The notes below the pieces were generated by a model, which was not told where the DNA came from, ran no database searches, and saw nothing but the letters and a program-made list of their open reading frames with translations. A DNA stretch of 42,223 nt from Laspinema sp. D2d (GTDB taxonomy: Bacteria; Cyanobacteriota; Cyanobacteriia; Cyanobacteriales; Laspinemataceae). The position numbers and the translations under genes are program-made. The stretch spans positions 39,282-81,504 of the forward strand of contig NZ_JAMXFC010000004.1 of NCBI RefSeq assembly GCF_025370755.1. The letters are read 5' to 3'. Of the stretch, positions 1-42,223 are shown one piece after another. How positions within the stretch are numbered: position 1 is the first letter of the stretch; each line of letters begins with the position of its first letter.

Positions 1-110
1 CGTTTCCTCTCCCATATCCCCCCCATCTCCCCCATCTCCCCCATCCCCCCCATCTCCCCCATCTCCCCCACCCTCCCCATCTCTCCCAATTACATCTTTA
101 ATCTCGATCC
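1..110 (+). repeat. C-rich tandem repeat (CCCCATCT / CCCCCATCT units, about 10 copies) immediately 5' of the ORF starting at 125; the opposite strand reads GGGGAGATGGGGG...
   Basis: Read directly: ccccatctcccccatctcccccatccccccatctcccccatctccccc... Related copies at 5851-5905 and 9991-10030. Confidence 0.8.
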
Positions 111-124
111 GATATGGTCTTGTT

Positions 125-1687
125 GTGATTGAATTAGAAGTCCACCAGCAACTCAGAGCATTCCTGCGATCGCAGGGTGAGCCCTATTGGCCGCATCATT
201 TGTCGATGGCGCGGTTAGTGGCCCGTGCGTTTCGGGTGGGTCGTAGTGCGCTAATTCAAACCGGCATCCCTTCCGTCGGTGCTCATGGCGGACATCGCCT
301 CAGTTACTTGACTCCGATCCTAATTTGGCCCGGACCGGCGATTTTAGTCGCCCCAGAAGCAATTCAACAACGATTACTGTTGGTGGAAATCCCCCAGATG
401 CAGCAGTGGATTGAAACCAATAAGACCATTCGCACCGTCACCGATGGGGCTTCGGGCGGTTGGCGGTGGCCCGGTGCGGATTTTCAAGGATTGCTGATTA
501 TTTCCCCGAGATTGTGGTTAGAAGATGTTCTGGGCGATCGCACCAAAATCCCCCCAGGAATTCCCACCATTATTGATGGCGCTGACGACCTAGAATCCTG
601 GGCCAGTGAACAACTCAGCATCACCCTACAATCCTGGGACTGGAATCAACTCATGGTTTCCCGTCCTGATTGTGCCGCGATGATTCGCGATGCCAGGGTA
701 CAACTGACTCGCGCCTTGTTCCAACATCCCGCCAACCCCTACGGATGTTCAATGCTGGAGTCGGAGGAAGAAGAAATCTTACAGGGTCTCTATCACACCT
801 TACAACAGCGCAACTGCACTCCCACCCTACCTAGTAATCCCCCAGAACTGCCCGATCGCTGGATGCACTTTTGGCAGCAGTTTCACAGCGGCAATCGCCT
901 CCTTTGGGCCGCCATTGACCGAAAATTGGGCCAATTTACTCTCTCTGCAACCCCAGTGGAAGTAGCCTCTGCCCTCGGGCCCATTTGGGACCAACAGCCC
1001 ATCGTGTTGATTGGGGGGGCATTAGATTTAGAAACCTCAGCGCCTATTTATCGCCAACAATTGGGATTAGGAGATGTCACAACCCTGAAATTCTCTCCCG
1101 ATCGCCAAAATGAGATGATTCAACTTTATTTACCCGAGGGGATTCCCATGCCGAATACTCCTCAGTTTGAAGCAGCATTATTAGAACAACTCCGAACCCT
1201 ACTTTGTATCGCGGCAACCACTACCGGACCAATTGTGATTCTGGTAGGAGATGTCCCCCTCAAACCCCGCTTAGGGTCAATTTTGGCCGCAGAGTTTGGG
1301 TCTCGGGTGCAGGTAGAAAAGACTCCAATTGATGAACCGAGTATTTTAATTACGGGTTGGGAATTTTGGCGAGAACATCAAGGTACATTACCTCCACCCA
1401 AATTGCTGGCGATCGCCACCTTACCCATTCCCTCTTTAGAAAATCCCTTAGTTGCGGGTCGTGTTGCTCACTACAAACGCGAACGGCAAGACTGGTTTAG
1501 ATTGTATCTATTACCGACTGCCCTGCGAGAACTCCAACGGGCGATCGCGCCCGTTCGTCAACGCCAAGGCATTGTCGCCCTCCTCGATAGTCGCGTCCTT
1601 TACCGCAGCTATGGCACTCAAGTCTTATCCGCCCTCAGTCCCCTCGCCCGCATTGACTATTTAGATGCCACTTCCTTTGTGAATTAA
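125..1687 (+). CDS. conserved cyanobacterial protein, possibly a DinG/Rad3-family helicase-related protein (C-terminal helicase-like region); GTG start
   Basis: 520-aa ORF with uniform codon usage and embedded HIP1 sites. N-terminus VHQQLRAFLR...WPHHLSMARLVARA resembles DinG-like proteins of cyanobacteria. No Walker A motif seen. Confidence 0.55.
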   Translation: MIELEVHQQLRAFLRSQGEPYWPHHLSMARLVARAFRVGRSALIQTGIPSVGAHGGHRLSYLTPILIWPGPAILVAPEAIQQRLLLVEIPQMQQWIETNKTIRTVTDGASGGWRWPGADFQGLLIISPRLWLEDVLGDRTKIPPGIPTIIDGADDLESWASEQLSITLQSWDWNQLMVSRPDCAAMIRDARVQLTRALFQHPANPYGCSMLESEEEEILQGLYHTLQQRNCTPTLPSNPPELPDRWMHFWQQFHSGNRLLWAAIDRKLGQFTLSATPVEVASALGPIWDQQPIVLIGGALDLETSAPIYRQQLGLGDVTTLKFSPDRQNEMIQLYLPEGIPMPNTPQFEAALLEQLRTLLCIAATTTGPIVILVGDVPLKPRLGSILAAEFGSRVQVEKTPIDEPSILITGWEFWREHQGTLPPPKLLAIATLPIPSLENPLVAGRVAHYKRERQDWFRLYLLPTALRELQRAIAPVRQRQGIVALLDSRVLYRSYGTQVLSALSPLARIDYLDATSFVN

Positions 1688-2119
1688 AGGAATTCCAAAC
1701 AATAAAATATCCAAAACGACGAGTTGCAGGCTAATGTGATAGCAGGCTTTCAAGCTTTGGGGTAAGCCGTTTCTCCCCATCGAAGGTAGGAAATTGGTGT
1801 TGTCAGTAACAGCCGACCTCTGGTAGAAAAGGATATAATACGGAATTCGGTTGATAAAAGTCGTTTTTTGATAGCCCGCCTGTGCGCTTTTATACGAAAA
1901 CCGACTTTTATTAACCTGATTTGGTATCAGTTGACATCACTGGCATGGTGTTAAAAAGTAGGAGGAACTAAAAAAGTCTGTTTTGAAGTGGGGACTTCTA
2001 CTTATCCCTTGATTTCCAGGCGTTCTCTCGAAAAGTGAGGAGAACAGATGTGGAACTTTGATTTTGTTTTACCCTAATTTCAAACCTTCCGATATCCGTG
2101 AATTATTCAAGTTTGGAAT

Positions 2120-2686
2120 ATGAAAATACAACGAACAATTTACTGGGACAAGCTGGCCGAGATTGAAGAGTTACAAGAATACTTTCAAAAAGATTTGCCA
2201 CTTTTTCAGAAGATTATGGAAGAGCATACTGAAGAACTCGAAAAATTTTCTGAGCAAACCCTAGATAAATTTAGCAAAATCCGGGCATTAGAAGTGACTA
2301 ATGGTTGCACTCAATGGGGGTTTCGTCGCGGCGATAAAGAATGCTTGTCGATGGAGCAGACTCAGGAATGTATGAACGTAGTTATAGGGTTTATGAAGCG
2401 CACAGAATTATATTTTCCCAGTGAAGGAAAAATTGAATTTGATGAAGCAGAAAAAACATTTCTTCATGCGGCGCGATCGCTTTACCAAAATGCGTTTAAA
2501 AATAACGTCAAAGGCGCAAGACTCGAATTTCACGCCACTTCAACCGCACAATTTATTGTTTTTGGACATGAACGGATGCACCGAGCTATGGCATTAGTGA
2601 AACAAGATTATGAAGAGCTTTTTTCGCCTTTTTATATTGAAAAGGGACAAAAATATATTATGCGCTACTTAAAAGGGTTTGCCTAA
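2120..2686 (+). CDS. hypothetical protein in an AT-rich islet
   Basis: 188-aa ORF with clearly lower GC than its neighbours. It is flanked by about 430-nt and 480-nt non-coding spacers. No recognisable domain. Confidence 0.45.
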   Translation: MKIQRTIYWDKLAEIEELQEYFQKDLPLFQKIMEEHTEELEKFSEQTLDKFSKIRALEVTNGCTQWGFRRGDKECLSMEQTQECMNVVIGFMKRTELYFPSEGKIEFDEAEKTFLHAARSLYQNAFKNNVKGARLEFHATSTAQFIVFGHERMHRAMALVKQDYEELFSPFYIEKGQKYIMRYLKGFA

Positions 2687-3169
2687 ACATCGCCGCCGTG
2701 TAAAACTTTAAGAGGTTTAATCATTAAATCTACCTCTTTAAAAATAATTGAATTCTATAATCAAAGCCGGTGCTTAAATAAGGCAGATGGCCAGCTATAG
2801 CTAATTTTGCTGACATTTTGATAAAAATGGCTGTTAATAGGATACGGATAATGTTCAAACTTTTATCAAGTCGTTATGTAAATCATCGTCTATCCTGATT
2901 CACTCTAGGTTCGGCATCTGTTTAATCCTTTCTATAATTTGAGGTTCTATACAGAGTTGGGGGACTCCTAAACTGTAGAAAATTGAGCCGTTATCAGAAA
3001 TTTTATCAAGTTTTTTCTTACCTCTCCCTGATTTAGAGTGGAGGCCATTCCCGAATGGCCCCTACCGAGTGATTTCCGCTCCTGGGTGACCGATTCATTT
3101 TGTTCAGTGTTTACTAAACGGTTCAAACTTTGCTACAATTGTGAATAAAGCAATTCATCTGGGGCAAAT

Positions 3170-3655
3170 ATGTCCAGAGTCGATAAAGAGGTGCAACAGT
3201 TTGAACTGAGGCGCTTTGTGGAAGAAGTGGGGCTGTTGTTTGAACTGAGTGGAATGCCGAGGATGGCGGGGCGAATTCTCGGGTGGTTGTTGATTGCAGA
3301 CCCTCCGCATCAGTCCCTCAGCGAACTGGCGGAAGCGTTACAGGCTTCTAAAGGGTCGATCAGTACGATGTCTCGGTTGTTGATTCAAGCGGGGATTGTC
3401 GATCGCGTTAGTTTACCGGGCGATCGCCGCGATTATTTTTGTATCAAGTTGGATGCCTGGACCGAATTAATTCAACAAAAAACCGCCCAAATTAAAGCGA
3501 TTCGAGAGATAGCTGAACGGGGACTGGGGTTACTGGAAGGAGAACCGGACCAACGTCGGCAACGACTGGAAGAAATGCGAGATTTTCACGCGTTTTTTGA
3601 AGGGGAACTGCCTCGGTTGAGCCAACGCTGGGAACGTGAACGCCAGGGTGGGTGA
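3170..3655 (+). CDS. GbsR/MarR-family winged-helix transcriptional regulator
   Basis: 161 aa. Motif GMPRMAGRILGWLLIADPP...SLSELAEALQASKGSISTMSRLL is typical of GbsR/MarR_2 regulators. It sits directly upstream of an efflux operon. Confidence 0.7.
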   Translation: MSRVDKEVQQFELRRFVEEVGLLFELSGMPRMAGRILGWLLIADPPHQSLSELAEALQASKGSISTMSRLLIQAGIVDRVSLPGDRRDYFCIKLDAWTELIQQKTAQIKAIREIAERGLGLLEGEPDQRRQRLEEMRDFHAFFEGELPRLSQRWERERQGG

Positions 3656-3756
3656 GTCAATTTAGTCTAAATTGAACCCGCGCTAACGATGCGATCGCCA
3701 TCTGAATCCCCCATAATCCTCGGTCAATCTGTGAGCCTAAATTTTTTAAAAACATC

Positions 3757-5784
3757 ATGAATCCCGGCACCTCTCCATCGGGAAATAGGAGAACCCCAAT
3801 GCAACGGCCATCTCGTGTAGAGCAAGTTACCGACTCTGAAAATAACCATAAAAAGCCGCCCCTACCTTCTCCCAAACCGGATATTAAACCGGAAGGGAAA
3901 CGGCGGTACAAACGGGTAATTATCGCAGCGATCGCCGCTGGATTATTAGGCGTCGGCATCTTCGCCTATAAAACCTACCAAAACGCCCAACCGCGCACCG
4001 ATGCGATCGCCGAAATTACGGTCCCCGTAGACACCCAAACCTTAACCGTCCGCATCCAAGCCAGTGGCACAGTCAGACCCATTCAGAGTGTCAACCTTTC
4101 CCCCAAAACCACAGGCCGGATTGCTCAATTATATGTCGAACAAGGGGACCAAGTAGAAGCAGGTGCCATCATTGCCCGCATGGAAAGTCAGGACGTAGAA
4201 GCCCAAAGACTCCAAGCAATGGCACGAGTAGAACAAGCTCAAGCCCGACTCGCTCAACTGCGCGCCGGAAATCGACCCCAGGAAGTCGCTCAAGCGCGGG
4301 CGAGACTGGCGCAAGCTGAAGCGCGACTCGACCAACTGCGGGCCGGAAATCGGCCCCAGGAGATTCTCCAAGCAAGGGCGAGACTGGCGCAAGCGGAAGC
4401 CCGACTCGACCAACTGCGTGCCGGAAATCGTTCCCAGGAAGTCGCTCAAGCGCGGGCGCGACTGGCGCAAGCGGAAGCCCAACTCGCCCAACTGCGCGCC
4501 GGAAATCGCTCCCAGGAAGTGGGTCAAGCCCGTGCCAGATTGACTCAAGCGCAAGCGCGGTTAGATGCACTGCGTTCCGGGAGTCGGCAAGATGAGATTG
4601 CTCAAGCTCAAACTCAAATTGAAGAAGCGGAGGCTACCTTGTCTCTGACGGCAGAACGAGTGCGCCGGAATCAAGAATTGGTCGATGAAGGGGCAATTTC
4701 TCGCGATCGCTTTGATGAAGTCGTCACAGAAAATCGTCGGGCACAAACCAGTTTAGAGCGATCGCAGCAACGGTTAGAACAACTGATTCGGGCTCGGGAA
4801 GAAGCGATTATCGAAGCTGAAGCCCAAGTCACCGAAGCGCGTCAAGCCCTTGAACTGCAAGCCAGTGGTGCTCGCCCGGAAGAAATAACCCGCGCCGAAG
4901 CGGAAGTTGCGGAAGCGCGCCAAGGATTGGAAATCCAAGAAATCGGTGCTCGCCCGGAAGAAATCACCCGCGCTGAAGCGGAAGTTGCGGAAGCGCGTCA
5001 AGGAGTGGAAATCCAAGAAATCGGTGCTCGCCCGGAAGAAATCACCCGCGCCGAAGCTGAAGTTGCTGAAGCGCGACAAGCCTTATCGGTACAAGAAAGC
5101 GGTGCTAGACCTGAAGAACTCCTACGAGTGGAGGCGGAAGTGCGCGAAGCCGAAGCGCAACTCAAAGCCGTAGAAGTGCAAGTAGAAGATACCATCATTC
5201 GCGCCCCCTTCGCGGGACAAATTACCCAGCGATATGCTACAGAAGGCTCATTTGTCGCCCCAACCACAGCGGCATCCAGTGCGGGAAGTGCGACATCGAC
5301 CTCGATTGTGGCCCTGGCAAGAGGGTTAGAAATTTTAGCTCAAGTCCCGGAAGCGGATATCAGCCGAATTCGCTCGGGTCAACAGGTGGAGATTCGGGCG
5401 GATGCCTATCCCGATGAACGATTTCAAGGAAAGGTGAATTTAATTGCCCCAGAAGCGATTCGGCAACAGGATGTAACGCTGTTTGAGGTGCGGGTCGATT
5501 TGGAATCTGGGATGGAGACGTTGCAATCGGGGATGAATGTAGATGTGACATTTTTAGGGGAGCAATTGGATAATGCTTTAGTAGTTCCGACGGTGGCGAT
5601 CGTCACCAACCGAGGGGAAACCGGGGTGTTGATTCCTGATGCAGAAGGTAAGGCGGAATTTCGTCCGGTGACGATTGGACCAACCTTGGGGAATCAAATT
5701 CAAATTTTGGAGGGTTTGAATCCAGGCGATCGCGTGTTTATTGGTCTTCCAGAAGGGCAAAAGTTGGAGGATATTTTAAATTAA
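3757..5784 (+). CDS. HlyD/DevB-family membrane-fusion (periplasmic adaptor) protein with an expanded coiled-coil
   Basis: N-terminal basic region plus one TM helix (VIIAAIAAGLLGVGIFAY). A very long Ala/Gln/Arg-rich coiled coil with RAGNRPQE hairpin motifs. A C-terminal beta-barrel/lipoyl-like region (IIRAPFAGQI..., VVPTVAI). The true start may be the Met at 3799. Confidence 0.85.
   Translation: MNPGTSPSGNRRTPMQRPSRVEQVTDSENNHKKPPLPSPKPDIKPEGKRRYKRVIIAAIAAGLLGVGIFAYKTYQNAQPRTDAIAEITVPVDTQTLTVRIQASGTVRPIQSVNLSPKTTGRIAQLYVEQGDQVEAGAIIARMESQDVEAQRLQAMARVEQAQARLAQLRAGNRPQEVAQARARLAQAEARLDQLRAGNRPQEILQARARLAQAEARLDQLRAGNRSQEVAQARARLAQAEAQLAQLRAGNRSQEVGQARARLTQAQARLDALRSGSRQDEIAQAQTQIEEAEATLSLTAERVRRNQELVDEGAISRDRFDEVVTENRRAQTSLERSQQRLEQLIRAREEAIIEAEAQVTEARQALELQASGARPEEITRAEAEVAEARQGLEIQEIGARPEEITRAEAEVAEARQGVEIQEIGARPEEITRAEAEVAEARQALSVQESGARPEELLRVEAEVREAEAQLKAVEVQVEDTIIRAPFAGQITQRYATEGSFVAPTTAASSAGSATSTSIVALARGLEILAQVPEADISRIRSGQQVEIRADAYPDERFQGKVNLIAPEAIRQQDVTLFEVRVDLESGMETLQSGMNVDVTFLGEQLDNALVVPTVAIVTNRGETGVLIPDAEGKAEFRPVTIGPTLGNQIQILEGLNPGDRVFIGLPEGQKLEDILN
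4258..4569 (+). repeat. in-frame 78-nt (26-aa) tandem repeat, 4 copies (LRAGNRPQEVAQARARLAQAEARLDQ), inside the membrane-fusion gene
   Basis: Units begin at 4258, 4336, 4414 and 4492 with more than 85 % nucleotide identity. Confidence 0.85.
4867..5178 (+). repeat. second in-frame 78-nt (26-aa) tandem repeat family, 3 full copies plus 1 diverged (GARPEEITRAEAEVAEARQGLEIQEI), inside the membrane-fusion gene
   Basis: Units begin at 4867, 4945 and 5023 and are nearly identical. A fourth copy at 5101 is diverged. Confidence 0.85.
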
Positions 5785-5850
5785 AGGGGATTGTCTCATA
5801 GTAAAGACCTAAACTGTGCATTAGCCATTTAAGCCCTAGGTCACGAAGTA

Positions 5851-5905
5851 TATCTCCCCCATTCTCCCCATCTCCCCAATTCTCCCCATCCTCCCTATCC
5901 TCACA
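5851..5905 (+). repeat. C-rich polypyrimidine repeat (CTCCCCA-type) 5' of the permease gene
   Basis: tctcccccattctccccatctccccaattctccccatcctccctatcctc lies immediately upstream of the ATG at 5918. Confidence 0.7.
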
Positions 5906-5917
5906 CTCAAAAAAAAC

Positions 5918-7135
5918 ATGAACTTCTTAGAAAGCGTAAAAATGGCATCAAAAACCCTAGTTGCCAATAAAATGCGAAGTGGTCTAACGATGCTAGGGAT
6001 TATTATTGGCAATGCGTCGGTGATTGCGACGATTGGGATGGGTGAGGGTGCTCAAAATTTTGTGGGTCAGCAGGTGGAATCTTTGGGGACGAATTTGTTA
6101 TTTATTGTGCCGGGAAGTCCCAAGGCTCAAACTCGTCCGGTAAGTTCTCCTCAGACATTGGTGTTAGCTGATGCGGAGGCGATCGCCTCTCAAGTTACCT
6201 TGGTAAAGGAAGTATCGCCGCAAATCACTGGGATGCAGCGCGTTACCTACGGCAATACCAATCAATCCACAACGGTTGTTGGCGTGACGCCGGAGTTTTT
6301 GACCGTCCGGAGTTTTGATGTGGCTCAAGGTCGATTTATTACGAACTTGGATTTAAAACGCAATGAACAGGTAGTCGCATTAGGTGCAGATGTTGCAGAA
6401 ACTTTGTTTGGAAATACTGACCCGATTGGGAAACAAATCCGCATTAAAAATGTATCATTTTCGGTGATCGGCGTGATGCAACCCAAGGGTTCTACATTTG
6501 GACAGAACCAAGATGATGTAGTGTTGGTACCGTTAACGACGATGGCGAATCGAATTACGGGGAATACGTCACCCTATGGGACGAGAATTAATTTTATTTC
6601 CGTGTCGGTGCAGAATGAGGAGAGCATGAGGGCGGCACAGTTCCAAATTGAGAATTTGCTGCGACTGCGACATCAGATTATTGATGAAGATGATTTTACG
6701 GTGCGCAATCAGAAGGATTTACAGGCAACAATGGGGGCAATTACGGGGGCGTTAACGTTGTTGTTAGCAGCGGTTGCTAGTATTTCCCTGTTTGTTGGGG
6801 GGATTGGGATTATGAATATTATGTTAGTTTCAGTGACGGAACGCACAAAGGAAATTGGATTGAGAAAGGCGATCGGGGCATCTCAGCAGGATATTTTAAT
6901 GCAGTTTGTGATTGAAGCGGTGATTTTATCCGTTGCTGGGGGTTTGGTGGGAATTTTTGTCGGGGTAAGTGGAATTCTGCTGATTGGGAGTTTAACCCCC
7001 TTTGATGCGGGCGTTTCTACGATGGCGATCGCCTTAGCAACCGGCGTATCTGGGGCAACGGGGTTATTCTTTGGAGTGATTCCCGCTAAAAAAGCCGCTC
7101 AACTTGATCCGATTGTCGCCTTGCGCGGTGCTTAA
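5918..7135 (+). CDS. ABC-transporter permease, MacB/DevC-like (MacB periplasmic domain plus FtsX 4-TM domain); no fused ATPase
   Basis: 405 aa. One N-terminal TM helix, a large periplasmic domain, and C-terminal FtsX-like helices (GGIGIMNIMLVSVTERTKEIGLRKAIGA). Co-oriented 134 nt downstream of the membrane-fusion gene. Confidence 0.85.
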   Translation: MNFLESVKMASKTLVANKMRSGLTMLGIIIGNASVIATIGMGEGAQNFVGQQVESLGTNLLFIVPGSPKAQTRPVSSPQTLVLADAEAIASQVTLVKEVSPQITGMQRVTYGNTNQSTTVVGVTPEFLTVRSFDVAQGRFITNLDLKRNEQVVALGADVAETLFGNTDPIGKQIRIKNVSFSVIGVMQPKGSTFGQNQDDVVLVPLTTMANRITGNTSPYGTRINFISVSVQNEESMRAAQFQIENLLRLRHQIIDEDDFTVRNQKDLQATMGAITGALTLLLAAVASISLFVGGIGIMNIMLVSVTERTKEIGLRKAIGASQQDILMQFVIEAVILSVAGGLVGIFVGVSGILLIGSLTPFDAGVSTMAIALATGVSGATGLFFGVIPAKKAAQLDPIVALRGA

Positions 7136-7206
7136 TAAAACCTAGAGCGGTGAGAACTCCTATCCTGCTACGAGTTGGACAGTTGGAATTTTAATCTTTG
7201 CTCTTC

Positions 7207-8193
7207 TTATAATAGATTTTGCTGTTTAATTTGAACAGCTAATTCCTGAATCATCGGAATGCAAACTGAATTACCAATCTGTTTATAGCATTCTCCGATA
7301 CTAGGATGTTTTTTGAAGTTATCGGGAAATCCCATAATTCGATAACACTCATTTAGGGTTAATTTCCGCACCGCATTTTCTTCAGGAATGTAAATAAAAA
7401 ATCGGCCTGATGTTTCCTGGGAGGGTAAGGTTGGATGAACCCCTTTCACGGAATAAATGCGATTAGGTTGTCTATGAACTCTGGATAGATGTTCTGTATT
7501 GGGCCTAATTCCGGTTTTCCAGATATTTTTATTACGATACCCGACAAAAATTAAGCCTGAAGTTTGGGGTTTAGGATGTTCGATTAACGTGTATTCATCC
7601 GGCTTCAAATACTCAAAATGTCCTTGTTTATCTAAATATACTTCAAGGCTAGGGGGAGAAAATTGTTTCGAGATTAAATCAAAATTAAACTTTTGATTTA
7701 AAGTACCAATAATAATAACCCGCTCTCGATTTTGGGGTAAATTGAAATCTTTAGCATTCAATAAACTATAAGTAACGCAATAACCTAAATCTTCTAAGGA
7801 ATAAAGAATTGTATCTAATACTTTGCCTTGGTCAAGATGAAGGAGGTGCTTAACATTTTCCAAGACAATCACTTGAGGTTTTTTTATTTCAATGATTTTG
7901 CATAAGTGAAAAAATAGGGTTCCTCGCGTATCCTTAAACCCATTTCGTTTTCCAGATATACTAAAAGGCTGACAAGGGAAACCCGCTGTTAGCACATCGT
8001 GATTTGGGATGTTTTTAATATCTAAAGTCGTAATATCTTTTTCCGGTAACTCCCCAAAATTTTGATAATAAACTTTCTGGCAAGCGTCATTAATTTCACA
8101 AGAGTAAACACAATGATAGCCTGCTTTTTCAAAGGCAAGACGGAATCCTCCAATTCCAGCAAATAAGTCAATAAATTTAATTGAATCAGTCAC
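7207..8193 (-). CDS. DNA (cytosine-5)-methyltransferase (Dcm/type II m5C MTase), apparently orphan
   Basis: Motif I FIDLFAGIGGF, motif IV FPCQPFS and motif VI ENV are all present in canonical order. The gene is strongly AT-rich compared with its flanks. Confidence 0.9.
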   Translation of the reverse strand: MTDSIKFIDLFAGIGGFRLAFEKAGYHCVYSCEINDACQKVYYQNFGELPEKDITTLDIKNIPNHDVLTAGFPCQPFSISGKRNGFKDTRGTLFFHLCKIIEIKKPQVIVLENVKHLLHLDQGKVLDTILYSLEDLGYCVTYSLLNAKDFNLPQNRERVIIIGTLNQKFNFDLISKQFSPPSLEVYLDKQGHFEYLKPDEYTLIEHPKPQTSGLIFVGYRNKNIWKTGIRPNTEHLSRVHRQPNRIYSVKGVHPTLPSQETSGRFFIYIPEENAVRKLTLNECYRIMGFPDNFKKHPSIGECYKQIGNSVCIPMIQELAVQIKQQNLL

Positions 8194-8434
8194 TAATTTT
8201 AAAATTGAATTAAATGGAGTTTTAACAATTATAGAATATAACCTATAGAAATTGCAGGAGTGTGGGAGTGGGACGCTGTTGGATGCGGCGAAACAAGCTA
8301 CGAAACTGGATCCGGTTGTTGCCTTTGGGAGTGTCTTGGGTGTTTATCTGATTCACACTTTGTCTATAAACTAAAAGCGATCGCTCTTTTGTTTTGAGTA
8401 GCGATCGCTTGTTTATTTTTATAATCACAGGATT

Positions 8435-8737
8435 TTAAGAGCTTTTACTAATTACTCGGAGGTGTCCCCAAAAATCTACATACCGCACATTCGAGTTGGC
8501 GGATACCCGCACTGAACCCATGCTTAGGGCCATTTGCTTTACAATTCTTAACTCTTCAGGATATCGCGGTTGGGGGTCATTTTCTAACCAAATCGGGGGG
8601 ACCATCATGGGATCGTAGGCTGCAATGGTATCGATGACGCCGGGTCGGTCCTTGAACTGTACCTGCTGTCCCGGGTGAAAAACTACCGCTTCTTCTTGTT
8701 CTAGGTCCTTATCAAATCCAATTGTTACAGCAACCAT
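8435..8737 (-). CDS. hypothetical protein
   Basis: 100-aa ORF in the AT-rich islet. No recognisable domain. Confidence 0.35.
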   Translation of the reverse strand: MVAVTIGFDKDLEQEEAVVFHPGQQVQFKDRPGVIDTIAAYDPMMVPPIWLENDPQPRYPEELRIVKQMALSMGSVRVSANSNVRYVDFWGHLRVISKSS

Positions 8738-9228
8738 AAATTTCTCCTTATATCTTTGTATTTTTATTTAGACTAACCTTTTTTGGTCAAGGTTTGCTAA
8801 AAAATACAAAAATTGTTACAAACTTGACAGAAAAATAAAATTCTTCCTAAATCACCCTGTTGAATCTATCTCTGGGTAGGTGTAAATGGTGAATCCCAAG
8901 CCCCAAAACTCAAGGAAATTAAGGGTTTGAGCCGTTGACGGACCGAATTAGTGTTTGGGTTAATGTGGATTAACGCAGCCATTTTATCGCCAGAAGTATT
9001 ACCCCAGGGTTGTTTTAGGGATTCTAACAAGACTGAGTTAGTAATAATCTGGAAAAATTATTAAGGTTAGGAGGGTTTGGGAGAAAATAGCAACAAAAGT
9101 TGCCCCTCAATTAAGTAATTCTGCTTAAGTATAAATTCTTATTGAGTTCAAAATATCCCAGTTAACAAGGCAGTATTGATCCTAAATTTCAGTAAATAAG
9201 TAAATAGACTTACGGCCTATAAAAATAA

Positions 9229-9260
9229 GGGAGGGACATCGCTTAAGCGGTGTCCCTCCC
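9229..9260 (-). terminator. rho-independent terminator for the ExoD gene (14-bp stem, TTAA loop, T-run on the minus strand)
   Basis: gggagggacatcgc ttaa gcggtgtccctccc. On the minus strand it is followed by ttatttttat. It lies about 85 nt after the ExoD stop. Confidence 0.6.
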
Positions 9261-9343
9261 TTTCCCGTAAAAATCACGTGTTAAATCCTGGGAGTCAAAG
9301 CAGGCATTTTCTAAAGGGGAGACTGCTTTTGAATCAAACCGAG

Positions 9344-10084
9344 TTACTGAGCCAGCCAATTTTGGATGAGGTCCAGCAAGCTAGAACCGCCGAACCAAAG
9401 AGCCATCAAAATAGAGGTTGAGAGAATAAATCCCATCACACAAACCACTAACCCACCCAGGGTAATGGCTCCATCATCATCCAGTAAGCCAAAGCCAGTC
9501 ACGAAAATACCCATTGCTGGTAAGGTATTGGTCCCTGGGATGGGAATCATCATCGAAATTGCCATCAGGGCGATCGCACTGCCAATGACCACTCGACCCG
9601 GTAAACTTTTGCAGATATAGGTCAAGCGGGGACGAGACAGCAACTCAATTTTTTCCAACCAGGGAATCCCAGCTTTTAAAATGCCTTGGACCTTCGATAA
9701 GGCGATCGGGTGATTCATAACCTTATTCGGCATCCAAGGACGTTGAGCGCCAGCAATCAACTGAACCGCTAGGATAAAAATAACAATTCCAAATGGAGTC
9801 GAGTATCCAGGAGCCGGTACGGGCAAGGCTGAAGGTAACGACAAGAAGACAAACAAAAATCCAAAAATGCGTTCTCCAGCCAAGAGGATAATATCCGCTA
9901 AAATTACGCCTTCGGAACGTTCTTCGTCAAAAAAATAGCGATGCAATTCAACAGAAAGTCGAGCCACAGGGTTTAGGTGAAAGGTGAGATGAGGGAAATG
10001 GGGGAGGGGAGATGGGGGAGATGGGGAGAATCGGAAGAGCAGGAAGAAGGATTGTTCCTGTCTTTCTAGTCCCCCCTTTGGCAA
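9344..10084 (-). CDS. exopolysaccharide synthesis protein ExoD family (membrane protein); true start probably the GTG near 9966
   Basis: ExoD-like core ADIILLAGERIFGFLFVFLSLPSALPVPAPGYSTPFGIV...AGAQRPWMPNK. The first roughly 40 codons of the long ORF are encoded by the poly-G/C repeat and a hairpin, so they are unlikely to be translated. Confidence 0.7.
   Translation of the reverse strand: MPKGGLERQEQSFFLLFRFSPSPPSPLPHFPHLTFHLNPVARLSVELHRYFFDEERSEGVILADIILLAGERIFGFLFVFLSLPSALPVPAPGYSTPFGIVIFILAVQLIAGAQRPWMPNKVMNHPIALSKVQGILKAGIPWLEKIELLSRPRLTYICKSLPGRVVIGSAIALMAISMMIPIPGTNTLPAMGIFVTGFGLLDDDGAITLGGLVVCVMGFILSTSILMALWFGGSSLLDLIQNWLAQ
9991..10030 (-). repeat. C-rich (on minus) tandem repeat, same family as 1-110 and 5851-5905, in the 5' region of ExoD
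   Basis: The plus strand reads gagggaaatgggggaggggagatgggggagatggggagaa. Confidence 0.7.
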
Positions 10085-10092
10085 GGGGGGGT
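10071..10092 (-). terminator. GC hairpin (9-bp stem CCCCCCCTT/AAGGGGGGG) downstream of ahcY; candidate terminator
   Basis: ccccccctt tggc aaggggggg is a perfect inverted repeat 76 nt after the ahcY stop. No clear U-tract follows. Confidence 0.4.
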
Positions 10093-10167
10093 TAGGGGAG
10101 GTGTCTCTTCAGAATTTTGGCAGAAATTTATATCTTGTCCTTCCTCAAAGAAGACAACCCGATAATT

Positions 10168-11484
<1,317 letters not shown>

Positions 11485-11727
11485 CTACCTTACTCTATCG
11501 TTCCCTAGGCTGGGGAGGCCGATCGCCAGATTTGTTCTGGAGATCTTGCAATTGCGCTTCCGCTGGCGTTTCTATGTCCTCCGGTGAGGAGTCTTTTGGA
11601 GTGGACCATTGTAGTTTTTCCCGCAGGATGCCGGAATCTCAATGGGTCCCTCAGAGTCAGGATTCACAGGATCCATGACAGGGCGAACTTCCCTTAGTTT
11701 CCCCCCTTGCCTACAAAAAATCATGTT

Positions 11728-12786
11728 CTAAAACCCACAATCAGGGTTGAAAGAGAGTCGCCAATCTCGGTTAAAACCTGAGCCAAATGTTGCATAGCTG
11801 TAGCCAAGGCGATAGGGAAAATGTCCTAGAGGAATCGTTAGAGGGTCTACCCCATTGTAGTCAGTCTCCTGATGATGGATAGAAGACCACCCTACTCTTC
11901 TTTCAAACTGTGCATAATGTTCCCAGTTTAATTCTTTGGACTTATTGCCCGTTGCTTTTAATAGGGGGGTCTGAATACTGAAACCAAAGCGATTATTAGA
12001 ATATTTGCGCCATAGTCGATCAATTTCTTGGAGTTCAGAACAGGGAATTTCTGAGATTAATAAAGAAGCTGTAGCGCTTCTTGTATCTTCTCGATAGGGT
12101 TCTAGGACCTCTAAGGTTTTCCAGTCGGCTTCAACCCATTGCTTCAGGCGCAAGGCATCAATGATTGGGCAGTATTTCAAGCGATGGGTAATCGATGCCA
12201 CACCGTTCCAAACCCCACCACTTACCCCATTTCCAGTAGTCGCAGGTAAGTGACCCTCGGGGGCAGATTTAGAGAACTTAAGTTTCTGGTAAGTCCGCCA
12301 CTGACCCTGCCTCCGCCAACCCACGCGATCGCCAAATTTCTCGGCAATTTCTGGGGTATAATTTCCGACAACGCCACCGACTGATTCCCAAATCTGTTGT
12401 TGCCGGATAAAGCCAAAGCGATTATCACTGTAGTAATTCCAGAGGTTTGCTAAACTGTGCAAATCCTCACAATCTAGTTGTTCTACATCAGCTTGACTTA
12501 ACCACCCTTCCTGTTCTCGTTGGCTAATTTTTAATAAAATCTGAAACGTTTCGCGATCGGCGGCTTTCCATTCCTGATTCTTCAGCAAAGCTTGCAAGGG
12601 TTTATAGTTAATATTGGCAGTGGAGGTGAGCGGAAATCCCGGATCTGCTTTAGGACTCGGTTCCCACCAACAGGATTGTAAACTCAAACCCAAAATTAGG
12701 GCGACTGCCTTAATTTTTTTTCCGGCACCAGGAGAGATTAATCGACTGATTGTAAAAGCCACTATCAAAAATATTTTCAATCCCAT
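11728..12786 (-). CDS. GUN4 domain-containing protein (two tandem GUN4-like domains) with N-terminal signal/lipobox
   Basis: Two copies of the GUN4 signature, ...LWNYYSDNRFGFIRQQQIW... and ...LWRKYSNNRFGFSIQTPL.... The N-terminus has a hydrophobic helix followed by LSLQSC. Confidence 0.7.
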   Translation of the reverse strand: MGLKIFLIVAFTISRLISPGAGKKIKAVALILGLSLQSCWWEPSPKADPGFPLTSTANINYKPLQALLKNQEWKAADRETFQILLKISQREQEGWLSQADVEQLDCEDLHSLANLWNYYSDNRFGFIRQQQIWESVGGVVGNYTPEIAEKFGDRVGWRRQGQWRTYQKLKFSKSAPEGHLPATTGNGVSGGVWNGVASITHRLKYCPIIDALRLKQWVEADWKTLEVLEPYREDTRSATASLLISEIPCSELQEIDRLWRKYSNNRFGFSIQTPLLKATGNKSKELNWEHYAQFERRVGWSSIHHQETDYNGVDPLTIPLGHFPYRLGYSYATFGSGFNRDWRLSFNPDCGF

Positions 12787-13139
12787 ACTCTGAAAAATAA
12801 GGTCTAAATTGATTCAAATTAACAAAGTTTAAATTTTCCTTCTTTCCTCCCCCAAAGTCTGACAGACTTCTTGGTTTTTTCTACCATCCGGATGGGGTAG
12901 ACCTATCCAGCCTCGTTAAGTTTCCCAACTTAGAGGATGATTCTACAGGATAATCAGGCTAAAGTGATAGTAGAACAACTCAATAATGGGTCTAATCCTA
13001 TTATTGAGGATGTTTTGAGGTAAAGTCCAGCTATTTTGCCTTAACTTACCTAGACCTGAATTAGACAAGGCTTTTAAAGTCCCTTTGAGACCGTCTATAA
13101 CGGTTTCAACTTGTACGGATATTAACCTGAATAACTATC

Positions 13140-14078
13140 ATGGAAAATTTAGCATATTTACAGGCGGTTTTGGCCCTCGAATCAGTCCTGGAAGGATTAG
13201 AGCTTCACGAACCGGGACTCTTGAACTCAGGGGAAAGGGTTAAAGGACAACGTTTATCGGGTCCAGGATACCGTTATCAGTTAACGATCGCCCTGAGTCT
13301 CTCTCTCTTCAGTCTCATACAAGGGCCAGTCGCCTCCTATGTGATTCCCCCACAAGGACTGGGACGGGGAGATAGTGGGCCCCTCGTCACTTGTGTTCAG
13401 CAGATGCTGAAGGCAACGGGTTATTTTCACGGACCCGTTTCCGGTTTTTATGGACCGATGACGGAACAAGCGGTCTTAAAATGGGAACTAGAAAGTGCTG
13501 GGGTGGGCGATGGTGCGATCAATGCCTCAACAATTGCTCAAATGGGTTGTTATCAAGGGCAAAGGCCTCAGACTCCTCGTCCTGCTTCACCGAATACTAA
13601 TGCTAATCCGATGACGGGCGATCGCACCCTCTATGATTATGGCAGGGGTGCGCTGCAACCAGGCGATCGCGGGGGACAGGTGGCGCAATTACAGCAAGAA
13701 TTAATCGCTGCCGGTTACTTCACAGGTCCCGTTACCGGCTACTATGGCACATTGACGGAAGATGCGGTAATGCACGTCCAGCAGGATTACCATATCCCCA
13801 TCAATGGCGTTGCCGGGCCCAAAACCCGGTTAAAACTTGCAAAAACACCAGATCCGGTAACTCTCACTACAGAGACGCTGCGTCGGGGTTCTCAGGGTTC
13901 TGGGGTAGCTTCTCTTCAAGAAAATTTACGGAACTTAGGATACTATACAGGACCAATCAGCGGCTATTATGGACAACTCACCGAGGCAGCAGTGATGGAA
14001 TTACAACGCGATCGCCGCCTCCATGCCGATGGCATTGCCGGTCCTGAAACCCAAAGTATCTTGGTTGCTTTGTATTAA
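13140..14078 (+). CDS. peptidoglycan-binding protein with three PG_binding_1 repeats
   Basis: Three repeats of the G(D/S)xGxxVxxLQxxLxxxGYYxGPxxGYYGxxTExAV motif. Confidence 0.8.
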   Translation: MENLAYLQAVLALESVLEGLELHEPGLLNSGERVKGQRLSGPGYRYQLTIALSLSLFSLIQGPVASYVIPPQGLGRGDSGPLVTCVQQMLKATGYFHGPVSGFYGPMTEQAVLKWELESAGVGDGAINASTIAQMGCYQGQRPQTPRPASPNTNANPMTGDRTLYDYGRGALQPGDRGGQVAQLQQELIAAGYFTGPVTGYYGTLTEDAVMHVQQDYHIPINGVAGPKTRLKLAKTPDPVTLTTETLRRGSQGSGVASLQENLRNLGYYTGPISGYYGQLTEAAVMELQRDRRLHADGIAGPETQSILVALY

Positions 14079-14152
14079 AATCTGTATTCAAACCAAAAAG
14101 CGATCGCCTCCAACCCTGGGAAACTGCGATCGCTTTTCATCCAAAACCCCAT

Positions 14153-14833
14153 TTAAGAAACCAGTGCCTTTCCGGGATAGATTTCCCGCTTGCGAGTTTT
14201 TTTATCCAAGTAAATCCACTCTAAATCTTGAAGGCGGTTCACCAAATTAGAGATACTCACCCCCAATTCCTCTCGCATTTCGTATAAGTGAGACCAATAG
14301 GTTAAATCCCGTCCTTGGCGTTTCTCTTCTAAAATCCGTTTCGGCATCAGTAGGCAACCCGCAAAATACTGTGCTTGCCACTCCATAGACTCTAACACCG
14401 AGGCATGATTCAGGGGACTGTTCCCTTCCCGACTCCCGCGACAGACAAAGGGTTCATCGGTTGCTGGGGTGAGGTCTGTGATCAGGCGATCGCCCGTTTC
14501 CGTCGTCGCCTCATGATTAATATGAAGCACCCAATGGCCGATTTCATGCGCTAGGGTGGATTCCTGGAATCCCTGGGGTTTATCGAGAATCTCTTCATTG
14601 ATCTCGATACAGCGTTGCAGGGGGAGAATCCTCGCTGCGATCGCCCCTTGTTCATCCGGTGGAATCCGTTCCCATATCACCCCGAGGTCAAAAAAATCCG
14701 CAACCAAAGTCACGTCAAACGGCCAGGAAGGAGCAAATTGCTCCCCGCGCTGTGCCATTCGCCTGAGTACATTATTCGCCTGATACTCAATCGCTTCTTT
14801 GCGATAATAGCGATACGGCTTAAAAATACTCAA
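14153..14833 (-). CDS. ImmA/IrrE-family zinc metallopeptidase (DUF955)
   Basis: HEXXH zincin motif LAHEIGHWVLH. 226 aa. Begins 3 nt after the stop of the upstream XRE gene. Confidence 0.85.
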   Translation of the reverse strand: MSIFKPYRYYRKEAIEYQANNVLRRMAQRGEQFAPSWPFDVTLVADFFDLGVIWERIPPDEQGAIAARILPLQRCIEINEEILDKPQGFQESTLAHEIGHWVLHINHEATTETGDRLITDLTPATDEPFVCRGSREGNSPLNHASVLESMEWQAQYFAGCLLMPKRILEEKRQGRDLTYWSHLYEMREELGVSISNLVNRLQDLEWIYLDKKTRKREIYPGKALVS

Positions 14834-14835
14834 GA

Positions 14836-15177
14836 TTATTCCCCCTCGCTTGCCACCTGCTGAAACACCTTCTCTGCAAAATCAGGATTTTCTCGCATCC
14901 GCCGCAGCAATGCAGGCATCGCTTTATAGTTTTGCTTGAGAAAATCCTCGTACCGTTGCGGAAGACGACCGGCGAGGACGATAGACTCCTCCTCATCCAA
15001 ATCCAGATTCCGCGCCAAAGACCGAATCACTTCCTCTTTAGGTGCATAGTCTGCGCGATCGTTTTCCAGCTTGGACAAGTATGTGAAATCGACATCCAGA
15101 AGCTTGGCAAGCTCCCGTTGGCTATATCCCTTGTCCTTGCGCGCTTGACGAATTAGTTTACCAAAACTCTGTTCCAC
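14836..15177 (-). CDS. XRE-family helix-turn-helix transcriptional regulator (ImmR-like)
   Basis: HTH_XRE signature IRQARKDKGYSQRELAKLLDVDFTYLSKLEN. 113 aa. Co-operonic with the ImmA-like protease. Confidence 0.85.
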   Translation of the reverse strand: MEQSFGKLIRQARKDKGYSQRELAKLLDVDFTYLSKLENDRADYAPKEEVIRSLARNLDLDEEESIVLAGRLPQRYEDFLKQNYKAMPALLRRMRENPDFAEKVFQQVASEGE

Positions 15178-15227
15178 GTCTTTAAATACCCACTACATCT
15201 GCATTGTAGGTGACTTTGAAAAAAAAA

Positions 15228-15293
15228 TCAACTTTTAGGTTGACGAAAAAATCAAACCACGTTAAACTAGGTTTAGTTGAACAATGATTCAAC
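15228..15293. promoter_or_regulatory. divergent promoter region with two inverted repeats sharing the half-site GTTGA/TCAAC; candidate operators for the XRE regulator
   Basis: TCAAC-ttttag-GTTGA at 15228-15243 and GTTGAA-caatga-TTCAAC at 15276-15293. Both lie in the 208-nt spacer between the XRE gene (minus) and the 15446 gene (plus). Confidence 0.45.
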
Positions 15294-15445
15294 AAGACAG
15301 GCGCTAGGGGTGGAGTAGCAGCTCCCAGCTTCTTCCGACTGACACGCTAGACCTAGTAAAAGCCAGGGTCGGGTAACAGACGGGTTTGGGCCAATCCACA
15401 GCGCCATACGGGAGGGTGCCACACAAACAAGACAGGAGAGGAACG

Positions 15446-15805
15446 ATGCTCAAAACCTGGACTGATACTCACTATAAGCTTGAAGACGGGGACTGGCTCT
15501 ATATTGCCAAACATGATGACCAAGGTGCCGCTTCCCTCATCTGTCCGGGTTATGCCCGCGATGGTTCGGGGTTCACGATCCATTTTACCCCAGCCCATAT
15601 CGAACTGTTACAAAATCTGCTGGCAGTTTTACAAAGTACCCAAAGCATCTCCGCCTCGGAGTCGGTTCGGGGGACCAACGGCAACCCTTGGGTAGAACAA
15701 TATCCCAACCCGGAGGCGGCTAAAATTGAGTCTCATTCCGGAGAAGAAGTGGGTTACAAATATCCCAATTCCGCCCCCGTTACCCCTCGTCCAGTGATTC
15801 GGTAA
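15446..15805 (+). CDS. hypothetical protein (about 120 aa)
   Basis: ORF with a GGAGAGG Shine-Dalgarno 8 nt upstream of the Met at 15446. No recognisable domain. Confidence 0.5.
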   Translation: MLKTWTDTHYKLEDGDWLYIAKHDDQGAASLICPGYARDGSGFTIHFTPAHIELLQNLLAVLQSTQSISASESVRGTNGNPWVEQYPNPEAAKIESHSGEEVGYKYPNSAPVTPRPVIR

Positions 15806-15809
15806 TTCC

Positions 15810-16586
15810 GTGCAATTCATGGGGGATAGGTTACTCAAAATGGCTAAAGATAAACCAGAGAATTCAGCAGCTTTACACAACACTACAGGAGTAGAAACCA
15901 TGTCTAAGAAAGCGACAATTTCCGTATTTGGAACCAAGCCCGAAAATGCCATTGTTGTTCCTGAGTTACCGATTTCTGCCAAAAACAATTGTCAGGCGGG
16001 GAAATGGACGATTGGAGATGAAGAATATGGATCTAAGTTAGCTATGACTATCCTCAAATTCAGTAAGTTTTATGGGAGTTTGGGGCAGACTAAAAATACT
16101 TTGTGGGGACAAATTTGGTTTGTGGCCGAAGGGGGAGAACTGCCCCATGATGTGGTGATGGTTACCTATGTTAAAGGCCGCAGTCTCAGTGATTTTAATC
16201 GGCTAGTTGCTTCGGTGCAGGCGCGAGGAGTTGAACCGGCAGAAGGAGTATTTGTTCCTGATTTCATCAAGCATTCAGGACAAAAGCCCGATGAGAATGG
16301 GGTGATTAAACCGATTAATTATTATAGCCTGAAATGGGACTGGATTGAACGGTCAAATTGGGAGATGGTGGAACAAGCGGCGATCGTCTTGTCTGATCCC
16401 CAAAATCTGAGTCGGATGATTGACTTGGAAGGAACTCGGGAAATGATTTGTTTGGATAATCTACCTCCGGCTGAAATTGCTTGTTTGATGGCAGCGCATT
16501 TGGAGGGTCCAACTTCGGGAGATATGGCATTGCCTGCGGCAGTTTCTCATGATTTGATGCGGGAACCTGCGCTTGCTAATGGTTAA
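15810..16586 (+). CDS. hypothetical protein (258 aa; start may be the Met at 15900)
   Basis: Compact ORF 5 nt after the previous stop. No recognisable domain. Confidence 0.55.
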   Translation: MQFMGDRLLKMAKDKPENSAALHNTTGVETMSKKATISVFGTKPENAIVVPELPISAKNNCQAGKWTIGDEEYGSKLAMTILKFSKFYGSLGQTKNTLWGQIWFVAEGGELPHDVVMVTYVKGRSLSDFNRLVASVQARGVEPAEGVFVPDFIKHSGQKPDENGVIKPINYYSLKWDWIERSNWEMVEQAAIVLSDPQNLSRMIDLEGTREMICLDNLPPAEIACLMAAHLEGPTSGDMALPAAVSHDLMREPALANG

Positions 16587-16692
16587 TTAGACTGTTGCAA
16601 AATATGGGAGAGATCCCCCCAACCCCCCTTAAGAAGGGGGGCTTTTTAGAAATTTGCAAGGAGTCTATTGAGTCGGATAAAACAACGGGGAG

Positions 16693-17040
16693 ATGCATGA
16701 AGCATCTCTCCTTTCACCGGGTTTAGATAAATTCATGAAAAAAATTGCCAAACTCACCCGCCAGTCAGTCTGGGAAAATCAGTTGAAGGGAAATCTGACT
16801 ACGATTGAGGAGATTCGTACTGATACGTTAAATGATTTACAACTCCTCAGCGAAGATTTTCAACATTTGCATCTAGTAGTTACTTCGGTTCAGCAGAATT
16901 ATGCTGCATTATTAAAGCAAAATCGCCAAATGAGAGCGATGCTTTTACAGGTGGTAGACGAGTGTTTTTGTTGGCAAGGCAATCGTTGCGATCGCTGTAA
17001 TGCCATTCTCCAGCTTCTCTCCAACCGTCAGCTAGAGTAA
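16693..17040 (+). CDS. hypothetical small protein with C-terminal Cys cluster (CFCWQGNRCDRC)
   Basis: 115-aa ORF with a predicted coiled coil and a Cys-x-Cys...Cys-xx-Cys tail. Followed by a hairpin at about 17058-17085. Confidence 0.45.
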   Translation: MHEASLLSPGLDKFMKKIAKLTRQSVWENQLKGNLTTIEEIRTDTLNDLQLLSEDFQHLHLVVTSVQQNYAALLKQNRQMRAMLLQVVDECFCWQGNRCDRCNAILQLLSNRQLE

Positions 17041-17351
17041 TGGGTAACTAAAAAAAAATCCGCATTTAGCCGCTGCGGGTTTTCATCCGGGAAGGTTGAG
17101 AAATTTAATCTTTTTTTAAAGGATTTATTTTTCTTGACAACGAGTAGTTTTCGGTTAAAATCTGGACAAGGTAAGTAGAAGGGGGAAAAGAGTTCTCCCG
17201 GGAAATAGTACCCTTCCAGTGATTGTTTTTGGCTACAAACTTAGGTTTAACCCATCCGTGAATCCCGGGATGAGTTAATCACCCCCTATTCTAAATTACC
17301 CATTTGATTAAGCTTTTCCCATCTAAACTATTGGAAATAGGAGGAAAATTC

Positions 17352-18350
17352 ATGTCCCAAACCCCGGTTAAAGACAGTAAAGCTCAAATTTTAGCCCAAT
17401 TTCAACAACTCCTTGCCAGTCGCCAAGGGACTGCCTCTAAAGTCGCCACGAAAGAGGAGGAAGCAGAAAAGGAGAAAAATAAAGAACTCCTCGCCGTTGC
17501 CTCGACTTACACCATTGATACCATTGTCAAAGGATTAGCAGATCTGCAACTGGATTTTGGGAGTATTGTCACCCAACTAGGGGAGAAACTGAACACAGAA
17601 ACTGCTAAACTGGACGAACTTAAACGGGCGATCGCCATTGAAACCGATCGCCTAGAAGAATTACGCCAAATTCGAGTTGTTGCCGATGCGCTGCATATTC
17701 TCACCCAAGAACATCAAGAAAAGTTAGCACTGCTGGATCATCAGGCGGCTTTACAACAAGAAGCCATTGAAATGGACCAAGCACAAAAGCGCAAAGCATG
17801 GCAAAAAGAACAAGAAGAATTTGACAGCTTGGTGCAAGAACAAGATGAAGCTATCACCAAAGAACGGAAACAGGAAGCCGCCGATTATGATTATGAACGG
17901 CTGCGAATTCAAGAATTAGAAACTGATGAATATGAAGAACGGAAGCGGCAACAAGAGCGTGAGTTAAAAGAGATTGCCCGCGAGAAACAAAAGAACTGGA
18001 CGGAACGCGAGAAATATTTAACTGAAAATCAAGCCGAATTTACAGCCAATCAGCAGAAGATTGCTGGATTCGAGGAAGAATTGAAACAAGCTTATATTAA
18101 AGCCAAAGAAGAGGCGATCGCGGAAGTGAAACGGGAAGCCAAAGTTAAATCTGACCTGTATGAGAAAGAGTGGGAAGGTACGAAGCAAGGGTATGATTTA
18201 ACCCTGCAATCCCTCAATAGCAATCTTGAGCGCCAAACTCAACAAATTGCGGATATTAACGCCCAGCTACAAGCGGCGACGCGACAAGCTCAAGATTTAG
18301 CAATGCGAGCGTTTCAAACCTCATCCAATGTGAGTTCTGGCTCGAAATAA
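17352..18350 (+). CDS. coiled-coil-rich protein (paralog A)
   Basis: AGGAGG Shine-Dalgarno precedes the Met at 17352. Extremely E/K/Q-rich heptad-type sequence. Shares N- and C-terminal blocks with the next gene. Confidence 0.7.
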   Translation: MSQTPVKDSKAQILAQFQQLLASRQGTASKVATKEEEAEKEKNKELLAVASTYTIDTIVKGLADLQLDFGSIVTQLGEKLNTETAKLDELKRAIAIETDRLEELRQIRVVADALHILTQEHQEKLALLDHQAALQQEAIEMDQAQKRKAWQKEQEEFDSLVQEQDEAITKERKQEAADYDYERLRIQELETDEYEERKRQQERELKEIAREKQKNWTEREKYLTENQAEFTANQQKIAGFEEELKQAYIKAKEEAIAEVKREAKVKSDLYEKEWEGTKQGYDLTLQSLNSNLERQTQQIADINAQLQAATRQAQDLAMRAFQTSSNVSSGSK

Positions 18351-18363
18351 TAGCAAACAATCG

Positions 18364-18410
18364 CACCCTCAAGGGTGGATTTACAGGGACAAAGCCTGCC
18401 TCCGCAGGCT
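18364..18410 (+). terminator. double hairpin after coiled-coil gene A
   Basis: The two hairpins are caccc-tcaa-gggtg and agcctgc-ctcc-gcaggct. Confidence 0.45.
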
Positions 18411-18501
18411 AATCCAGGAATTGCAAGGTAGGAATTAACGGTTTTGGGTTAATTCTGACTGCTTTTCACAATTAAACCTCAATATTATTTGGAGAAGTCG
18501 G

Positions 18502-19599
18502 ATGGCGAAAAAAATTACCGCTAAAAGTACCAAAGCGGAAATCATGGAAGTTTTAGAGGAATTAGAAAAGGAAAACTCAGGACTAGAGGCGCAAGTCAAG
18601 CAACTCGCTAAAGAAAAACAAGCAGCAGCAAAAAACATCATTTCAGCGGTTAAAGAAGTTAATTCATCTGAATCAAAAATCCCTATGAATCCCACCCCAA
18701 CTGCGCAGCAGAAAATCAATCAAACCATTGAAAGTTTGCAACTGTTACAATTAGGGTTTGGCGGTGCCGTGAGTGATTTGTCGGAGCGGCTGACTTCGGA
18801 AGCGGCTAAACTGCATGAATTGGAAGAATCGGTCAATCAGGAGGTAGAAAACCTTCAAACTTTACATAATTTGGAAGTCTCGGAGGAGACGTTAGACGGG
18901 TTAATCCAAACCTATCAAGAACGAGCGAAAACCTTTCAAATCGAAATCACCGATCGCCAGGATACCTTAGAGCAGCAAATCCAAACCCTGAAGAAAACCT
19001 GGGAAAAAGAACAAGAAACCCATCAACGTGAGAGTAAAGAACGCAATACCACCAGGCAGAAACAGCAACAGCGGGATGCTGAAGAATACCGCTATAGCTT
19101 AGAACGCGATCGCCACCTGGCGCAGGAAGAATATGAGCAAACCCAAAAAAGCTTGTATCAAGAACTAGCAGAAATCCGCCAAACCCAGGAACAAGAATGG
19201 ACTGAACGGGAAAACGCGATCGCAGAACGAGAGAAACAGTATGCCGAAGCTAAAGCCAAAGTCGAGGCACATCCCAAAGAATTGGAAACCAACATCAAAA
19301 ATGGCAAAGACAGTGGACGGAATATTGGCAACTATCAAGCCAAAATCGCCTCAGATTTACGAAGCAAAGAAGTAGAAGGACTGCAACGCTCTTATCAACT
19401 GCAAATTAGCGCATTAGAAGTGAGCATTAACAACCAAGAAGAACGCATCAAGACCCTGACTAAACAATTGGAATCGGCACTCAAACAGGTGCAAGATTTG
19501 GCAGTCAAGGCGATCGAAGGGACATCCAATGCCAACTCCTTCCAAGCCTTACGGGAAATTGCCGTGGAACAAGCCAAAAATCTGCCAAAAAGCAAATAA
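18502..19599 (+). CDS. coiled-coil-rich protein (paralog B)
   Basis: Shared blocks with paralog A: LQLGFGGAVSDLSERLTSEAAKLHEL versus LQLDFGSIVTQLGEKLNTETAKLDEL. The C-terminal QDLA(V/M)(K/R)A block is also shared. Confidence 0.7.
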   Translation: MAKKITAKSTKAEIMEVLEELEKENSGLEAQVKQLAKEKQAAAKNIISAVKEVNSSESKIPMNPTPTAQQKINQTIESLQLLQLGFGGAVSDLSERLTSEAAKLHELEESVNQEVENLQTLHNLEVSEETLDGLIQTYQERAKTFQIEITDRQDTLEQQIQTLKKTWEKEQETHQRESKERNTTRQKQQQRDAEEYRYSLERDRHLAQEEYEQTQKSLYQELAEIRQTQEQEWTERENAIAEREKQYAEAKAKVEAHPKELETNIKNGKDSGRNIGNYQAKIASDLRSKEVEGLQRSYQLQISALEVSINNQEERIKTLTKQLESALKQVQDLAVKAIEGTSNANSFQALREIAVEQAKNLPKSK

Positions 19600-19703
19600 T
19601 CGAATTTTAGTGTTATTTTAACTAGGGGCAATTGATTAATTGTCCCTAGTTTTCTGTATTTAAGACGGGTAAATCCTCATCAAACGTTGAGAACCGAGGC
19701 TCC

Positions 19704-21131
19704 ATGCAACCAAACTCCATGCAACCAAACAACGAGGGTTGGATTAAAATTGCTGAATATATTTCCCTAGCTGGATCAGTTGCTGGTTTGGTTGCTGCAT
19801 TGGTTCTGGGAAGACTCAGTTATGCAGCCGTTGTTTTATTTCTCTCAGCCTGGTTAAATTTGGTCTATCGCCACCGATTGCACTTGATCACGCAGCAACG
19901 ACTCAGCAATGCCATTACGGAAGTGGATCAGAGTATAGATGAGTTTCAGGTGGCGATCGCCAATCGAGTTGGGGAACTCAGCGAAGAAATCTCCCACCTC
20001 AATGAAAACCTCCTCGACAAACCCGAGAAGGAGCAAATAGAGCGATTACTTTCCCCCATCCTCAACCTAGAACAACAGTTAATGGTGTTGGATGCAGCGT
20101 TAGCGCAGATTAGCAAGCATCTGGAACCTCCCATCGAGGAATTGCGCGATACCCTCACCGCCACCGAAGCAGACTCGCCAGAAAAAGCCACAACCGTAGG
20201 TAGCAGTCGTCTTCCCGAGGAGATTGCTCAACTCTCGGAACAAATTTCCCATCTCGGCGAGGCGATCGAGAAACTCGAACCCCGACGAGAAGGCAGCGAA
20301 ATCGTCCCCGTCCCTCCCCAAATGCCGATCGTGCCGAATGTCTGGGGTGTACCCGCCGTCAGCGAAGCGAACCCTAATCTACCCATGATCGATGCCTCGC
20401 CGGTTTCCTATGCCAGCGCCACCTCCCCCACCCCATTACCGACCTGGGGAAATCCCTATGATAAACTAAACCCTGAGACTGGCTCACCCCAAGCATTTCC
20501 AGCGAATCAAGCGCTGACTGTATCATCCCAGCCAGCGATCGCCTATTCCGGCTATCCCAACCCGGCGATCGGCGGCGAACCCGCCTCCAACATTGACTTA
20601 CGAGGAGCCATTCTCATTGGCTGTAGCCTCACCCAAGCCAATTTTGCGGGAGGGGATCTCCAAGAAGCCAACCTCAGTCAAGCCGACTTACGCGGTGCCG
20701 ACTTACGGGAAGCCAACCTTGCCGGTGCGAACCTCAGCGGTGCCAACCTGAATGAAGCCGACTTAGACGGTGCCAATCTTGCCGGTGCCGACTTGCGCGG
20801 CGTCAACCTCAGAAATACCCTGTTCAGAAATGTTTATCTCAGTGGCGCAAACCTCAGCGGATCCGACTTAAGCGGATTGGATTTAAGTGCGCTCAATCTC
20901 AACAGCGCCACCCTGATGGAAACCAATCTATCCAGTGCCAATTTACAGCAAACCCAATTAATCGGTGCGAATCTTGCCGGTGCGAATCTTGCCGGTGCTA
21001 ACCTAGAATCGGCTAACCTCACCCATGCCAACCTCACTAACGCCAACCTGATCGGCGCTAATTTTGGCGAAGGGGAAAATCAAGCTCAACTCGATGGCGC
21101 AATTCTCCCCGATGGCAGTATTTATGAGTAG
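19704..21131 (+). CDS. membrane-anchored pentapeptide-repeat protein
   Basis: Two N-terminal TM helices, a coiled-coil segment, a Pro-rich linker, then about 30 tandem A(N/D)LxG pentapeptide repeats. Confidence 0.85.
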   Translation: MQPNSMQPNNEGWIKIAEYISLAGSVAGLVAALVLGRLSYAAVVLFLSAWLNLVYRHRLHLITQQRLSNAITEVDQSIDEFQVAIANRVGELSEEISHLNENLLDKPEKEQIERLLSPILNLEQQLMVLDAALAQISKHLEPPIEELRDTLTATEADSPEKATTVGSSRLPEEIAQLSEQISHLGEAIEKLEPRREGSEIVPVPPQMPIVPNVWGVPAVSEANPNLPMIDASPVSYASATSPTPLPTWGNPYDKLNPETGSPQAFPANQALTVSSQPAIAYSGYPNPAIGGEPASNIDLRGAILIGCSLTQANFAGGDLQEANLSQADLRGADLREANLAGANLSGANLNEADLDGANLAGADLRGVNLRNTLFRNVYLSGANLSGSDLSGLDLSALNLNSATLMETNLSSANLQQTQLIGANLAGANLAGANLESANLTHANLTNANLIGANFGEGENQAQLDGAILPDGSIYE

Positions 21132-21142
21132 GGTTAAAAATA

Positions 21143-21173
21143 AAATCCCTCCGGGGGATGCATGGAGGGATTT
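21143..21173 (+). terminator. hairpin terminator (10-bp stem aaatccctcc/ggagggattt)
   Basis: Lies 12 nt after the pentapeptide-repeat gene stop. Confidence 0.5.
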
Positions 21174-21393
21174 ACTCTAAAGATGTCAAACACTTTCAGT
21201 CTAAGATCCATTCTCATCAATTTCTAACGTTTCTACCAGGGGGCTATCCCCCCCAATAGGGGTAACCCCCTACTCCATCAGCACTATAACCCGCTTCACT
21301 TGACCCTTGTAAACTCTAAAACTTCATGGGAAGAGCGGCAAGTCGGGGGATAAGATCTAAAGAGTCCATAGAACCCATCATCAGAACCCACTT

Positions 21394-22161
21394 ATGACCT
21401 ATTGCTTAGGTATCCTCACCCGTTTTGGTTTAGTGATCGCCGCTGATTCGCGTACCAATGCCGGAGTTGATCATATTTCCACTTACCAAAAATTGTTTGA
21501 TTTTTCCGTACCCGGAGATCGAACTATTCTGTTATGTACCTCGGGAAATTTATCTATAACCCAAGGAGCGATCGCTGCCTTAGAGCAAGATATTAAACAT
21601 CAAGAAGAAATCAATCTTCATACCCTCCCTAGTTTGACCGAAGTCGCTCGTTATATCGGCAATAAAATCCGCGCTATCCAAGATCAGGATAGACCTTGGT
21701 TAGAACGCGATCGCATCGATTATAAATGTAGTATATTACTGGGCGGTCAAATTAGGGGAGAAGAACCTAATCTGTATTTAATTTACAGTCAGGGAAACTT
21801 CATTCATGCCACCAAAGAAACGCCCTTTCTCCAAATTGGAGAAACTAAATATGGTAAACCTCTCTTAGACCGCACCCTCACCGCAAATACTCCCTTAGAA
21901 GCTGCTGCAAAATGTGCCTTGCTCTCCATCGATTCTACCATGAAATCTAATATTTCCGTAGGACCGCCCATTGATATTATCATGTACCATACAGATTCCT
22001 TCGCCATCCGCCATCGGTTGAGATTGAGACTCGGCGATCCCTATCTAGCTAAAATTAGAAAATTATGGGAAATCTACGTTAAACAAGCCTTTGATGAGAT
22101 GCCAGATGTGGAATGGGAATATGATGAAGAGGAGGTAAAAGAAGATATTCTGATTGACTAA
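21394..22161 (+). CDS. Anbu (ancestral beta-subunit) proteasome-like Ntn-hydrolase
   Basis: Begins MTYCLGI, so a Thr is exposed after Met removal. Proteasome beta-subunit-like fold length (255 aa). Adjacent to alpha-E and circularly permuted ATP-grasp genes, as in Anbu operons. Confidence 0.7.
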   Translation: MTYCLGILTRFGLVIAADSRTNAGVDHISTYQKLFDFSVPGDRTILLCTSGNLSITQGAIAALEQDIKHQEEINLHTLPSLTEVARYIGNKIRAIQDQDRPWLERDRIDYKCSILLGGQIRGEEPNLYLIYSQGNFIHATKETPFLQIGETKYGKPLLDRTLTANTPLEAAAKCALLSIDSTMKSNISVGPPIDIIMYHTDSFAIRHRLRLRLGDPYLAKIRKLWEIYVKQAFDEMPDVEWEYDEEEVKEDILID

Positions 22162-22273
22162 AGGGAATTACCACCAAGGGAAGAACATTCGTAGTAACGA
22201 CTGAAGTCGTTTCCTCATGACTTAGCCACTCTAAGTCACGAGGATTCACCCCATCTAACCCATCTTTAAACAA

Positions 22274-23296
22274 TCAAGACCCGATCGCCGTCTGAGTTTG
22301 CGTCTGAGTCTGAATGGAAGCAATAGGTTTAATTTCCTCCACTATCTCTACAGCGGGTTCAAGAGCAAAATAAGTATTAAAAATACTCTGACCCACGCCA
22401 TTGAGTTGCTCTTGCAGGGTATTAATAAACTCATGTAAACCCGTTTCAAAAATATCGGCAATGGTCATATATTCTAATTGCGATCGCAACCGACCTAAAG
22501 CCCGTTCTGCCGGGTCTCTCCAAGTTCCCACCGGAGTTCCAGTAATTTCATGAAGCGATCGTTCCGCATTCACAAAACAAAACCGAATTGAGCGCGGAAA
22601 ATCTCGATCCATAATCAAAAACTCCGCCACTAGCGTGGGATTAATCCGATGCTGGCGCTTCCGGTACATCTCATAAGCACTCGCCGATCGCAATAACGAC
22701 ATCCATTGAATTTCATCCAGGGTCGTTCCCACATCATAGACCGACGGCAGCAAAATATAATACTTTACATCCAAAATCCGAGAAGTTTTATCTGCACGTT
22801 CCAACAGTCGGCCAATATGTCCAAAATGCCACCCTTCATTATGGGTCATTGTCGCATCCATGATGCCTGAAAACAAGTGACTTGCCAATTTAACCTGGGT
22901 AAAAAAATCATGGAGAGAGGCTAAATTTTGTTTCGGTGCAGCCTCTTTCACCATCATATAAAAGGCATTGACCTGTTCCCACATTTCCGAAGAAATCACT
23001 TCTCGGACCGATCGCGCATTCTCCCGGGCGATTTGTAAGCAAGATAAAATCGAATTGGGGTAATCGCGATCGAAGGCCAAAAATTGAATCACATTTTCTG
23101 GTAGCACTTCCCCATATCGTTCTTGAAACAGGGGTGAATCTCCCGTGATTTTCACCAAGGGATCCCATTGTTGGCTCATCCCCGTGGGAGAATCCAGAAT
23201 TAAATTGAGATTAACATCAATGAAACGGGCAATATTTTCCGCCCGTTCTACATAACGATTCAGCCAATAAATTGAATGTGCAACGCGACTCAGCAT
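22274..23296 (-). CDS. alpha-E domain (DUF403) protein
   Basis: N-terminus MLSRVAHSIYWLNRYVERAENIARFIDVN is the hallmark of alpha-E proteins encoded beside circularly permuted ATP-grasp enzymes. Confidence 0.8.
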   Translation of the reverse strand: MLSRVAHSIYWLNRYVERAENIARFIDVNLNLILDSPTGMSQQWDPLVKITGDSPLFQERYGEVLPENVIQFLAFDRDYPNSILSCLQIARENARSVREVISSEMWEQVNAFYMMVKEAAPKQNLASLHDFFTQVKLASHLFSGIMDATMTHNEGWHFGHIGRLLERADKTSRILDVKYYILLPSVYDVGTTLDEIQWMSLLRSASAYEMYRKRQHRINPTLVAEFLIMDRDFPRSIRFCFVNAERSLHEITGTPVGTWRDPAERALGRLRSQLEYMTIADIFETGLHEFINTLQEQLNGVGQSIFNTYFALEPAVEIVEEIKPIASIQTQTQTQTAIGS

Positions 23297-23449
23297 GAGA
23301 ATTTTTAGAGTTTAAAGTTGAGAATTTTGAGTGTTTTAACCTGAGACAGTCATGCTTGGAAACCCGCGCCAAATTCCAAGGGTTCAGCGGTTGGCTGTCA
23401 GGAATGTCCCTCCCTCTCACCCCTCAATCCTGACGCTTAACCCCGTCGT

Positions 23450-24883
23450 TTATTCCGTCACGACCCAAGTATCTTTACTCCCCCCGCCTTGGGAAGAATT
23501 AACTACTAAAGACCCTCGTTTTAAGGCAACCCGAGTTAATCCACCGGGGTTAACATAGATATCTTTGCCATAGAGGATATAGGGTCTCAAATCGACGTGA
23601 CAGCCTTCAATATGGCTATCAACTAACGTAGGAACCCGAGACAGGCAGAGGGTAGGTTGGGCGATATAATTGCGGGGATTGGCGCGAATGCGATCGGCAA
23701 AATCCTCTCGTTGTTCTGCTGTCGCTTGAGTACCAATTAACATCCCATACCCGCCCGATTCATTCGCCGCCTTGACTACCAATTGATCCAAATTAGCCAA
23801 CACATGATCTAAATGTTTGGGATTCCCACATAAATAAGTCGGAACATTGGGAATAATTTGGTCTTCTCCCAGATAATATCGAATCATCTCCGGGACAAAA
23901 GCATAAATTGCCTTGTCATCGGCAACACCCGTTCCCAAAGCATTAGCAATACCCAATCGACCCGATCGATAAACCTCCATCAAACCCGGTACACCTAACA
24001 AAGAATCCGGGCGAAATGCGAGAGGATCAATAAAATCATCATCAATCCGACGATAGACCACATCAACGCGCTTTAGCCCCTTCGTCGTCCGCATTTGCAA
24101 GTAGCCATCGGCAACGACTAAATCCTTCCCTTCCACCAGTTCTACCCCCATTTGCTGGGCTAGAAATGAATGTTCAAAGTAGGCCGAATTATAAATTCCG
24201 GGGGTAATCACCACCACATTGGGATCGGGTAAATTATCCGGGGCGAGATTGAGTAACGTTTCTAACAGATAACTGGGATATTCATCAACAGGTTGAATAT
24301 CCATCGTTCTAAAAACTTGGGGGAATGTACTTTTCATCACCCGCCGGTTTTCTAAAACGTAGGAAACCCCTGAAGGACATCGCAAATTATCTTCTAAAAC
24401 ATACCACTGCCCATCTTTGTCTCGGACTAAATCAGTGCCCGTGATGTGACACCAAATTCCCTTGGGCGGTTTTAACCCGATGCAAGGTTTCAGAAATCCT
24501 TTAGCCGACTGAACCAATTCGAGAGGAATGACCCCATCTTTAATGATTTTTTGGTCCCCATAAATATCAGCAATAAATAGATTTAAAGCTTCAATTCGTT
24601 GCTTCAGTCCACGATTGAGAGTGGCCCATTCGTTCGCTGCTACAATACGGGGAATAATGTCAAATGGAAAAATTCGCTCGTTGCCTTCGCTATCCCCATA
24701 AACCGTAAAGGTAATCCCCAGCTTAAACATGGCGCTTTGTGCCGCCTGTTGTCGCTGGAGAAGTTCTCCATCGGATAGAGAATTGATTCTGTCTATCAAG
24801 GGGTTCGCCTGGGGGCGAGGTTTTCCCTTCTCGATAAACAGTTCATCGTAAAAATCGCCTGGATCGTATGTGTCAAATCGCAC
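23450..24883 (-). CDS. circularly permuted type-2 ATP-grasp protein (DUF404/DUF407 amidoligase)
   Basis: 477 aa with N-terminal [16 protein letters not shown]. Family-typical length and position upstream of alpha-E. Confidence 0.8.
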
Positions 24884-25421
24884 AGTCTGCTCTCTAACGC
24901 TGTCCCCTACTTTAGGATAAATGGAGTGGATAGAATACCCGCAGACTATTAATTTTTATGAACTTGCCCGTTTTCAATTCAGGCCGATCGCTGTTTTAGA
25001 ATACTACATGACTAGAGGTTTCTAGGGTTAGGGGAGGGTAAAACGGTCCTGAATGCAGAAAAGAGTCGGGTTTTATCGCGATCGCTTTTTCAACAAATCC
25101 AGACATTTCTCCAAGTCTGGGAGTACAAGTGGGATAAAAAACCGGGTTTTTCTACCCACACTTTCCCCCTCAACCGGAGAACCCGAGTAGAGGGACCCTC
25201 AGTTTGGGCGGAAAATTGCCATGCCGGTTAGTACCCGGTTTGAATGGGAAGTTTTTTCAGGATTTGCACCGGAAGAGCAAGAGGCAGAGTCTATCAAATT
25301 CTGTCCTACTTTTAAATTGCCATGAACCAGCAATGATCCAGATCTACTCTCTCAATTCTAGGGTTTATGTTTACTCTAATTTGAGTCAATAATTTCAGGA
25401 ATAATATTCAGTGAGCACGAC

Positions 25422-25943
25422 TCAATGAGGATTGGACTGAGTTAGACGATGGAGGAGATCGAGAAAATCTTCAAAAATCGGTTGAAAATTGGTGGGGGTG
25501 AGTAGGGGGACATGGACGAAGAGGGCATTGATTTTTTTGGGGTGATGATTCAGATGATTTAAAACAGCATAATAGAGGGCTTCGCAGACAAATTTTCCGG
25601 CATCTTCGCTGATTTCAGTGAGTTTTAAATCTTCGAGAAGTGCAGGAAGATTTAATGGGGTGACGATCGCCTCGTTGCCCGATCTCGCCTGTTTTTCTAC
25701 GGTGAGTTTTTGCCGACATTCTGCCATACCGCAACACACCACCAGATCCGGTTGCAGTTCGTTGATTTTAGCGATCGCCTGTTTGGGGGCCTCTTGAAAA
25801 TCTACGGGTAATTTCCGCAGGAAGTGCAGATCATGGGGAATCCCCCTCACCTGGGATACTTTCTCTAATAAGTCATCCGAGGAGTTAGTTTGGTGATGGG
25901 ACATCCAAATATCAAACGAGGTTAGGAGTATAGTTTGAGTCAT
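25422..25943 (-). CDS. peptidase C15 (pyroglutamyl-peptidase I-like) family protein
   Basis: Aligns by eye to Pcp: ILLTSFDIW / VLLTGFDPF, PDLVVCCGMAECRQKLTVEKQA / PDIIICVGQAGGR..ITPERVA, catalytic Cys block AGKFVCEALYY / AGTFVCNHLFY, and His block FVHVPL / FIHIPY. Start set at the internal Met. Confidence 0.6.
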   Translation of the reverse strand: MTQTILLTSFDIWMSHHQTNSSDDLLEKVSQVRGIPHDLHFLRKLPVDFQEAPKQAIAKINELQPDLVVCCGMAECRQKLTVEKQARSGNEAIVTPLNLPALLEDLKLTEISEDAGKFVCEALYYAVLNHLNHHPKKINALFVHVPLLTPTNFQPIFEDFLDLLHRLTQSNPH

Positions 25944-26008
25944 AGCAATGGGTCCGTTACCCGTTATAATTAAAAGAGCCTCAGTCAAGTATTTTAAGGA
26001 AAAAGGCA

Positions 26009-26653
26009 ATGCCGGTAATCGCCGTCATCGATTATGATATGGGCAATCTGCACTCCGTCTGTAAAGGATTGGAAAATGCAGGGGCCACACCCAAAATCAC
26101 CGATGTGCCTGGGGAAATTGAACAGGCAGATGCGGTTTTGTTGCCCGGAGTCGGGTCCTTTGATCCGGCGATCCAACATTTGCGATCGCGGGATTTAGTC
26201 TCCCCGGTTAAGGATGCGATCGCCTCGGGAAAACCGTTTTTAGGGGTTTGTCTGGGATTGCAAATCCTGTTTGATAGTAGCGAAGAAGGAAAAGAACCCG
26301 GTTTAGGCATTATTCCCGGGGTGGTTCGTCGCTTTAAATCCGAACCGGGTTTAACGATACCTCATATCGGCTGGAATCGTCTGGACTTCACACAACCGGA
26401 GGTTCCCCTGTGGCAGCATTTGCAGCATCAGCCTTGGTTGTATTTTGTGCATTCTTATTATGTTGACCCCATCGATTCTGTTGTGACTGCCGCTACTGTA
26501 ACCCACGGCAGTCAAACCGTCACCGCTGCGATCGCCCGGGAGAACCTCGTTGCCGTCCAATTTCATCCGGAAAAATCTTCTACTGCCGGGTTGCAAATGT
26601 TAGCGAACTTTGTCAAACAAATCGAATTGCGATCGCTGGCAATGTCTCATTAA
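26009..26653 (+). CDS. hisH: imidazole glycerol phosphate synthase, glutamine amidotransferase subunit
   Basis: MPVIAVIDYDMGNLHSVCKGLE..., class-I GATase Cys box GVCLGLQ, HVHSYY. Confidence 0.92.
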   Translation: MPVIAVIDYDMGNLHSVCKGLENAGATPKITDVPGEIEQADAVLLPGVGSFDPAIQHLRSRDLVSPVKDAIASGKPFLGVCLGLQILFDSSEEGKEPGLGIIPGVVRRFKSEPGLTIPHIGWNRLDFTQPEVPLWQHLQHQPWLYFVHSYYVDPIDSVVTAATVTHGSQTVTAAIARENLVAVQFHPEKSSTAGLQMLANFVKQIELRSLAMSH

Positions 26654-26660
26654 AACAACA

Positions 26661-26688
26661 AACCGGGGTATCTCAACCCCGGTTTTAA
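26661..26688 (+). terminator. rho-independent terminator after hisH
   Basis: aaccggggt-atctca-accccggtt followed by TTTT, 8 nt after the stop. Confidence 0.75.
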
Positions 26689-27232
26689 AATCTAAATTAG
26701 ATTCTTGTGTTTTGAAAAGCTTAATCGGTCAGTCAGATTATAAATCCAGCAAAAAAACAACACCCAATCGGTCCTAGCTTAGTGACTTCCTCTCTTCCTT
26801 TGAGCTTCTTTGGAGGTGCCGTGAAACCGCAGTTTCAATCGCATTGCTCCCTACTGCATCAGTTGAGGAAATATCAGCCCGGGGATTGGGTGATGTTTTT
26901 CGGTTTGTTGTGGTACGAGACAGATGTAAAATGGAACAGCTTTAACCTCTTTAGGTGTGAACGTGGACTTTGGCTGTTTGAATCTGCCAGGGAAGCGTTT
27001 TCCGCTTCAATTACTACTTTAGCGGGTTTTGATAGAGATGCAAGCAAAAGTAAGAAAGGTTTACAGTTGAACGCGGGTTTACTCTAACTTTAATGAAGTT
27101 AAGTTAAGTTAGGATTCGCTTCAAAGAAATAGGACCTGTGAGGGCATAGATCCGCAAAGCCCTCCCCAAGACATTGGGGAGGGGACCGGAAGTCGAGTGA
27201 GTCGGGTTCAAGTCGCTTAAGCGGCTATTTCT

Positions 27233-28135
27233 TTATTTAGAGACGTAGTGAACCCACAAATCACCATCAGGACCGCAGATCTGTTTCATCATGCCGTAAG
27301 AGTAGACTAAGCCTTTGCCACTCACCGTGGTGTCATATCCCCAGGAGAACCACTCTCCATAAGGGTCATTGACAATCCAACCTTTCTCGTTATATCCCTT
27401 AATAACAATAATGTGTCCCGATCGGCTAAACCAGCCATGTACGATAATGGGTTTCCCCGCTTCTAGCCATTTTTTGACATCGGACCATTTGGCATCGGGT
27501 TGAAAATCATCTTTGTACCCATACCGATGGATCAGTTTTGCCAAATCCGTTGGAGAATGACGGGATAACCCATTGTTGAGACAAAACTGATAGAGTTCGT
27601 CTTCTAACTGTTGACCTTTGGTATTTTTAAGGCGGTGCCCTAAATAACCCAGGCACATGGCTACAGAGGTCACATTGCAAGATCCATGAGGATTCCACAC
27701 ATTATCCAGTTGGGATAAATAGGGAATATTTAAATCAATGGTGGTTGGTTTTGGCGGCGCAGTTGTTACGGTGGTTGTCTGTTCTAGGGTTGCAGTACGT
27801 TCGGTGGTGAGGACCGCAGTCGTGACGCGATCGCCATTAGTGGTAGAGGCTTCTCGGCTGGAAGTAACTGTCACCGAAGAGGTGGAGACGGTGGTAGAAA
27901 CTTGAGCATATTCGGGGTTACGCCAAATTTGTAAAAATTCAGCATCGGACCGAAACAGATCCGGGTGAGTTTTTTCTAATTCCGCCTGGAGGTGTTTTAA
28001 TGCCTCATCCTGATGCGGTAGACCTTCATAATATTTGGCAACGTTGAGTAGAGAAATGTAGATGCTCATAATCTTGGGTGAATGAAGTGAATATGCGTCC
28101 GATTTGCTTGGAATTTGGCGGGCGATCGCCATCAA
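27233..28135 (-). CDS. secreted papain-like (C39-like) cysteine-peptidase domain protein, paralog of the next gene
   Basis: Shared N-terminal module (KYYEGLPHQDEALKHLQ...FLQIWRNP). C39_2-like core [28 protein letters not shown]...HIIVIKGYNEKGWIVNDPYGEW. Thr/Ser-rich linker. Confidence 0.65.
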   Translation of the reverse strand: MMAIARQIPSKSDAYSLHSPKIMSIYISLLNVAKYYEGLPHQDEALKHLQAELEKTHPDLFRSDAEFLQIWRNPEYAQVSTTVSTSSVTVTSSREASTTNGDRVTTAVLTTERTATLEQTTTVTTAPPKPTTIDLNIPYLSQLDNVWNPHGSCNVTSVAMCLGYLGHRLKNTKGQQLEDELYQFCLNNGLSRHSPTDLAKLIHRYGYKDDFQPDAKWSDVKKWLEAGKPIIVHGWFSRSGHIIVIKGYNEKGWIVNDPYGEWFSWGYDTTVSGKGLVYSYGMMKQICGPDGDLWVHYVSK

Positions 28136-28182
28136 GAATTAGAGTAATCCAGAAGAATTTATCCGGGGCGATCGCATCTTTC

Positions 28183-29727
28183 TTAAAGAATGCTTCGTTG
28201 CAATTGTTGGACGACGGGCCAGAAATGATCCCATCCATTCAGTCCGCCATTGACTAAGCGGCGAACCCGTTTCCAGTCTCCCTCTTGTGCAGCCACATCA
28301 ACCTGACGTTCCCAAAAATATTCCACCAAGATTTTTGCAGAAAGGTCCGGGTCTAATGCCAACTCGGGTTGGTCTTCTAAAGGAGCACCTAATTTCAACC
28401 CATAGTGGCGATAATTTGCACGACCTGTAATTTGAATAAATCCTCGTCCATGATATTTCACCCCATCTCCAGGATGGGTATTTCCTAAGTCAAGACGACC
28501 TTCATACATCGAGTGAAAATAGGTGTTCCCACCCCATTCTCGAATTGGACGGAATCCAGCGGTTTCTACGCCGATTGTAGCGAGGGTAGCAATCACCGTG
28601 GGTTTGTTGAGAATTCCTTTCTGTTCTAAGGCTTTCATCACCCCAGGCATATAAGTCCGAATATCAGAAAGGGGTGCATTCAAAACTTGGGCGGCTTTTT
28701 CATCGGAAATCAATTCTTTGACTGGATTGAAACCGGGAACCTCTTTCGCCTCAATTAAGGCTTTTGCCAGTTCTCGCGCGATCGGGTCTGCGGAAACTTG
28801 ATAGGCTTGTGCAAAGCGATTCAGGGCTGATTCTGTAATTGGACCATATTTTCCATCCGCCTCTCCAGTTAATAAACTCAGACTCCGTAATCGCACTTGA
28901 ATTTGGATCACTAAAGTGGTATCGGTGACCACTTCTTTTAAAGGAATGGCTTTGTTTTCTTGTAAAATATCTTGCAGACGCAGGCCCGTCACTGTAAGGA
29001 CATTTTGGGGTGAGGCGGTTATGCGCTTATCTGATACAAAATGAATCCAATTATCTCCATCGGGACCGCAGAGATCTTTCATCATTTTATAGGAATAGGT
29101 TAAACCCGCCCCACTCCGACTGGTGTTATATCCAGTGGAGAACCATTCTCCGTAGGGGTCATGAACAATCCACCCTTTATCGTTATAACCAATAATGGTA
29201 ATAATATGTCCAGACCGGGTAAACCATCCGTGGGAAATACAGGGTTTTCCGGCATCAAGCCACTTTTTCACATCGTCCCATTTAGCATTGTACTGAAAAT
29301 TATCTTCATAGCCATAGGACTTAATCACTTTCGCCAAATCTTCGGGATTATGTCGCGAAAGTCCATTGTTAATCATGTATCGATAGAGTTCGTCCTCTAA
29401 CTGTTCTCCCGTGGCGGGATTTTTGAGGGCTTTCCCAAAGAAACCTAGGCACATCGCCACACAGGTGACGTTGCATGATCCGTGGGGATTATTGATATTA
29501 TCAATCTGAGATAAATAGGGAACGTTCAGTTTAACGGGTTCTTTTGGCAGTTGGGGAACCACGGGGGGTTGTGCCGGGGGTTTTCTCCAAATTCTGAGGA
29601 ATTCAGAGTTTTCTGAGAGCAGTTCAGGACGGTTTTTGGCGATTTCGTCTTGGAGAAGTTTCAAAGCTGCTTCTTGCTGAGGTTCAGCCTTGTAGTATTT
29701 AATGACATTGACTAAGGAAACATTCAT
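28183..29727 (-). CDS. multidomain cell-wall hydrolase: C39-like cysteine peptidase, PG_binding_1, and GH19/lysozyme-like domain
   Basis: N-terminal half is paralogous to 27233-28135. A PG-binding repeat ([19 protein letters not shown]). A C-terminal GH19-like block ([15 protein letters not shown]). Confidence 0.7.
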
Positions 29728-30107
29728 TCCGGTTCATTCCTAATATTTCAATGGGTGATATGATGTGATTAGCCTAGGGATTTTGAACGGGTTTAATCCT
29801 CCTGTAATCAAAAACTTAATGAGCGATCGCCCCCTGAAATATAAGCTAAAAAATGGCAAGTTTGAATTTATATATCTTTAGGCAGATGCCCTAATTCAAA
29901 CTTCATAATTTGGTCTTATCCTAGTCTGGCTTTCCCTCTATGTCACTACCGCTAACTAGGACAAATTAATAGATAGGTTAGGAAATTTATAAATTATAAA
30001 ATATTAATATAATTAAAATTAATATGATTTTTTAAAGCAGCAAAAATACCACTAACCTGATGAAAACAGGATAGCGGACTATTAAATAGATTTTTGTTAA
30101 AATAATT

Positions 30108-30575
30108 TTAAATTGCCTCAGTCTCTTTTCCAGTAATCAGCGCTTGTAGGAATTCAGGATCATCGATCGCTGCTTGATGAATTCGGCTCAACATCGTTGC
30201 AGCGGTGTTTTTATTTACCTCGATTTCCTGGGCTAATTGACGCACACTGACTTTCTTGGAAGCCGTTAAAACGATGGCAATAGCTTGAAACCACTTAGAC
30301 AATTCTACATGAGTTTTATGAAATAAAGTACCCACGGTTACGCTATAGGATGTAAAACATTGATTGCAATGATATCGGCTTTCATTTTTGAGGGCGGTTG
30401 ATTTTTGGGAACTACAATAAGGGCATTGAGGTTTACCCCCCCAGCGAATTTGTTCAAGGTACAAGGTTGAGGTTTTATACATTTTGAAGCTTCCTTTTTT
30501 CAACTCCTCTTCATACAATTCACCCTGATTTTTTAGGTCTCGTTGTGCGATCGCCCTTCCCCATGAGGAAAGCAA
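30108..30575 (-). mobile_element. IS1595-family transposase, N-terminal zinc-ribbon/HTH fragment (truncated; likely pseudogene)
   Basis: CPYCSSQKST...RYHCNQCFTSYSVTVGTLFHKTHVELSKWFQAI matches the IS1595/ISXO2 N-terminal Zn-ribbon plus HTH. No DDE domain follows. An extremely AT-rich 350-nt tract lies downstream. Confidence 0.6.
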
Positions 30576-30903
30576 GGATCCACCGGGGGATCCTAAAAGG
30601 CTCTGAATAAGGGCCGGTGTGATGGTTCGGGGAAAGCCCCTTCCTGGGAGGCGATCGCCTCATATTCCCGACTGTGCTTCCGTTAGGGAGGCTCCTTTAA
30701 GTCACTTTAAATATCATACAAATTACAAAATTTGTGGTTTGTATGATATTTTGGAATAGTACAATGATTCAATTGACCTGTCAATGCACGATCAAATGTT
30801 TTTTGTAAAGAAGTGTTACAACTAGGGACCCCTGGGAACTGCCCTCAGAAGTGAGGAGATTTAATTCCTCAACGGCATCGGTAGAACCCGCAATTCACTT
30901 ACA

Positions 30904-31941
30904 ATGCTTGATCCTTCGCCATTAAGGACTAGGGCTGTGGTATCAGAAGAAAAGAAGCAGAGATTTTCGCACCTTCTTAAACATATTCGAGGAAATGATG
31001 GGGTAAAGGAGTTTGCGGCGCGGATTAACGTTAAACTTCCTACCTACAGTTGTTGGGAAACAGGGAGAGCATTTCCGAGCGATCGCTTATGGGAAACCTT
31101 ACTACCCCAGTTATGTGAATTATCAGGATTTATGCCTGAATCTATTGATCGGTATTTGCGAGGGGACTATGAACTTGAAGACTTAATTGAAGGGTCGGGA
31201 CTGGCAGAATTACAACCGCGATCGCGTTCTTTGATGACTCATGCGCGATTTAAAGAGTGGTTGCACAGGTTGTCGTTATCTGAATCCATTCAAATCTTAA
31301 AAGATGCCGCAGAATGGGTCGTTAAGTTAGCGTCTGGAGAGGATAATTTATCTTCTAAAACTCCCCTGGCTACCCCCGAAAACCCCCTGAATAACTCTGA
31401 CTCCAATTCACTCCGAGTCGGAGTTGATCCAAGGGATCATGAAGCGGTCATGAAAACTATCTTGAATCTGACCGAACATCTTTCCTTAGAAGAAATCGTC
31501 CAGGTTGATAATCATCTACGCAACTTGCTCGATGCCAAACTTCAAGCCTTGGGATTATTGGAACGGAGAAAATATCAAACTCATCCGCTGTATCTTTTAA
31601 TGGAAGATTATCGAGCCAACAACAACTTAACTTATGCGCAATTTGAAGAGCAATTGCTCAAGGAAGGAAAAGAGGCGGGCTTAGAACCGACGAGACTCGC
31701 CAAAATTGTTCGAGGTCAGGTATTACCCAATAATCGAGAACTGATCTGGATTGGGGTTTTTATGAGAAAACCCGATGGGAATTTGTATGACCATGAGGAA
31801 TTAGTTTGGTTGCGAGACGGGAGGGGGTTAAGCGATTCAGAAGACTCGGATTCTGGCCCCGATGATGAGTTCTCCAAAACGGCGCGATCGCCCGATGGTC
31901 AACCTCATGATTATCCCGATCATCCTTGTGAATGTCATTAA
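30904..31941 (+). CDS. hypothetical protein with two XRE-like HTH segments (N-terminal and residues about 215-275) and an acidic C-terminal tail
   Basis: The two segments FSHLLKHIRGNDGVKEFAARINVKLPTYSCWETGRAFPSDRLWETL and LTYAQFEEQLLKEG...RLAKIVRGQVLPNNRELIWI both resemble Cro/C1 HTH. Confidence 0.55.
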   Translation: MLDPSPLRTRAVVSEEKKQRFSHLLKHIRGNDGVKEFAARINVKLPTYSCWETGRAFPSDRLWETLLPQLCELSGFMPESIDRYLRGDYELEDLIEGSGLAELQPRSRSLMTHARFKEWLHRLSLSESIQILKDAAEWVVKLASGEDNLSSKTPLATPENPLNNSDSNSLRVGVDPRDHEAVMKTILNLTEHLSLEEIVQVDNHLRNLLDAKLQALGLLERRKYQTHPLYLLMEDYRANNNLTYAQFEEQLLKEGKEAGLEPTRLAKIVRGQVLPNNRELIWIGVFMRKPDGNLYDHEELVWLRDGRGLSDSEDSDSGPDDEFSKTARSPDGQPHDYPDHPCECH

Positions 31942-32753
31942 TCGTTAGCATACTTTTAAGGGTGCATACTATGCGCGAAATTCCGAATGACCACAGCGAG
32001 AGCCAACTCGCTCGTGAATTTACAACCATTTCCAATTTGTATCTACTGCGGTTGTTTTCCAAGTTTTTACCCCAGGAATTTCATTCTTATTTTCATGAAG
32101 TCACCCTTCATTTAAAACTGGATTCTCAACTCATTCAGTTCGATTGTCCTTCGGAAAAAATAGCGGCGCGATTGCTTAAAATTTCTACGCCCCTGGTTTT
32201 GGCCGTCTATGGCGTGAAAGAAGCTTTAGAAATGGGATTTATTCCCCATATCGAAATTCTCTGTTCAGGAAAACGATTGATTCCTCTGATTAACCCAAAA
32301 CTTATGATCAAGGAGAGCTTGATGAATTCGAGTTTTGAAAACTCCTTACAACCCAACTTACCCCAGACTAAACCTGAGATTGATTTAAACGAATTGTATG
32401 GAACCCCTCATCCCATTTATATTACTCAAATGTCGGATCAAAAAGTGTTATTTGCCAATAAAATAGCACTGGATGTCAATAAGCGAACCGCCGGAGAAAT
32501 GGTGGGCCAAGAAGTTACAGCCCTTTGGGATGATGATGTTTTAACGAACCTGATGAAACAACTTGAGAGCGATCGCGAACTCTGGCAGTATCATTATCCA
32601 GGATATCGATGGGCGAAAGAAGAAAATTCCCCAATCTGGCGACGCGATCGCTATATGTTCGTTGCCAATTATAAGGTGATTGAATTTCTCGGGACAGTCT
32701 GTCGTCTCTGTGTCATTACCTCGGCGGAAAAAATGCGCTCATCGGAGGTATAA
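31932..32753 (+). CDS. hypothetical protein with C-terminal PAS-like fold
   Basis: Overlaps the upstream stop by 10 nt, which suggests an operon. The C-terminal VLFANKIALDVNKRTAGEMVGQEVTALWDDD...YMFVANYKVIEFLG is PAS-like. Start may be the Met at 31971. Confidence 0.5.
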   Translation: MSLIVSILLRVHTMREIPNDHSESQLAREFTTISNLYLLRLFSKFLPQEFHSYFHEVTLHLKLDSQLIQFDCPSEKIAARLLKISTPLVLAVYGVKEALEMGFIPHIEILCSGKRLIPLINPKLMIKESLMNSSFENSLQPNLPQTKPEIDLNELYGTPHPIYITQMSDQKVLFANKIALDVNKRTAGEMVGQEVTALWDDDVLTNLMKQLESDRELWQYHYPGYRWAKEENSPIWRRDRYMFVANYKVIEFLGTVCRLCVITSAEKMRSSEV

Positions 32754-33041
32754 CCCTCATAGGCGATCGCCTTAAAAGAAAGACCCTCCCCAATCCTCCT
32801 CGGGCGAAGGGGAGGGCAATTGGGCGATCGTTATGACTTAACCCCCAACCCATAAAACCAAACCCACCCCTGCTTAGACTTGCCCCCAGGGTCAATGAAT
32901 TTGCAAATTAAGCGGTTTTCGGAAACAGCAGTCTGTTACCTTGATTAAGTTATTGTTATAGGCCGCATCGCTCACCTGAATGTCAGTTGCAGCGCAACCC
33001 GGGGATTCGGGGCGAGTTTAAGGTAAAAGTGGGTAAGAATT

Positions 33042-34865
33042 ATGGCGCTGATAGTCCAAAAATACGGGGGATCCTCCGTAGGGTCCGTTGAACGCATTAA
33101 CGCCGTGGCCGAACGGGTGATCAAAACCGTCCAGGGCGGCAATTCAGTCGTAGTGGTCGTTTCGGCGATGGGAAAAACCACTGACGGACTGGTAAAATTA
33201 GCCAATGAAATCTCGTCGAATCCCTCTCGCCGGGAAATGGATATGTTGCTTTCCACAGGAGAGCAAATTTCCATCGCCCTGTTGAGTATGGCGTTGCAAG
33301 AATTGGGGCAACCGGCGATTTCCCTGACGGGTGCACAGGTGGGCATTGTTACGGAAGCAGCCCATACCCGCGCCCGGATTTTGCGAATTGAGACGCAACG
33401 GATTGAGCAACAGATCACTGAAGGTAAAGTCGTCGTAGTTGCCGGATTCCAAGGCATCACGAATACGAAAGATTTGGAAATTACCACCCTGGGACGGGGG
33501 GGTTCGGATACCTCTGCGGTGGCCCTGGCTGCGGCTTTGCGGGCCGATCGCTGCGAAATCTATACCGATGTCCCGGGCATTTTAACCGCTGACCCCCGGT
33601 TAGTTCCCGATGCCCAACTGATGACGGAAATTACCTGCGATGAAATGCTGGAATTAGCCAGTCTGGGGGCAAAAGTCTTACATCCTCGGGCGGTGGAAAT
33701 TGCCCGGAACTATGGCGTTCCCTTGGTGGTTCTCTCCAGTTGGACCGATGATCCAGGGACTCTGGTGAGTTCGCCCAAACCAATGGCAAGACCCCTAGAA
33801 GGGTTGGAATTGGTGCATCCCGTAGATGGGGTGGAATTTGATACGAATCAGGCAAAAGTCGCCCTGTTGCGGGTTCCCGATCGCCCCGGTGTAGCGGCGC
33901 AGTTGTTCGGGGAAATCGGGCGGCAAGAAGTCGATGTAGATTTGATTATTCAGTCCATTCACGAATTGAATACCAATGATATTGCCTTTACCGTGAGTCA
34001 GGAATCGGTGAATCAAGCCGAAGCAGTGGCAGCAGCGATCGCCCCCACCCTCCGCAACCGCCTAGATTCAGCCCCAGAAGAAGCCGAAGTCATGGTCGAT
34101 CGCACCATTGCCAAGGTGAGCATTTCCGGGGCGGGAATGATTGGACGTCCCGGTGTGGCGGCGAAAATGTTCGCCACCCTGGCCGAGGCGGGAGTGAATA
34201 TGCAGATGATTTCCACCTCAGAAGTCAAAGTAAGTTGCGTAGTGGATGCGGACCAGTGCGATCGGGCGATCGATGCCCTTTGCCAAGCCTTTGAAGTTAG
34301 TTCCTCACCCCTACAATCCGGCAGTTCCAATCTGAGTAAGGCGATCGCCCCCAATACTCCCCCAGTACGCGGAGTCGCCCTAGATTTGAATCAAGCGCGG
34401 GTGGCAATTCGCCATATCCCCGATCGCCCCGGCATGGCTGCAAAATTCTTCGGCATCCTCGCCCATGAAAATATTAGCGTCGATACAATTATCCAATCCC
34501 AACGCTGCCACATTATCAACGGCATTCCCACCCGAGATATTGCCTTTACCGTGGCCCGGAATGATGCCAAAGATGCCCGCCGAGTCTTAGTTCCCTTAGC
34601 CGCAGAATTAGGCTGTGGAGAAATCATTGTAGATGAGGAAATTGCCAAAGTTAGCATTGTCGGTTCCGGCATGGTCAATCACCCCGGCATTGCCGCTGAG
34701 ATGTTTAATGCCCTAGCAAGAGAACGTATCAATATCCAAATGATTGCGACCTCAGAAATTAAAGTCAGTTGCGTAGTAGATCGCGAGTCTGGCGTGAAAG
34801 CTTTACAAGTGATTCATGCCATCTTTAATCTCGCAGGAACTCAAAAAATCGAAGTTCCTGCATGA
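33042..34865 (+). CDS. lysC: aspartate kinase, long cyanobacterial form with duplicated ACT-domain pairs
   Basis: [15 protein letters not shown]...[13 protein letters not shown] kinase core followed by four ACT-like segments. 607 aa. Confidence 0.93.
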
Positions 34866-34874
34866 TGAAAGAGT

Positions 34875-34904
34875 AATGAGGGTGGATAAAACACCACCCT
34901 CATT
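34875..34904 (+). terminator. hairpin terminator after lysC (11-bp stem aatgagggtgg/ccaccctcatt)
   Basis: Lies 10 nt after the stop. Perfect 11-bp stem with an 8-nt loop. Confidence 0.55.
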
Positions 34905-35035
34905 CTGGTGATTATAGCTTGTATAAAGTTTTTCTCACTTATTATAAGCTATAAATGCTATGGGTTAGCACAAACATCTTGCTTGCTAGACAAATAGCAA
35001 ACAAAATGTTTGTGCTGACGCCGGGAACTTCTATA

Positions 35036-36571
35036 TTATTCTGGCTTTTCTTCCGTCACGGTTTCTCTCACTTCTTCAGTCTGAAAATACAGAGCGTTTA
35101 AATCATCGACATTCAAATCAAAAGCTGGTTTAGGATTGCGGAAATAGGGGTGAATGAGCAGGACCTTTTCGGGCCTTCGGTCATTGGGTGCGGCGACAAT
35201 TTCTTTAATGACTTTCAGATACTCTTTGCCGGTACTTTCCCAGGTGTAGTGTTCCAATACCAATTTTTGACAGCGCGATCGCATCTGTTCCCACAACTCG
35301 GGATCCCCTAACAGTCGTTCTAATCCTCGGGCAATATCTGCCTGATCGCTAGGATCGACGAGCACTGCACATTCTTCCGGAGTCTGTTTGAGAACTTCAC
35401 TCAACCCGCTATTTTCAGTCACCACTAAGGGTAACCCTGCTGCTGCCGCTTCTAAGGGGGCCAATCCAAAGGGTTCAAACAATGAAGTTAGGGTAAACAC
35501 GGAACCCCGTTTTGCTAAAAATCGATAACAAGCTGCTAAAGCCGGTTGATCCGGCAAGGAAAACGCGCTGATTTTCCCCCATAACTTATTCTTTTTAACT
35601 ACTTTCCGAATCGGCGCTAAGACTCGTTCTGTTTCATCATCGCCGCATTCTTCTTGAAGGGGGTTATCCAATCCGCCCGTAATCATCACCAGATTGGCCG
35701 TATTTTGCAGCGTCTCACTCTGGGCAAAGGCTTCTACTAGACCCTGGAGGTTTTTCTTCGGTGCGAGGCGGCTAGAGGCCAAAATAATCGGGTATCCTAG
35801 GCGGTCCTCATCAATATCCCGGGCCAATCGTTCATCAATCAGGTCTTGGATCTCTTTTTCATTGTCACAGAACACATTGGGACTAAACATAGTGGCATCA
35901 ACTCCCGGTGCAATTACCACAAACCGGGTATCGTCTTCCACATTTACTGCATCGTGATAGACGCGATGACCATATTGTTCAAAACGTTCCGTTTTTGTAC
36001 TGGTAATATTAACCGCTGACCGATTCATACTCAACCGTTCCGCCATCAAACGCCGAGCAAAATGAAAATGCCTGTCCATGCTTTCCATATTTTGCGGCGT
36101 CATTTCCAGTTTGTCTATTTTTTGAGCGCCTAGAGAATGACCTGTAAAGGTGAAGGGGATACCTGTGGCGGCTTCAATCAAGACCCCGGCGAGACCGCCA
36201 TCCCCATAGTGAGCGGTAAAAATCTCGGGGAATGCGCCCTCTTGTTGATAGAATTGGAGAATATTGGGCACCCATTCTTTAACCAGATGCGGCCAGAGGA
36301 GTTCTTTCCTGATAAATCCTTTTGGGCCCGCCGGAAAGCGGATAATTCGGACATTTTCCACCCCAGGATAGGAATCAAAGGCTTGGGCAAACTCGGGCCA
36401 GTCGGAATCAATAATCTGGCGGGTGATAATATCAACTTCGTGACCTAGATTGGCGATCGCGATCGCCACCTGTTTCACATAAACTAACTGGCCCCCGAAA
36501 TCCGGATGTTCAGTCAGATGACTATCTTTTGGATCGAAGTTACCCTGGGGATTGAGAAATGCAATACGCAT
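35036..36571 (-). CDS. sucrose-phosphate synthase-like GT-B glycosyltransferase (GT4)
   Basis: MRIAFLNPQGNFDPKDSHLTEHPDFGGQLVYVKQVA... is the characteristic SPS/sucrose-synthase N-terminal glucosyltransferase signature. Start set at the internal Met. Confidence 0.65.
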   Translation of the reverse strand: MRIAFLNPQGNFDPKDSHLTEHPDFGGQLVYVKQVAIAIANLGHEVDIITRQIIDSDWPEFAQAFDSYPGVENVRIIRFPAGPKGFIRKELLWPHLVKEWVPNILQFYQQEGAFPEIFTAHYGDGGLAGVLIEAATGIPFTFTGHSLGAQKIDKLEMTPQNMESMDRHFHFARRLMAERLSMNRSAVNITSTKTERFEQYGHRVYHDAVNVEDDTRFVVIAPGVDATMFSPNVFCDNEKEIQDLIDERLARDIDEDRLGYPIILASSRLAPKKNLQGLVEAFAQSETLQNTANLVMITGGLDNPLQEECGDDETERVLAPIRKVVKKNKLWGKISAFSLPDQPALAACYRFLAKRGSVFTLTSLFEPFGLAPLEAAAAGLPLVVTENSGLSEVLKQTPEECAVLVDPSDQADIARGLERLLGDPELWEQMRSRCQKLVLEHYTWESTGKEYLKVIKEIVAAPNDRRPEKVLLIHPYFRNPKPAFDLNVDDLNALYFQTEEVRETVTEEKPE

Positions 36572-36759
36572 AAGCAGATTTTTCACCAAACGACTGCCTC
36601 AAGTTTATAGGGTTGAGGGAGATTCGCCACATTCTCAATAGTAGCTTGCACCCTGAAGCATTAGCTGGTCAGTCTTTGACCGAAAATGAAAGATAATTTA
36701 GATCATGGCGATCGCGCTATTTTCGATAACCTAGAAGATAAAAGTCGCTCTCATTAATT

Positions 36760-37143
36760 ATGAATTCACTCTCATCCAAGATTTGTGCCATTGATGACGA
36801 ACTCTCTAAACGTGATCTGGCTCTCGACCCCGGCGGTTATTTCATCATTTATCTCGATCGCGAGGCCGAATTAATTTGTGCCAAGCATTATACCAATGTG
36901 ATTGATGAGCGGGGGTTAGCCATTGACCCAGAAACTGGGAAACCCATACCCGCTAGAGGAAAGGTCGAACGCACCCACGAAACGTTATTCTCGGGGAGTA
37001 CGGCAAAAGAACTGTGCGTAAAAATTTTTGAAGAGACGGACCCTTGTTCAGTCACGATGTTGGATCATGCCGCCTATCTCGGTCGAGAATTTATGCGGGC
37101 TCAGATGGCCCTGGTGAGTGGGGAGGAGTATGTCCAGGACTAG
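36760..37143 (+). CDS. DUF4346-like small conserved cyanobacterial protein
   Basis: 127 aa containing LDPGGYFIIYLDRE...HY, recalled as the DUF4346 signature. Confidence 0.5.
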   Translation: MNSLSSKICAIDDELSKRDLALDPGGYFIIYLDREAELICAKHYTNVIDERGLAIDPETGKPIPARGKVERTHETLFSGSTAKELCVKIFEETDPCSVTMLDHAAYLGREFMRAQMALVSGEEYVQD

Positions 37144-37251
37144 GAAAGGGGTATCGTGTTTCCGGGGACAAGCAACTGGGTTTTTGTCCTAAAGTTGTCC
37201 TAATGCCAGGGGAGATTTGGAAACAAAAGCCGGGTTCTCACCGCTGAGGTT

Positions 37252-37288
37252 GGGGATGAGTGCATTCTGGATCAATGCGCTCATCCCC
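37252..37288. terminator. bidirectional hairpin between convergent genes (9-bp stem ggggatgag/ctcatcccc with extended inner pairing)
   Basis: Lies between the DUF4346 gene stop (37143) and the TPM gene stop (37323). Confidence 0.45.
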
Positions 37289-37322
37289 ACAGGGAATCCC
37301 GAGTAAAAATTGGTACGCTCAG

Positions 37323-38051
37323 TTACTGTAAAAAGCCTCCTTGATAGAAATAATAGGTCGCCATTGGGATAACCGTCGCGAGGACTAACAGGACGATCAC
37401 CACCATTGTGGCATTGCCTGTATCGGTTTCTTCGGCGGTGGCAAAGGTGCGTTCAATGTTCAAGCTGGTATCGATAATCGGGGGTCCGGGGTCCGGTTGA
37501 CCGGAAAGGACGGCAATCATGCGATCGCTAACATCGGTTAAAGCTTGATTGTATTTATCCCCCTCTCGCAAGGGGACTTGCAGGGTTTCTTGGGCGACAC
37601 TTTCAGCAATTTCCGGGGTTAAGAGGGATTTGATGTCATCTCCCGTCCGGATGGCGGAATTATTTGTGAGGGTATCGACCACCACTAAGGTTTGATGCGC
37701 CCCTTCCTCTGGGGTTGGAAACCATTTTTCAAAGAGTTTTTCGGTAAAACTGTCAATGGTTTCCCCATAGTCTAGGCGGCGAATGGTGACGAGACGAACT
37801 TCGTTGCCGGTGTCTTTTTGCAGGGCACTAAGGGCCTTGCTGAGATTGCCTTCGGTAAGGCGACTGAGGACTTCGGCATCATCAATGGTCCAGGTGCGAT
37901 CGCCTGCATGGAGAATCGGCATTTGATAGACCCCAGTTGCCGCAGCGGGTGCCACTGCCACGAGGGTTGCTAAGGCGATCGCCGCGATGGATAACAGGAG
38001 TCCGGTGAATCCGGCTTTCCAGGGGGTGATTCGTTGAAGGATCTGTTTCAT
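37323..38051 (-). CDS. TPM-domain protein (TLP18.3/Psb32-like lumenal phosphatase family) with signal peptide and C-terminal TM anchor
   Basis: Signal-like N-terminus, central TPM-like region, C-terminal helix MVVIVLLVLATVIPMATYYF. Confidence 0.6.
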   Translation of the reverse strand: MKQILQRITPWKAGFTGLLLSIAAIALATLVAVAPAAATGVYQMPILHAGDRTWTIDDAEVLSRLTEGNLSKALSALQKDTGNEVRLVTIRRLDYGETIDSFTEKLFEKWFPTPEEGAHQTLVVVDTLTNNSAIRTGDDIKSLLTPEIAESVAQETLQVPLREGDKYNQALTDVSDRMIAVLSGQPDPGPPIIDTSLNIERTFATAEETDTGNATMVVIVLLVLATVIPMATYYFYQGGFLQ

Positions 38052-38190
38052 AAAATGGGTCTTACAAACTTATTGTTTAACTTTACCCCATTGACCCGAA
38101 CCGATTAAAGCAGATCTCTATCTCTAATGACTTCCTCAAAAAGCTAAACTCTTCGACTTGTTGCCCCCTCTAACCCGGTAAGATGGTTGA

Positions 38191-38991
<801 letters not shown>

Positions 38992-39817
38992 TCTGCCCTT
39001 CACTGGGAAAACTAGCCGGGGAAAATGCCTTTTTTTTCAGGTGAAAGCCCGTTTAAATGGTCTTTCTCTTCCTCAAAAAATCAGCCTTTGCCAACTATTT
39101 CGGCAAAGGCTCAGGCGGGGATAGAACAGGATGAATTTTCTCTATCTATTGAGTTTAAATCCAGTGGTCAAGATGCGATGGATTGGCTATAAGACCGAGA
39201 TTCGGATACCTCAACCTGCAAGCGATCGCAAGAAATCCGTTCGGGCCTCCCGGGAAAGCCATTTTTACAAGTTGTAATTTCTAATTGAGCCTCTGCAACA
39301 GCAGTAAACATCAACCGTTCTTGAGGGAAAAGAACCCGTTCTAATTCAAAATCTTTTGAATTAATCAGTTTGATAATTTGAAGATAAGGAGTCGAATTGC
39401 AATGAAAACATAAAATATGTGAAAAAGTAATGTCTTTTTTAACTTGTTCTTCCCGGCTTGAATTTAAAATCATTTGAATTGCGATTAAGGGTAAGGAGGT
39501 TAAGGTTGCATTTTGATGTTTGCCCTCGTTTTCTACATTTAATATGAGTAGGAATTGGCAAACTCCTATCTTGTATTTATATCACTCATAAAACACTGTT
39601 ATATCTATCTGTAGTTAGATTATAGGATTAGAATGAGACTTAGGTATATCTCCCGATATAGAGGGCCATGTTAAGGGTTGAGGTCATGATAAATACAGCC
39701 CCCTCCGGACTGATTGATTCCCGCTATCGGGACAAAAAACAATTATTGACTGTCCTCCTACGGGTTGGGTTCCATCTGGTCAATTTGCAGAAGTCTTGCC
39801 CGTATAGGAAGTGAAGA

Positions 39818-40729
39818 ATGAAACCCGCCCCCTGGACCATCGTTTTAATTTTAGGACTAGGTATTTTCGCTCTATCTACGGGGGCAATTTTAATCCGATT
39901 GGCACTCCAATCTGCTGGGGTACAAGGGGTAGGATTTAGCCTGATTTTAGAAGCCTCTCGGTTAAGTTTAGCAGCCCTGTTGTTGCTACCAACCTGGAAA
40001 AATATCAAACCCCAACCCCTCCAATCTGGGGCAATGGTTTATGCTGGGCTTGCTGGTGGATTTCTCGCCCTTCATTTTGCCACTTGGATTACGTCATTAT
40101 CTTATACCTCGATTGCTGCCTCTACGGCGATCGTCACCACAAATCCCGTATGGATTGCCCTATTTTCTTTCCTGTTCGGAGAAAAGCCAAAACCCAAGAC
40201 TTTAGCAGGAGTTTTCCTAGCATTAATCGGGGGATTAGCAATTGGTTTGGGGGGAACTAAATCGAGTGCGATCGCCCCTGATTCGCTGCTGGGAAATAGT
40301 TTAGCTTTGATTGGTTCCTGGGCAGTTAGCGGCTATTTTTTATTAGGAAAAGAGGCACAACGTCGGGGGATGGGAATTGGCAGTTATGCGGCGATCGCTT
40401 ATAGTAGTGCAGCCCTGATTTTGTTGCCCTTACCGCTGTTATGGGGAACCAGTTATTTAGGGTATCCACCATCGGTTTATGGATATGTTCTCTTGATGGC
40501 GATCGGACCCCAACTCATTGGACATACCAGCTTTAATTGGGCGTTGCGGTGGATTTCTCCAACATTGGTCACCTTAGTGATTCTATTGGAACCTGTAGGG
40601 GCGAGTATTTTAGGGTATTTTATCTTTGGAGAACTGCCTGGAAGGGGAGTCATAGGTGGGGCGATCATCTTACTGATCGGCGTGGCGATCGCCGCTCTTG
40701 CCACTCGACCCCTTCCCTCACAATCCTAA
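39818..40729 (+). CDS. DMT-superfamily (EamA) transporter
   Basis: 10 predicted TM helices in two EamA-like halves. Confidence 0.75.
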   Translation: MKPAPWTIVLILGLGIFALSTGAILIRLALQSAGVQGVGFSLILEASRLSLAALLLLPTWKNIKPQPLQSGAMVYAGLAGGFLALHFATWITSLSYTSIAASTAIVTTNPVWIALFSFLFGEKPKPKTLAGVFLALIGGLAIGLGGTKSSAIAPDSLLGNSLALIGSWAVSGYFLLGKEAQRRGMGIGSYAAIAYSSAALILLPLPLLWGTSYLGYPPSVYGYVLLMAIGPQLIGHTSFNWALRWISPTLVTLVILLEPVGASILGYFIFGELPGRGVIGGAIILLIGVAIAALATRPLPSQS

Positions 40730-40765
40730 CACTTAGACCTGGAAAAATCACCCCCCAATTTTCCC

Positions 40766-42223
40766 CTAAATTATCACCATATCCGCCGGAGTAATCATCG
40801 ACGCCTCGACATTATTCAAACTCACCAGAAGTTCACTCCCTACCGTAATATGAGTTACCCCGGTTCCTTGAGTAATACTCAATTGCTCAAAAGTTAATCC
40901 CTCTGCTAATCCAATCCGGTCAATTCCTACTTCAAAATCCACCACTAAATTCACCCCATCCCCTTCTCGGAAGACAAAGATATCCGCTCCTCCCCCACCA
41001 ATTAAAGTATCATTCCCTAAATCTCCCCAGAGGACATCATTGCCATTTCCTCCGTTGAGAATATCGTTTTCTTTCCCTCCATGCAAAGTCTCATTACCCT
41101 CCCCACCAAATAGGGTATCATCTCCGATATTTCCATTCAGGAAATCATTGCCATTGCCTCCACAGAGAACATCATTATCATTATCTCCAAATAAGAAATC
41201 ATCCCCTTCCTGTCCATAGAGGAAATCATTTTCTTTTCCCCCATGCAGGGTATCATTACCATCCCACCCAAACAGACTATCCTCCCCGCGATTACCATTT
41301 AAGAAATCTTCTTCATTACCACCCCATAACCAATCATTGTCATTATCTCCAAATAGCGTATCATTCCCATCAAATCCAAGTAAGGTATCATTTTCCTTAC
41401 CGCCATACACTAAATCATTACCAAAACTGGCATCGATATAATCATTGCCAGTATTGCCGTGGAGAGTATCATTTCCAGTCCCACTTATCAGATTATCATT
41501 CCCGCCAAATCCTAGAAGAAAATCATCGCTTCCTGTCCCATAAAGAACTTCTCCAGTATCCGTCCCAAAAAAGGGATTCACACCACCAGAATAGAGCGTA
41601 TCGGCAACCAAATTGGGTCCAGGAAAGACCATAAATCCCTGACAAGCACCGAATTCAGGAAGACTAAAATCTCGGTTAGAAGAATCAACGGGAGGAGAAT
41701 CAACGGGAGGAGAATCAACCGGCTGAGGGTCACTCGAAGGAAGAGATTCCGGTAAAATTGGACCAATAGGTATTGGCAATTGACCCGGGGTTCCATCAGT
41801 GGGTTCTGCCGGTGGCGGTGGGGAAGTGATTGTGGCAGTAATGGGAAAGTTAAAGGGATTTTGAGTGTTGTTATTGGCGATAAATTGCAACTCTCCCAAG
41901 GGAGTTCCGGCATCACTGGCATTGAGTTGGACTTGAAAGGTTGCTTCTCCATTAGCGGCAATTGTGCCAGGAAAAGGACCGACTAAACTAAAGGCAGTGG
42001 GGAGTTGTAAATCTGATAAAGTAACTTCGCTACTGTTGGGATTTCTGAGGGTAAAGGTAGTGGTAAGTGCGTCTCCCACTTCTGTTGTTCCGAGGTTAAC
42101 TGCGGTGGTTGTATCATCCGCGATCGCCGTCGTTCCTAGTAATACTTCAATCGGCAAGTTTGATACAATGGGAACGGTAAATTCATAAGCCCCAATATCG
42201 GCGATCGCCGTCCCATTCCCATC
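40766..42223 (-). CDS. RTX-type calcium-binding surface/secreted protein, 5'-truncated by the window edge
   Basis: More than 20 GGxGxD nonapeptide repeats (GNDTLHGGKENDFLYGQEGDDFLFGDNDND...). A PPVDS x3 linker. The reading frame stays open to position 42223 upstream of the TTG at 42157. Confidence 0.8.
   Translation of the reverse strand, partial: DGNGTAIADIGAYEFTVPIVSNLPIEVLLGTTAIADDTTTAVNLGTTEVGDALTTTFTLRNPNSSEVTLSDLQLPTAFSLVGPFPGTIAANGEATFQVQLNASDAGTPLGELQFIANNNTQNPFNFPITATITSPPPPAEPTDGTPGQLPIPIGPILPESLPSSDPQPVDSPPVDSPPVDSSNRDFSLPEFGACQGFMVFPGPNLVADTLYSGGVNPFFGTDTGEVLYGTGSDDFLLGFGGNDNLISGTGNDTLHGNTGNDYIDASFGNDLVYGGKENDTLLGFDGNDTLFGDNDNDWLWGGNEEDFLNGNRGEDSLFGWDGNDTLHGGKENDFLYGQEGDDFLFGDNDNDVLCGGNGNDFLNGNIGDDTLFGGEGNETLHGGKENDILNGGNGNDVLWGDLGNDTLIGGGGADIFVFREGDGVNLVVDFEVGIDRIGLAEGLTFEQLSITQGTGVTHITVGSELLVSLNNVEASMITPADMVII

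Follow-up and report, generated by a model that had tools for sequence, protein, structure and literature searches.

Three C-rich tracts in the window (the whole 42,223-nt stretch of DNA analysed here) are, in our assessment, probably copies of a hypervariable nonamer simple sequence repeat (SSR), (TCTCCCCCA)n / (TGGGGGAGA)n, that is tolerated in a strand-dependent manner rather than serving as a dedicated regulator. The nonamer is a 9-nt relative of the known G-quadruplex (G4)-prone heptamer repeats of Nostoc and Xanthomonas, its unit is new, and its copy number changes quickly between close relatives.

Three nonamer arrays in the window

Direct reading and Tandem Repeats Finder identify three tandem arrays with a period of 9 nt, built on the nonamer TCTCCCCCA. 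Array 1 (5-90, plus strand) comprises about nine units of TCTCCCCCA or TCCCCCCCA; Tandem Repeats Finder places it at 8-88 with the consensus TCTCCCCCA (9.0 copies, 81% matches) or, read as a 27-nt superunit, with 90% matches, and its unit count is a lower bound (at least nine) because the array abuts the left edge of the window, probably a contig break. Array 2 (5852-5908, plus strand) holds about five to six units of TCTCCCCCA, TTCTCCCCA and TCCTCCCTA in a 133-nt spacer between an HlyD gene and a permease gene; direct reading and Tandem Repeats Finder give 5852-5902 and about five units of TTCTCCCCA or TCCTCCCTA. Array 3 (9981-10031), whose C-rich strand is the minus strand, carries about five diverged units 5' of ExoD (9982-10026 by direct reading and Tandem Repeats Finder, GGGGAGATG on the plus strand). 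The composition-based scan that sets the first-named limits of each array found no further arrays in the 42 kb window. With up to two mismatches allowed, CCCCATCTCCCC has 27 matches, compared with 5.2 ± 2.4 in shuffled sequences (27 was reached in 0 of 100 shuffles), and its exact matches are confined to the three array sites. The first-pass annotation was right to see a single dispersed repeat type in all three tracts, although the first array ends near 90 and not at 110 as it had proposed.

All three arrays are intergenic, and in every case the C-rich strand is, as had been recognized, the sense strand of a gene starting just downstream; the distances measured are 9-36 nt rather than the 15-25 nt first given, and by direct reading none of these starts has a Shine-Dalgarno motif. 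Array 1 lies 36 nt from the GTG at 125 and 12 nt from where relatives have their start ATG, array 2 lies 9-15 nt from the ATG at 5918 with no Shine-Dalgarno motif in between, and array 3 lies 14 nt from the GTG at 9967.

Neighbouring genes

The genes 3' of the three arrays are functionally unrelated and housekeeping-like, with no surface or antigen genes among them. The C-rich strand of array 1 is sense for a DinG-like gene (125-1687, plus strand; 520 aa from GTG 125, with a weak Helicase_C_2 match), which in relatives starts at an ATG ten codons earlier; the window has ATC (101-103). Array 2 follows the gene for an HlyD-type membrane-fusion protein (3757-5784, plus strand), the upstream cistron of a MacB/DevC-type ABC permease gene (5918-7135, plus strand; MacB_PCD and FtsX) whose product is 97% identical to a Laspinema sp. 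D1 protein. The spacer between these genes is likely intercistronic, and array 2 is therefore not at an obvious promoter.

Array 3 precedes the ExoD gene (9344-9967, minus strand; 207 aa from GTG 9967), upstream of which, on the same strand, lies a gene for S-adenosylhomocysteine hydrolase (SAHH; 10168-11445, minus strand; 425 aa in relatives). A 246-aa open reading frame (ORF) from TTG 10084 is a read-through of array 3, which is open in six of six frames. The resulting N-terminal extension of ExoD had been judged spurious and array-derived, and rightly so: within the 207-aa form the Pfam ExoD profile already matches from residue 4, 207 aa is also the length called for orthologues, and four lineages measure 72, 77, 68 and 68 nt from the anchor to the GTG, so the reading frame is not kept. 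Between the SAHH stop and array 3 lies a GC-rich hairpin (CCCCCC-loop-GGGGGG; 10066-10095, minus strand) that is terminator-like but without a T-run, and that is kept in relatives.

Predicted G-quadruplexes and other elements

The G-rich strands of arrays 1, 2 and 3 contain 10, 5 and 5 runs of three or more G, respectively (run lengths 3-7), and fold in ViennaRNA with minimum free energies of −63, −29 and −31 kcal/mol, or 0 to −6 kcal/mol without quadruplex energies. All three G-rich strands, each with at least five runs of G3+, are thus predicted to form G4s, in agreement with the initial proposal, and the nonamer repeat is by its sequence prone to G4 and i-motif formation. For the C-rich leader, no pairing is predicted. 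Searches for other elements found no match to Rfam families in the window and no promoter-like site at the arrays, with no promoter-like hexamers flanking them and no such pair spanning any of them, and the three window arrays give no sign of a specific regulatory signal.

Distribution across cyanobacteria

An exact 21-mer of the nonamer repeat occurs at 113 or more genome loci, almost all of them cyanobacterial and spread over many orders. The tracts are essentially the simple sequence that the first-pass annotation had named as counting against its own reading, although the repeat is not specific to this locus. Among the matches listed, the named organisms are all cyanobacteria except one Granulicella metagenome-assembled genome (MAG), one locus is labelled Sericytochromatia, and HIP1, a GCGATCGC motif that is typical of cyanobacteria, abounds in those labelled 'uncultured bacterium'. 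The taxa among these matches (Nostocales, Oscillatoriales, Coleofasciculales, Leptolyngbya-like, Spirulina and Pseudanabaenales) are almost exclusively filamentous. Unit variants differ by lineage, with TCCTCCCCA in Laspinema, TCTTCCCCA in Coleofasciculus and 8-mers in Nostoc. At the listed loci, arrays span 27-207 nt and no single associated gene recurs beside them; 14 of the 129 arrays end contigs, which suggests long or heterogeneous arrays. Across the at least 113 loci, 108 arrays are intergenic and 17 intragenic (17 of 125, about 14%), and the latter run in frame within real proteins as (GGD)n or (SPP)n, because 9 = 3×3; these proteins include RecJ, a CbiG-methylase, a histidine kinase ATPase domain and a TPP enzyme.

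An identical unit in these groups, and in almost exclusively filamentous taxa among the matches listed, is also what might be expected had a mobile or templated process (MITE-like, or retroelement- or telomerase-like addition) spread the nonamer across cyanobacterial lineages. We consider such a process highly improbable, given that orthologous sites differ solely in how many units have grown from a CTCCCCC seed, that no recurrent gene adjoins the arrays at the listed loci, and that lineage-specific unit variants are as expected for local evolution. A MITE or other small mobile element was rejected in particular, since no inverted repeats flank the three window arrays, no conserved flank composition was found around arrays and no polarity of unit decay was seen among 110 arrays examined. 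Independent slippage would not obviously yield one and the same unit in different cyanobacterial orders, and its recurrence could point to a process or function that is sequence-specific.

Strand-dependent placement

Arrays have no overall strand bias at the listed loci, with 43 C-sense and 44 G-sense arrays facing a start and 29 versus 32 by array orientation in tandem gene pairs, and the fixed orientation relative to genes that the first-pass annotation had read from the window does not extend to the family. Placement relative to genes is nonetheless non-random, as had been suspected. Among 108 intergenic arrays from other cyanobacteria at the listed loci, 15 of 43 C-sense arrays but 5 of 44 G-sense arrays lie within 50 nt of a start (Fisher p=0.011), where start distances are lower bounds because genes at the comparison loci were called crudely, as greedy ORFs with a minimum length of 100 aa; an independent set repeats the difference (8 of 15 versus 0 of 9, p=0.0095). 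Close after stops, the ratio is reversed, with 32 of 47 G-sense and 9 of 42 C-sense arrays at the listed loci (Fisher p=1.5e-5) and 7 of 9 versus 4 of 14 in the independent set (p=0.036). The commonest niche at the listed loci is therefore an array directly behind a stop codon with its G-rich strand sense (32 of 47), and the C-sense, start-proximal arrangement accounts for about 14% of intergenic arrays there. At a family-wide rate of about 12-14%, three of three window arrays would be C-sense and start-proximal by chance with p≈0.002-0.003. Relatives likewise trend C-sense (tandem pairs, 10 versus 3), and the Laspinema-like lineage may favour this niche more strongly than the phylum does.

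Turnover at orthologous sites

Relatives whose permease is 93-97% identical to that of the window differ widely at the same sites. The HlyD-permease spacer contains 5 nonamer units in the window, about 16 in L114, about 4 together with about 11 unrelated heptamers in L118 and L119, inverted heptamer arrays only in L117, a degenerate remnant in L116 and 0 units in Kamptonema L120; the heptamer array in L117-L119 is TTGGTCA-like. Upstream of the DinG-like gene there are at least 9 units in the window, 2 in L114 and 0 in L119, which has a CTCCCCC seed only. Upstream of ExoD, 5-7 diverged units are present in four lineages and always end at a conserved TTCACCTAAACCCTGTG, a retention of position and rough length that is compatible with some constraint.

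Such turnover bears on the possibility that the tracts are dedicated cis-regulatory elements, recurring in the 5' UTR or near the promoter as the first-pass annotation held, with the C-rich tract controlling how the downstream gene is transcribed, or how it is translated independently of a Shine-Dalgarno motif, by way of an i-motif, a template-strand G4 or a bound factor (ribosomal protein S1 or a poly(C)-binding protein). This is unlikely, as one site carries 0 to about 16 units among relatives with 93-97% identical permeases and an unrelated heptamer array can replace the nonamer there, even though all three window arrays are C-sense and 9-36 nt from Shine-Dalgarno-free starts, C-sense arrays are significantly enriched close to starts in both array sets, and the ExoD array keeps its position in four lineages. 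A template-strand G4 is predicted, and in E. coli G4s are reported to raise or lower expression according to where they lie (discussion in PMC4692102); for the analogous heptamers, Rehm et al. (PMC4692102) found no regulatory role. Furthermore, at the listed loci only about 14% of intergenic arrays are so placed, more lie 3' of stops on the other strand and 14% of arrays are intragenic, while the window has no Rfam match and the downstream genes are functionally unrelated. A conserved cis-regulatory RNA or 5'-UTR element was likewise rejected, with orthologous spacers variable or arrayless, no Rfam match and a C-rich leader predicted to be unstructured.

Strong differences in copy number among close relatives, together with arrays that end contigs (14 of 129, listed loci) and that sit between upstream signals and start codons, might instead point to contingency (phase-variation) loci, in which gain or loss of a 9-nt unit would shift promoter or leader spacing and cause stochastic switching within a population. 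In the contingency SSRs of Neisseria and Haemophilus, units of 1-5 nt (or 7 nt) alter the reading frame of surface-antigen genes or their −35/−10 spacing. The nonamer shares their unit-number instability near gene starts but is frame-neutral and adjoins unrelated housekeeping-type genes, which makes this reading very unlikely; the same argument from gene type was made by Rehm et al. (PMC4692102). Changes in unit number also leave the 14-36 nt directly 5' of each start untouched, and array 2 lies inside a likely operon. With a frame-neutral unit, non-coding arrays and no hexamers spanning or flanking them, a contingency SSR acting by frame or −35/−10 shift was rejected.

A model of strand-dependent tolerance

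Under the preferred reading of a tolerated hypervariable SSR, arrays would expand and contract by entire units while keeping their intergenic positions. The mechanism would most likely be replication slippage or unequal recombination, probably aided by G4s or i-motifs that form where the DNA is unwound. Arrays with the C-rich strand sense persist in a 5' leader or intercistronic spacer, within its final tens of nucleotides, and those with the G-rich strand sense immediately 3' of a stop codon. The RNAs themselves may explain this pattern: C-rich RNA is predicted to be unstructured and lacks GGAG and ATG, whereas G-rich RNA would present GGAG-N9-ATG pseudo-start sites every 9 nt as well as RNA quadruplexes, on account of which it would be excluded from leaders yet harmless after a stop. 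Arrays 1-3 all occupy the C-sense leader or spacer niche, with an effect that is likely passive or weakly modulatory, in that they would lengthen a Shine-Dalgarno-free pyrimidine leader and place a G4-prone tract on the template strand.

A bolder and quite unlikely reading is that the nonamer is a phylum-wide, strand-specific RNA-level signal in filamentous cyanobacteria, C-rich at starts and G-rich at stops. If so, C-rich RNA 5' of starts would recruit ribosomes, for example via S1, for Shine-Dalgarno-independent initiation, G-rich RNA 3' of stops would form quadruplexes that end or stabilise transcripts, and unit number would tune expression; this would account for the retention of one 9-nt unit in different orders and for the separate ends of the spacer that the two orientations occupy. 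In filamentous cyanobacteria Shine-Dalgarno sequences are often absent, and to our knowledge these organisms are without Rho.

Relation to known repeats

Rehm et al. (2015, PMC4692102) described G4-forming heptamer SSRs, GGGGA(C/T)T in Nostoc sp. PCC 7120 and GGGAATC in Xanthomonas, whose G-rich strand is non-coding within 50 bp 5' of an ORF or coding within 50 bp past a stop, whose length varies between relatives and which form G4s and i-motifs in vitro; no regulatory role was found. The nonamer resembles these heptamers in its tandem G-run or C-run units dispersed over the chromosome, its mostly intergenic location, often between co-oriented genes, its strong length variation at conserved loci among close relatives and its lack of connection to gene function class, and it obeys the same strand-dependent placement rule, already published for heptamers. 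Its arrays accordingly combine head-to-tail G3+ units, at least four G-tracts, a mostly non-coding location, strand-dependent placement and unit-number variation, as in that class, but the unit is the nonamer GGGGGAGAT and neither GGGGA(C/T)T nor GGGAATC, and we therefore file it as a new unit variant. It differs further in being frame-neutral, with in-frame (GGD)n or (SPP)n in proteins, in its presence in many non-heterocystous filamentous orders, and in that G4 and i-motif formation is here predicted from sequence. It is essentially missing from PCC 7120, with one degenerate match in the supplementary G4 tables of Rehm et al. (PMC4692102).

The short tandemly repeated repetitive sequences (STRR) are, like the nonamer, dispersed short tandem repeats of cyanobacteria and include a C4/G4-containing unit; in L117-L119 a TTGGTCA-like heptamer array occupies the same HlyD-permease spacer. 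The STRR, reportedly described by Mazel and colleagues in 1990, are said to be heptamers of heterocystous cyanobacteria such as CCCCAGT and TTGGTCA. They differ from the nonamer in unit length and in being classically known from heterocystous strains, whereas the window belongs to Laspinema-like Oscillatoriales.

MacGregor (2015, PMC4679880) described heptamers that abut start codons lacking a ribosome-binding site (RBS), namely intergenic direct repeats of TAACTGA in Beggiatoaceae and certain cyanobacteria. Similar to the nonamer, these 'forward' direct repeats end a few nucleotides 5' of start codons, overlie the RBS position of Shine-Dalgarno-free genes and undergo whole-unit insertions and deletions between strains; unlike it, they are A/T-rich heptamers, unrelated in sequence, with stop codons in their forward frames and no G4 potential. 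In Microcystis, the TAACTGA repeats occur in mixed orientation (PMC4679880).

Three arrays of one repeat in the window

The nonamer, a 9-nt simple-sequence repeat with a C-rich unit on one strand and a G-rich unit on the other, occupies three sites in the window. As delimited by Tandem Repeats Finder and by a composition scan, respectively, array 1 lies at 8-88 or 5-90 (+; consensus TCTCCCCCA, period 9, 9.0 copies), array 2 at 5852-5902 or 5852-5908 (+; about 5 units) and array 3 at 9982-10026 or 9981-10031, where the C-rich strand is the − strand and the + strand reads GGGGAGATG. With up to 2 mismatches, CCCCATCTCCCC matches the window 27 times against 5.2 expected, a count reached by 0 of 100 shuffles; its exact matches are confined to these three sites, and the composition scan detects no fourth nonamer array in the 42-kb window. 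The first-pass annotation had proposed three copies of one C-rich repeat, which direct reading and Tandem Repeats Finder confirm with period 9 throughout, but had drawn the first copy over 1-110; array 1 ends near 90.

As had also been stated, the C-rich strand is the sense strand of the next gene in all three cases. By Pfam, these genes encode a DinG-like protein with a weak Helicase_C_2 match (125-1687, +), a MacB_PCD and FtsX permease (5918-7135, +) and ExoD (9344-9967, −). The array-to-start gaps, previously put at 15-25 nt, are indeed short but more variable, measuring 36 nt (GTG 125), 9-15 nt (ATG 5918) and 14 nt (GTG 9967), and direct reading of them finds none of GGAG, GAGG or AGGA. 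In relatives, the DinG-like gene starts at an ATG 10 codons upstream (530 aa), a codon that is ATC (101-103) in the window; judged from its sequence, the window ORF can begin only at GTG 125 (520 aa), barring a non-canonical start. The 133-nt spacer that holds array 2 separates the permease gene from that of a HlyD-type membrane-fusion protein (3757-5784, +), a gene order that makes the array probably intercistronic and not promoter-proximal.

Pfam also identifies MarR (3170-3655, +), a Dcm methylase (7207-8193, −) and S-adenosylhomocysteine hydrolase (SAHH; 10168-11469, −). The permease is 97% identical to a Laspinema sp. D1 protein and 95% to one from Oscillatoria acuminata. HIP1 (GCGATCGC), a motif characteristic of cyanobacterial genomes, has a density of 1.66 per kb. 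The remaining genes encode GUN4, peptidoglycan-binding proteins, a pentapeptide protein, aspartate kinase, a glycosyltransferase, an RTX protein and others, and Rfam and tRNA scans of the window return zero matches. Beyond the features above, the window is ordinary chromosomal DNA.

The G-rich strand had been described as a G-quadruplex (G4) former. When quadruplex energies are included, ViennaRNA predicts a G4 on the G strand of each array, at −63, −29 and −31 kcal/mol for arrays 1-3 (0 to −6 kcal/mol when G4s are left out), and leaves the C-rich sense leader unpaired. The mRNA in the window would have the C-rich sequence, which would place any G4 on the template DNA strand. Two further ideas were rejected: no inverted repeats flank the arrays, as a MITE origin would have it, and unit decay along the arrays shows no 5'/3' polarity, as growth from one end would have it (degenerate units 0.43 versus 0.38, Wilcoxon p = 0.69).

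A repeat family across the cyanobacteria

An exact scan for the 21-mer CCCCATCTCCCCCATCTCCCC, taking one genome per species, returned at least 113 loci, in which 129 arrays of 27-207 nt were listed. Apart from one Granulicella MAG (L094), all named organisms among the listed loci are cyanobacteria, including Nostoc, Calothrix, Rivularia, Coleofasciculus, Laspinema, Oscillatoria, Kamptonema, Tychonema, Nodosilinea, Elainella, Spirulina and Pseudanabaenales; one locus is labelled Sericytochromatia, and the 'uncultured bacterium' contigs are HIP1-rich. Lineages carry typical variant units (TCCTCCCCA, TCTTCCCCA and 8-mers), and BLAST of the window against the 113 listed pattern loci finds zero near-identical loci. 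The nonamer is a phylum-wide family. Its motif is not strictly cyanobacterial, given the Granulicella locus and 11 matches among IMG/VR viral contigs (L121-L131). The latter include a giant-virus MAG and 350-kb contigs, lack HIP1 in 10 of 11 cases and are uninformative on origin. Similarly, the variant 22-mer CCCCATCCTCCCCATCCTCCCC is not specific to cyanobacteria in a metagenome scan of at least 120 contigs.

Strand-dependent placement

The orientation test that the first-pass annotation had proposed was run on these loci in place of the source genome. After removal of flank duplicates, the listed matches in the at least 113 loci comprise 108 intergenic and 17 intragenic arrays, each ascertained through a single exact 21-mer (CCCCATCTCCCCCATCTCCCC). 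Among those facing a start, 43 have the C-rich strand as the sense strand of the adjoining gene (C-sense) and 44 the G-rich strand (G-sense); co-oriented gene pairs are likewise balanced (29 C-sense versus 32 G-sense). Distance, on the other hand, depends on the strand. Arrays lie within 50 nt of a start in 15 of 43 C-sense versus 5 of 44 G-sense cases (Fisher p 0.011), these start distances being lower bounds because genes in the comparison loci were called crudely (arrays masked, non-overlapping ORFs of 100 aa or more taken greedily). Close to stops, under the same 50-nt limit, the preference is reversed, with 9 of 42 C-sense versus 32 of 47 G-sense (Fisher p 1.5e-5).

An independent set, ascertained through the exact 22-mer CCCCATCCTCCCCATCCTCCCC in metagenomes, comprises the 31 HIP1-rich contigs left after removal of 89 of the 120 listed, which were poor in HIP1 or under 1.5 kb long. 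Here, C-sense arrays are again start-proximal (8/15 versus 0/9 G-sense, p = 0.0095) and G-sense arrays stop-proximal (7/9 versus 4/14 C-sense, p = 0.036), with co-oriented pairs numbering 10 C-sense and 3 G-sense.

The C-sense, start-proximal arrangement of the window is therefore one of two favoured niches. It accounts for about 14% of intergenic arrays family-wide among the matches listed, a share that is possibly higher in the Laspinema lineage. The earlier proposal of a non-random, recurring 5'-UTR or promoter-proximal element holds in part: C-sense arrays hug starts, and replicably so, whereas the balanced orientation and the G-sense niche at stops speak against a uniformly start-associated element. 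Furthermore, a consensus promoter and terminator scan of 1-11600 yields no more sites than in shuffles and none at the arrays, which leaves the idea of promoter spacing without support.

The placement rule may mirror what transcripts tolerate. C-rich RNA would be unstructured and free of GGAG and ATG, which could account for the start-proximal niche, while G-rich RNA would present GGAG-N9-ATG pseudo-starts every 9 nt together with RNA G4s, and so would be excluded from leaders yet harmless just past a stop. If placement instead reflects function, the arrays would give an inexpensive natural means of probing SD-independent translation and 3'-end formation in cyanobacteria.

Turnover at orthologous sites

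Exact-protein look-ups of the window's DinG-like and permease proteins, and of the Oscillatoria acuminata homologue, gave zero matches; syntenic loci of relatives (L114-L120) were instead fetched through permease homologues and read site by site. In the HlyD-permease spacer, the window has about 5 units, Laspinema sp. D1 (L114) about 16 in a spacer of 267 nt, and two metagenome loci (L118/L119) about 4, followed by about 11 unrelated heptamers (GACCAAT/GACAAAT) that reach the permease ATG. Oscillatoria sp. HE19RPO (L117) has only inverted heptamer arrays there, Phormidium pseudopriestleyi (L115/L116) a decayed pyrimidine remnant, and Kamptonema (L120) nothing. In near-identical genomes, one and the same spacer can thus be filled by different repeat families, an indication of hot spots beside start and stop codons that are permissive for repeats. 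Upstream of the DinG-like gene, at least 9 units in the window correspond to 2 in L114 and to a CTCCCCC seed alone in L119.

Upstream of ExoD, about 5 diverged units in the window correspond to 5-7 diverged units each in L114, L118 and L115/L116, and the same conserved TTCACCTAAACCCTGTG ends all four arrays, showing that position is inherited while content and length are volatile. A simple-sequence repeat behaves in this way; a conserved signal does not. Three other readings are jointly kept alive by this conserved position, by the recurrence of the unit across orders and by the shared C-sense, start-proximal arrangement of all three window arrays. We regard it as unlikely that the nonamer is a dedicated cis-regulatory element, quite improbable that it serves contingency switching, and hardly credible that it is of mobile or templated origin. 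What the arrays show is a dispersed, hypervariable nonamer repeat with strand-dependent placement and in-frame intragenic copies. Slippage or recombination probably adds and removes its units, a process that G4 or i-motif formation may promote.

The heptamer arrays abutting the permease ATG (L118:2830-2950, L119:5990-6112, L117:3376-3548) are STRR-like (TTGGTCA/GACCAAT); STRR heptamers were reportedly described by Mazel et al. in 1990. The two inverted arrays of L117 could make a long hairpin.

Copies inside proteins and annotation artefacts

Among the matches listed in the at least 113 loci, long ORFs run through 17 of 125 arrays, nearly always in frame as (GGD)n from the G strand and as (SPP)n or (LPH)n from the C strand. 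Pfam places four inserts (L001:4897-4982, L042:3768-3802, L073:3480-3540 and L092:3962-4002) within real proteins, the confirmed hosts being RecJ (between DHH and DHHA1, adjoining a second repeat, (SSP)n), a CbiG-methylase fusion, a hybrid-kinase HATPase_c domain and a TPP enzyme.

Array 3 itself is not coding. Within the 207-aa form from GTG 9967, the ExoD profile starts at residue 4, orthologues have the same called length of 207 aa, and the distances to the GTG from a conserved anchor upstream, 72, 77, 68 and 68 nt in four lineages, do not preserve the reading frame. The 246-aa ExoD ORF arises by reading through an array whose six frames are all open, in agreement with the first-pass suggestion that the repeat explains a spurious N-terminal extension; one relative's ExoD is annotated at 234 aa. 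Being open in all frames, the nonamer produces such false extensions and also generates false gene fusions.

Contig ends coincide with 14 of 129 arrays among the matches listed in the at least 113 loci (L017, L018, L027, L031, L039, L041, L076, L078, L085, L086, L098, L100, L109 and others), indicating that the nonamer often breaks short-read cyanobacterial assemblies. Array 1 touches the window edge, so that the window starts inside an array, which fits this habit. In L114 (4552-4953) and L119 (1-350), a palindrome-containing unit of ~32 nt (GAACGACTGAAGTCGTTACTACGAAC...) stands in tandem upstream of the DinG-like gene, with inverted copies further upstream. The window begins where this array would lie, and its left end is thus probably an assembly break in repeats.

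Relation to described repeats

Rehm et al. 2015 (PMC4692102) described G4-forming heptamers, GGGGA(C/T)T in Nostoc PCC 7120 and GGGAATC in Xanthomonas, that are dispersed, mostly intergenic and of different length among relatives; G4 and i-motif formation was demonstrated in vitro, and function could not be assigned. Heptamer arrays lie up to 50 bp before an ORF when their G-rich strand is non-coding, or up to 50 bp past a stop when it is coding. The nonamer follows exactly the same placement rule (PMC4692102) but, unlike the heptamers, has a frame-neutral unit. The supplementary G4 tables of that work hold for PCC 7120 one degenerate GGGGGAGAT-like tract only, placing the nonamer outside its scope. 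The published strand-dependent rule for G4-prone bacterial repeats is thereby widened from heptamers to a frame-neutral nonamer, and to many non-heterocystous filamentous cyanobacteria. TAACTGA heptamers, which differ between strains by whole-unit indels, similarly end a few nucleotides before the starts of RBS-less genes (MacGregor 2015, PMC4679880). Full-text search for literal nonamer strings returned unrelated primer or barcode matches only, and the literature searched holds no description of the nonamer, though its coverage is incomplete and absence is no proof of novelty.

Other features of the locus

Several further elements were noted. The HlyD-type gene carries in-frame 78-nt (26-codon) tandem repeats in its coiled-coil region (4234-4607 and 4867-5150), and orthologues of 635, 661 and 675 aa suggest that hairpin length varies by whole repeats. 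A conserved 100-aa ORF without Pfam match (8435-8737, −) adjoins the Dcm-type C5 cytosine methylase gene; the pair (7207-8737, −) is syntenic in every relative fetched but Kamptonema L120 and perhaps forms a small restriction-modification or Vsr-like module. GC hairpins (C6-7, short loop, G6-8) at 10066-10103 (−) and 16613-16650 (+), with a second C-run (TAACCCCCCC or ATCCCCCCAA) ahead of each, sit a short way 3' of the SAHH and ORF 15810-16586 stop codons, and TTTTT follows the second hairpin. Kept in L114 and L115, where one of them is duplicated, the hairpins probably serve as terminators for which an alternative pairing partner is available. Unrelated to the nonamer, a cluster at 21394-24883 sets a proteasome-type subunit gene (+) beside Alpha-E and circularly permuted ATP-grasp genes (−). 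At 37481-37496, a G-rich heptamer mini-array (GGGGTCC × 2.3) may be the seed of another G-run repeat family. The RTX (HemolysinCabind) gene (40766-42157, −), which ends about 65 nt from the right window edge, contains internal 162-nt tandem repeats at 41061-41406.

Follow-up and report, generated by a model that had tools for sequence, protein, structure and literature searches.

Several bacterial switches pair an XRE-family repressor with a COG2856 (M78) metallopeptidase, among them DdrO/IrrE (PprI) of Deinococcus, CapH/CapP, and ImmR/ImmA of ICEBs1 and phage-like elements. The DdrO/IrrE response is induced by ionising radiation independently of LexA, and IrrE cuts DdrO at L106|R107. The genes induced by this system include that of the alternative ssDNA-binding protein DdrB; irrE and ddrO are unlinked and serve a dispersed regulon. 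In ICEBs1, the repressor gene immR is followed by the protease gene immA, and the pair is divergent from the genes that it regulates. CapH and CapP are DNA-damage-responsive regulators of many immune operons; CapP cuts CapH at F82|R83 and is activated by ssDNA (Lau et al. 2022, 10.1101/2022.04.27.489752; Calloji et al. 2026 preprint). The domains of CapP span residues 1–141, 142–182, and 182–288, and in both IrrE and CapP one half of the groove that binds ssDNA is contributed by a GAF domain. In a third of CapP proteins, a cysteine-switch loop lies between the HExxH motif and the third zinc ligand. Not all XRE/COG2856 pairs rely on cleavage.

A radiation-response locus with a similar regulator is found in Arthrospira/Limnospira indica PCC 8005, where the XRE gene arhR (ARTHROv5_10466) is divergent from five co-induced genes of unknown function, two of which are annotated as SMC-like. 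These five are the genes most strongly induced by gamma rays (8–30-fold), and their products are raised also at the protein level (PMC4398503, PMC4550399, PMC8400943). Both arhR and the gene beyond it (10465) are gamma-induced about 2.7-fold in Limnospira, and arh expression is sustained during recovery from irradiation. Arthrospira is devoid of lexA, and its recA is not induced. The published arh work mentions neither an adjacent M78 peptidase, nor operators, nor the folds of the Arh proteins (Badri 2015, Yadav 2021).

The window analyzed here, a stretch of 42,223 nucleotides of a Laspinema contig, contains a cluster of seven genes in which an XRE/M78 pair is divergent from five cargo genes. 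Judging from its architecture and from its A. platensis orthologue, this cluster is likely the Laspinema/Oscillatoria copy of arhR-arhABCDE. As in PCC 8005, the XRE gene faces away from a run of five genes on the opposite strand, which ends with two coiled-coil/SMC-like members. A. platensis PCC 7345 (L018), taken as a proxy for PCC 8005, has the orthologous genes in the same order, with identities of 59% (peptidase), 72% (XRE protein), 73% (ArhB), 54%, and 47% (first and second coiled-coil proteins, respectively), as do about 70 other Oscillatoriales genomes; by synteny, gene 10465 would be the M78 peptidase. The window comes from a different genus, and the gamma induction is known from published studies of the Limnospira cluster, while gene content, synteny, motifs, operators, and the ArhB fold come from the present analysis.

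The order of the seven genes is kept in Laspinema, Microcoleus, Planktothrix, Arthrospira, Tychonema, Lyngbya, Kamptonema, and Capilliphycus, with identities of 65–98% across the whole order. Of 80 related loci, about 70 contain the peptidase gene, and the XRE gene is present in 74 of the 76 loci from Oscillatoriales genera that have enough upstream DNA. In these same 74 loci the pair is tied to the same five-gene cargo. Although conserved, the cargo is thus not a set of genes found elsewhere without XRE/ImmA neighbors, a finding that would have refuted the first-pass annotation by its own standard. This linkage, with no sign of the pair moving independently of its neighbors, also makes it very improbable that the regulators constitute a stand-alone type II toxin-antitoxin-like module flanked by unrelated divergent genes. 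XRE-COG2856 pairs are indeed classed in the literature as toxin-antitoxin-like, and weak matches to NCBIfam antitoxin families were obtained; however, the predicted operators described below cover the cargo promoter, and in Limnospira the induction of the cargo is accompanied by that of the regulator.

The repressor gene (14836–15177, minus strand) encodes a protein of 113 aa with a Pfam HTH_3 domain (6e-13), whose helix-turn-helix region is invariant among orthologues. Its best PADLOC match is capH (1e-9), and its PDB profile matches include ImmR (7t8i). The C-terminal part contains the motif A-L-[L/F]-R-R (residues 89–93), in which the invariant L90 is followed by [L/F]91-R92-R93; by analogy with the known substrates, we regard the [L/F]91|R92 bond as a candidate cleavage site. 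The gene of the zinc metallopeptidase (14153–14833, minus strand; 226 aa), a member of the M78 or ImmA/IrrE family (COG2856; Pfam PF06114, Peptidase_M78, 2.9e-11), starts 2 nt after the stop codon of the repressor gene. Its best PADLOC match is capP (1.2e-15), restricted to positions 19–151 of the 242 of the profile, and its best PDB profile match is CapP (7t5t), aligned on both the HExxH and the ExxAxxFAxxLLMP motifs. The HEIGH sequence occupies residues 96–100. Across 14 orthologues there is no variation in H96, E97, or H100, in the third ligand, E151 of ExxAxxFAxxLLMP, or in the FA..LLMP motif. Equally invariant in this set is F129-x-C131-R132, which is located in an acidic insertion of variable length between HExxH and the third ligand; the predicted Cys131 loop thus resembles in position the cysteine switch of CapP. 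A GAF domain is absent from the peptidase, as just 62 residues follow LLMP and the match to the capP profile is partial. The damage-sensing step may therefore differ from that of the GAF-containing enzymes, or require another factor as in the case of ImmA. The first-pass annotation had described a tight operon of an XRE and a HEIGH protein acting as repressor and protease; the domain matches and the 2-nt distance bear out the operon, and the capH/capP matches, the invariant catalytic residues, and the footprints over both promoters (see below) support the proposed function.

On the basis of the gene pair, its motifs, and its predicted palindromic operators, the two proteins can probably be placed among the XRE/COG2856 switches, although each of the known systems differs from them in some respect. 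The arh system shares with DdrO/IrrE the two protein families, induction by ionising radiation without LexA, a probable ssDNA-binding protein among the induced products, and a hydrophobic|Arg sequence, represented in ArhR by [L/F]-R-R after the invariant L90. On the other hand, the arh regulators are encoded in a single operon, and no operators were seen outside its own spacer, while the dispersed DdrO regulon is governed via a different 17-bp motif; furthermore, IrrE has a GAF domain and the arh peptidase does not. CapH and CapP provide the best profile matches and, like the arh pair, adjoin a regulated operon; the arh proteins also resemble them in a candidate F|R-type site in the C-terminal region of the repressor and in a cysteine in the insertion between HExxH and the third zinc ligand of the peptidase, and H96/E97/H100 of the arh peptidase have the same numbering as in the Thauera enzyme. 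However, since the arh peptidase has no GAF domain, a groove for ssDNA formed by peptidase and GAF domains as in CapP is not possible in that form; moreover, the arh cargo is not a recognized immune system, and the module shows vertical conservation throughout the lineage instead of a patchy distribution. Finally, ImmR/ImmA offers a parallel for a short, GAF-less M78 peptidase encoded downstream of its XRE substrate, cotranscribed with it and divergent from the regulated genes, but no mobile-element genes are found at arh, whose cargo is conserved across genera. The cysteine loop is not known as a feature of ImmA.

The spacer between the two operons contains three copies of a conserved 18-bp unit, nTTGA-N8-TCAAn. 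O0 (TTTGA-N8-TCAAC, 15215–15232) overlaps the -35 box of a promoter-like site for the repressor/peptidase operon (15203–15231, minus strand; -35 TTGATT at 15231–15226, -10 TACAAT at 15208–15203). O1 (GTTGA-N8-TCAAA, 15239–15256), 24 nt from O0, contains the -35 box of a promoter-like site for the cargo operon (15240–15268, plus strand; TTGACG, 17-nt spacer, -10 TAAACT), and the perfect palindrome O2 (GTTGA-N8-TCAAC, 15276–15293), 37 nt from O1, covers the predicted start of cargo transcription. The half-sites are invariant across genera and the N8 spacers variable, and the 24- and 37-nt distances between sites are fixed. Likewise, the -10 box of the repressor promoter is kept as TAnnAT with fixed spacing in 18 aligned loci, and that of the cargo promoter as TAnnnT, also with fixed spacing, next to an invariant TTGACG. 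Allowing up to one mismatch, the 42-kb window contains three matches to the operator, all within 79 nt, a total that is not significant in itself (mean of 1.5 in shuffled sequences, with 20 of 100 shuffles reaching 3). The significance of the sites derives instead from their conservation: of the 72 exact copies detected in 1.38 Mb of related loci, every one falls within this spacer, against an expectation of about 1.5. These palindromes therefore appear to be true phylogenetic footprints over both promoters and are predicted to act as operators. Both inverted repeats reported by the first-pass annotation are present, but only GTTGAA-N6-TTCAAC (15276–15293) corresponds to a complete unit; TCAAC-N6-GTTGA (15228–15243) joins the right half of O0 to the left half of O1. 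Similarly, the spacer is not 208 nt long, since orthologue alignments favor the ATG at 15446 and hence a length of 268 nt.

The second cargo gene, arhB (15900–16586, plus strand; 228 aa, with its start set by orthologue alignment), encodes the protein for which a function can best be proposed. Its predicted structure (pLDDT 91) is an OB-fold closest to phage gp32 and phiC31 gp3. Both T4/RB69 gp32 and phiC31 gp3 are OB-fold DNA-binding proteins of phages, and on the strength of this model ArhB is a probable gp32-like ssDNA-binding protein. Proteins of the gp32 type have a zinc-binding Cys/His subdomain. No such four-ligand set was found across the wider ArhB family, in which C31 alone is nearly invariant. 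Members of this family occur in phage-like and plasmid-like contexts: one relative is flanked by a phage-type helicase and an exonuclease-like gene, and another adjoins ArdA and an SNF2 helicase on a contig of higher coverage.

As for the remaining cargo, arhA (15446–15805, plus strand; 119 aa, start by orthologue alignment) has no family match; both the N-terminal domain of its product, ~65 aa in length (MLxTWTDTHY...CPGYARDGxGFSIHF), and the C-terminal tail (YxYP...h-[IV]-R) are conserved. The arhC gene (16735–17040, plus strand) encodes 101 aa according to orthologue alignment, with an alternative ATG at 16693, and its product consists of a helical region followed by a CxCxxGNxCxxC knuckle that is kept in all aligned orthologues except that of PCC 7345, where it is interrupted at the first Cys. 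The cargo run continues beyond position 17040 with two paralogous coiled-coil genes, syntenic with the rest. In the case of arhD (17352–18350, plus strand; 332 aa) the open reading frame begins with a TTG at 17304, and the ATG at 17352 was chosen considering both the start codon and the ribosome-binding site; arhE (18502–19599, plus strand) encodes 365 aa. ArhD matches phrog_29668 over its full length (6.4e-11), is syntenic with an identity of 54–94%, and cross-matches ArhE at 28–36%. ArhE matches the same PHROG family (1.2e-15) and displays a weak SMC-like similarity (NCBIfam TIGR02168 SMC, E=0.038). Like ArhB, the coiled-coil proteins have phage relatives. An intrinsic-terminator-like hairpin with a 14-bp stem and a T run (19620–19651, plus strand) closes the operon. 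A second, G+C-rich hairpin followed by a T run is located between arhB and arhC (16623–16641, plus strand) and may act in internal attenuation or in RNA stability; because of this hairpin and of the long intergenic gaps, the five cargo genes may not share one transcript here.

These data modify the first-pass description of the cargo as three genes of about 120, 258, and 115 aa. The three reading frames exist, but orthologue alignments favor lengths of 119, 228, and 101 aa, and five genes precede the terminator; the CxC...CxxC tail assigned to the third is real. The products of arhA, arhB, and arhC indeed have no match in Pfam, NCBIfam, or PADLOC and none better than E=0.045 in PHROGs, although the proteins are not unassignable as had been stated, given the arh match and the gp32-like model of ArhB.

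The suggestion of a defense or abortive-infection cargo finds little favor in the same data. According to this explanation, damage caused by infection would activate the peptidase under a CapH/CapP-type control, and the cargo would kill or arrest the cell or attack the phage DNA. In its favor, the regulators match CapH and CapP best in PADLOC, a pair that does control many damage-responsive immune operons; there are phage relatives of ArhB as well as of the coiled-coil proteins; and in one lineage (L024) an AAA_21/SMC_N ATPase replaces the coiled-coil genes and adjoins a toxin-antitoxin pair. However, no cargo protein matches any of the 5027 PADLOC models, the coiled-coil proteins giving just JetC/LmuB noise (E > 0.03), and Pfam and NCBIfam profile searches detected no nuclease, NTPase, TIR, Sir2, or membrane effector domain. 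The order-wide identity and synteny and the native composition are unlike those of patchy defense islands with their fast turnover, while the gamma induction of the Limnospira counterpart, sustained during recovery, argues against a toxic effector. Overall, we consider an immune function unlikely.

The composition of the cluster is host-like, with a GC content of 45.4% (46.2% for the window) and a HIP1 density of 1.3/kb (1.66/kb for the window), in agreement with a native status. Furthermore, no integrase, excisionase, att-like repeat, tRNA, or structural gene was found near the cluster, and the flanks vary between genera while the seven genes remain together. All this renders distinctly unlikely that the locus is a domesticated remnant of prophage or integrative-element immunity of the ImmR/ImmA type, with leftover early replication/recombination genes devoid of a dedicated host function, even if the repressor-then-protease order, the short ImmA-like peptidase without GAF, the contexts of the ArhB family, and the PHROG match of the coiled-coil proteins would suit such an origin. 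Indeed, the strong conservation of the sequence (70–99% identity of the XRE protein across genera) points to selection on a host function.

The explanation that we favor, with a probability of roughly two in three (0.68), is that the cluster is a DdrO/IrrE-like DNA-damage switch driving an operon for DNA protection or repair, and not a defense cargo. We infer the following course of events, which covers how the repressor binds and is cleaved, what signal activates the peptidase, and what the cargo does biochemically. Dimers of ArhR would occupy the three palindromes, O0 over the -35 box of the repressor promoter, O1 over that of the cargo promoter, and O2 over the start of cargo transcription; given this placement, both divergent operons would be kept low and the regulator would be autoregulated. 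At rest, the active site of the cotranscribed zinc peptidase is probably masked by the internal Cys131 loop. Upon DNA damage the peptidase would become active and cut ArhR in its C-terminal oligomerization region, at the candidate [L/F]91|R92 bond, and the departure of ArhR from DNA would induce the five-gene operon strongly and the regulator operon weakly. Most likely, the cargo acts on damaged DNA, with ArhB as a gp32-like OB-fold ssDNA binder, ArhD and ArhE as paralogous SMC-like coiled coils, ArhC as a helix with a Cys4 knuckle, and ArhA as a small partner protein.

Since 2015, the arh genes have headed the radiation-induced genes of Arthrospira/Limnospira, organisms used in space life-support research. 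To this picture our analysis adds candidates for the sensor protease and for its cleavage site, three defined sites as predicted operators, and ssDNA binding by ArhB as a testable activity. The peptidase would represent a variant in which the cysteine loop is present and the GAF sensor domain absent, and the logic of DdrO/IrrE and CapH/CapP would be extended to a chromosomal, vertically inherited stress operon of cyanobacteria. More tentatively, and as a view that may well not hold in full, arh could be a lineage-wide LexA-independent damage response, in which a GAF-less, cysteine-gated peptidase senses damage unlike IrrE and CapP and releases a hitherto unrecognized, phage-derived machine for repair or protection, made of a gp32-like ssDNA binder, two SMC-like coiled coils, and a Cys4 protein, that might underlie the tolerance of Arthrospira, Microcoleus, and their relatives to radiation and desiccation.

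The XRE helix-turn-helix gene (113 aa, 14836-15177, minus strand) and the gene for an M78 peptidase with a HEIGH motif (226 aa, 14153-14833, minus strand, beginning 2 nt past the XRE stop codon) lie where the first-pass annotation had placed them, divergent from a run of plus-strand ORFs. These ORFs are real, but the sizes proposed for them and the 208-nt divergent spacer had to be revised, as alignments of orthologues shift three start codons: the arhA-like gene (119 aa) starts at ATG 15446, the arhB-like gene (228 aa) at 15900 and the arhC-like gene (101 aa) at 16735. With the arhA start set at ATG 15446, the spacer measures 268 nt. The end of the unit had been put at 17040, which is too early, since the coiled-coil genes CC1 and CC2 (arhD- and arhE-like) are syntenic with the rest and a terminator with a 14-bp stem (19620-19651) closes the cargo operon. 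The unit comprises seven genes, namely peptidase and XRE on the minus strand and orfA, orfB, orfC, CC1 and CC2 on the plus strand. The cargo ORFs for which no domain had been recognised have no match in Pfam, NCBIfam or PADLOC, and their best PHROGs match has E = 0.045; Rfam finds no RNA family in the window. The surrounding genes, coding for a double-GUN4 protein (11728-12786), a protein with three PG_binding_1 repeats (13140-14078), a pentapeptide-repeat protein with an N-terminal coiled region (19704-21131) and a proteasome-type subunit homologue (PF00227, 21394-22161), are ordinary neighbours.

The 228-aa protein, ArhB, has 238 database relatives at E ≤ 0.001; among the 120 matches listed, identity ranges from 62 to 96%, and those that bear a name are all annotated as "hypothetical protein" and come mainly from Oscillatoriales. 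Scanning a single genome for each species yielded 80 related loci, against which all window proteins were compared by tblastn. The same seven-gene order is found almost everywhere, in genera that include Laspinema, Oscillatoria, Microcoleus, Planktothrix, Arthrospira, Tychonema, Lyngbya, Kamptonema, Limnoraphis and Capilliphycus. The neighbourhood check suggested at first pass was run: the XRE gene is present in 74 of the 76 loci having more than 1.1 kb upstream of orfB, and the two exceptions (L011 and L021) are lone orfB paralogues on other contigs. Identity to the window is 70-99% for XRE, 56-96% for the peptidase, 67-98% for orfB, 54-94% for CC1 and 47-94% for CC2. The flanking GUN4, peptidoglycan-binding and pentapeptide-repeat genes are common to the nearest genus only.

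The arh unit is also host-like in composition, with a GC content of 45.4% (window, 46.2%) and 1.3 copies per kb of the HIP1 octamer (window, 1.66). HIP1 abundance is a hallmark of cyanobacterial chromosomes, and the octamer GCGATCGC occurs 71 times in the whole window against 0.45 expected. Because GC content and HIP1 density are host-like, a recently acquired island was rejected. Two lineages are without coiled-coil genes: in L014 (4300-4900) the CC2 C-terminus survives only as a 28-aa remnant, and in L024 (11331-13679) their place is occupied by a 402-aa AAA_21/SMC_N ATPase, after which comes a FitA-like/PIN toxin-antitoxin pair. Furthermore, records labelled Actinomycetota MAG69, Richelia sp. 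CSU_2_1 and Candidatus Gracilibacteria (L019, L028 and the single protein P0072) contain the arh cluster of Oscillatoriales, or an ArhB protein sharing about 67-72% identity with that of the window, and are probably mis-binned or mislabelled contigs.

The conserved element of the divergent spacer is an 18-bp palindrome, nTTGA-N8-TCAAn, present in three copies. The predicted operator O0 (15215-15232) overlaps the -35 (TTGATT) of the minus-strand promoter, O1 (15239-15256) contains the invariant plus-strand -35 TTGACG, and O2 (15276-15293), a perfect copy, lies over the predicted transcription start. Both inverted repeats quoted at first pass were found: GTTGAA-N6-TTCAAC occupies 15276-15293, and TCAAC-N6-GTTGA is present at 15228-15243, but the latter is not a unit, being the abutment of the right half of O0 and the left half of O1. 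With up to one mismatch, the palindrome has no match in the 42-kb window besides O0, O1 and O2. The three sites recur in the examined loci of every genus, in most with 24-nt and 37-nt spacing, and their half-sites are invariant while the N8 spacers vary. The related loci, 1.38 Mb in total, contain 72 exact copies of GTTGA-N8-TCAAC, every one of them within this spacer, for which about 1.5 would be expected. Alignment of 18 spacers shows a conserved -10 for the minus-strand promoter (TAnnAT, 15203-15208) and for the plus-strand promoter (TAnnnT, 15263-15268), and only scattered conserved columns past O2. As judged from its sequence, this layout is classical for autoregulation combined with cargo repression. 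These operator positions, together with the constant linkage of the pair to the cargo, exclude that the XRE and peptidase genes form a stand-alone toxin-antitoxin module.

The gap from arhB to arhC contains a G+C-rich hairpin followed by a T run (16623-16641), and a near-consensus promoter-like site, TTGACA-16-TAAAAT, precedes arhD (17134-17161); the two might cause differential expression inside the operon in Laspinema. A separately regulated arhDE unit was rejected, because the promoter-like site is kept in only 3 of 73 loci and none of the 73 has an operator between arhB and arhD; one regulated promoter for the cargo is the simplest reading. As for the spacer itself, Planktothrix and relatives (L013, L014, L016, L017, L025) have O0 and O1 split by an insertion of ~100-135 nt, with O1-O2 staying at 37 nt. 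In A. platensis PCC 7345 (L018, 8200-9500), IS605/TnpB-like ORFs and an N run lie between arhR and arhA in a spacer of 1560 nt, where O1 and O2 still adjoin arhA and O0 was not found. A second palindrome, ACGCTA-N4-TAGCGT, is part of the cargo leader and keeps a constant distance to O2, ~49 nt past it in Microcoleus, Kamptonema and other loci. Both arms are changed in L042 (ACTCTA..TAGAGT) and in L045 and L074 (CACACTATA/TATAGTGTG), and the window copy (15344-15358) is degenerate, CACGCTAGACCTAGT. This palindrome might form a hairpin in the leader RNA or be a further site for protein binding.

In the peptidase, H96, E97, H100 and E151, the last inside ExxAxxFAxxLLMP, are invariant among orthologues. 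Its best profile match of solved structure is CapP (7t5t), with both motifs aligned at a weak E = 0.008; CapP was reached by profile search only, a single-sequence PDB search giving nothing relevant. HExxH and E151 are separated by a variable acidic insertion that ends in an invariant F-x-C131-R. In CapP, the zinc is capped by a cysteine of the equivalent insertion (C113 in Thauera, alongside H96/E97/H100/E129), and the enzyme stays inactive as long as no ssDNA is bound (10.1101/2022.04.27.489752; Calloji et al. 2026). Only 62 residues follow LLMP and the capP profile is matched at 19-151 of 242; therefore, the peptidase has no GAF domain, unlike IrrE and CapP, where this domain forms half of the ssDNA groove (Calloji et al. 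2026). Its architecture is ImmA-like and its Cys loop CapP-like. In the repressor, the HTH region is invariant, and so is L90 in the C-terminal part, after which come [L/F]91-R92-R93. This is a candidate cleavage site by analogy, [L/F]91-R92 paralleling the mapped sites of CapH (between F82 and R83) and DdrO (between L106 and R107).

In outline, this locus has been described before, as the arh cluster. In Arthrospira/Limnospira indica PCC 8005 (ARTHROv5_10466-10471), the XRE regulator arhR is divergent from five genes, "most likely co-transcribed", two of them with an SMC-type (chromosome-segregation) annotation; the five are the top gamma-radiation-induced set (8-30x), their expression stays high in recovery and three of the five proteins are also raised (PMC4398503, PMC4550399, PMC8400943). 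Gene order, sizes and a weak SMC match in the window are consistent with this description, and A. platensis PCC 7345 has an orthologous cluster. The case for orthology with the PCC 8005 cluster is strong but indirect, passing through PCC 7345 and the architecture. Gene 10465, beyond arhR and by synteny the peptidase gene, is induced 2.68x and 2.76x, and arhR 2.55x and 2.78x (Badri et al. 2015 supplement), the near-equal induction expected of an autoregulated two-gene operon. Arthrospira is without lexA, and its recA is not induced (Badri et al. 2015). Neither the 2015 MicrobiologyOpen paper nor that of 2021 (Yadav et al., PMC8400943) mentions IrrE, ImmA, DdrO or a metalloprotease, and our literature search found no paper tying IrrE to these genera.

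A first ArhB model, from close orthologues only, had a pLDDT of 61. With the ArhB profile, a search of 1.84 billion representative proteins yields 137 clusters (50% identity), and the AlphaFold2 model from an alignment of 43 diverse members reaches pLDDT 91.3 and pTM 0.83. Foldseek matches this model to 21 uncharacterised phage proteins among viral models (E ≤ 1e-3), while tblastn against 50,697 phage genomes gave no match. A protein search with the diverse alignment returned only the same close Oscillatoriales orthologues and added nothing on the taxonomy of the distant relatives; the contigs of the latter, most too short for context, show no arh neighbours. One relative has a gene for a phage-type UvrD-like helicase (phrog_1967, 5.6e-33) on one side and an exonuclease-like gene on the other, and the contexts of ArhB relatives agree with DNA metabolism. 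ArhB is probably a ssDNA-binding protein, at the level of fold and not of gp32 family membership.

Lone ArhB-type genes also occur outside the cluster. In Laspinema palackyanum D2a (L011, NODE_45, 8900-16200), a paralogue 82% identical and accompanied by no other arh gene is followed by genes for a pilin-like N-methyl protein, an ArdA antirestriction protein and a SNF2 helicase, on a contig with 147x coverage (66x for the arh contig); this arrangement is reminiscent of a conjugative element's leading region. A 2.57-kb contig of Phormidium sp. CCY1219 (L021, 1-2568) codes for an ArhB homologue (1691-2362), a 391-aa protein without Pfam match (464-1639) and a 78-aa ORF; at 2665x coverage against 94x for the chromosomal arh contig (~28x), it looks like a small high-copy plasmid with its own ArhB-type protein. 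As ancestry, a mobile-element origin of the module is possible, given that phage and plasmid relatives exist; as a description of its present state, a mobile-element remnant does not fit the strong conservation and the lack of integrase or att sites. As for the other cargo proteins, ArhD and ArhE, with 28-36% identity to each other, are paralogues and both match phrog_29668 end to end; a search with ArhE matched only Bacillus phage G gp268 (26% identity), whose neighbourhood is uninformative. ArhC ends in a conserved CxCxxGNxCxxC, and in ArhA a domain of 65 aa and the C-terminal tail are conserved.

The reading with the best support is a damage switch of the DdrO/IrrE kind that drives the cargo operon. 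Our analysis shows which genes make up the unit, how far they are conserved, how its promoters and operators are laid out and how ArhB folds; radiation induction is known from the Limnospira literature (PMC4398503, PMC4550399, PMC8400943). We infer that the repressor would bind and occupy the three operators, that DNA damage would be the activating signal upon which the partner peptidase removes it by cleavage, and that the operon would then be released, its products acting on damaged DNA. That the cargo serves defence or abortive infection, as the first pass suggested, is less likely, considering that no defence family is matched, that the cluster is conserved across the order with native composition and that its expression is sustained in recovery. 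Overall, the first-pass observation is confirmed and its interpretation partly supported. To what was known of the arh cluster, this adds its protease partner, the arrangement of its operators, its conservation across Oscillatoriales and the fold of ArhB; the pair is a further member of the XRE/COG2856 switches, unusual in that its peptidase has a Cys loop but no GAF domain, and drives a cargo that is largely uncharacterised.

Follow-up and report, generated by a model that had tools for sequence, protein, structure and literature searches.

The Anbu operon, as attributed to Valas & Bourne (2008) and Iyer et al. [quoted passage not shown] In its published form, these are four genes in a conserved order (PMC6376114). 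ATP hydrolysis has been shown for the ATP-grasp protein of Yersinia bercovieri, whereas peptidase activity was not detected with purified Anbu; the roles of the Anbu residues Thr1, Asp17, and Lys32 are described in the same source (PMC6376114). As of 2021, Anbu was without a known function (PMC8665760).

The locus described here lies in a window of 42,223 nucleotides, which is the whole stretch of Laspinema sp. D2d DNA that was analyzed. It is a cyanobacterial copy of the described Anbu/ATP-grasp/alpha-E cluster, minus the transglutaminase gene. The locus is largely ordinary, and the adjacent C15-like peptidase gene forms part of another pair, with hisH, that is widely conserved in its own right. 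In all probability, it represents the known cyanobacterial Anbu cluster after a clean deletion of the transglutaminase gene, with the C15-like gene standing beside it by inherited gene order. Comparison loci from the neighborhood surveys are labeled with L-numbers (L001, L167, and so on).

Genes of the Laspinema Anbu locus

The Anbu gene (21394-22161, + strand) encodes a proteasome-like Ntn hydrolase of 255 aa. Its product matched the Pfam Proteasome family (E=2.4e-7), the match ending at residue 192, and phmmer searches against the solved Anbu structures gave E-values of 1.6e-85 (5loy), 9.4e-67 (5nyw), 2.6e-66 (5lox), 3.4e-60 (5nyj), and 1.1e-59 (5nyf). The alignments to these structures span residues 2 to about 240 (238-242) and, by continuing beyond residue 192, point to a C-terminal helical extension (H5) past the proteasome beta core. 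The N-terminus reads MTYCLGI, with Thr directly after the initiator Met. In the alignment with 5lox, Thr2, Asp18, and Lys33 take the places of Thr1, Asp17, and Lys32(33) of the mature protein, and the catalytic Thr, Asp, and Lys are all kept.

On the opposite strand, the alpha-E gene (340 aa, 22274-23296, - strand) matched PF04168 over its full length (E=2.6e-111). It is separated by 153 nt from the gene of a circularly permuted type-2 ATP-grasp amidoligase (23450-24883, - strand; 477 aa, with GTG as the start codon), which matched PF14403 (E=4.9e-173) and PF04174 (E=9.1e-148) and is 97% identical to its counterpart in L001 (uncultured Laspinema) and 98% identical to that of Laspinema olomoucense. 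In nearly all of 80 genome loci the ATP-grasp gene is followed directly by alpha-E, and alpha-E is the partner of the ATP-grasp enzyme. In L002, the alpha-E gene is split across two reading frames. The profile searches confirmed the families that a sequence-only reading had assigned to Anbu, alpha-E, the ATP-grasp protein, and the C15-like protein (E=2.4e-7 to 4.9e-173); all four genes were found where that reading had placed them, with scores far beyond chance.

The ATP-grasp amidoligase gene followed by alpha-E forms a putative two-gene unit, on which a presumably separately transcribed Anbu gene converges. Judging by family membership, the ATP-grasp enzyme, together with alpha-E, would turn a carboxylate into an acyl-phosphate at the expense of ATP and form an amide bond on a metabolite, a peptide, or a protein. 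Anbu, as a predicted Thr1 N-terminal-nucleophile hydrolase, would hydrolyze amide bonds in the ligase product or in tagged substrates.

The convergent position of Anbu had been read correctly from the sequence, but it had also been called atypical, and this part did not stand: the layout is not atypical because 22 of the 24 loci with a cyanobacterial-type Anbu have Anbu convergent on the ATP-grasp/alpha-E unit. Convergent Anbu genes were also seen in L031, L167, L171, and L172. No conserved same-strand gene was found upstream of Anbu across cyanobacteria. Anbu is a stand-alone gene converging on alpha-E, and it is now recorded that this is the normal arrangement of cyanobacterial Anbu relative to the ligase operon. 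The convergent intergenic region measures 112 nt from stop to stop (22162-22273) and holds the palindrome GTAACGACTGAAGTCGTTTC (22194-22213) and a hairpin of 13-14 bp at about 22213-22245; folding gave minimum free energies of -28.6 and -37.9 kcal/mol (z -3.3 and -3.1). Together, the palindrome and hairpin could act as a bidirectional terminator.

The missing transglutaminase gene

The absence of a transglutaminase, already noticed in the sequence-only reading, was borne out. When every ORF of 110 aa or longer in the 42-kb window was scanned against Pfam, no PF01841 or PF08379 domain appeared, and tblastn with 22 cyanobacterial transglutaminases as queries found no remnant there: the best E-value from the first 19 queries was only 0.29, and the three closest queries gave no match at E<=1. 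The best 120 transglutaminase matches included none named as coming from Laspinema, in a collection of which only about one quarter of the proteins carry names. As the search covered the 42-kb window, the gene may have been relocated elsewhere in the source genome rather than lost.

In 18 of the 22 convergent cyanobacterial loci, alpha-E and Anbu flank the gene of a transglutaminase of about 285 aa with PF08379 and PF01841. The remaining four, which make up the Laspinema group, are the window, L001, L002, and L085, with ATP-grasp identity of at least 95% throughout. In the nearest outgroups, Oxynema and Phormidium sp. CCY1219, the gene order is hisH-C15-ATPgrasp-alphaE-transglutaminase-Anbu, and their loci (L167, L171, and L172) hold this full six-gene block, including both C15 and the transglutaminase, with identities to the window of 84% for the ATP-grasp protein and 76-79% for Anbu. 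Oxynema and CCY1219 retain the transglutaminase gene at just this site, and the window corresponds to the outgroup block minus that gene. The absence of the gene is most likely a recent loss specific to the Laspinema group. The ancestor would have carried hisH(-) C15(+) ATPgrasp(+) alphaE(+) transglutaminase(+) Anbu(-), as still found in Oxynema and Phormidium sp. CCY1219, and a clean deletion of the transglutaminase gene in the Laspinema lineage would have left the remaining genes under purifying selection. The transglutaminase-like thiol enzyme would be dispensable in Laspinema for keeping the other three genes.

With one of the four canonical genes gone, what remains might instead be a decaying, functionless remnant cluster. 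The gap between alpha-E and Anbu gathers repeats and insertions in relatives, with 370-560 bp of palindromic repeats in L001 and L002 and a ParA-like gene in L085, and the split alpha-E gene of L002 also fits such decay. However, the ORFs are full length and intact, with their catalytic residues present, and at dS values of 0.3-0.7 the dN/dS ratios among Laspinema-group loci are 0.04-0.09: 0.05-0.08 for Anbu (window against L001, L002, and L085), 0.06-0.09 for alpha-E, and 0.04 for the ATP-grasp gene. Anbu remains under strong purifying selection, and we consider decay very improbable.

Non-orthologous displacement, in which the C15 thiol peptidase would have stepped in for the transglutaminase-like thiol enzyme once this was lost, was also weighed. 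Both are Cys/His thiol enzymes, and all eight C15-linked loci of the first survey lacked a transglutaminase; however, L167, L171, and L172 carry the two together in the same block, from which it follows that the C15 adjacency is older than the transglutaminase loss and that C15 did not replace the transglutaminase. Moreover, seven other cyanobacterial ATP-grasp/alpha-E loci (L012, L020, L028, L033, L034, L037, and L040), and likewise L068, are without a transglutaminase and also without C15. As the Oxynema and CCY1219 loci contradict it, displacement is scarcely credible.

The C15-like gene and its neighbors

The C15 ORF occupies 25422-26009 (- strand) and extends to a TTG at 26009. The true start is likely the ATG at 25943, because homologues begin with MTQTILL, giving a short C15/Pcp-like cysteine peptidase of 173 aa (25422-25943). 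It matched PF01470 at 54.3 bits (gathering cutoff, 22.7 bits; E=2.4e-14). The Cys and His blocks had been aligned in the sequence-only reading, and Glu can be added to them: in the alignment with 1aug, Glu83, Cys120, and His144 fall on its TPERVA, FVCN, and FIHIP motifs, and the triad is intact in the window and invariant among 18 family members. An AF2 model (pLDDT 90.5) was searched with Foldseek, and the top 34 matches were all Pcp structures, the best being 3lac (E=3e-14, TMq 0.85).

With pyroglutamyl-peptidase I (Pcp, MEROPS C15; for example, 1aug and 3lac) the protein shares the fold, the Glu-Cys-His triad, and the FVC motif, and the aromatic pyroglutamate-pocket residues align as well. 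However, at 173 aa it is some 35-40 residues short of the ~210-aa enzymes, shares about 21% identity, lacks the loop after the catalytic Glu through an internal deletion, and by alignment has Met where the Bacillus GQAGG motif has Gln. It also falls far below the NCBIfam Pcp equivalog cutoffs (TIGR00504, 69.6 vs 199 bits; NF009676, 61.4 vs 201.75 bits). The C15-like protein is a member of a cyanobacterial subfamily paired with hisH and a predicted peptidase.

The hisH gene (26009-26653, + strand), encoding the glutaminase subunit of imidazole glycerol phosphate synthase (TIGR01855, E=1.2e-61, 208 bits vs cutoff 105), is the conserved partner of C15: across cyanobacteria, 58 of 62 loci have the two side by side in divergent orientation. 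On its other side, C15 lies on the same strand upstream of the ATP-grasp gene, as the sequence-only reading had stated, across a gap of 538 nt (24884-25421, - strand). A survey for recurrent linkage showed that this second neighborhood is uncommon: an ATP-grasp gene follows C15 in 4 of 57 C15 loci and is missing from the other 53, and C15 precedes the ATP-grasp gene in 2 of 72 ATP-grasp genome loci, being absent in 70. In addition to the window, C15 was found directly upstream of the ATP-grasp gene on the same strand in 12 comparison loci (L002, L003, L084, L085, L101, L105, L115, L167, L168, L171, L172, and L173); in L169 it lies upstream on that strand too, but with an MNT/HepT pair in between. 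The adjacency does recur, so the complete lack of linkage in other genomes that would have refuted the sequence-only reading was not seen, but it recurs only within one Oscillatoriales lineage; linkage to ATP-grasp/alpha-E across independent lineages was not found in the surveys of C15 and ATP-grasp loci. In a neighbor-joining tree of ATP-grasp proteins, seven of eight C15-linked loci fall in one clade, with L105 just outside, and the linked loci occupy one region of the C15 tree. Since all linked loci belong to one lineage, the linkage amounts to about one evolutionary event, and C15 probably adjoins the ligase genes because the ligase unit there neighbors the ancient pair of hisH and C15. 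The conserved gene-order stretch around hisH, C15, and the ligase genes holds unrelated housekeeping genes as well; an unrelated convergent era gene, also syntenic, follows alpha-E in L084, L168, L169, and L173.

The sequence-only reading had seen a suggestive functional pairing of C15 with the ligase. In that case, C15 would be a true accessory of the ATP-grasp/alpha-E ligase in the lineage of Laspinema, Oxynema, Kamptonema/PCC 10802, Ancylothrix, and relatives, its position kept by selection; it might, for example, act on the N-terminus of the ligase product, trimming or releasing a pyroglutamyl or gamma-glutamyl residue. The invariant catalytic triad and the same-strand position directly upstream in the 13 loci agree with such a role. 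Outer flanks vary by genus while the C15-ATPgrasp junction stays, persisting in at least six named genera despite reshuffled flanks, and in L003 and L101 it is intact even though hisH has moved away; this survival could reflect selection instead of inertia.

Set against this are the confinement to one lineage, the rarity of the linkage in both surveys, and the conservation of the unrelated hisH and era in the same block. The junction also tolerates insertions, a toxin-antitoxin pair (MNT/HepT) in L169 and a 58-aa ORF in L168. Among relatives the spacer measures anywhere between 198 and 542 nt, with conservation to close relatives limited to about 160 nt adjoining the ATP-grasp gene, and in the window it contains a terminator-like hairpin with a T-run at 25158-25143; no Rfam family and no GTAN8TAC site were found in it. 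The C15 dN/dS of 0.19-0.28 is looser than that of the ligase genes (0.04-0.09), and linked C15 proteins are no closer to one another than to unlinked ones (47-60% identity). With an adjacency limited to a single lineage, coexistence with the transglutaminase, and insertions in some members, the pairing is unsupported and an accessory role for C15 is unlikely. If it were true, the ligase product would bear an N-terminal pyroglutamyl or gamma-glutamyl-type residue, giving a first chemical handle on the product of the Anbu-associated ligase. The C15 pairing was a tempting but weak inference that is corrected here.

Comparison with described Anbu systems

The practical value of the locus is modest. 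Under the preferred reading of a clean deletion within an inherited gene order, Laspinema and Oxynema/Phormidium sp. CCY1219 provide a natural experiment, the same block with and without the transglutaminase in close relatives. The strong purifying selection on Anbu without the transglutaminase suggests that Anbu and the ligase pair do not strictly need an adjacent transglutaminase gene, which constrains models that make the transglutaminase an indispensable step in a tagging pathway.

As in the published Anbu operon, the ATP-grasp, alpha-E, and Anbu genes of the window adjoin in the canonical relative order, and Anbu has Thr1/Asp17/Lys32 and the predicted C-terminal extension, with no AAA+ partner. 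The window differs in having no transglutaminase gene and in the placement of Anbu on the opposite strand, as in other cyanobacteria, whereas the proteobacterial genes form a single co-directional operon of four. The Oxynema and Phormidium sp. CCY1219 loci share the block and its orientation, hisH(-) C15(+) ATPgrasp(+) alphaE(+) ... Anbu(-), but hold a transglutaminase of 287-375 aa where the window has 112 nt with hairpins. The core ligase pair is also shared with loci that have ATP-grasp and alpha-E without Anbu or transglutaminase (for example, L020, L028, and L068; also L084 and L173, with C15), from which the window differs in still having Anbu; the ATP-grasp and alpha-E pair is evidently the minimal conserved unit.

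Gene content and identity of the cluster

ORF listing and profile searches bore out the family calls made for all four genes in the sequence-only reading. Anbu (21394-22161, + strand) encodes 255 aa, alpha-E (22274-23296, - strand) matched PF04168 at 2.6e-111, the circularly permuted type-2 ATP-grasp (23450-24883, - strand) matched PF14403 at 4.9e-173, and the short pyroglutamyl-peptidase I-like ORF of the C15 family (25422-26009, - strand) matched PF01470 at 2.4e-14 (54.3 bits, cutoff 22.7). hisH (TIGR01855, 1.2e-61) begins at the ATG at 26009 and is divergent from the C15 gene. As the Pfam Proteasome match of the 255-aa protein was weak (2.4e-7), comparison with solved structures was decisive for its predicted identity as Anbu: residues 2 to ~240 aligned with the designed consensus Anbu 5loy at 1.6e-85 and with four natural Anbu structures at 9.4e-67 to 1.1e-59. 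Thr2, Asp18, and Lys33 aligned with Thr1, Asp17, and Lys32 of Yersinia bercovieri Anbu, the candidate catalytic residues of that protein (PMC6376114); the Thr, Asp, and Lys whose retention had been in question are thus all intact.

The ATP-grasp protein shares 97% identity with that of an uncultured Laspinema genome bin (L001) and 98% with that of Laspinema olomoucense. Among the other genes of the window, cyanobacterial housekeeping genes such as ahcY, GUN4, and one for a HetL-like pentapeptide protein were found, and the four cluster proteins gave no match to PADLOC anti-phage defence models. Elsewhere in the window, signs of mobile or defence-related DNA were observed: a C5 cytosine DNA methyltransferase (7207-8193), an M78 (ImmA/IrrE-like) peptidase next to an XRE-type HTH gene (14153-15177), and an IS1595-type zinc-ribbon transposase fragment (30108-30575). 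Two tandem C39_2/C70-like papain-fold peptidase genes (27233-29727), also present beside hisH in the related locus L085, probably encode cell-wall hydrolases; in one of them, a peptidoglycan-binding domain is also present and the C-terminus weakly matches glycoside hydrolase 19.

Cyanobacterial layout and the missing transglutaminase

A scan of the genome collection around ATP-grasp yielded 80 loci with flanks of up to 10 kb, onto which the window proteins and the ~285-aa ORFs lying between alpha-E and Anbu were mapped. Among the 24 loci with a cyanobacterial-type Anbu (>50% identity), Anbu lay on the opposite strand and converged on the ligase genes in 22; in the exceptions, L012 and L032, it lay upstream on the same strand. 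Convergence, which had been called atypical, is thus a general cyanobacterial feature and not a peculiarity of the window. In cyanobacterial loci beyond the Laspinema group (the window, L001, L002, and L085), no conserved gene preceded Anbu on its own strand; cyanobacterial Anbu is therefore a stand-alone gene arranged tail-to-tail with a three-gene ligase unit. The published layout is a four-gene operon of conserved order (PMC6376114). Distant Anbu proteins (25-30% identity) in a Burkholderiales bin (L050, 5885-6580) and a Desulfomonilaceae bin (L061, 12467-13171) directly follow alpha-E on the same strand and precede the transglutaminase, which differs from the published order. Upstream of Anbu in the window, on its strand, lie two paralogous coiled-coil proteins (348 and 365 aa, without a Pfam match) and then a 475-aa protein that combines HetL-like pentapeptide repeats with an N-terminal part that is hydrophobic and coiled-coil (17304-21131), an arrangement kept only within the Laspinema group.

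The ~285-aa ORFs were transglutaminases (PF08379 and PF01841), present between alpha-E and Anbu in 18 of the 22 convergent loci. The four loci without one were exactly those of the Laspinema group, where ATP-grasp identity is 95% or higher. Profile scans of the whole 42-kb window found no transglutaminase, so its reported absence from the cluster stood. When 19 cyanobacterial transglutaminases, and then the 3 closest ones, were used as tblastn queries against the window, L001, L002, L003, L084, L085, L168, and L173, no remnant was found, the best E being ~0.1. Relocation of the gene elsewhere in Laspinema was disfavoured, suggestively only, by the best 120 of 7635 homologues, most of them entries without names, among which no Laspinema, Kamptonema, or Ancylothrix name appeared.

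The alpha-E/Anbu gap of the window measures 112 nt, forms a stable hairpin on either strand (z ~ -3), and carries a single copy of a palindromic repeat (22194-22213). In L001 (3000-3590) and L002 (12620-13020), this gap is filled by 370-560 bp of such short repeats, e.g., GTAACGACTGAAGTCGTTAC and TGTCACGGCTGAAGCCGTGACA, which include tandem duplications in L001; gene debris was thereby ruled out as the source of the extra DNA. In L085, an 81-95% relative of the window, a ParA/MinD-like ATPase gene (11622-12686) occupies the former transglutaminase site. Given these repeats and this gene, the site has therefore turned over repeatedly since the deletion.

Comparison of the window with L001, L002, and L085 (dS 0.3-0.7) revealed purifying selection, with dN/dS of 0.05-0.08 (Anbu), 0.06-0.09 (alpha-E), and ~0.04 (ATP-grasp), so the remaining cluster genes are not decaying. 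One constraint added by the Laspinema data is that no adjoining transglutaminase is needed for Anbu and the ligase pair to be retained. Pairs of ATP-grasp and alpha-E without transglutaminase and without Anbu are common in other cyanobacteria (L020, L028, L033, L034, L037, L040, and L068); this marks the ligase pair as the stable core, with transglutaminase and Anbu as optional genes.

In L002, a genome bin and 96% relative, alpha-E is split between two reading frames (11588-12612; residues 1-260 and 253-340), which reflects either a frameshift or faulty assembly. Non-cyanobacterial loci of Desulfobacterota, Planctomycetota, and Verrucomicrobiota (L046, L053, L055, L058-L060, L063, L070-L075, L078, and L079) have a further, divergent pair of ATP-grasp and alpha-E (27-41% and 23-29% identity to the window, respectively) on the strand of the first and ~4.5-6 kb away from it.

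The C15 protein, its spacer, and its neighbours

As C15 homologues start at MTQTILL, translation most likely begins at the ATG at 25943 and yields a 173-aa protein. The presence and strand of the gene were correct as first read, but the end at 26009 was a mechanical ORF start that coincides with the divergent hisH ATG. The Glu-Cys-His triad aligns with that of Bacillus amyloliquefaciens Pcp and is invariant in 18 family members. When the AlphaFold model (pLDDT 90.5) was compared by Foldseek, all top-ranking matches were Pcp structures, led by 3lac (TM 0.85, 21% identity), and on alignment and model together the protein is predicted to be a true C15-fold protein. The subfamily is shorter than characterised Pcp enzymes (~170 against ~210 aa), lacking ~35-40 residues that include the loop after the catalytic Glu; relative to Bacillus Pcp, Met replaces the Gln of the GQAGG motif while the triad is kept. 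Its scores fall far under the NCBIfam Pcp equivalog cutoffs. At least 1919 relatives occur in the protein collection, those with names being almost all cyanobacterial.

The C15/ATP-grasp spacer of the window is 538 nt long, and only ~160 nt beside ATP-grasp are conserved with 96-97% relatives. The rest could not be aligned even with these relatives, which ruled out a conserved element or small precursor ORF, and no Rfam family was found in the spacer. At 25158-25143, a T-run follows a terminator-like hairpin. Together, the variable spacer and hairpin point to C15 and ATP-grasp being separate transcription units. A promoter scan gave no more matches than shuffled sequence. Because nitrogen limitation induces Anbu in Pseudomonas putida (PMC5666114), an NtcA-type GTAN8TAC site was sought near the cluster; none was found between 21 and 26 kb of the window. 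Across the window (3817-40858) this motif occurs 9 times against 3.0 expected, a count reached in 0 of 100 shuffles, and two overlapping copies (37303-37326) lie beside the start of a TPM-domain gene (37323-38051, - strand).

The surroundings of C15 were surveyed in 80 metagenome loci and 6 loci from protein look-ups (L081-L166). In 58 of the 62 loci whose flanks were long enough, hisH was the divergent upstream neighbour, and this held down to 44% C15 identity; the two genes of the pair (25422-26653) are ~65 nt apart in the window. No literature on this pairing was found. ATP-grasp lay downstream of C15 in 4 of 57 loci, and in the ATP-grasp-centred survey C15 lay upstream in 2 of the 72 genome loci whose upstream flank reached 1.2 kb or more. 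The proposal of a suggestive functional pairing between C15 and the ligase gains no support from these counts, hisH being the regular partner. Adjacency does recur in cyanobacteria, but it is concentrated in one Oscillatoriales lineage: in a neighbour-joining tree of ATP-grasp, 7 of 8 C15-linked loci formed one clade, with L105 branching just outside, and in the C15 tree the linked loci occupied one region. ATP-grasp had no conserved upstream partner in other lineages, only lineage-specific neighbours. In a Phormidesmis/Leptolyngbya-like group (L005, L007, L008, L018, L028, and L029), ATP-grasp is immediately preceded, on its own strand and ~430-980 nt upstream, by a conserved ~180-aa ORF whose low-complexity product has a high content of Gln, Thr, Met, and Pro.

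Probable inheritance of gene order and comparison with known clusters

Contexts of the closest named ATP-grasp homologues were looked up. Three loci at 84% ATP-grasp identity, from Oxynema aestuarii (L167), Phormidium sp. CCY1219 (L171), and Oxynema sp. CENA135 (L172), have the order hisH(-), C15(+), ATP-grasp(+), alpha-E(+), transglutaminase(+), Anbu(-). With C15 and transglutaminase together in all three, the C15 adjacency is older than the transglutaminase loss, and a role of C15 as replacement for the lost gene is refuted. In L084 (Ancylothrix), L173, and the 'Microcoleus' strains sp. FACHB-68 (L168) and M. vaginatus WJT46 (L169), hisH, C15, ATP-grasp, and alpha-E are followed by a convergent era, without Anbu. 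Oscillatoria sp. PCC 10802 (L003, entered as Kamptonema formosum in the protein collection) retains C15 beside ATP-grasp with hisH 5.5 kb away, and true Microcoleus genomes (L081-L083) have hisH and C15 without ligase genes nearby. In L168 (8586-9884) and L169 (8534-9835), ATP-grasp and alpha-E are separated by a same-strand SDF-family sodium:dicarboxylate symporter gene (PF00375), which might hint at an amino-acid or dicarboxylate substrate of the ligase.

Inherited gene order is the simplest account of the C15 adjacency and best explains the pairing: the ligase unit lies beside the ancient hisH/C15 pair in one Oscillatoriales lineage. That C15 is instead a lineage-specific accessory of the ligase appears improbable, since unrelated housekeeping genes, hisH and era, share the block, insertions at the C15/ATP-grasp junction are tolerated (an MNT/HepT toxin-antitoxin pair, PF01909 and PF01934, in L169 at 5935-6592), the window has its long hairpin-bearing spacer there, and C15 is under looser constraint than the ligase genes (dN/dS 0.19-0.28). 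Because the junction survives in at least six named genera while the outer flanks changed, a small probability is nevertheless kept for such a role. The observation first made on this cluster was confirmed, its interpretation only in part.

ATP hydrolysis has been demonstrated for the Y. bercovieri ATP-grasp orthologue, and no activity of Anbu was detected in vitro (PMC6376114). From family knowledge (PMC5666114, PMC6376114), ATP-grasp with alpha-E would form an amide bond via an acyl-phosphate on an acceptor, and Anbu would act as a Thr1 amidohydrolase on the ligase product or on tagged proteins. As of 2021, no function of Anbu was known (PMC8665760), and no later literature on it was found. 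The locus is a lineage-specific reduced member of this known, still enigmatic cluster: compared with the block of Oxynema and Phormidium sp. CCY1219, the cluster of the window is exactly the same minus the transglutaminase.
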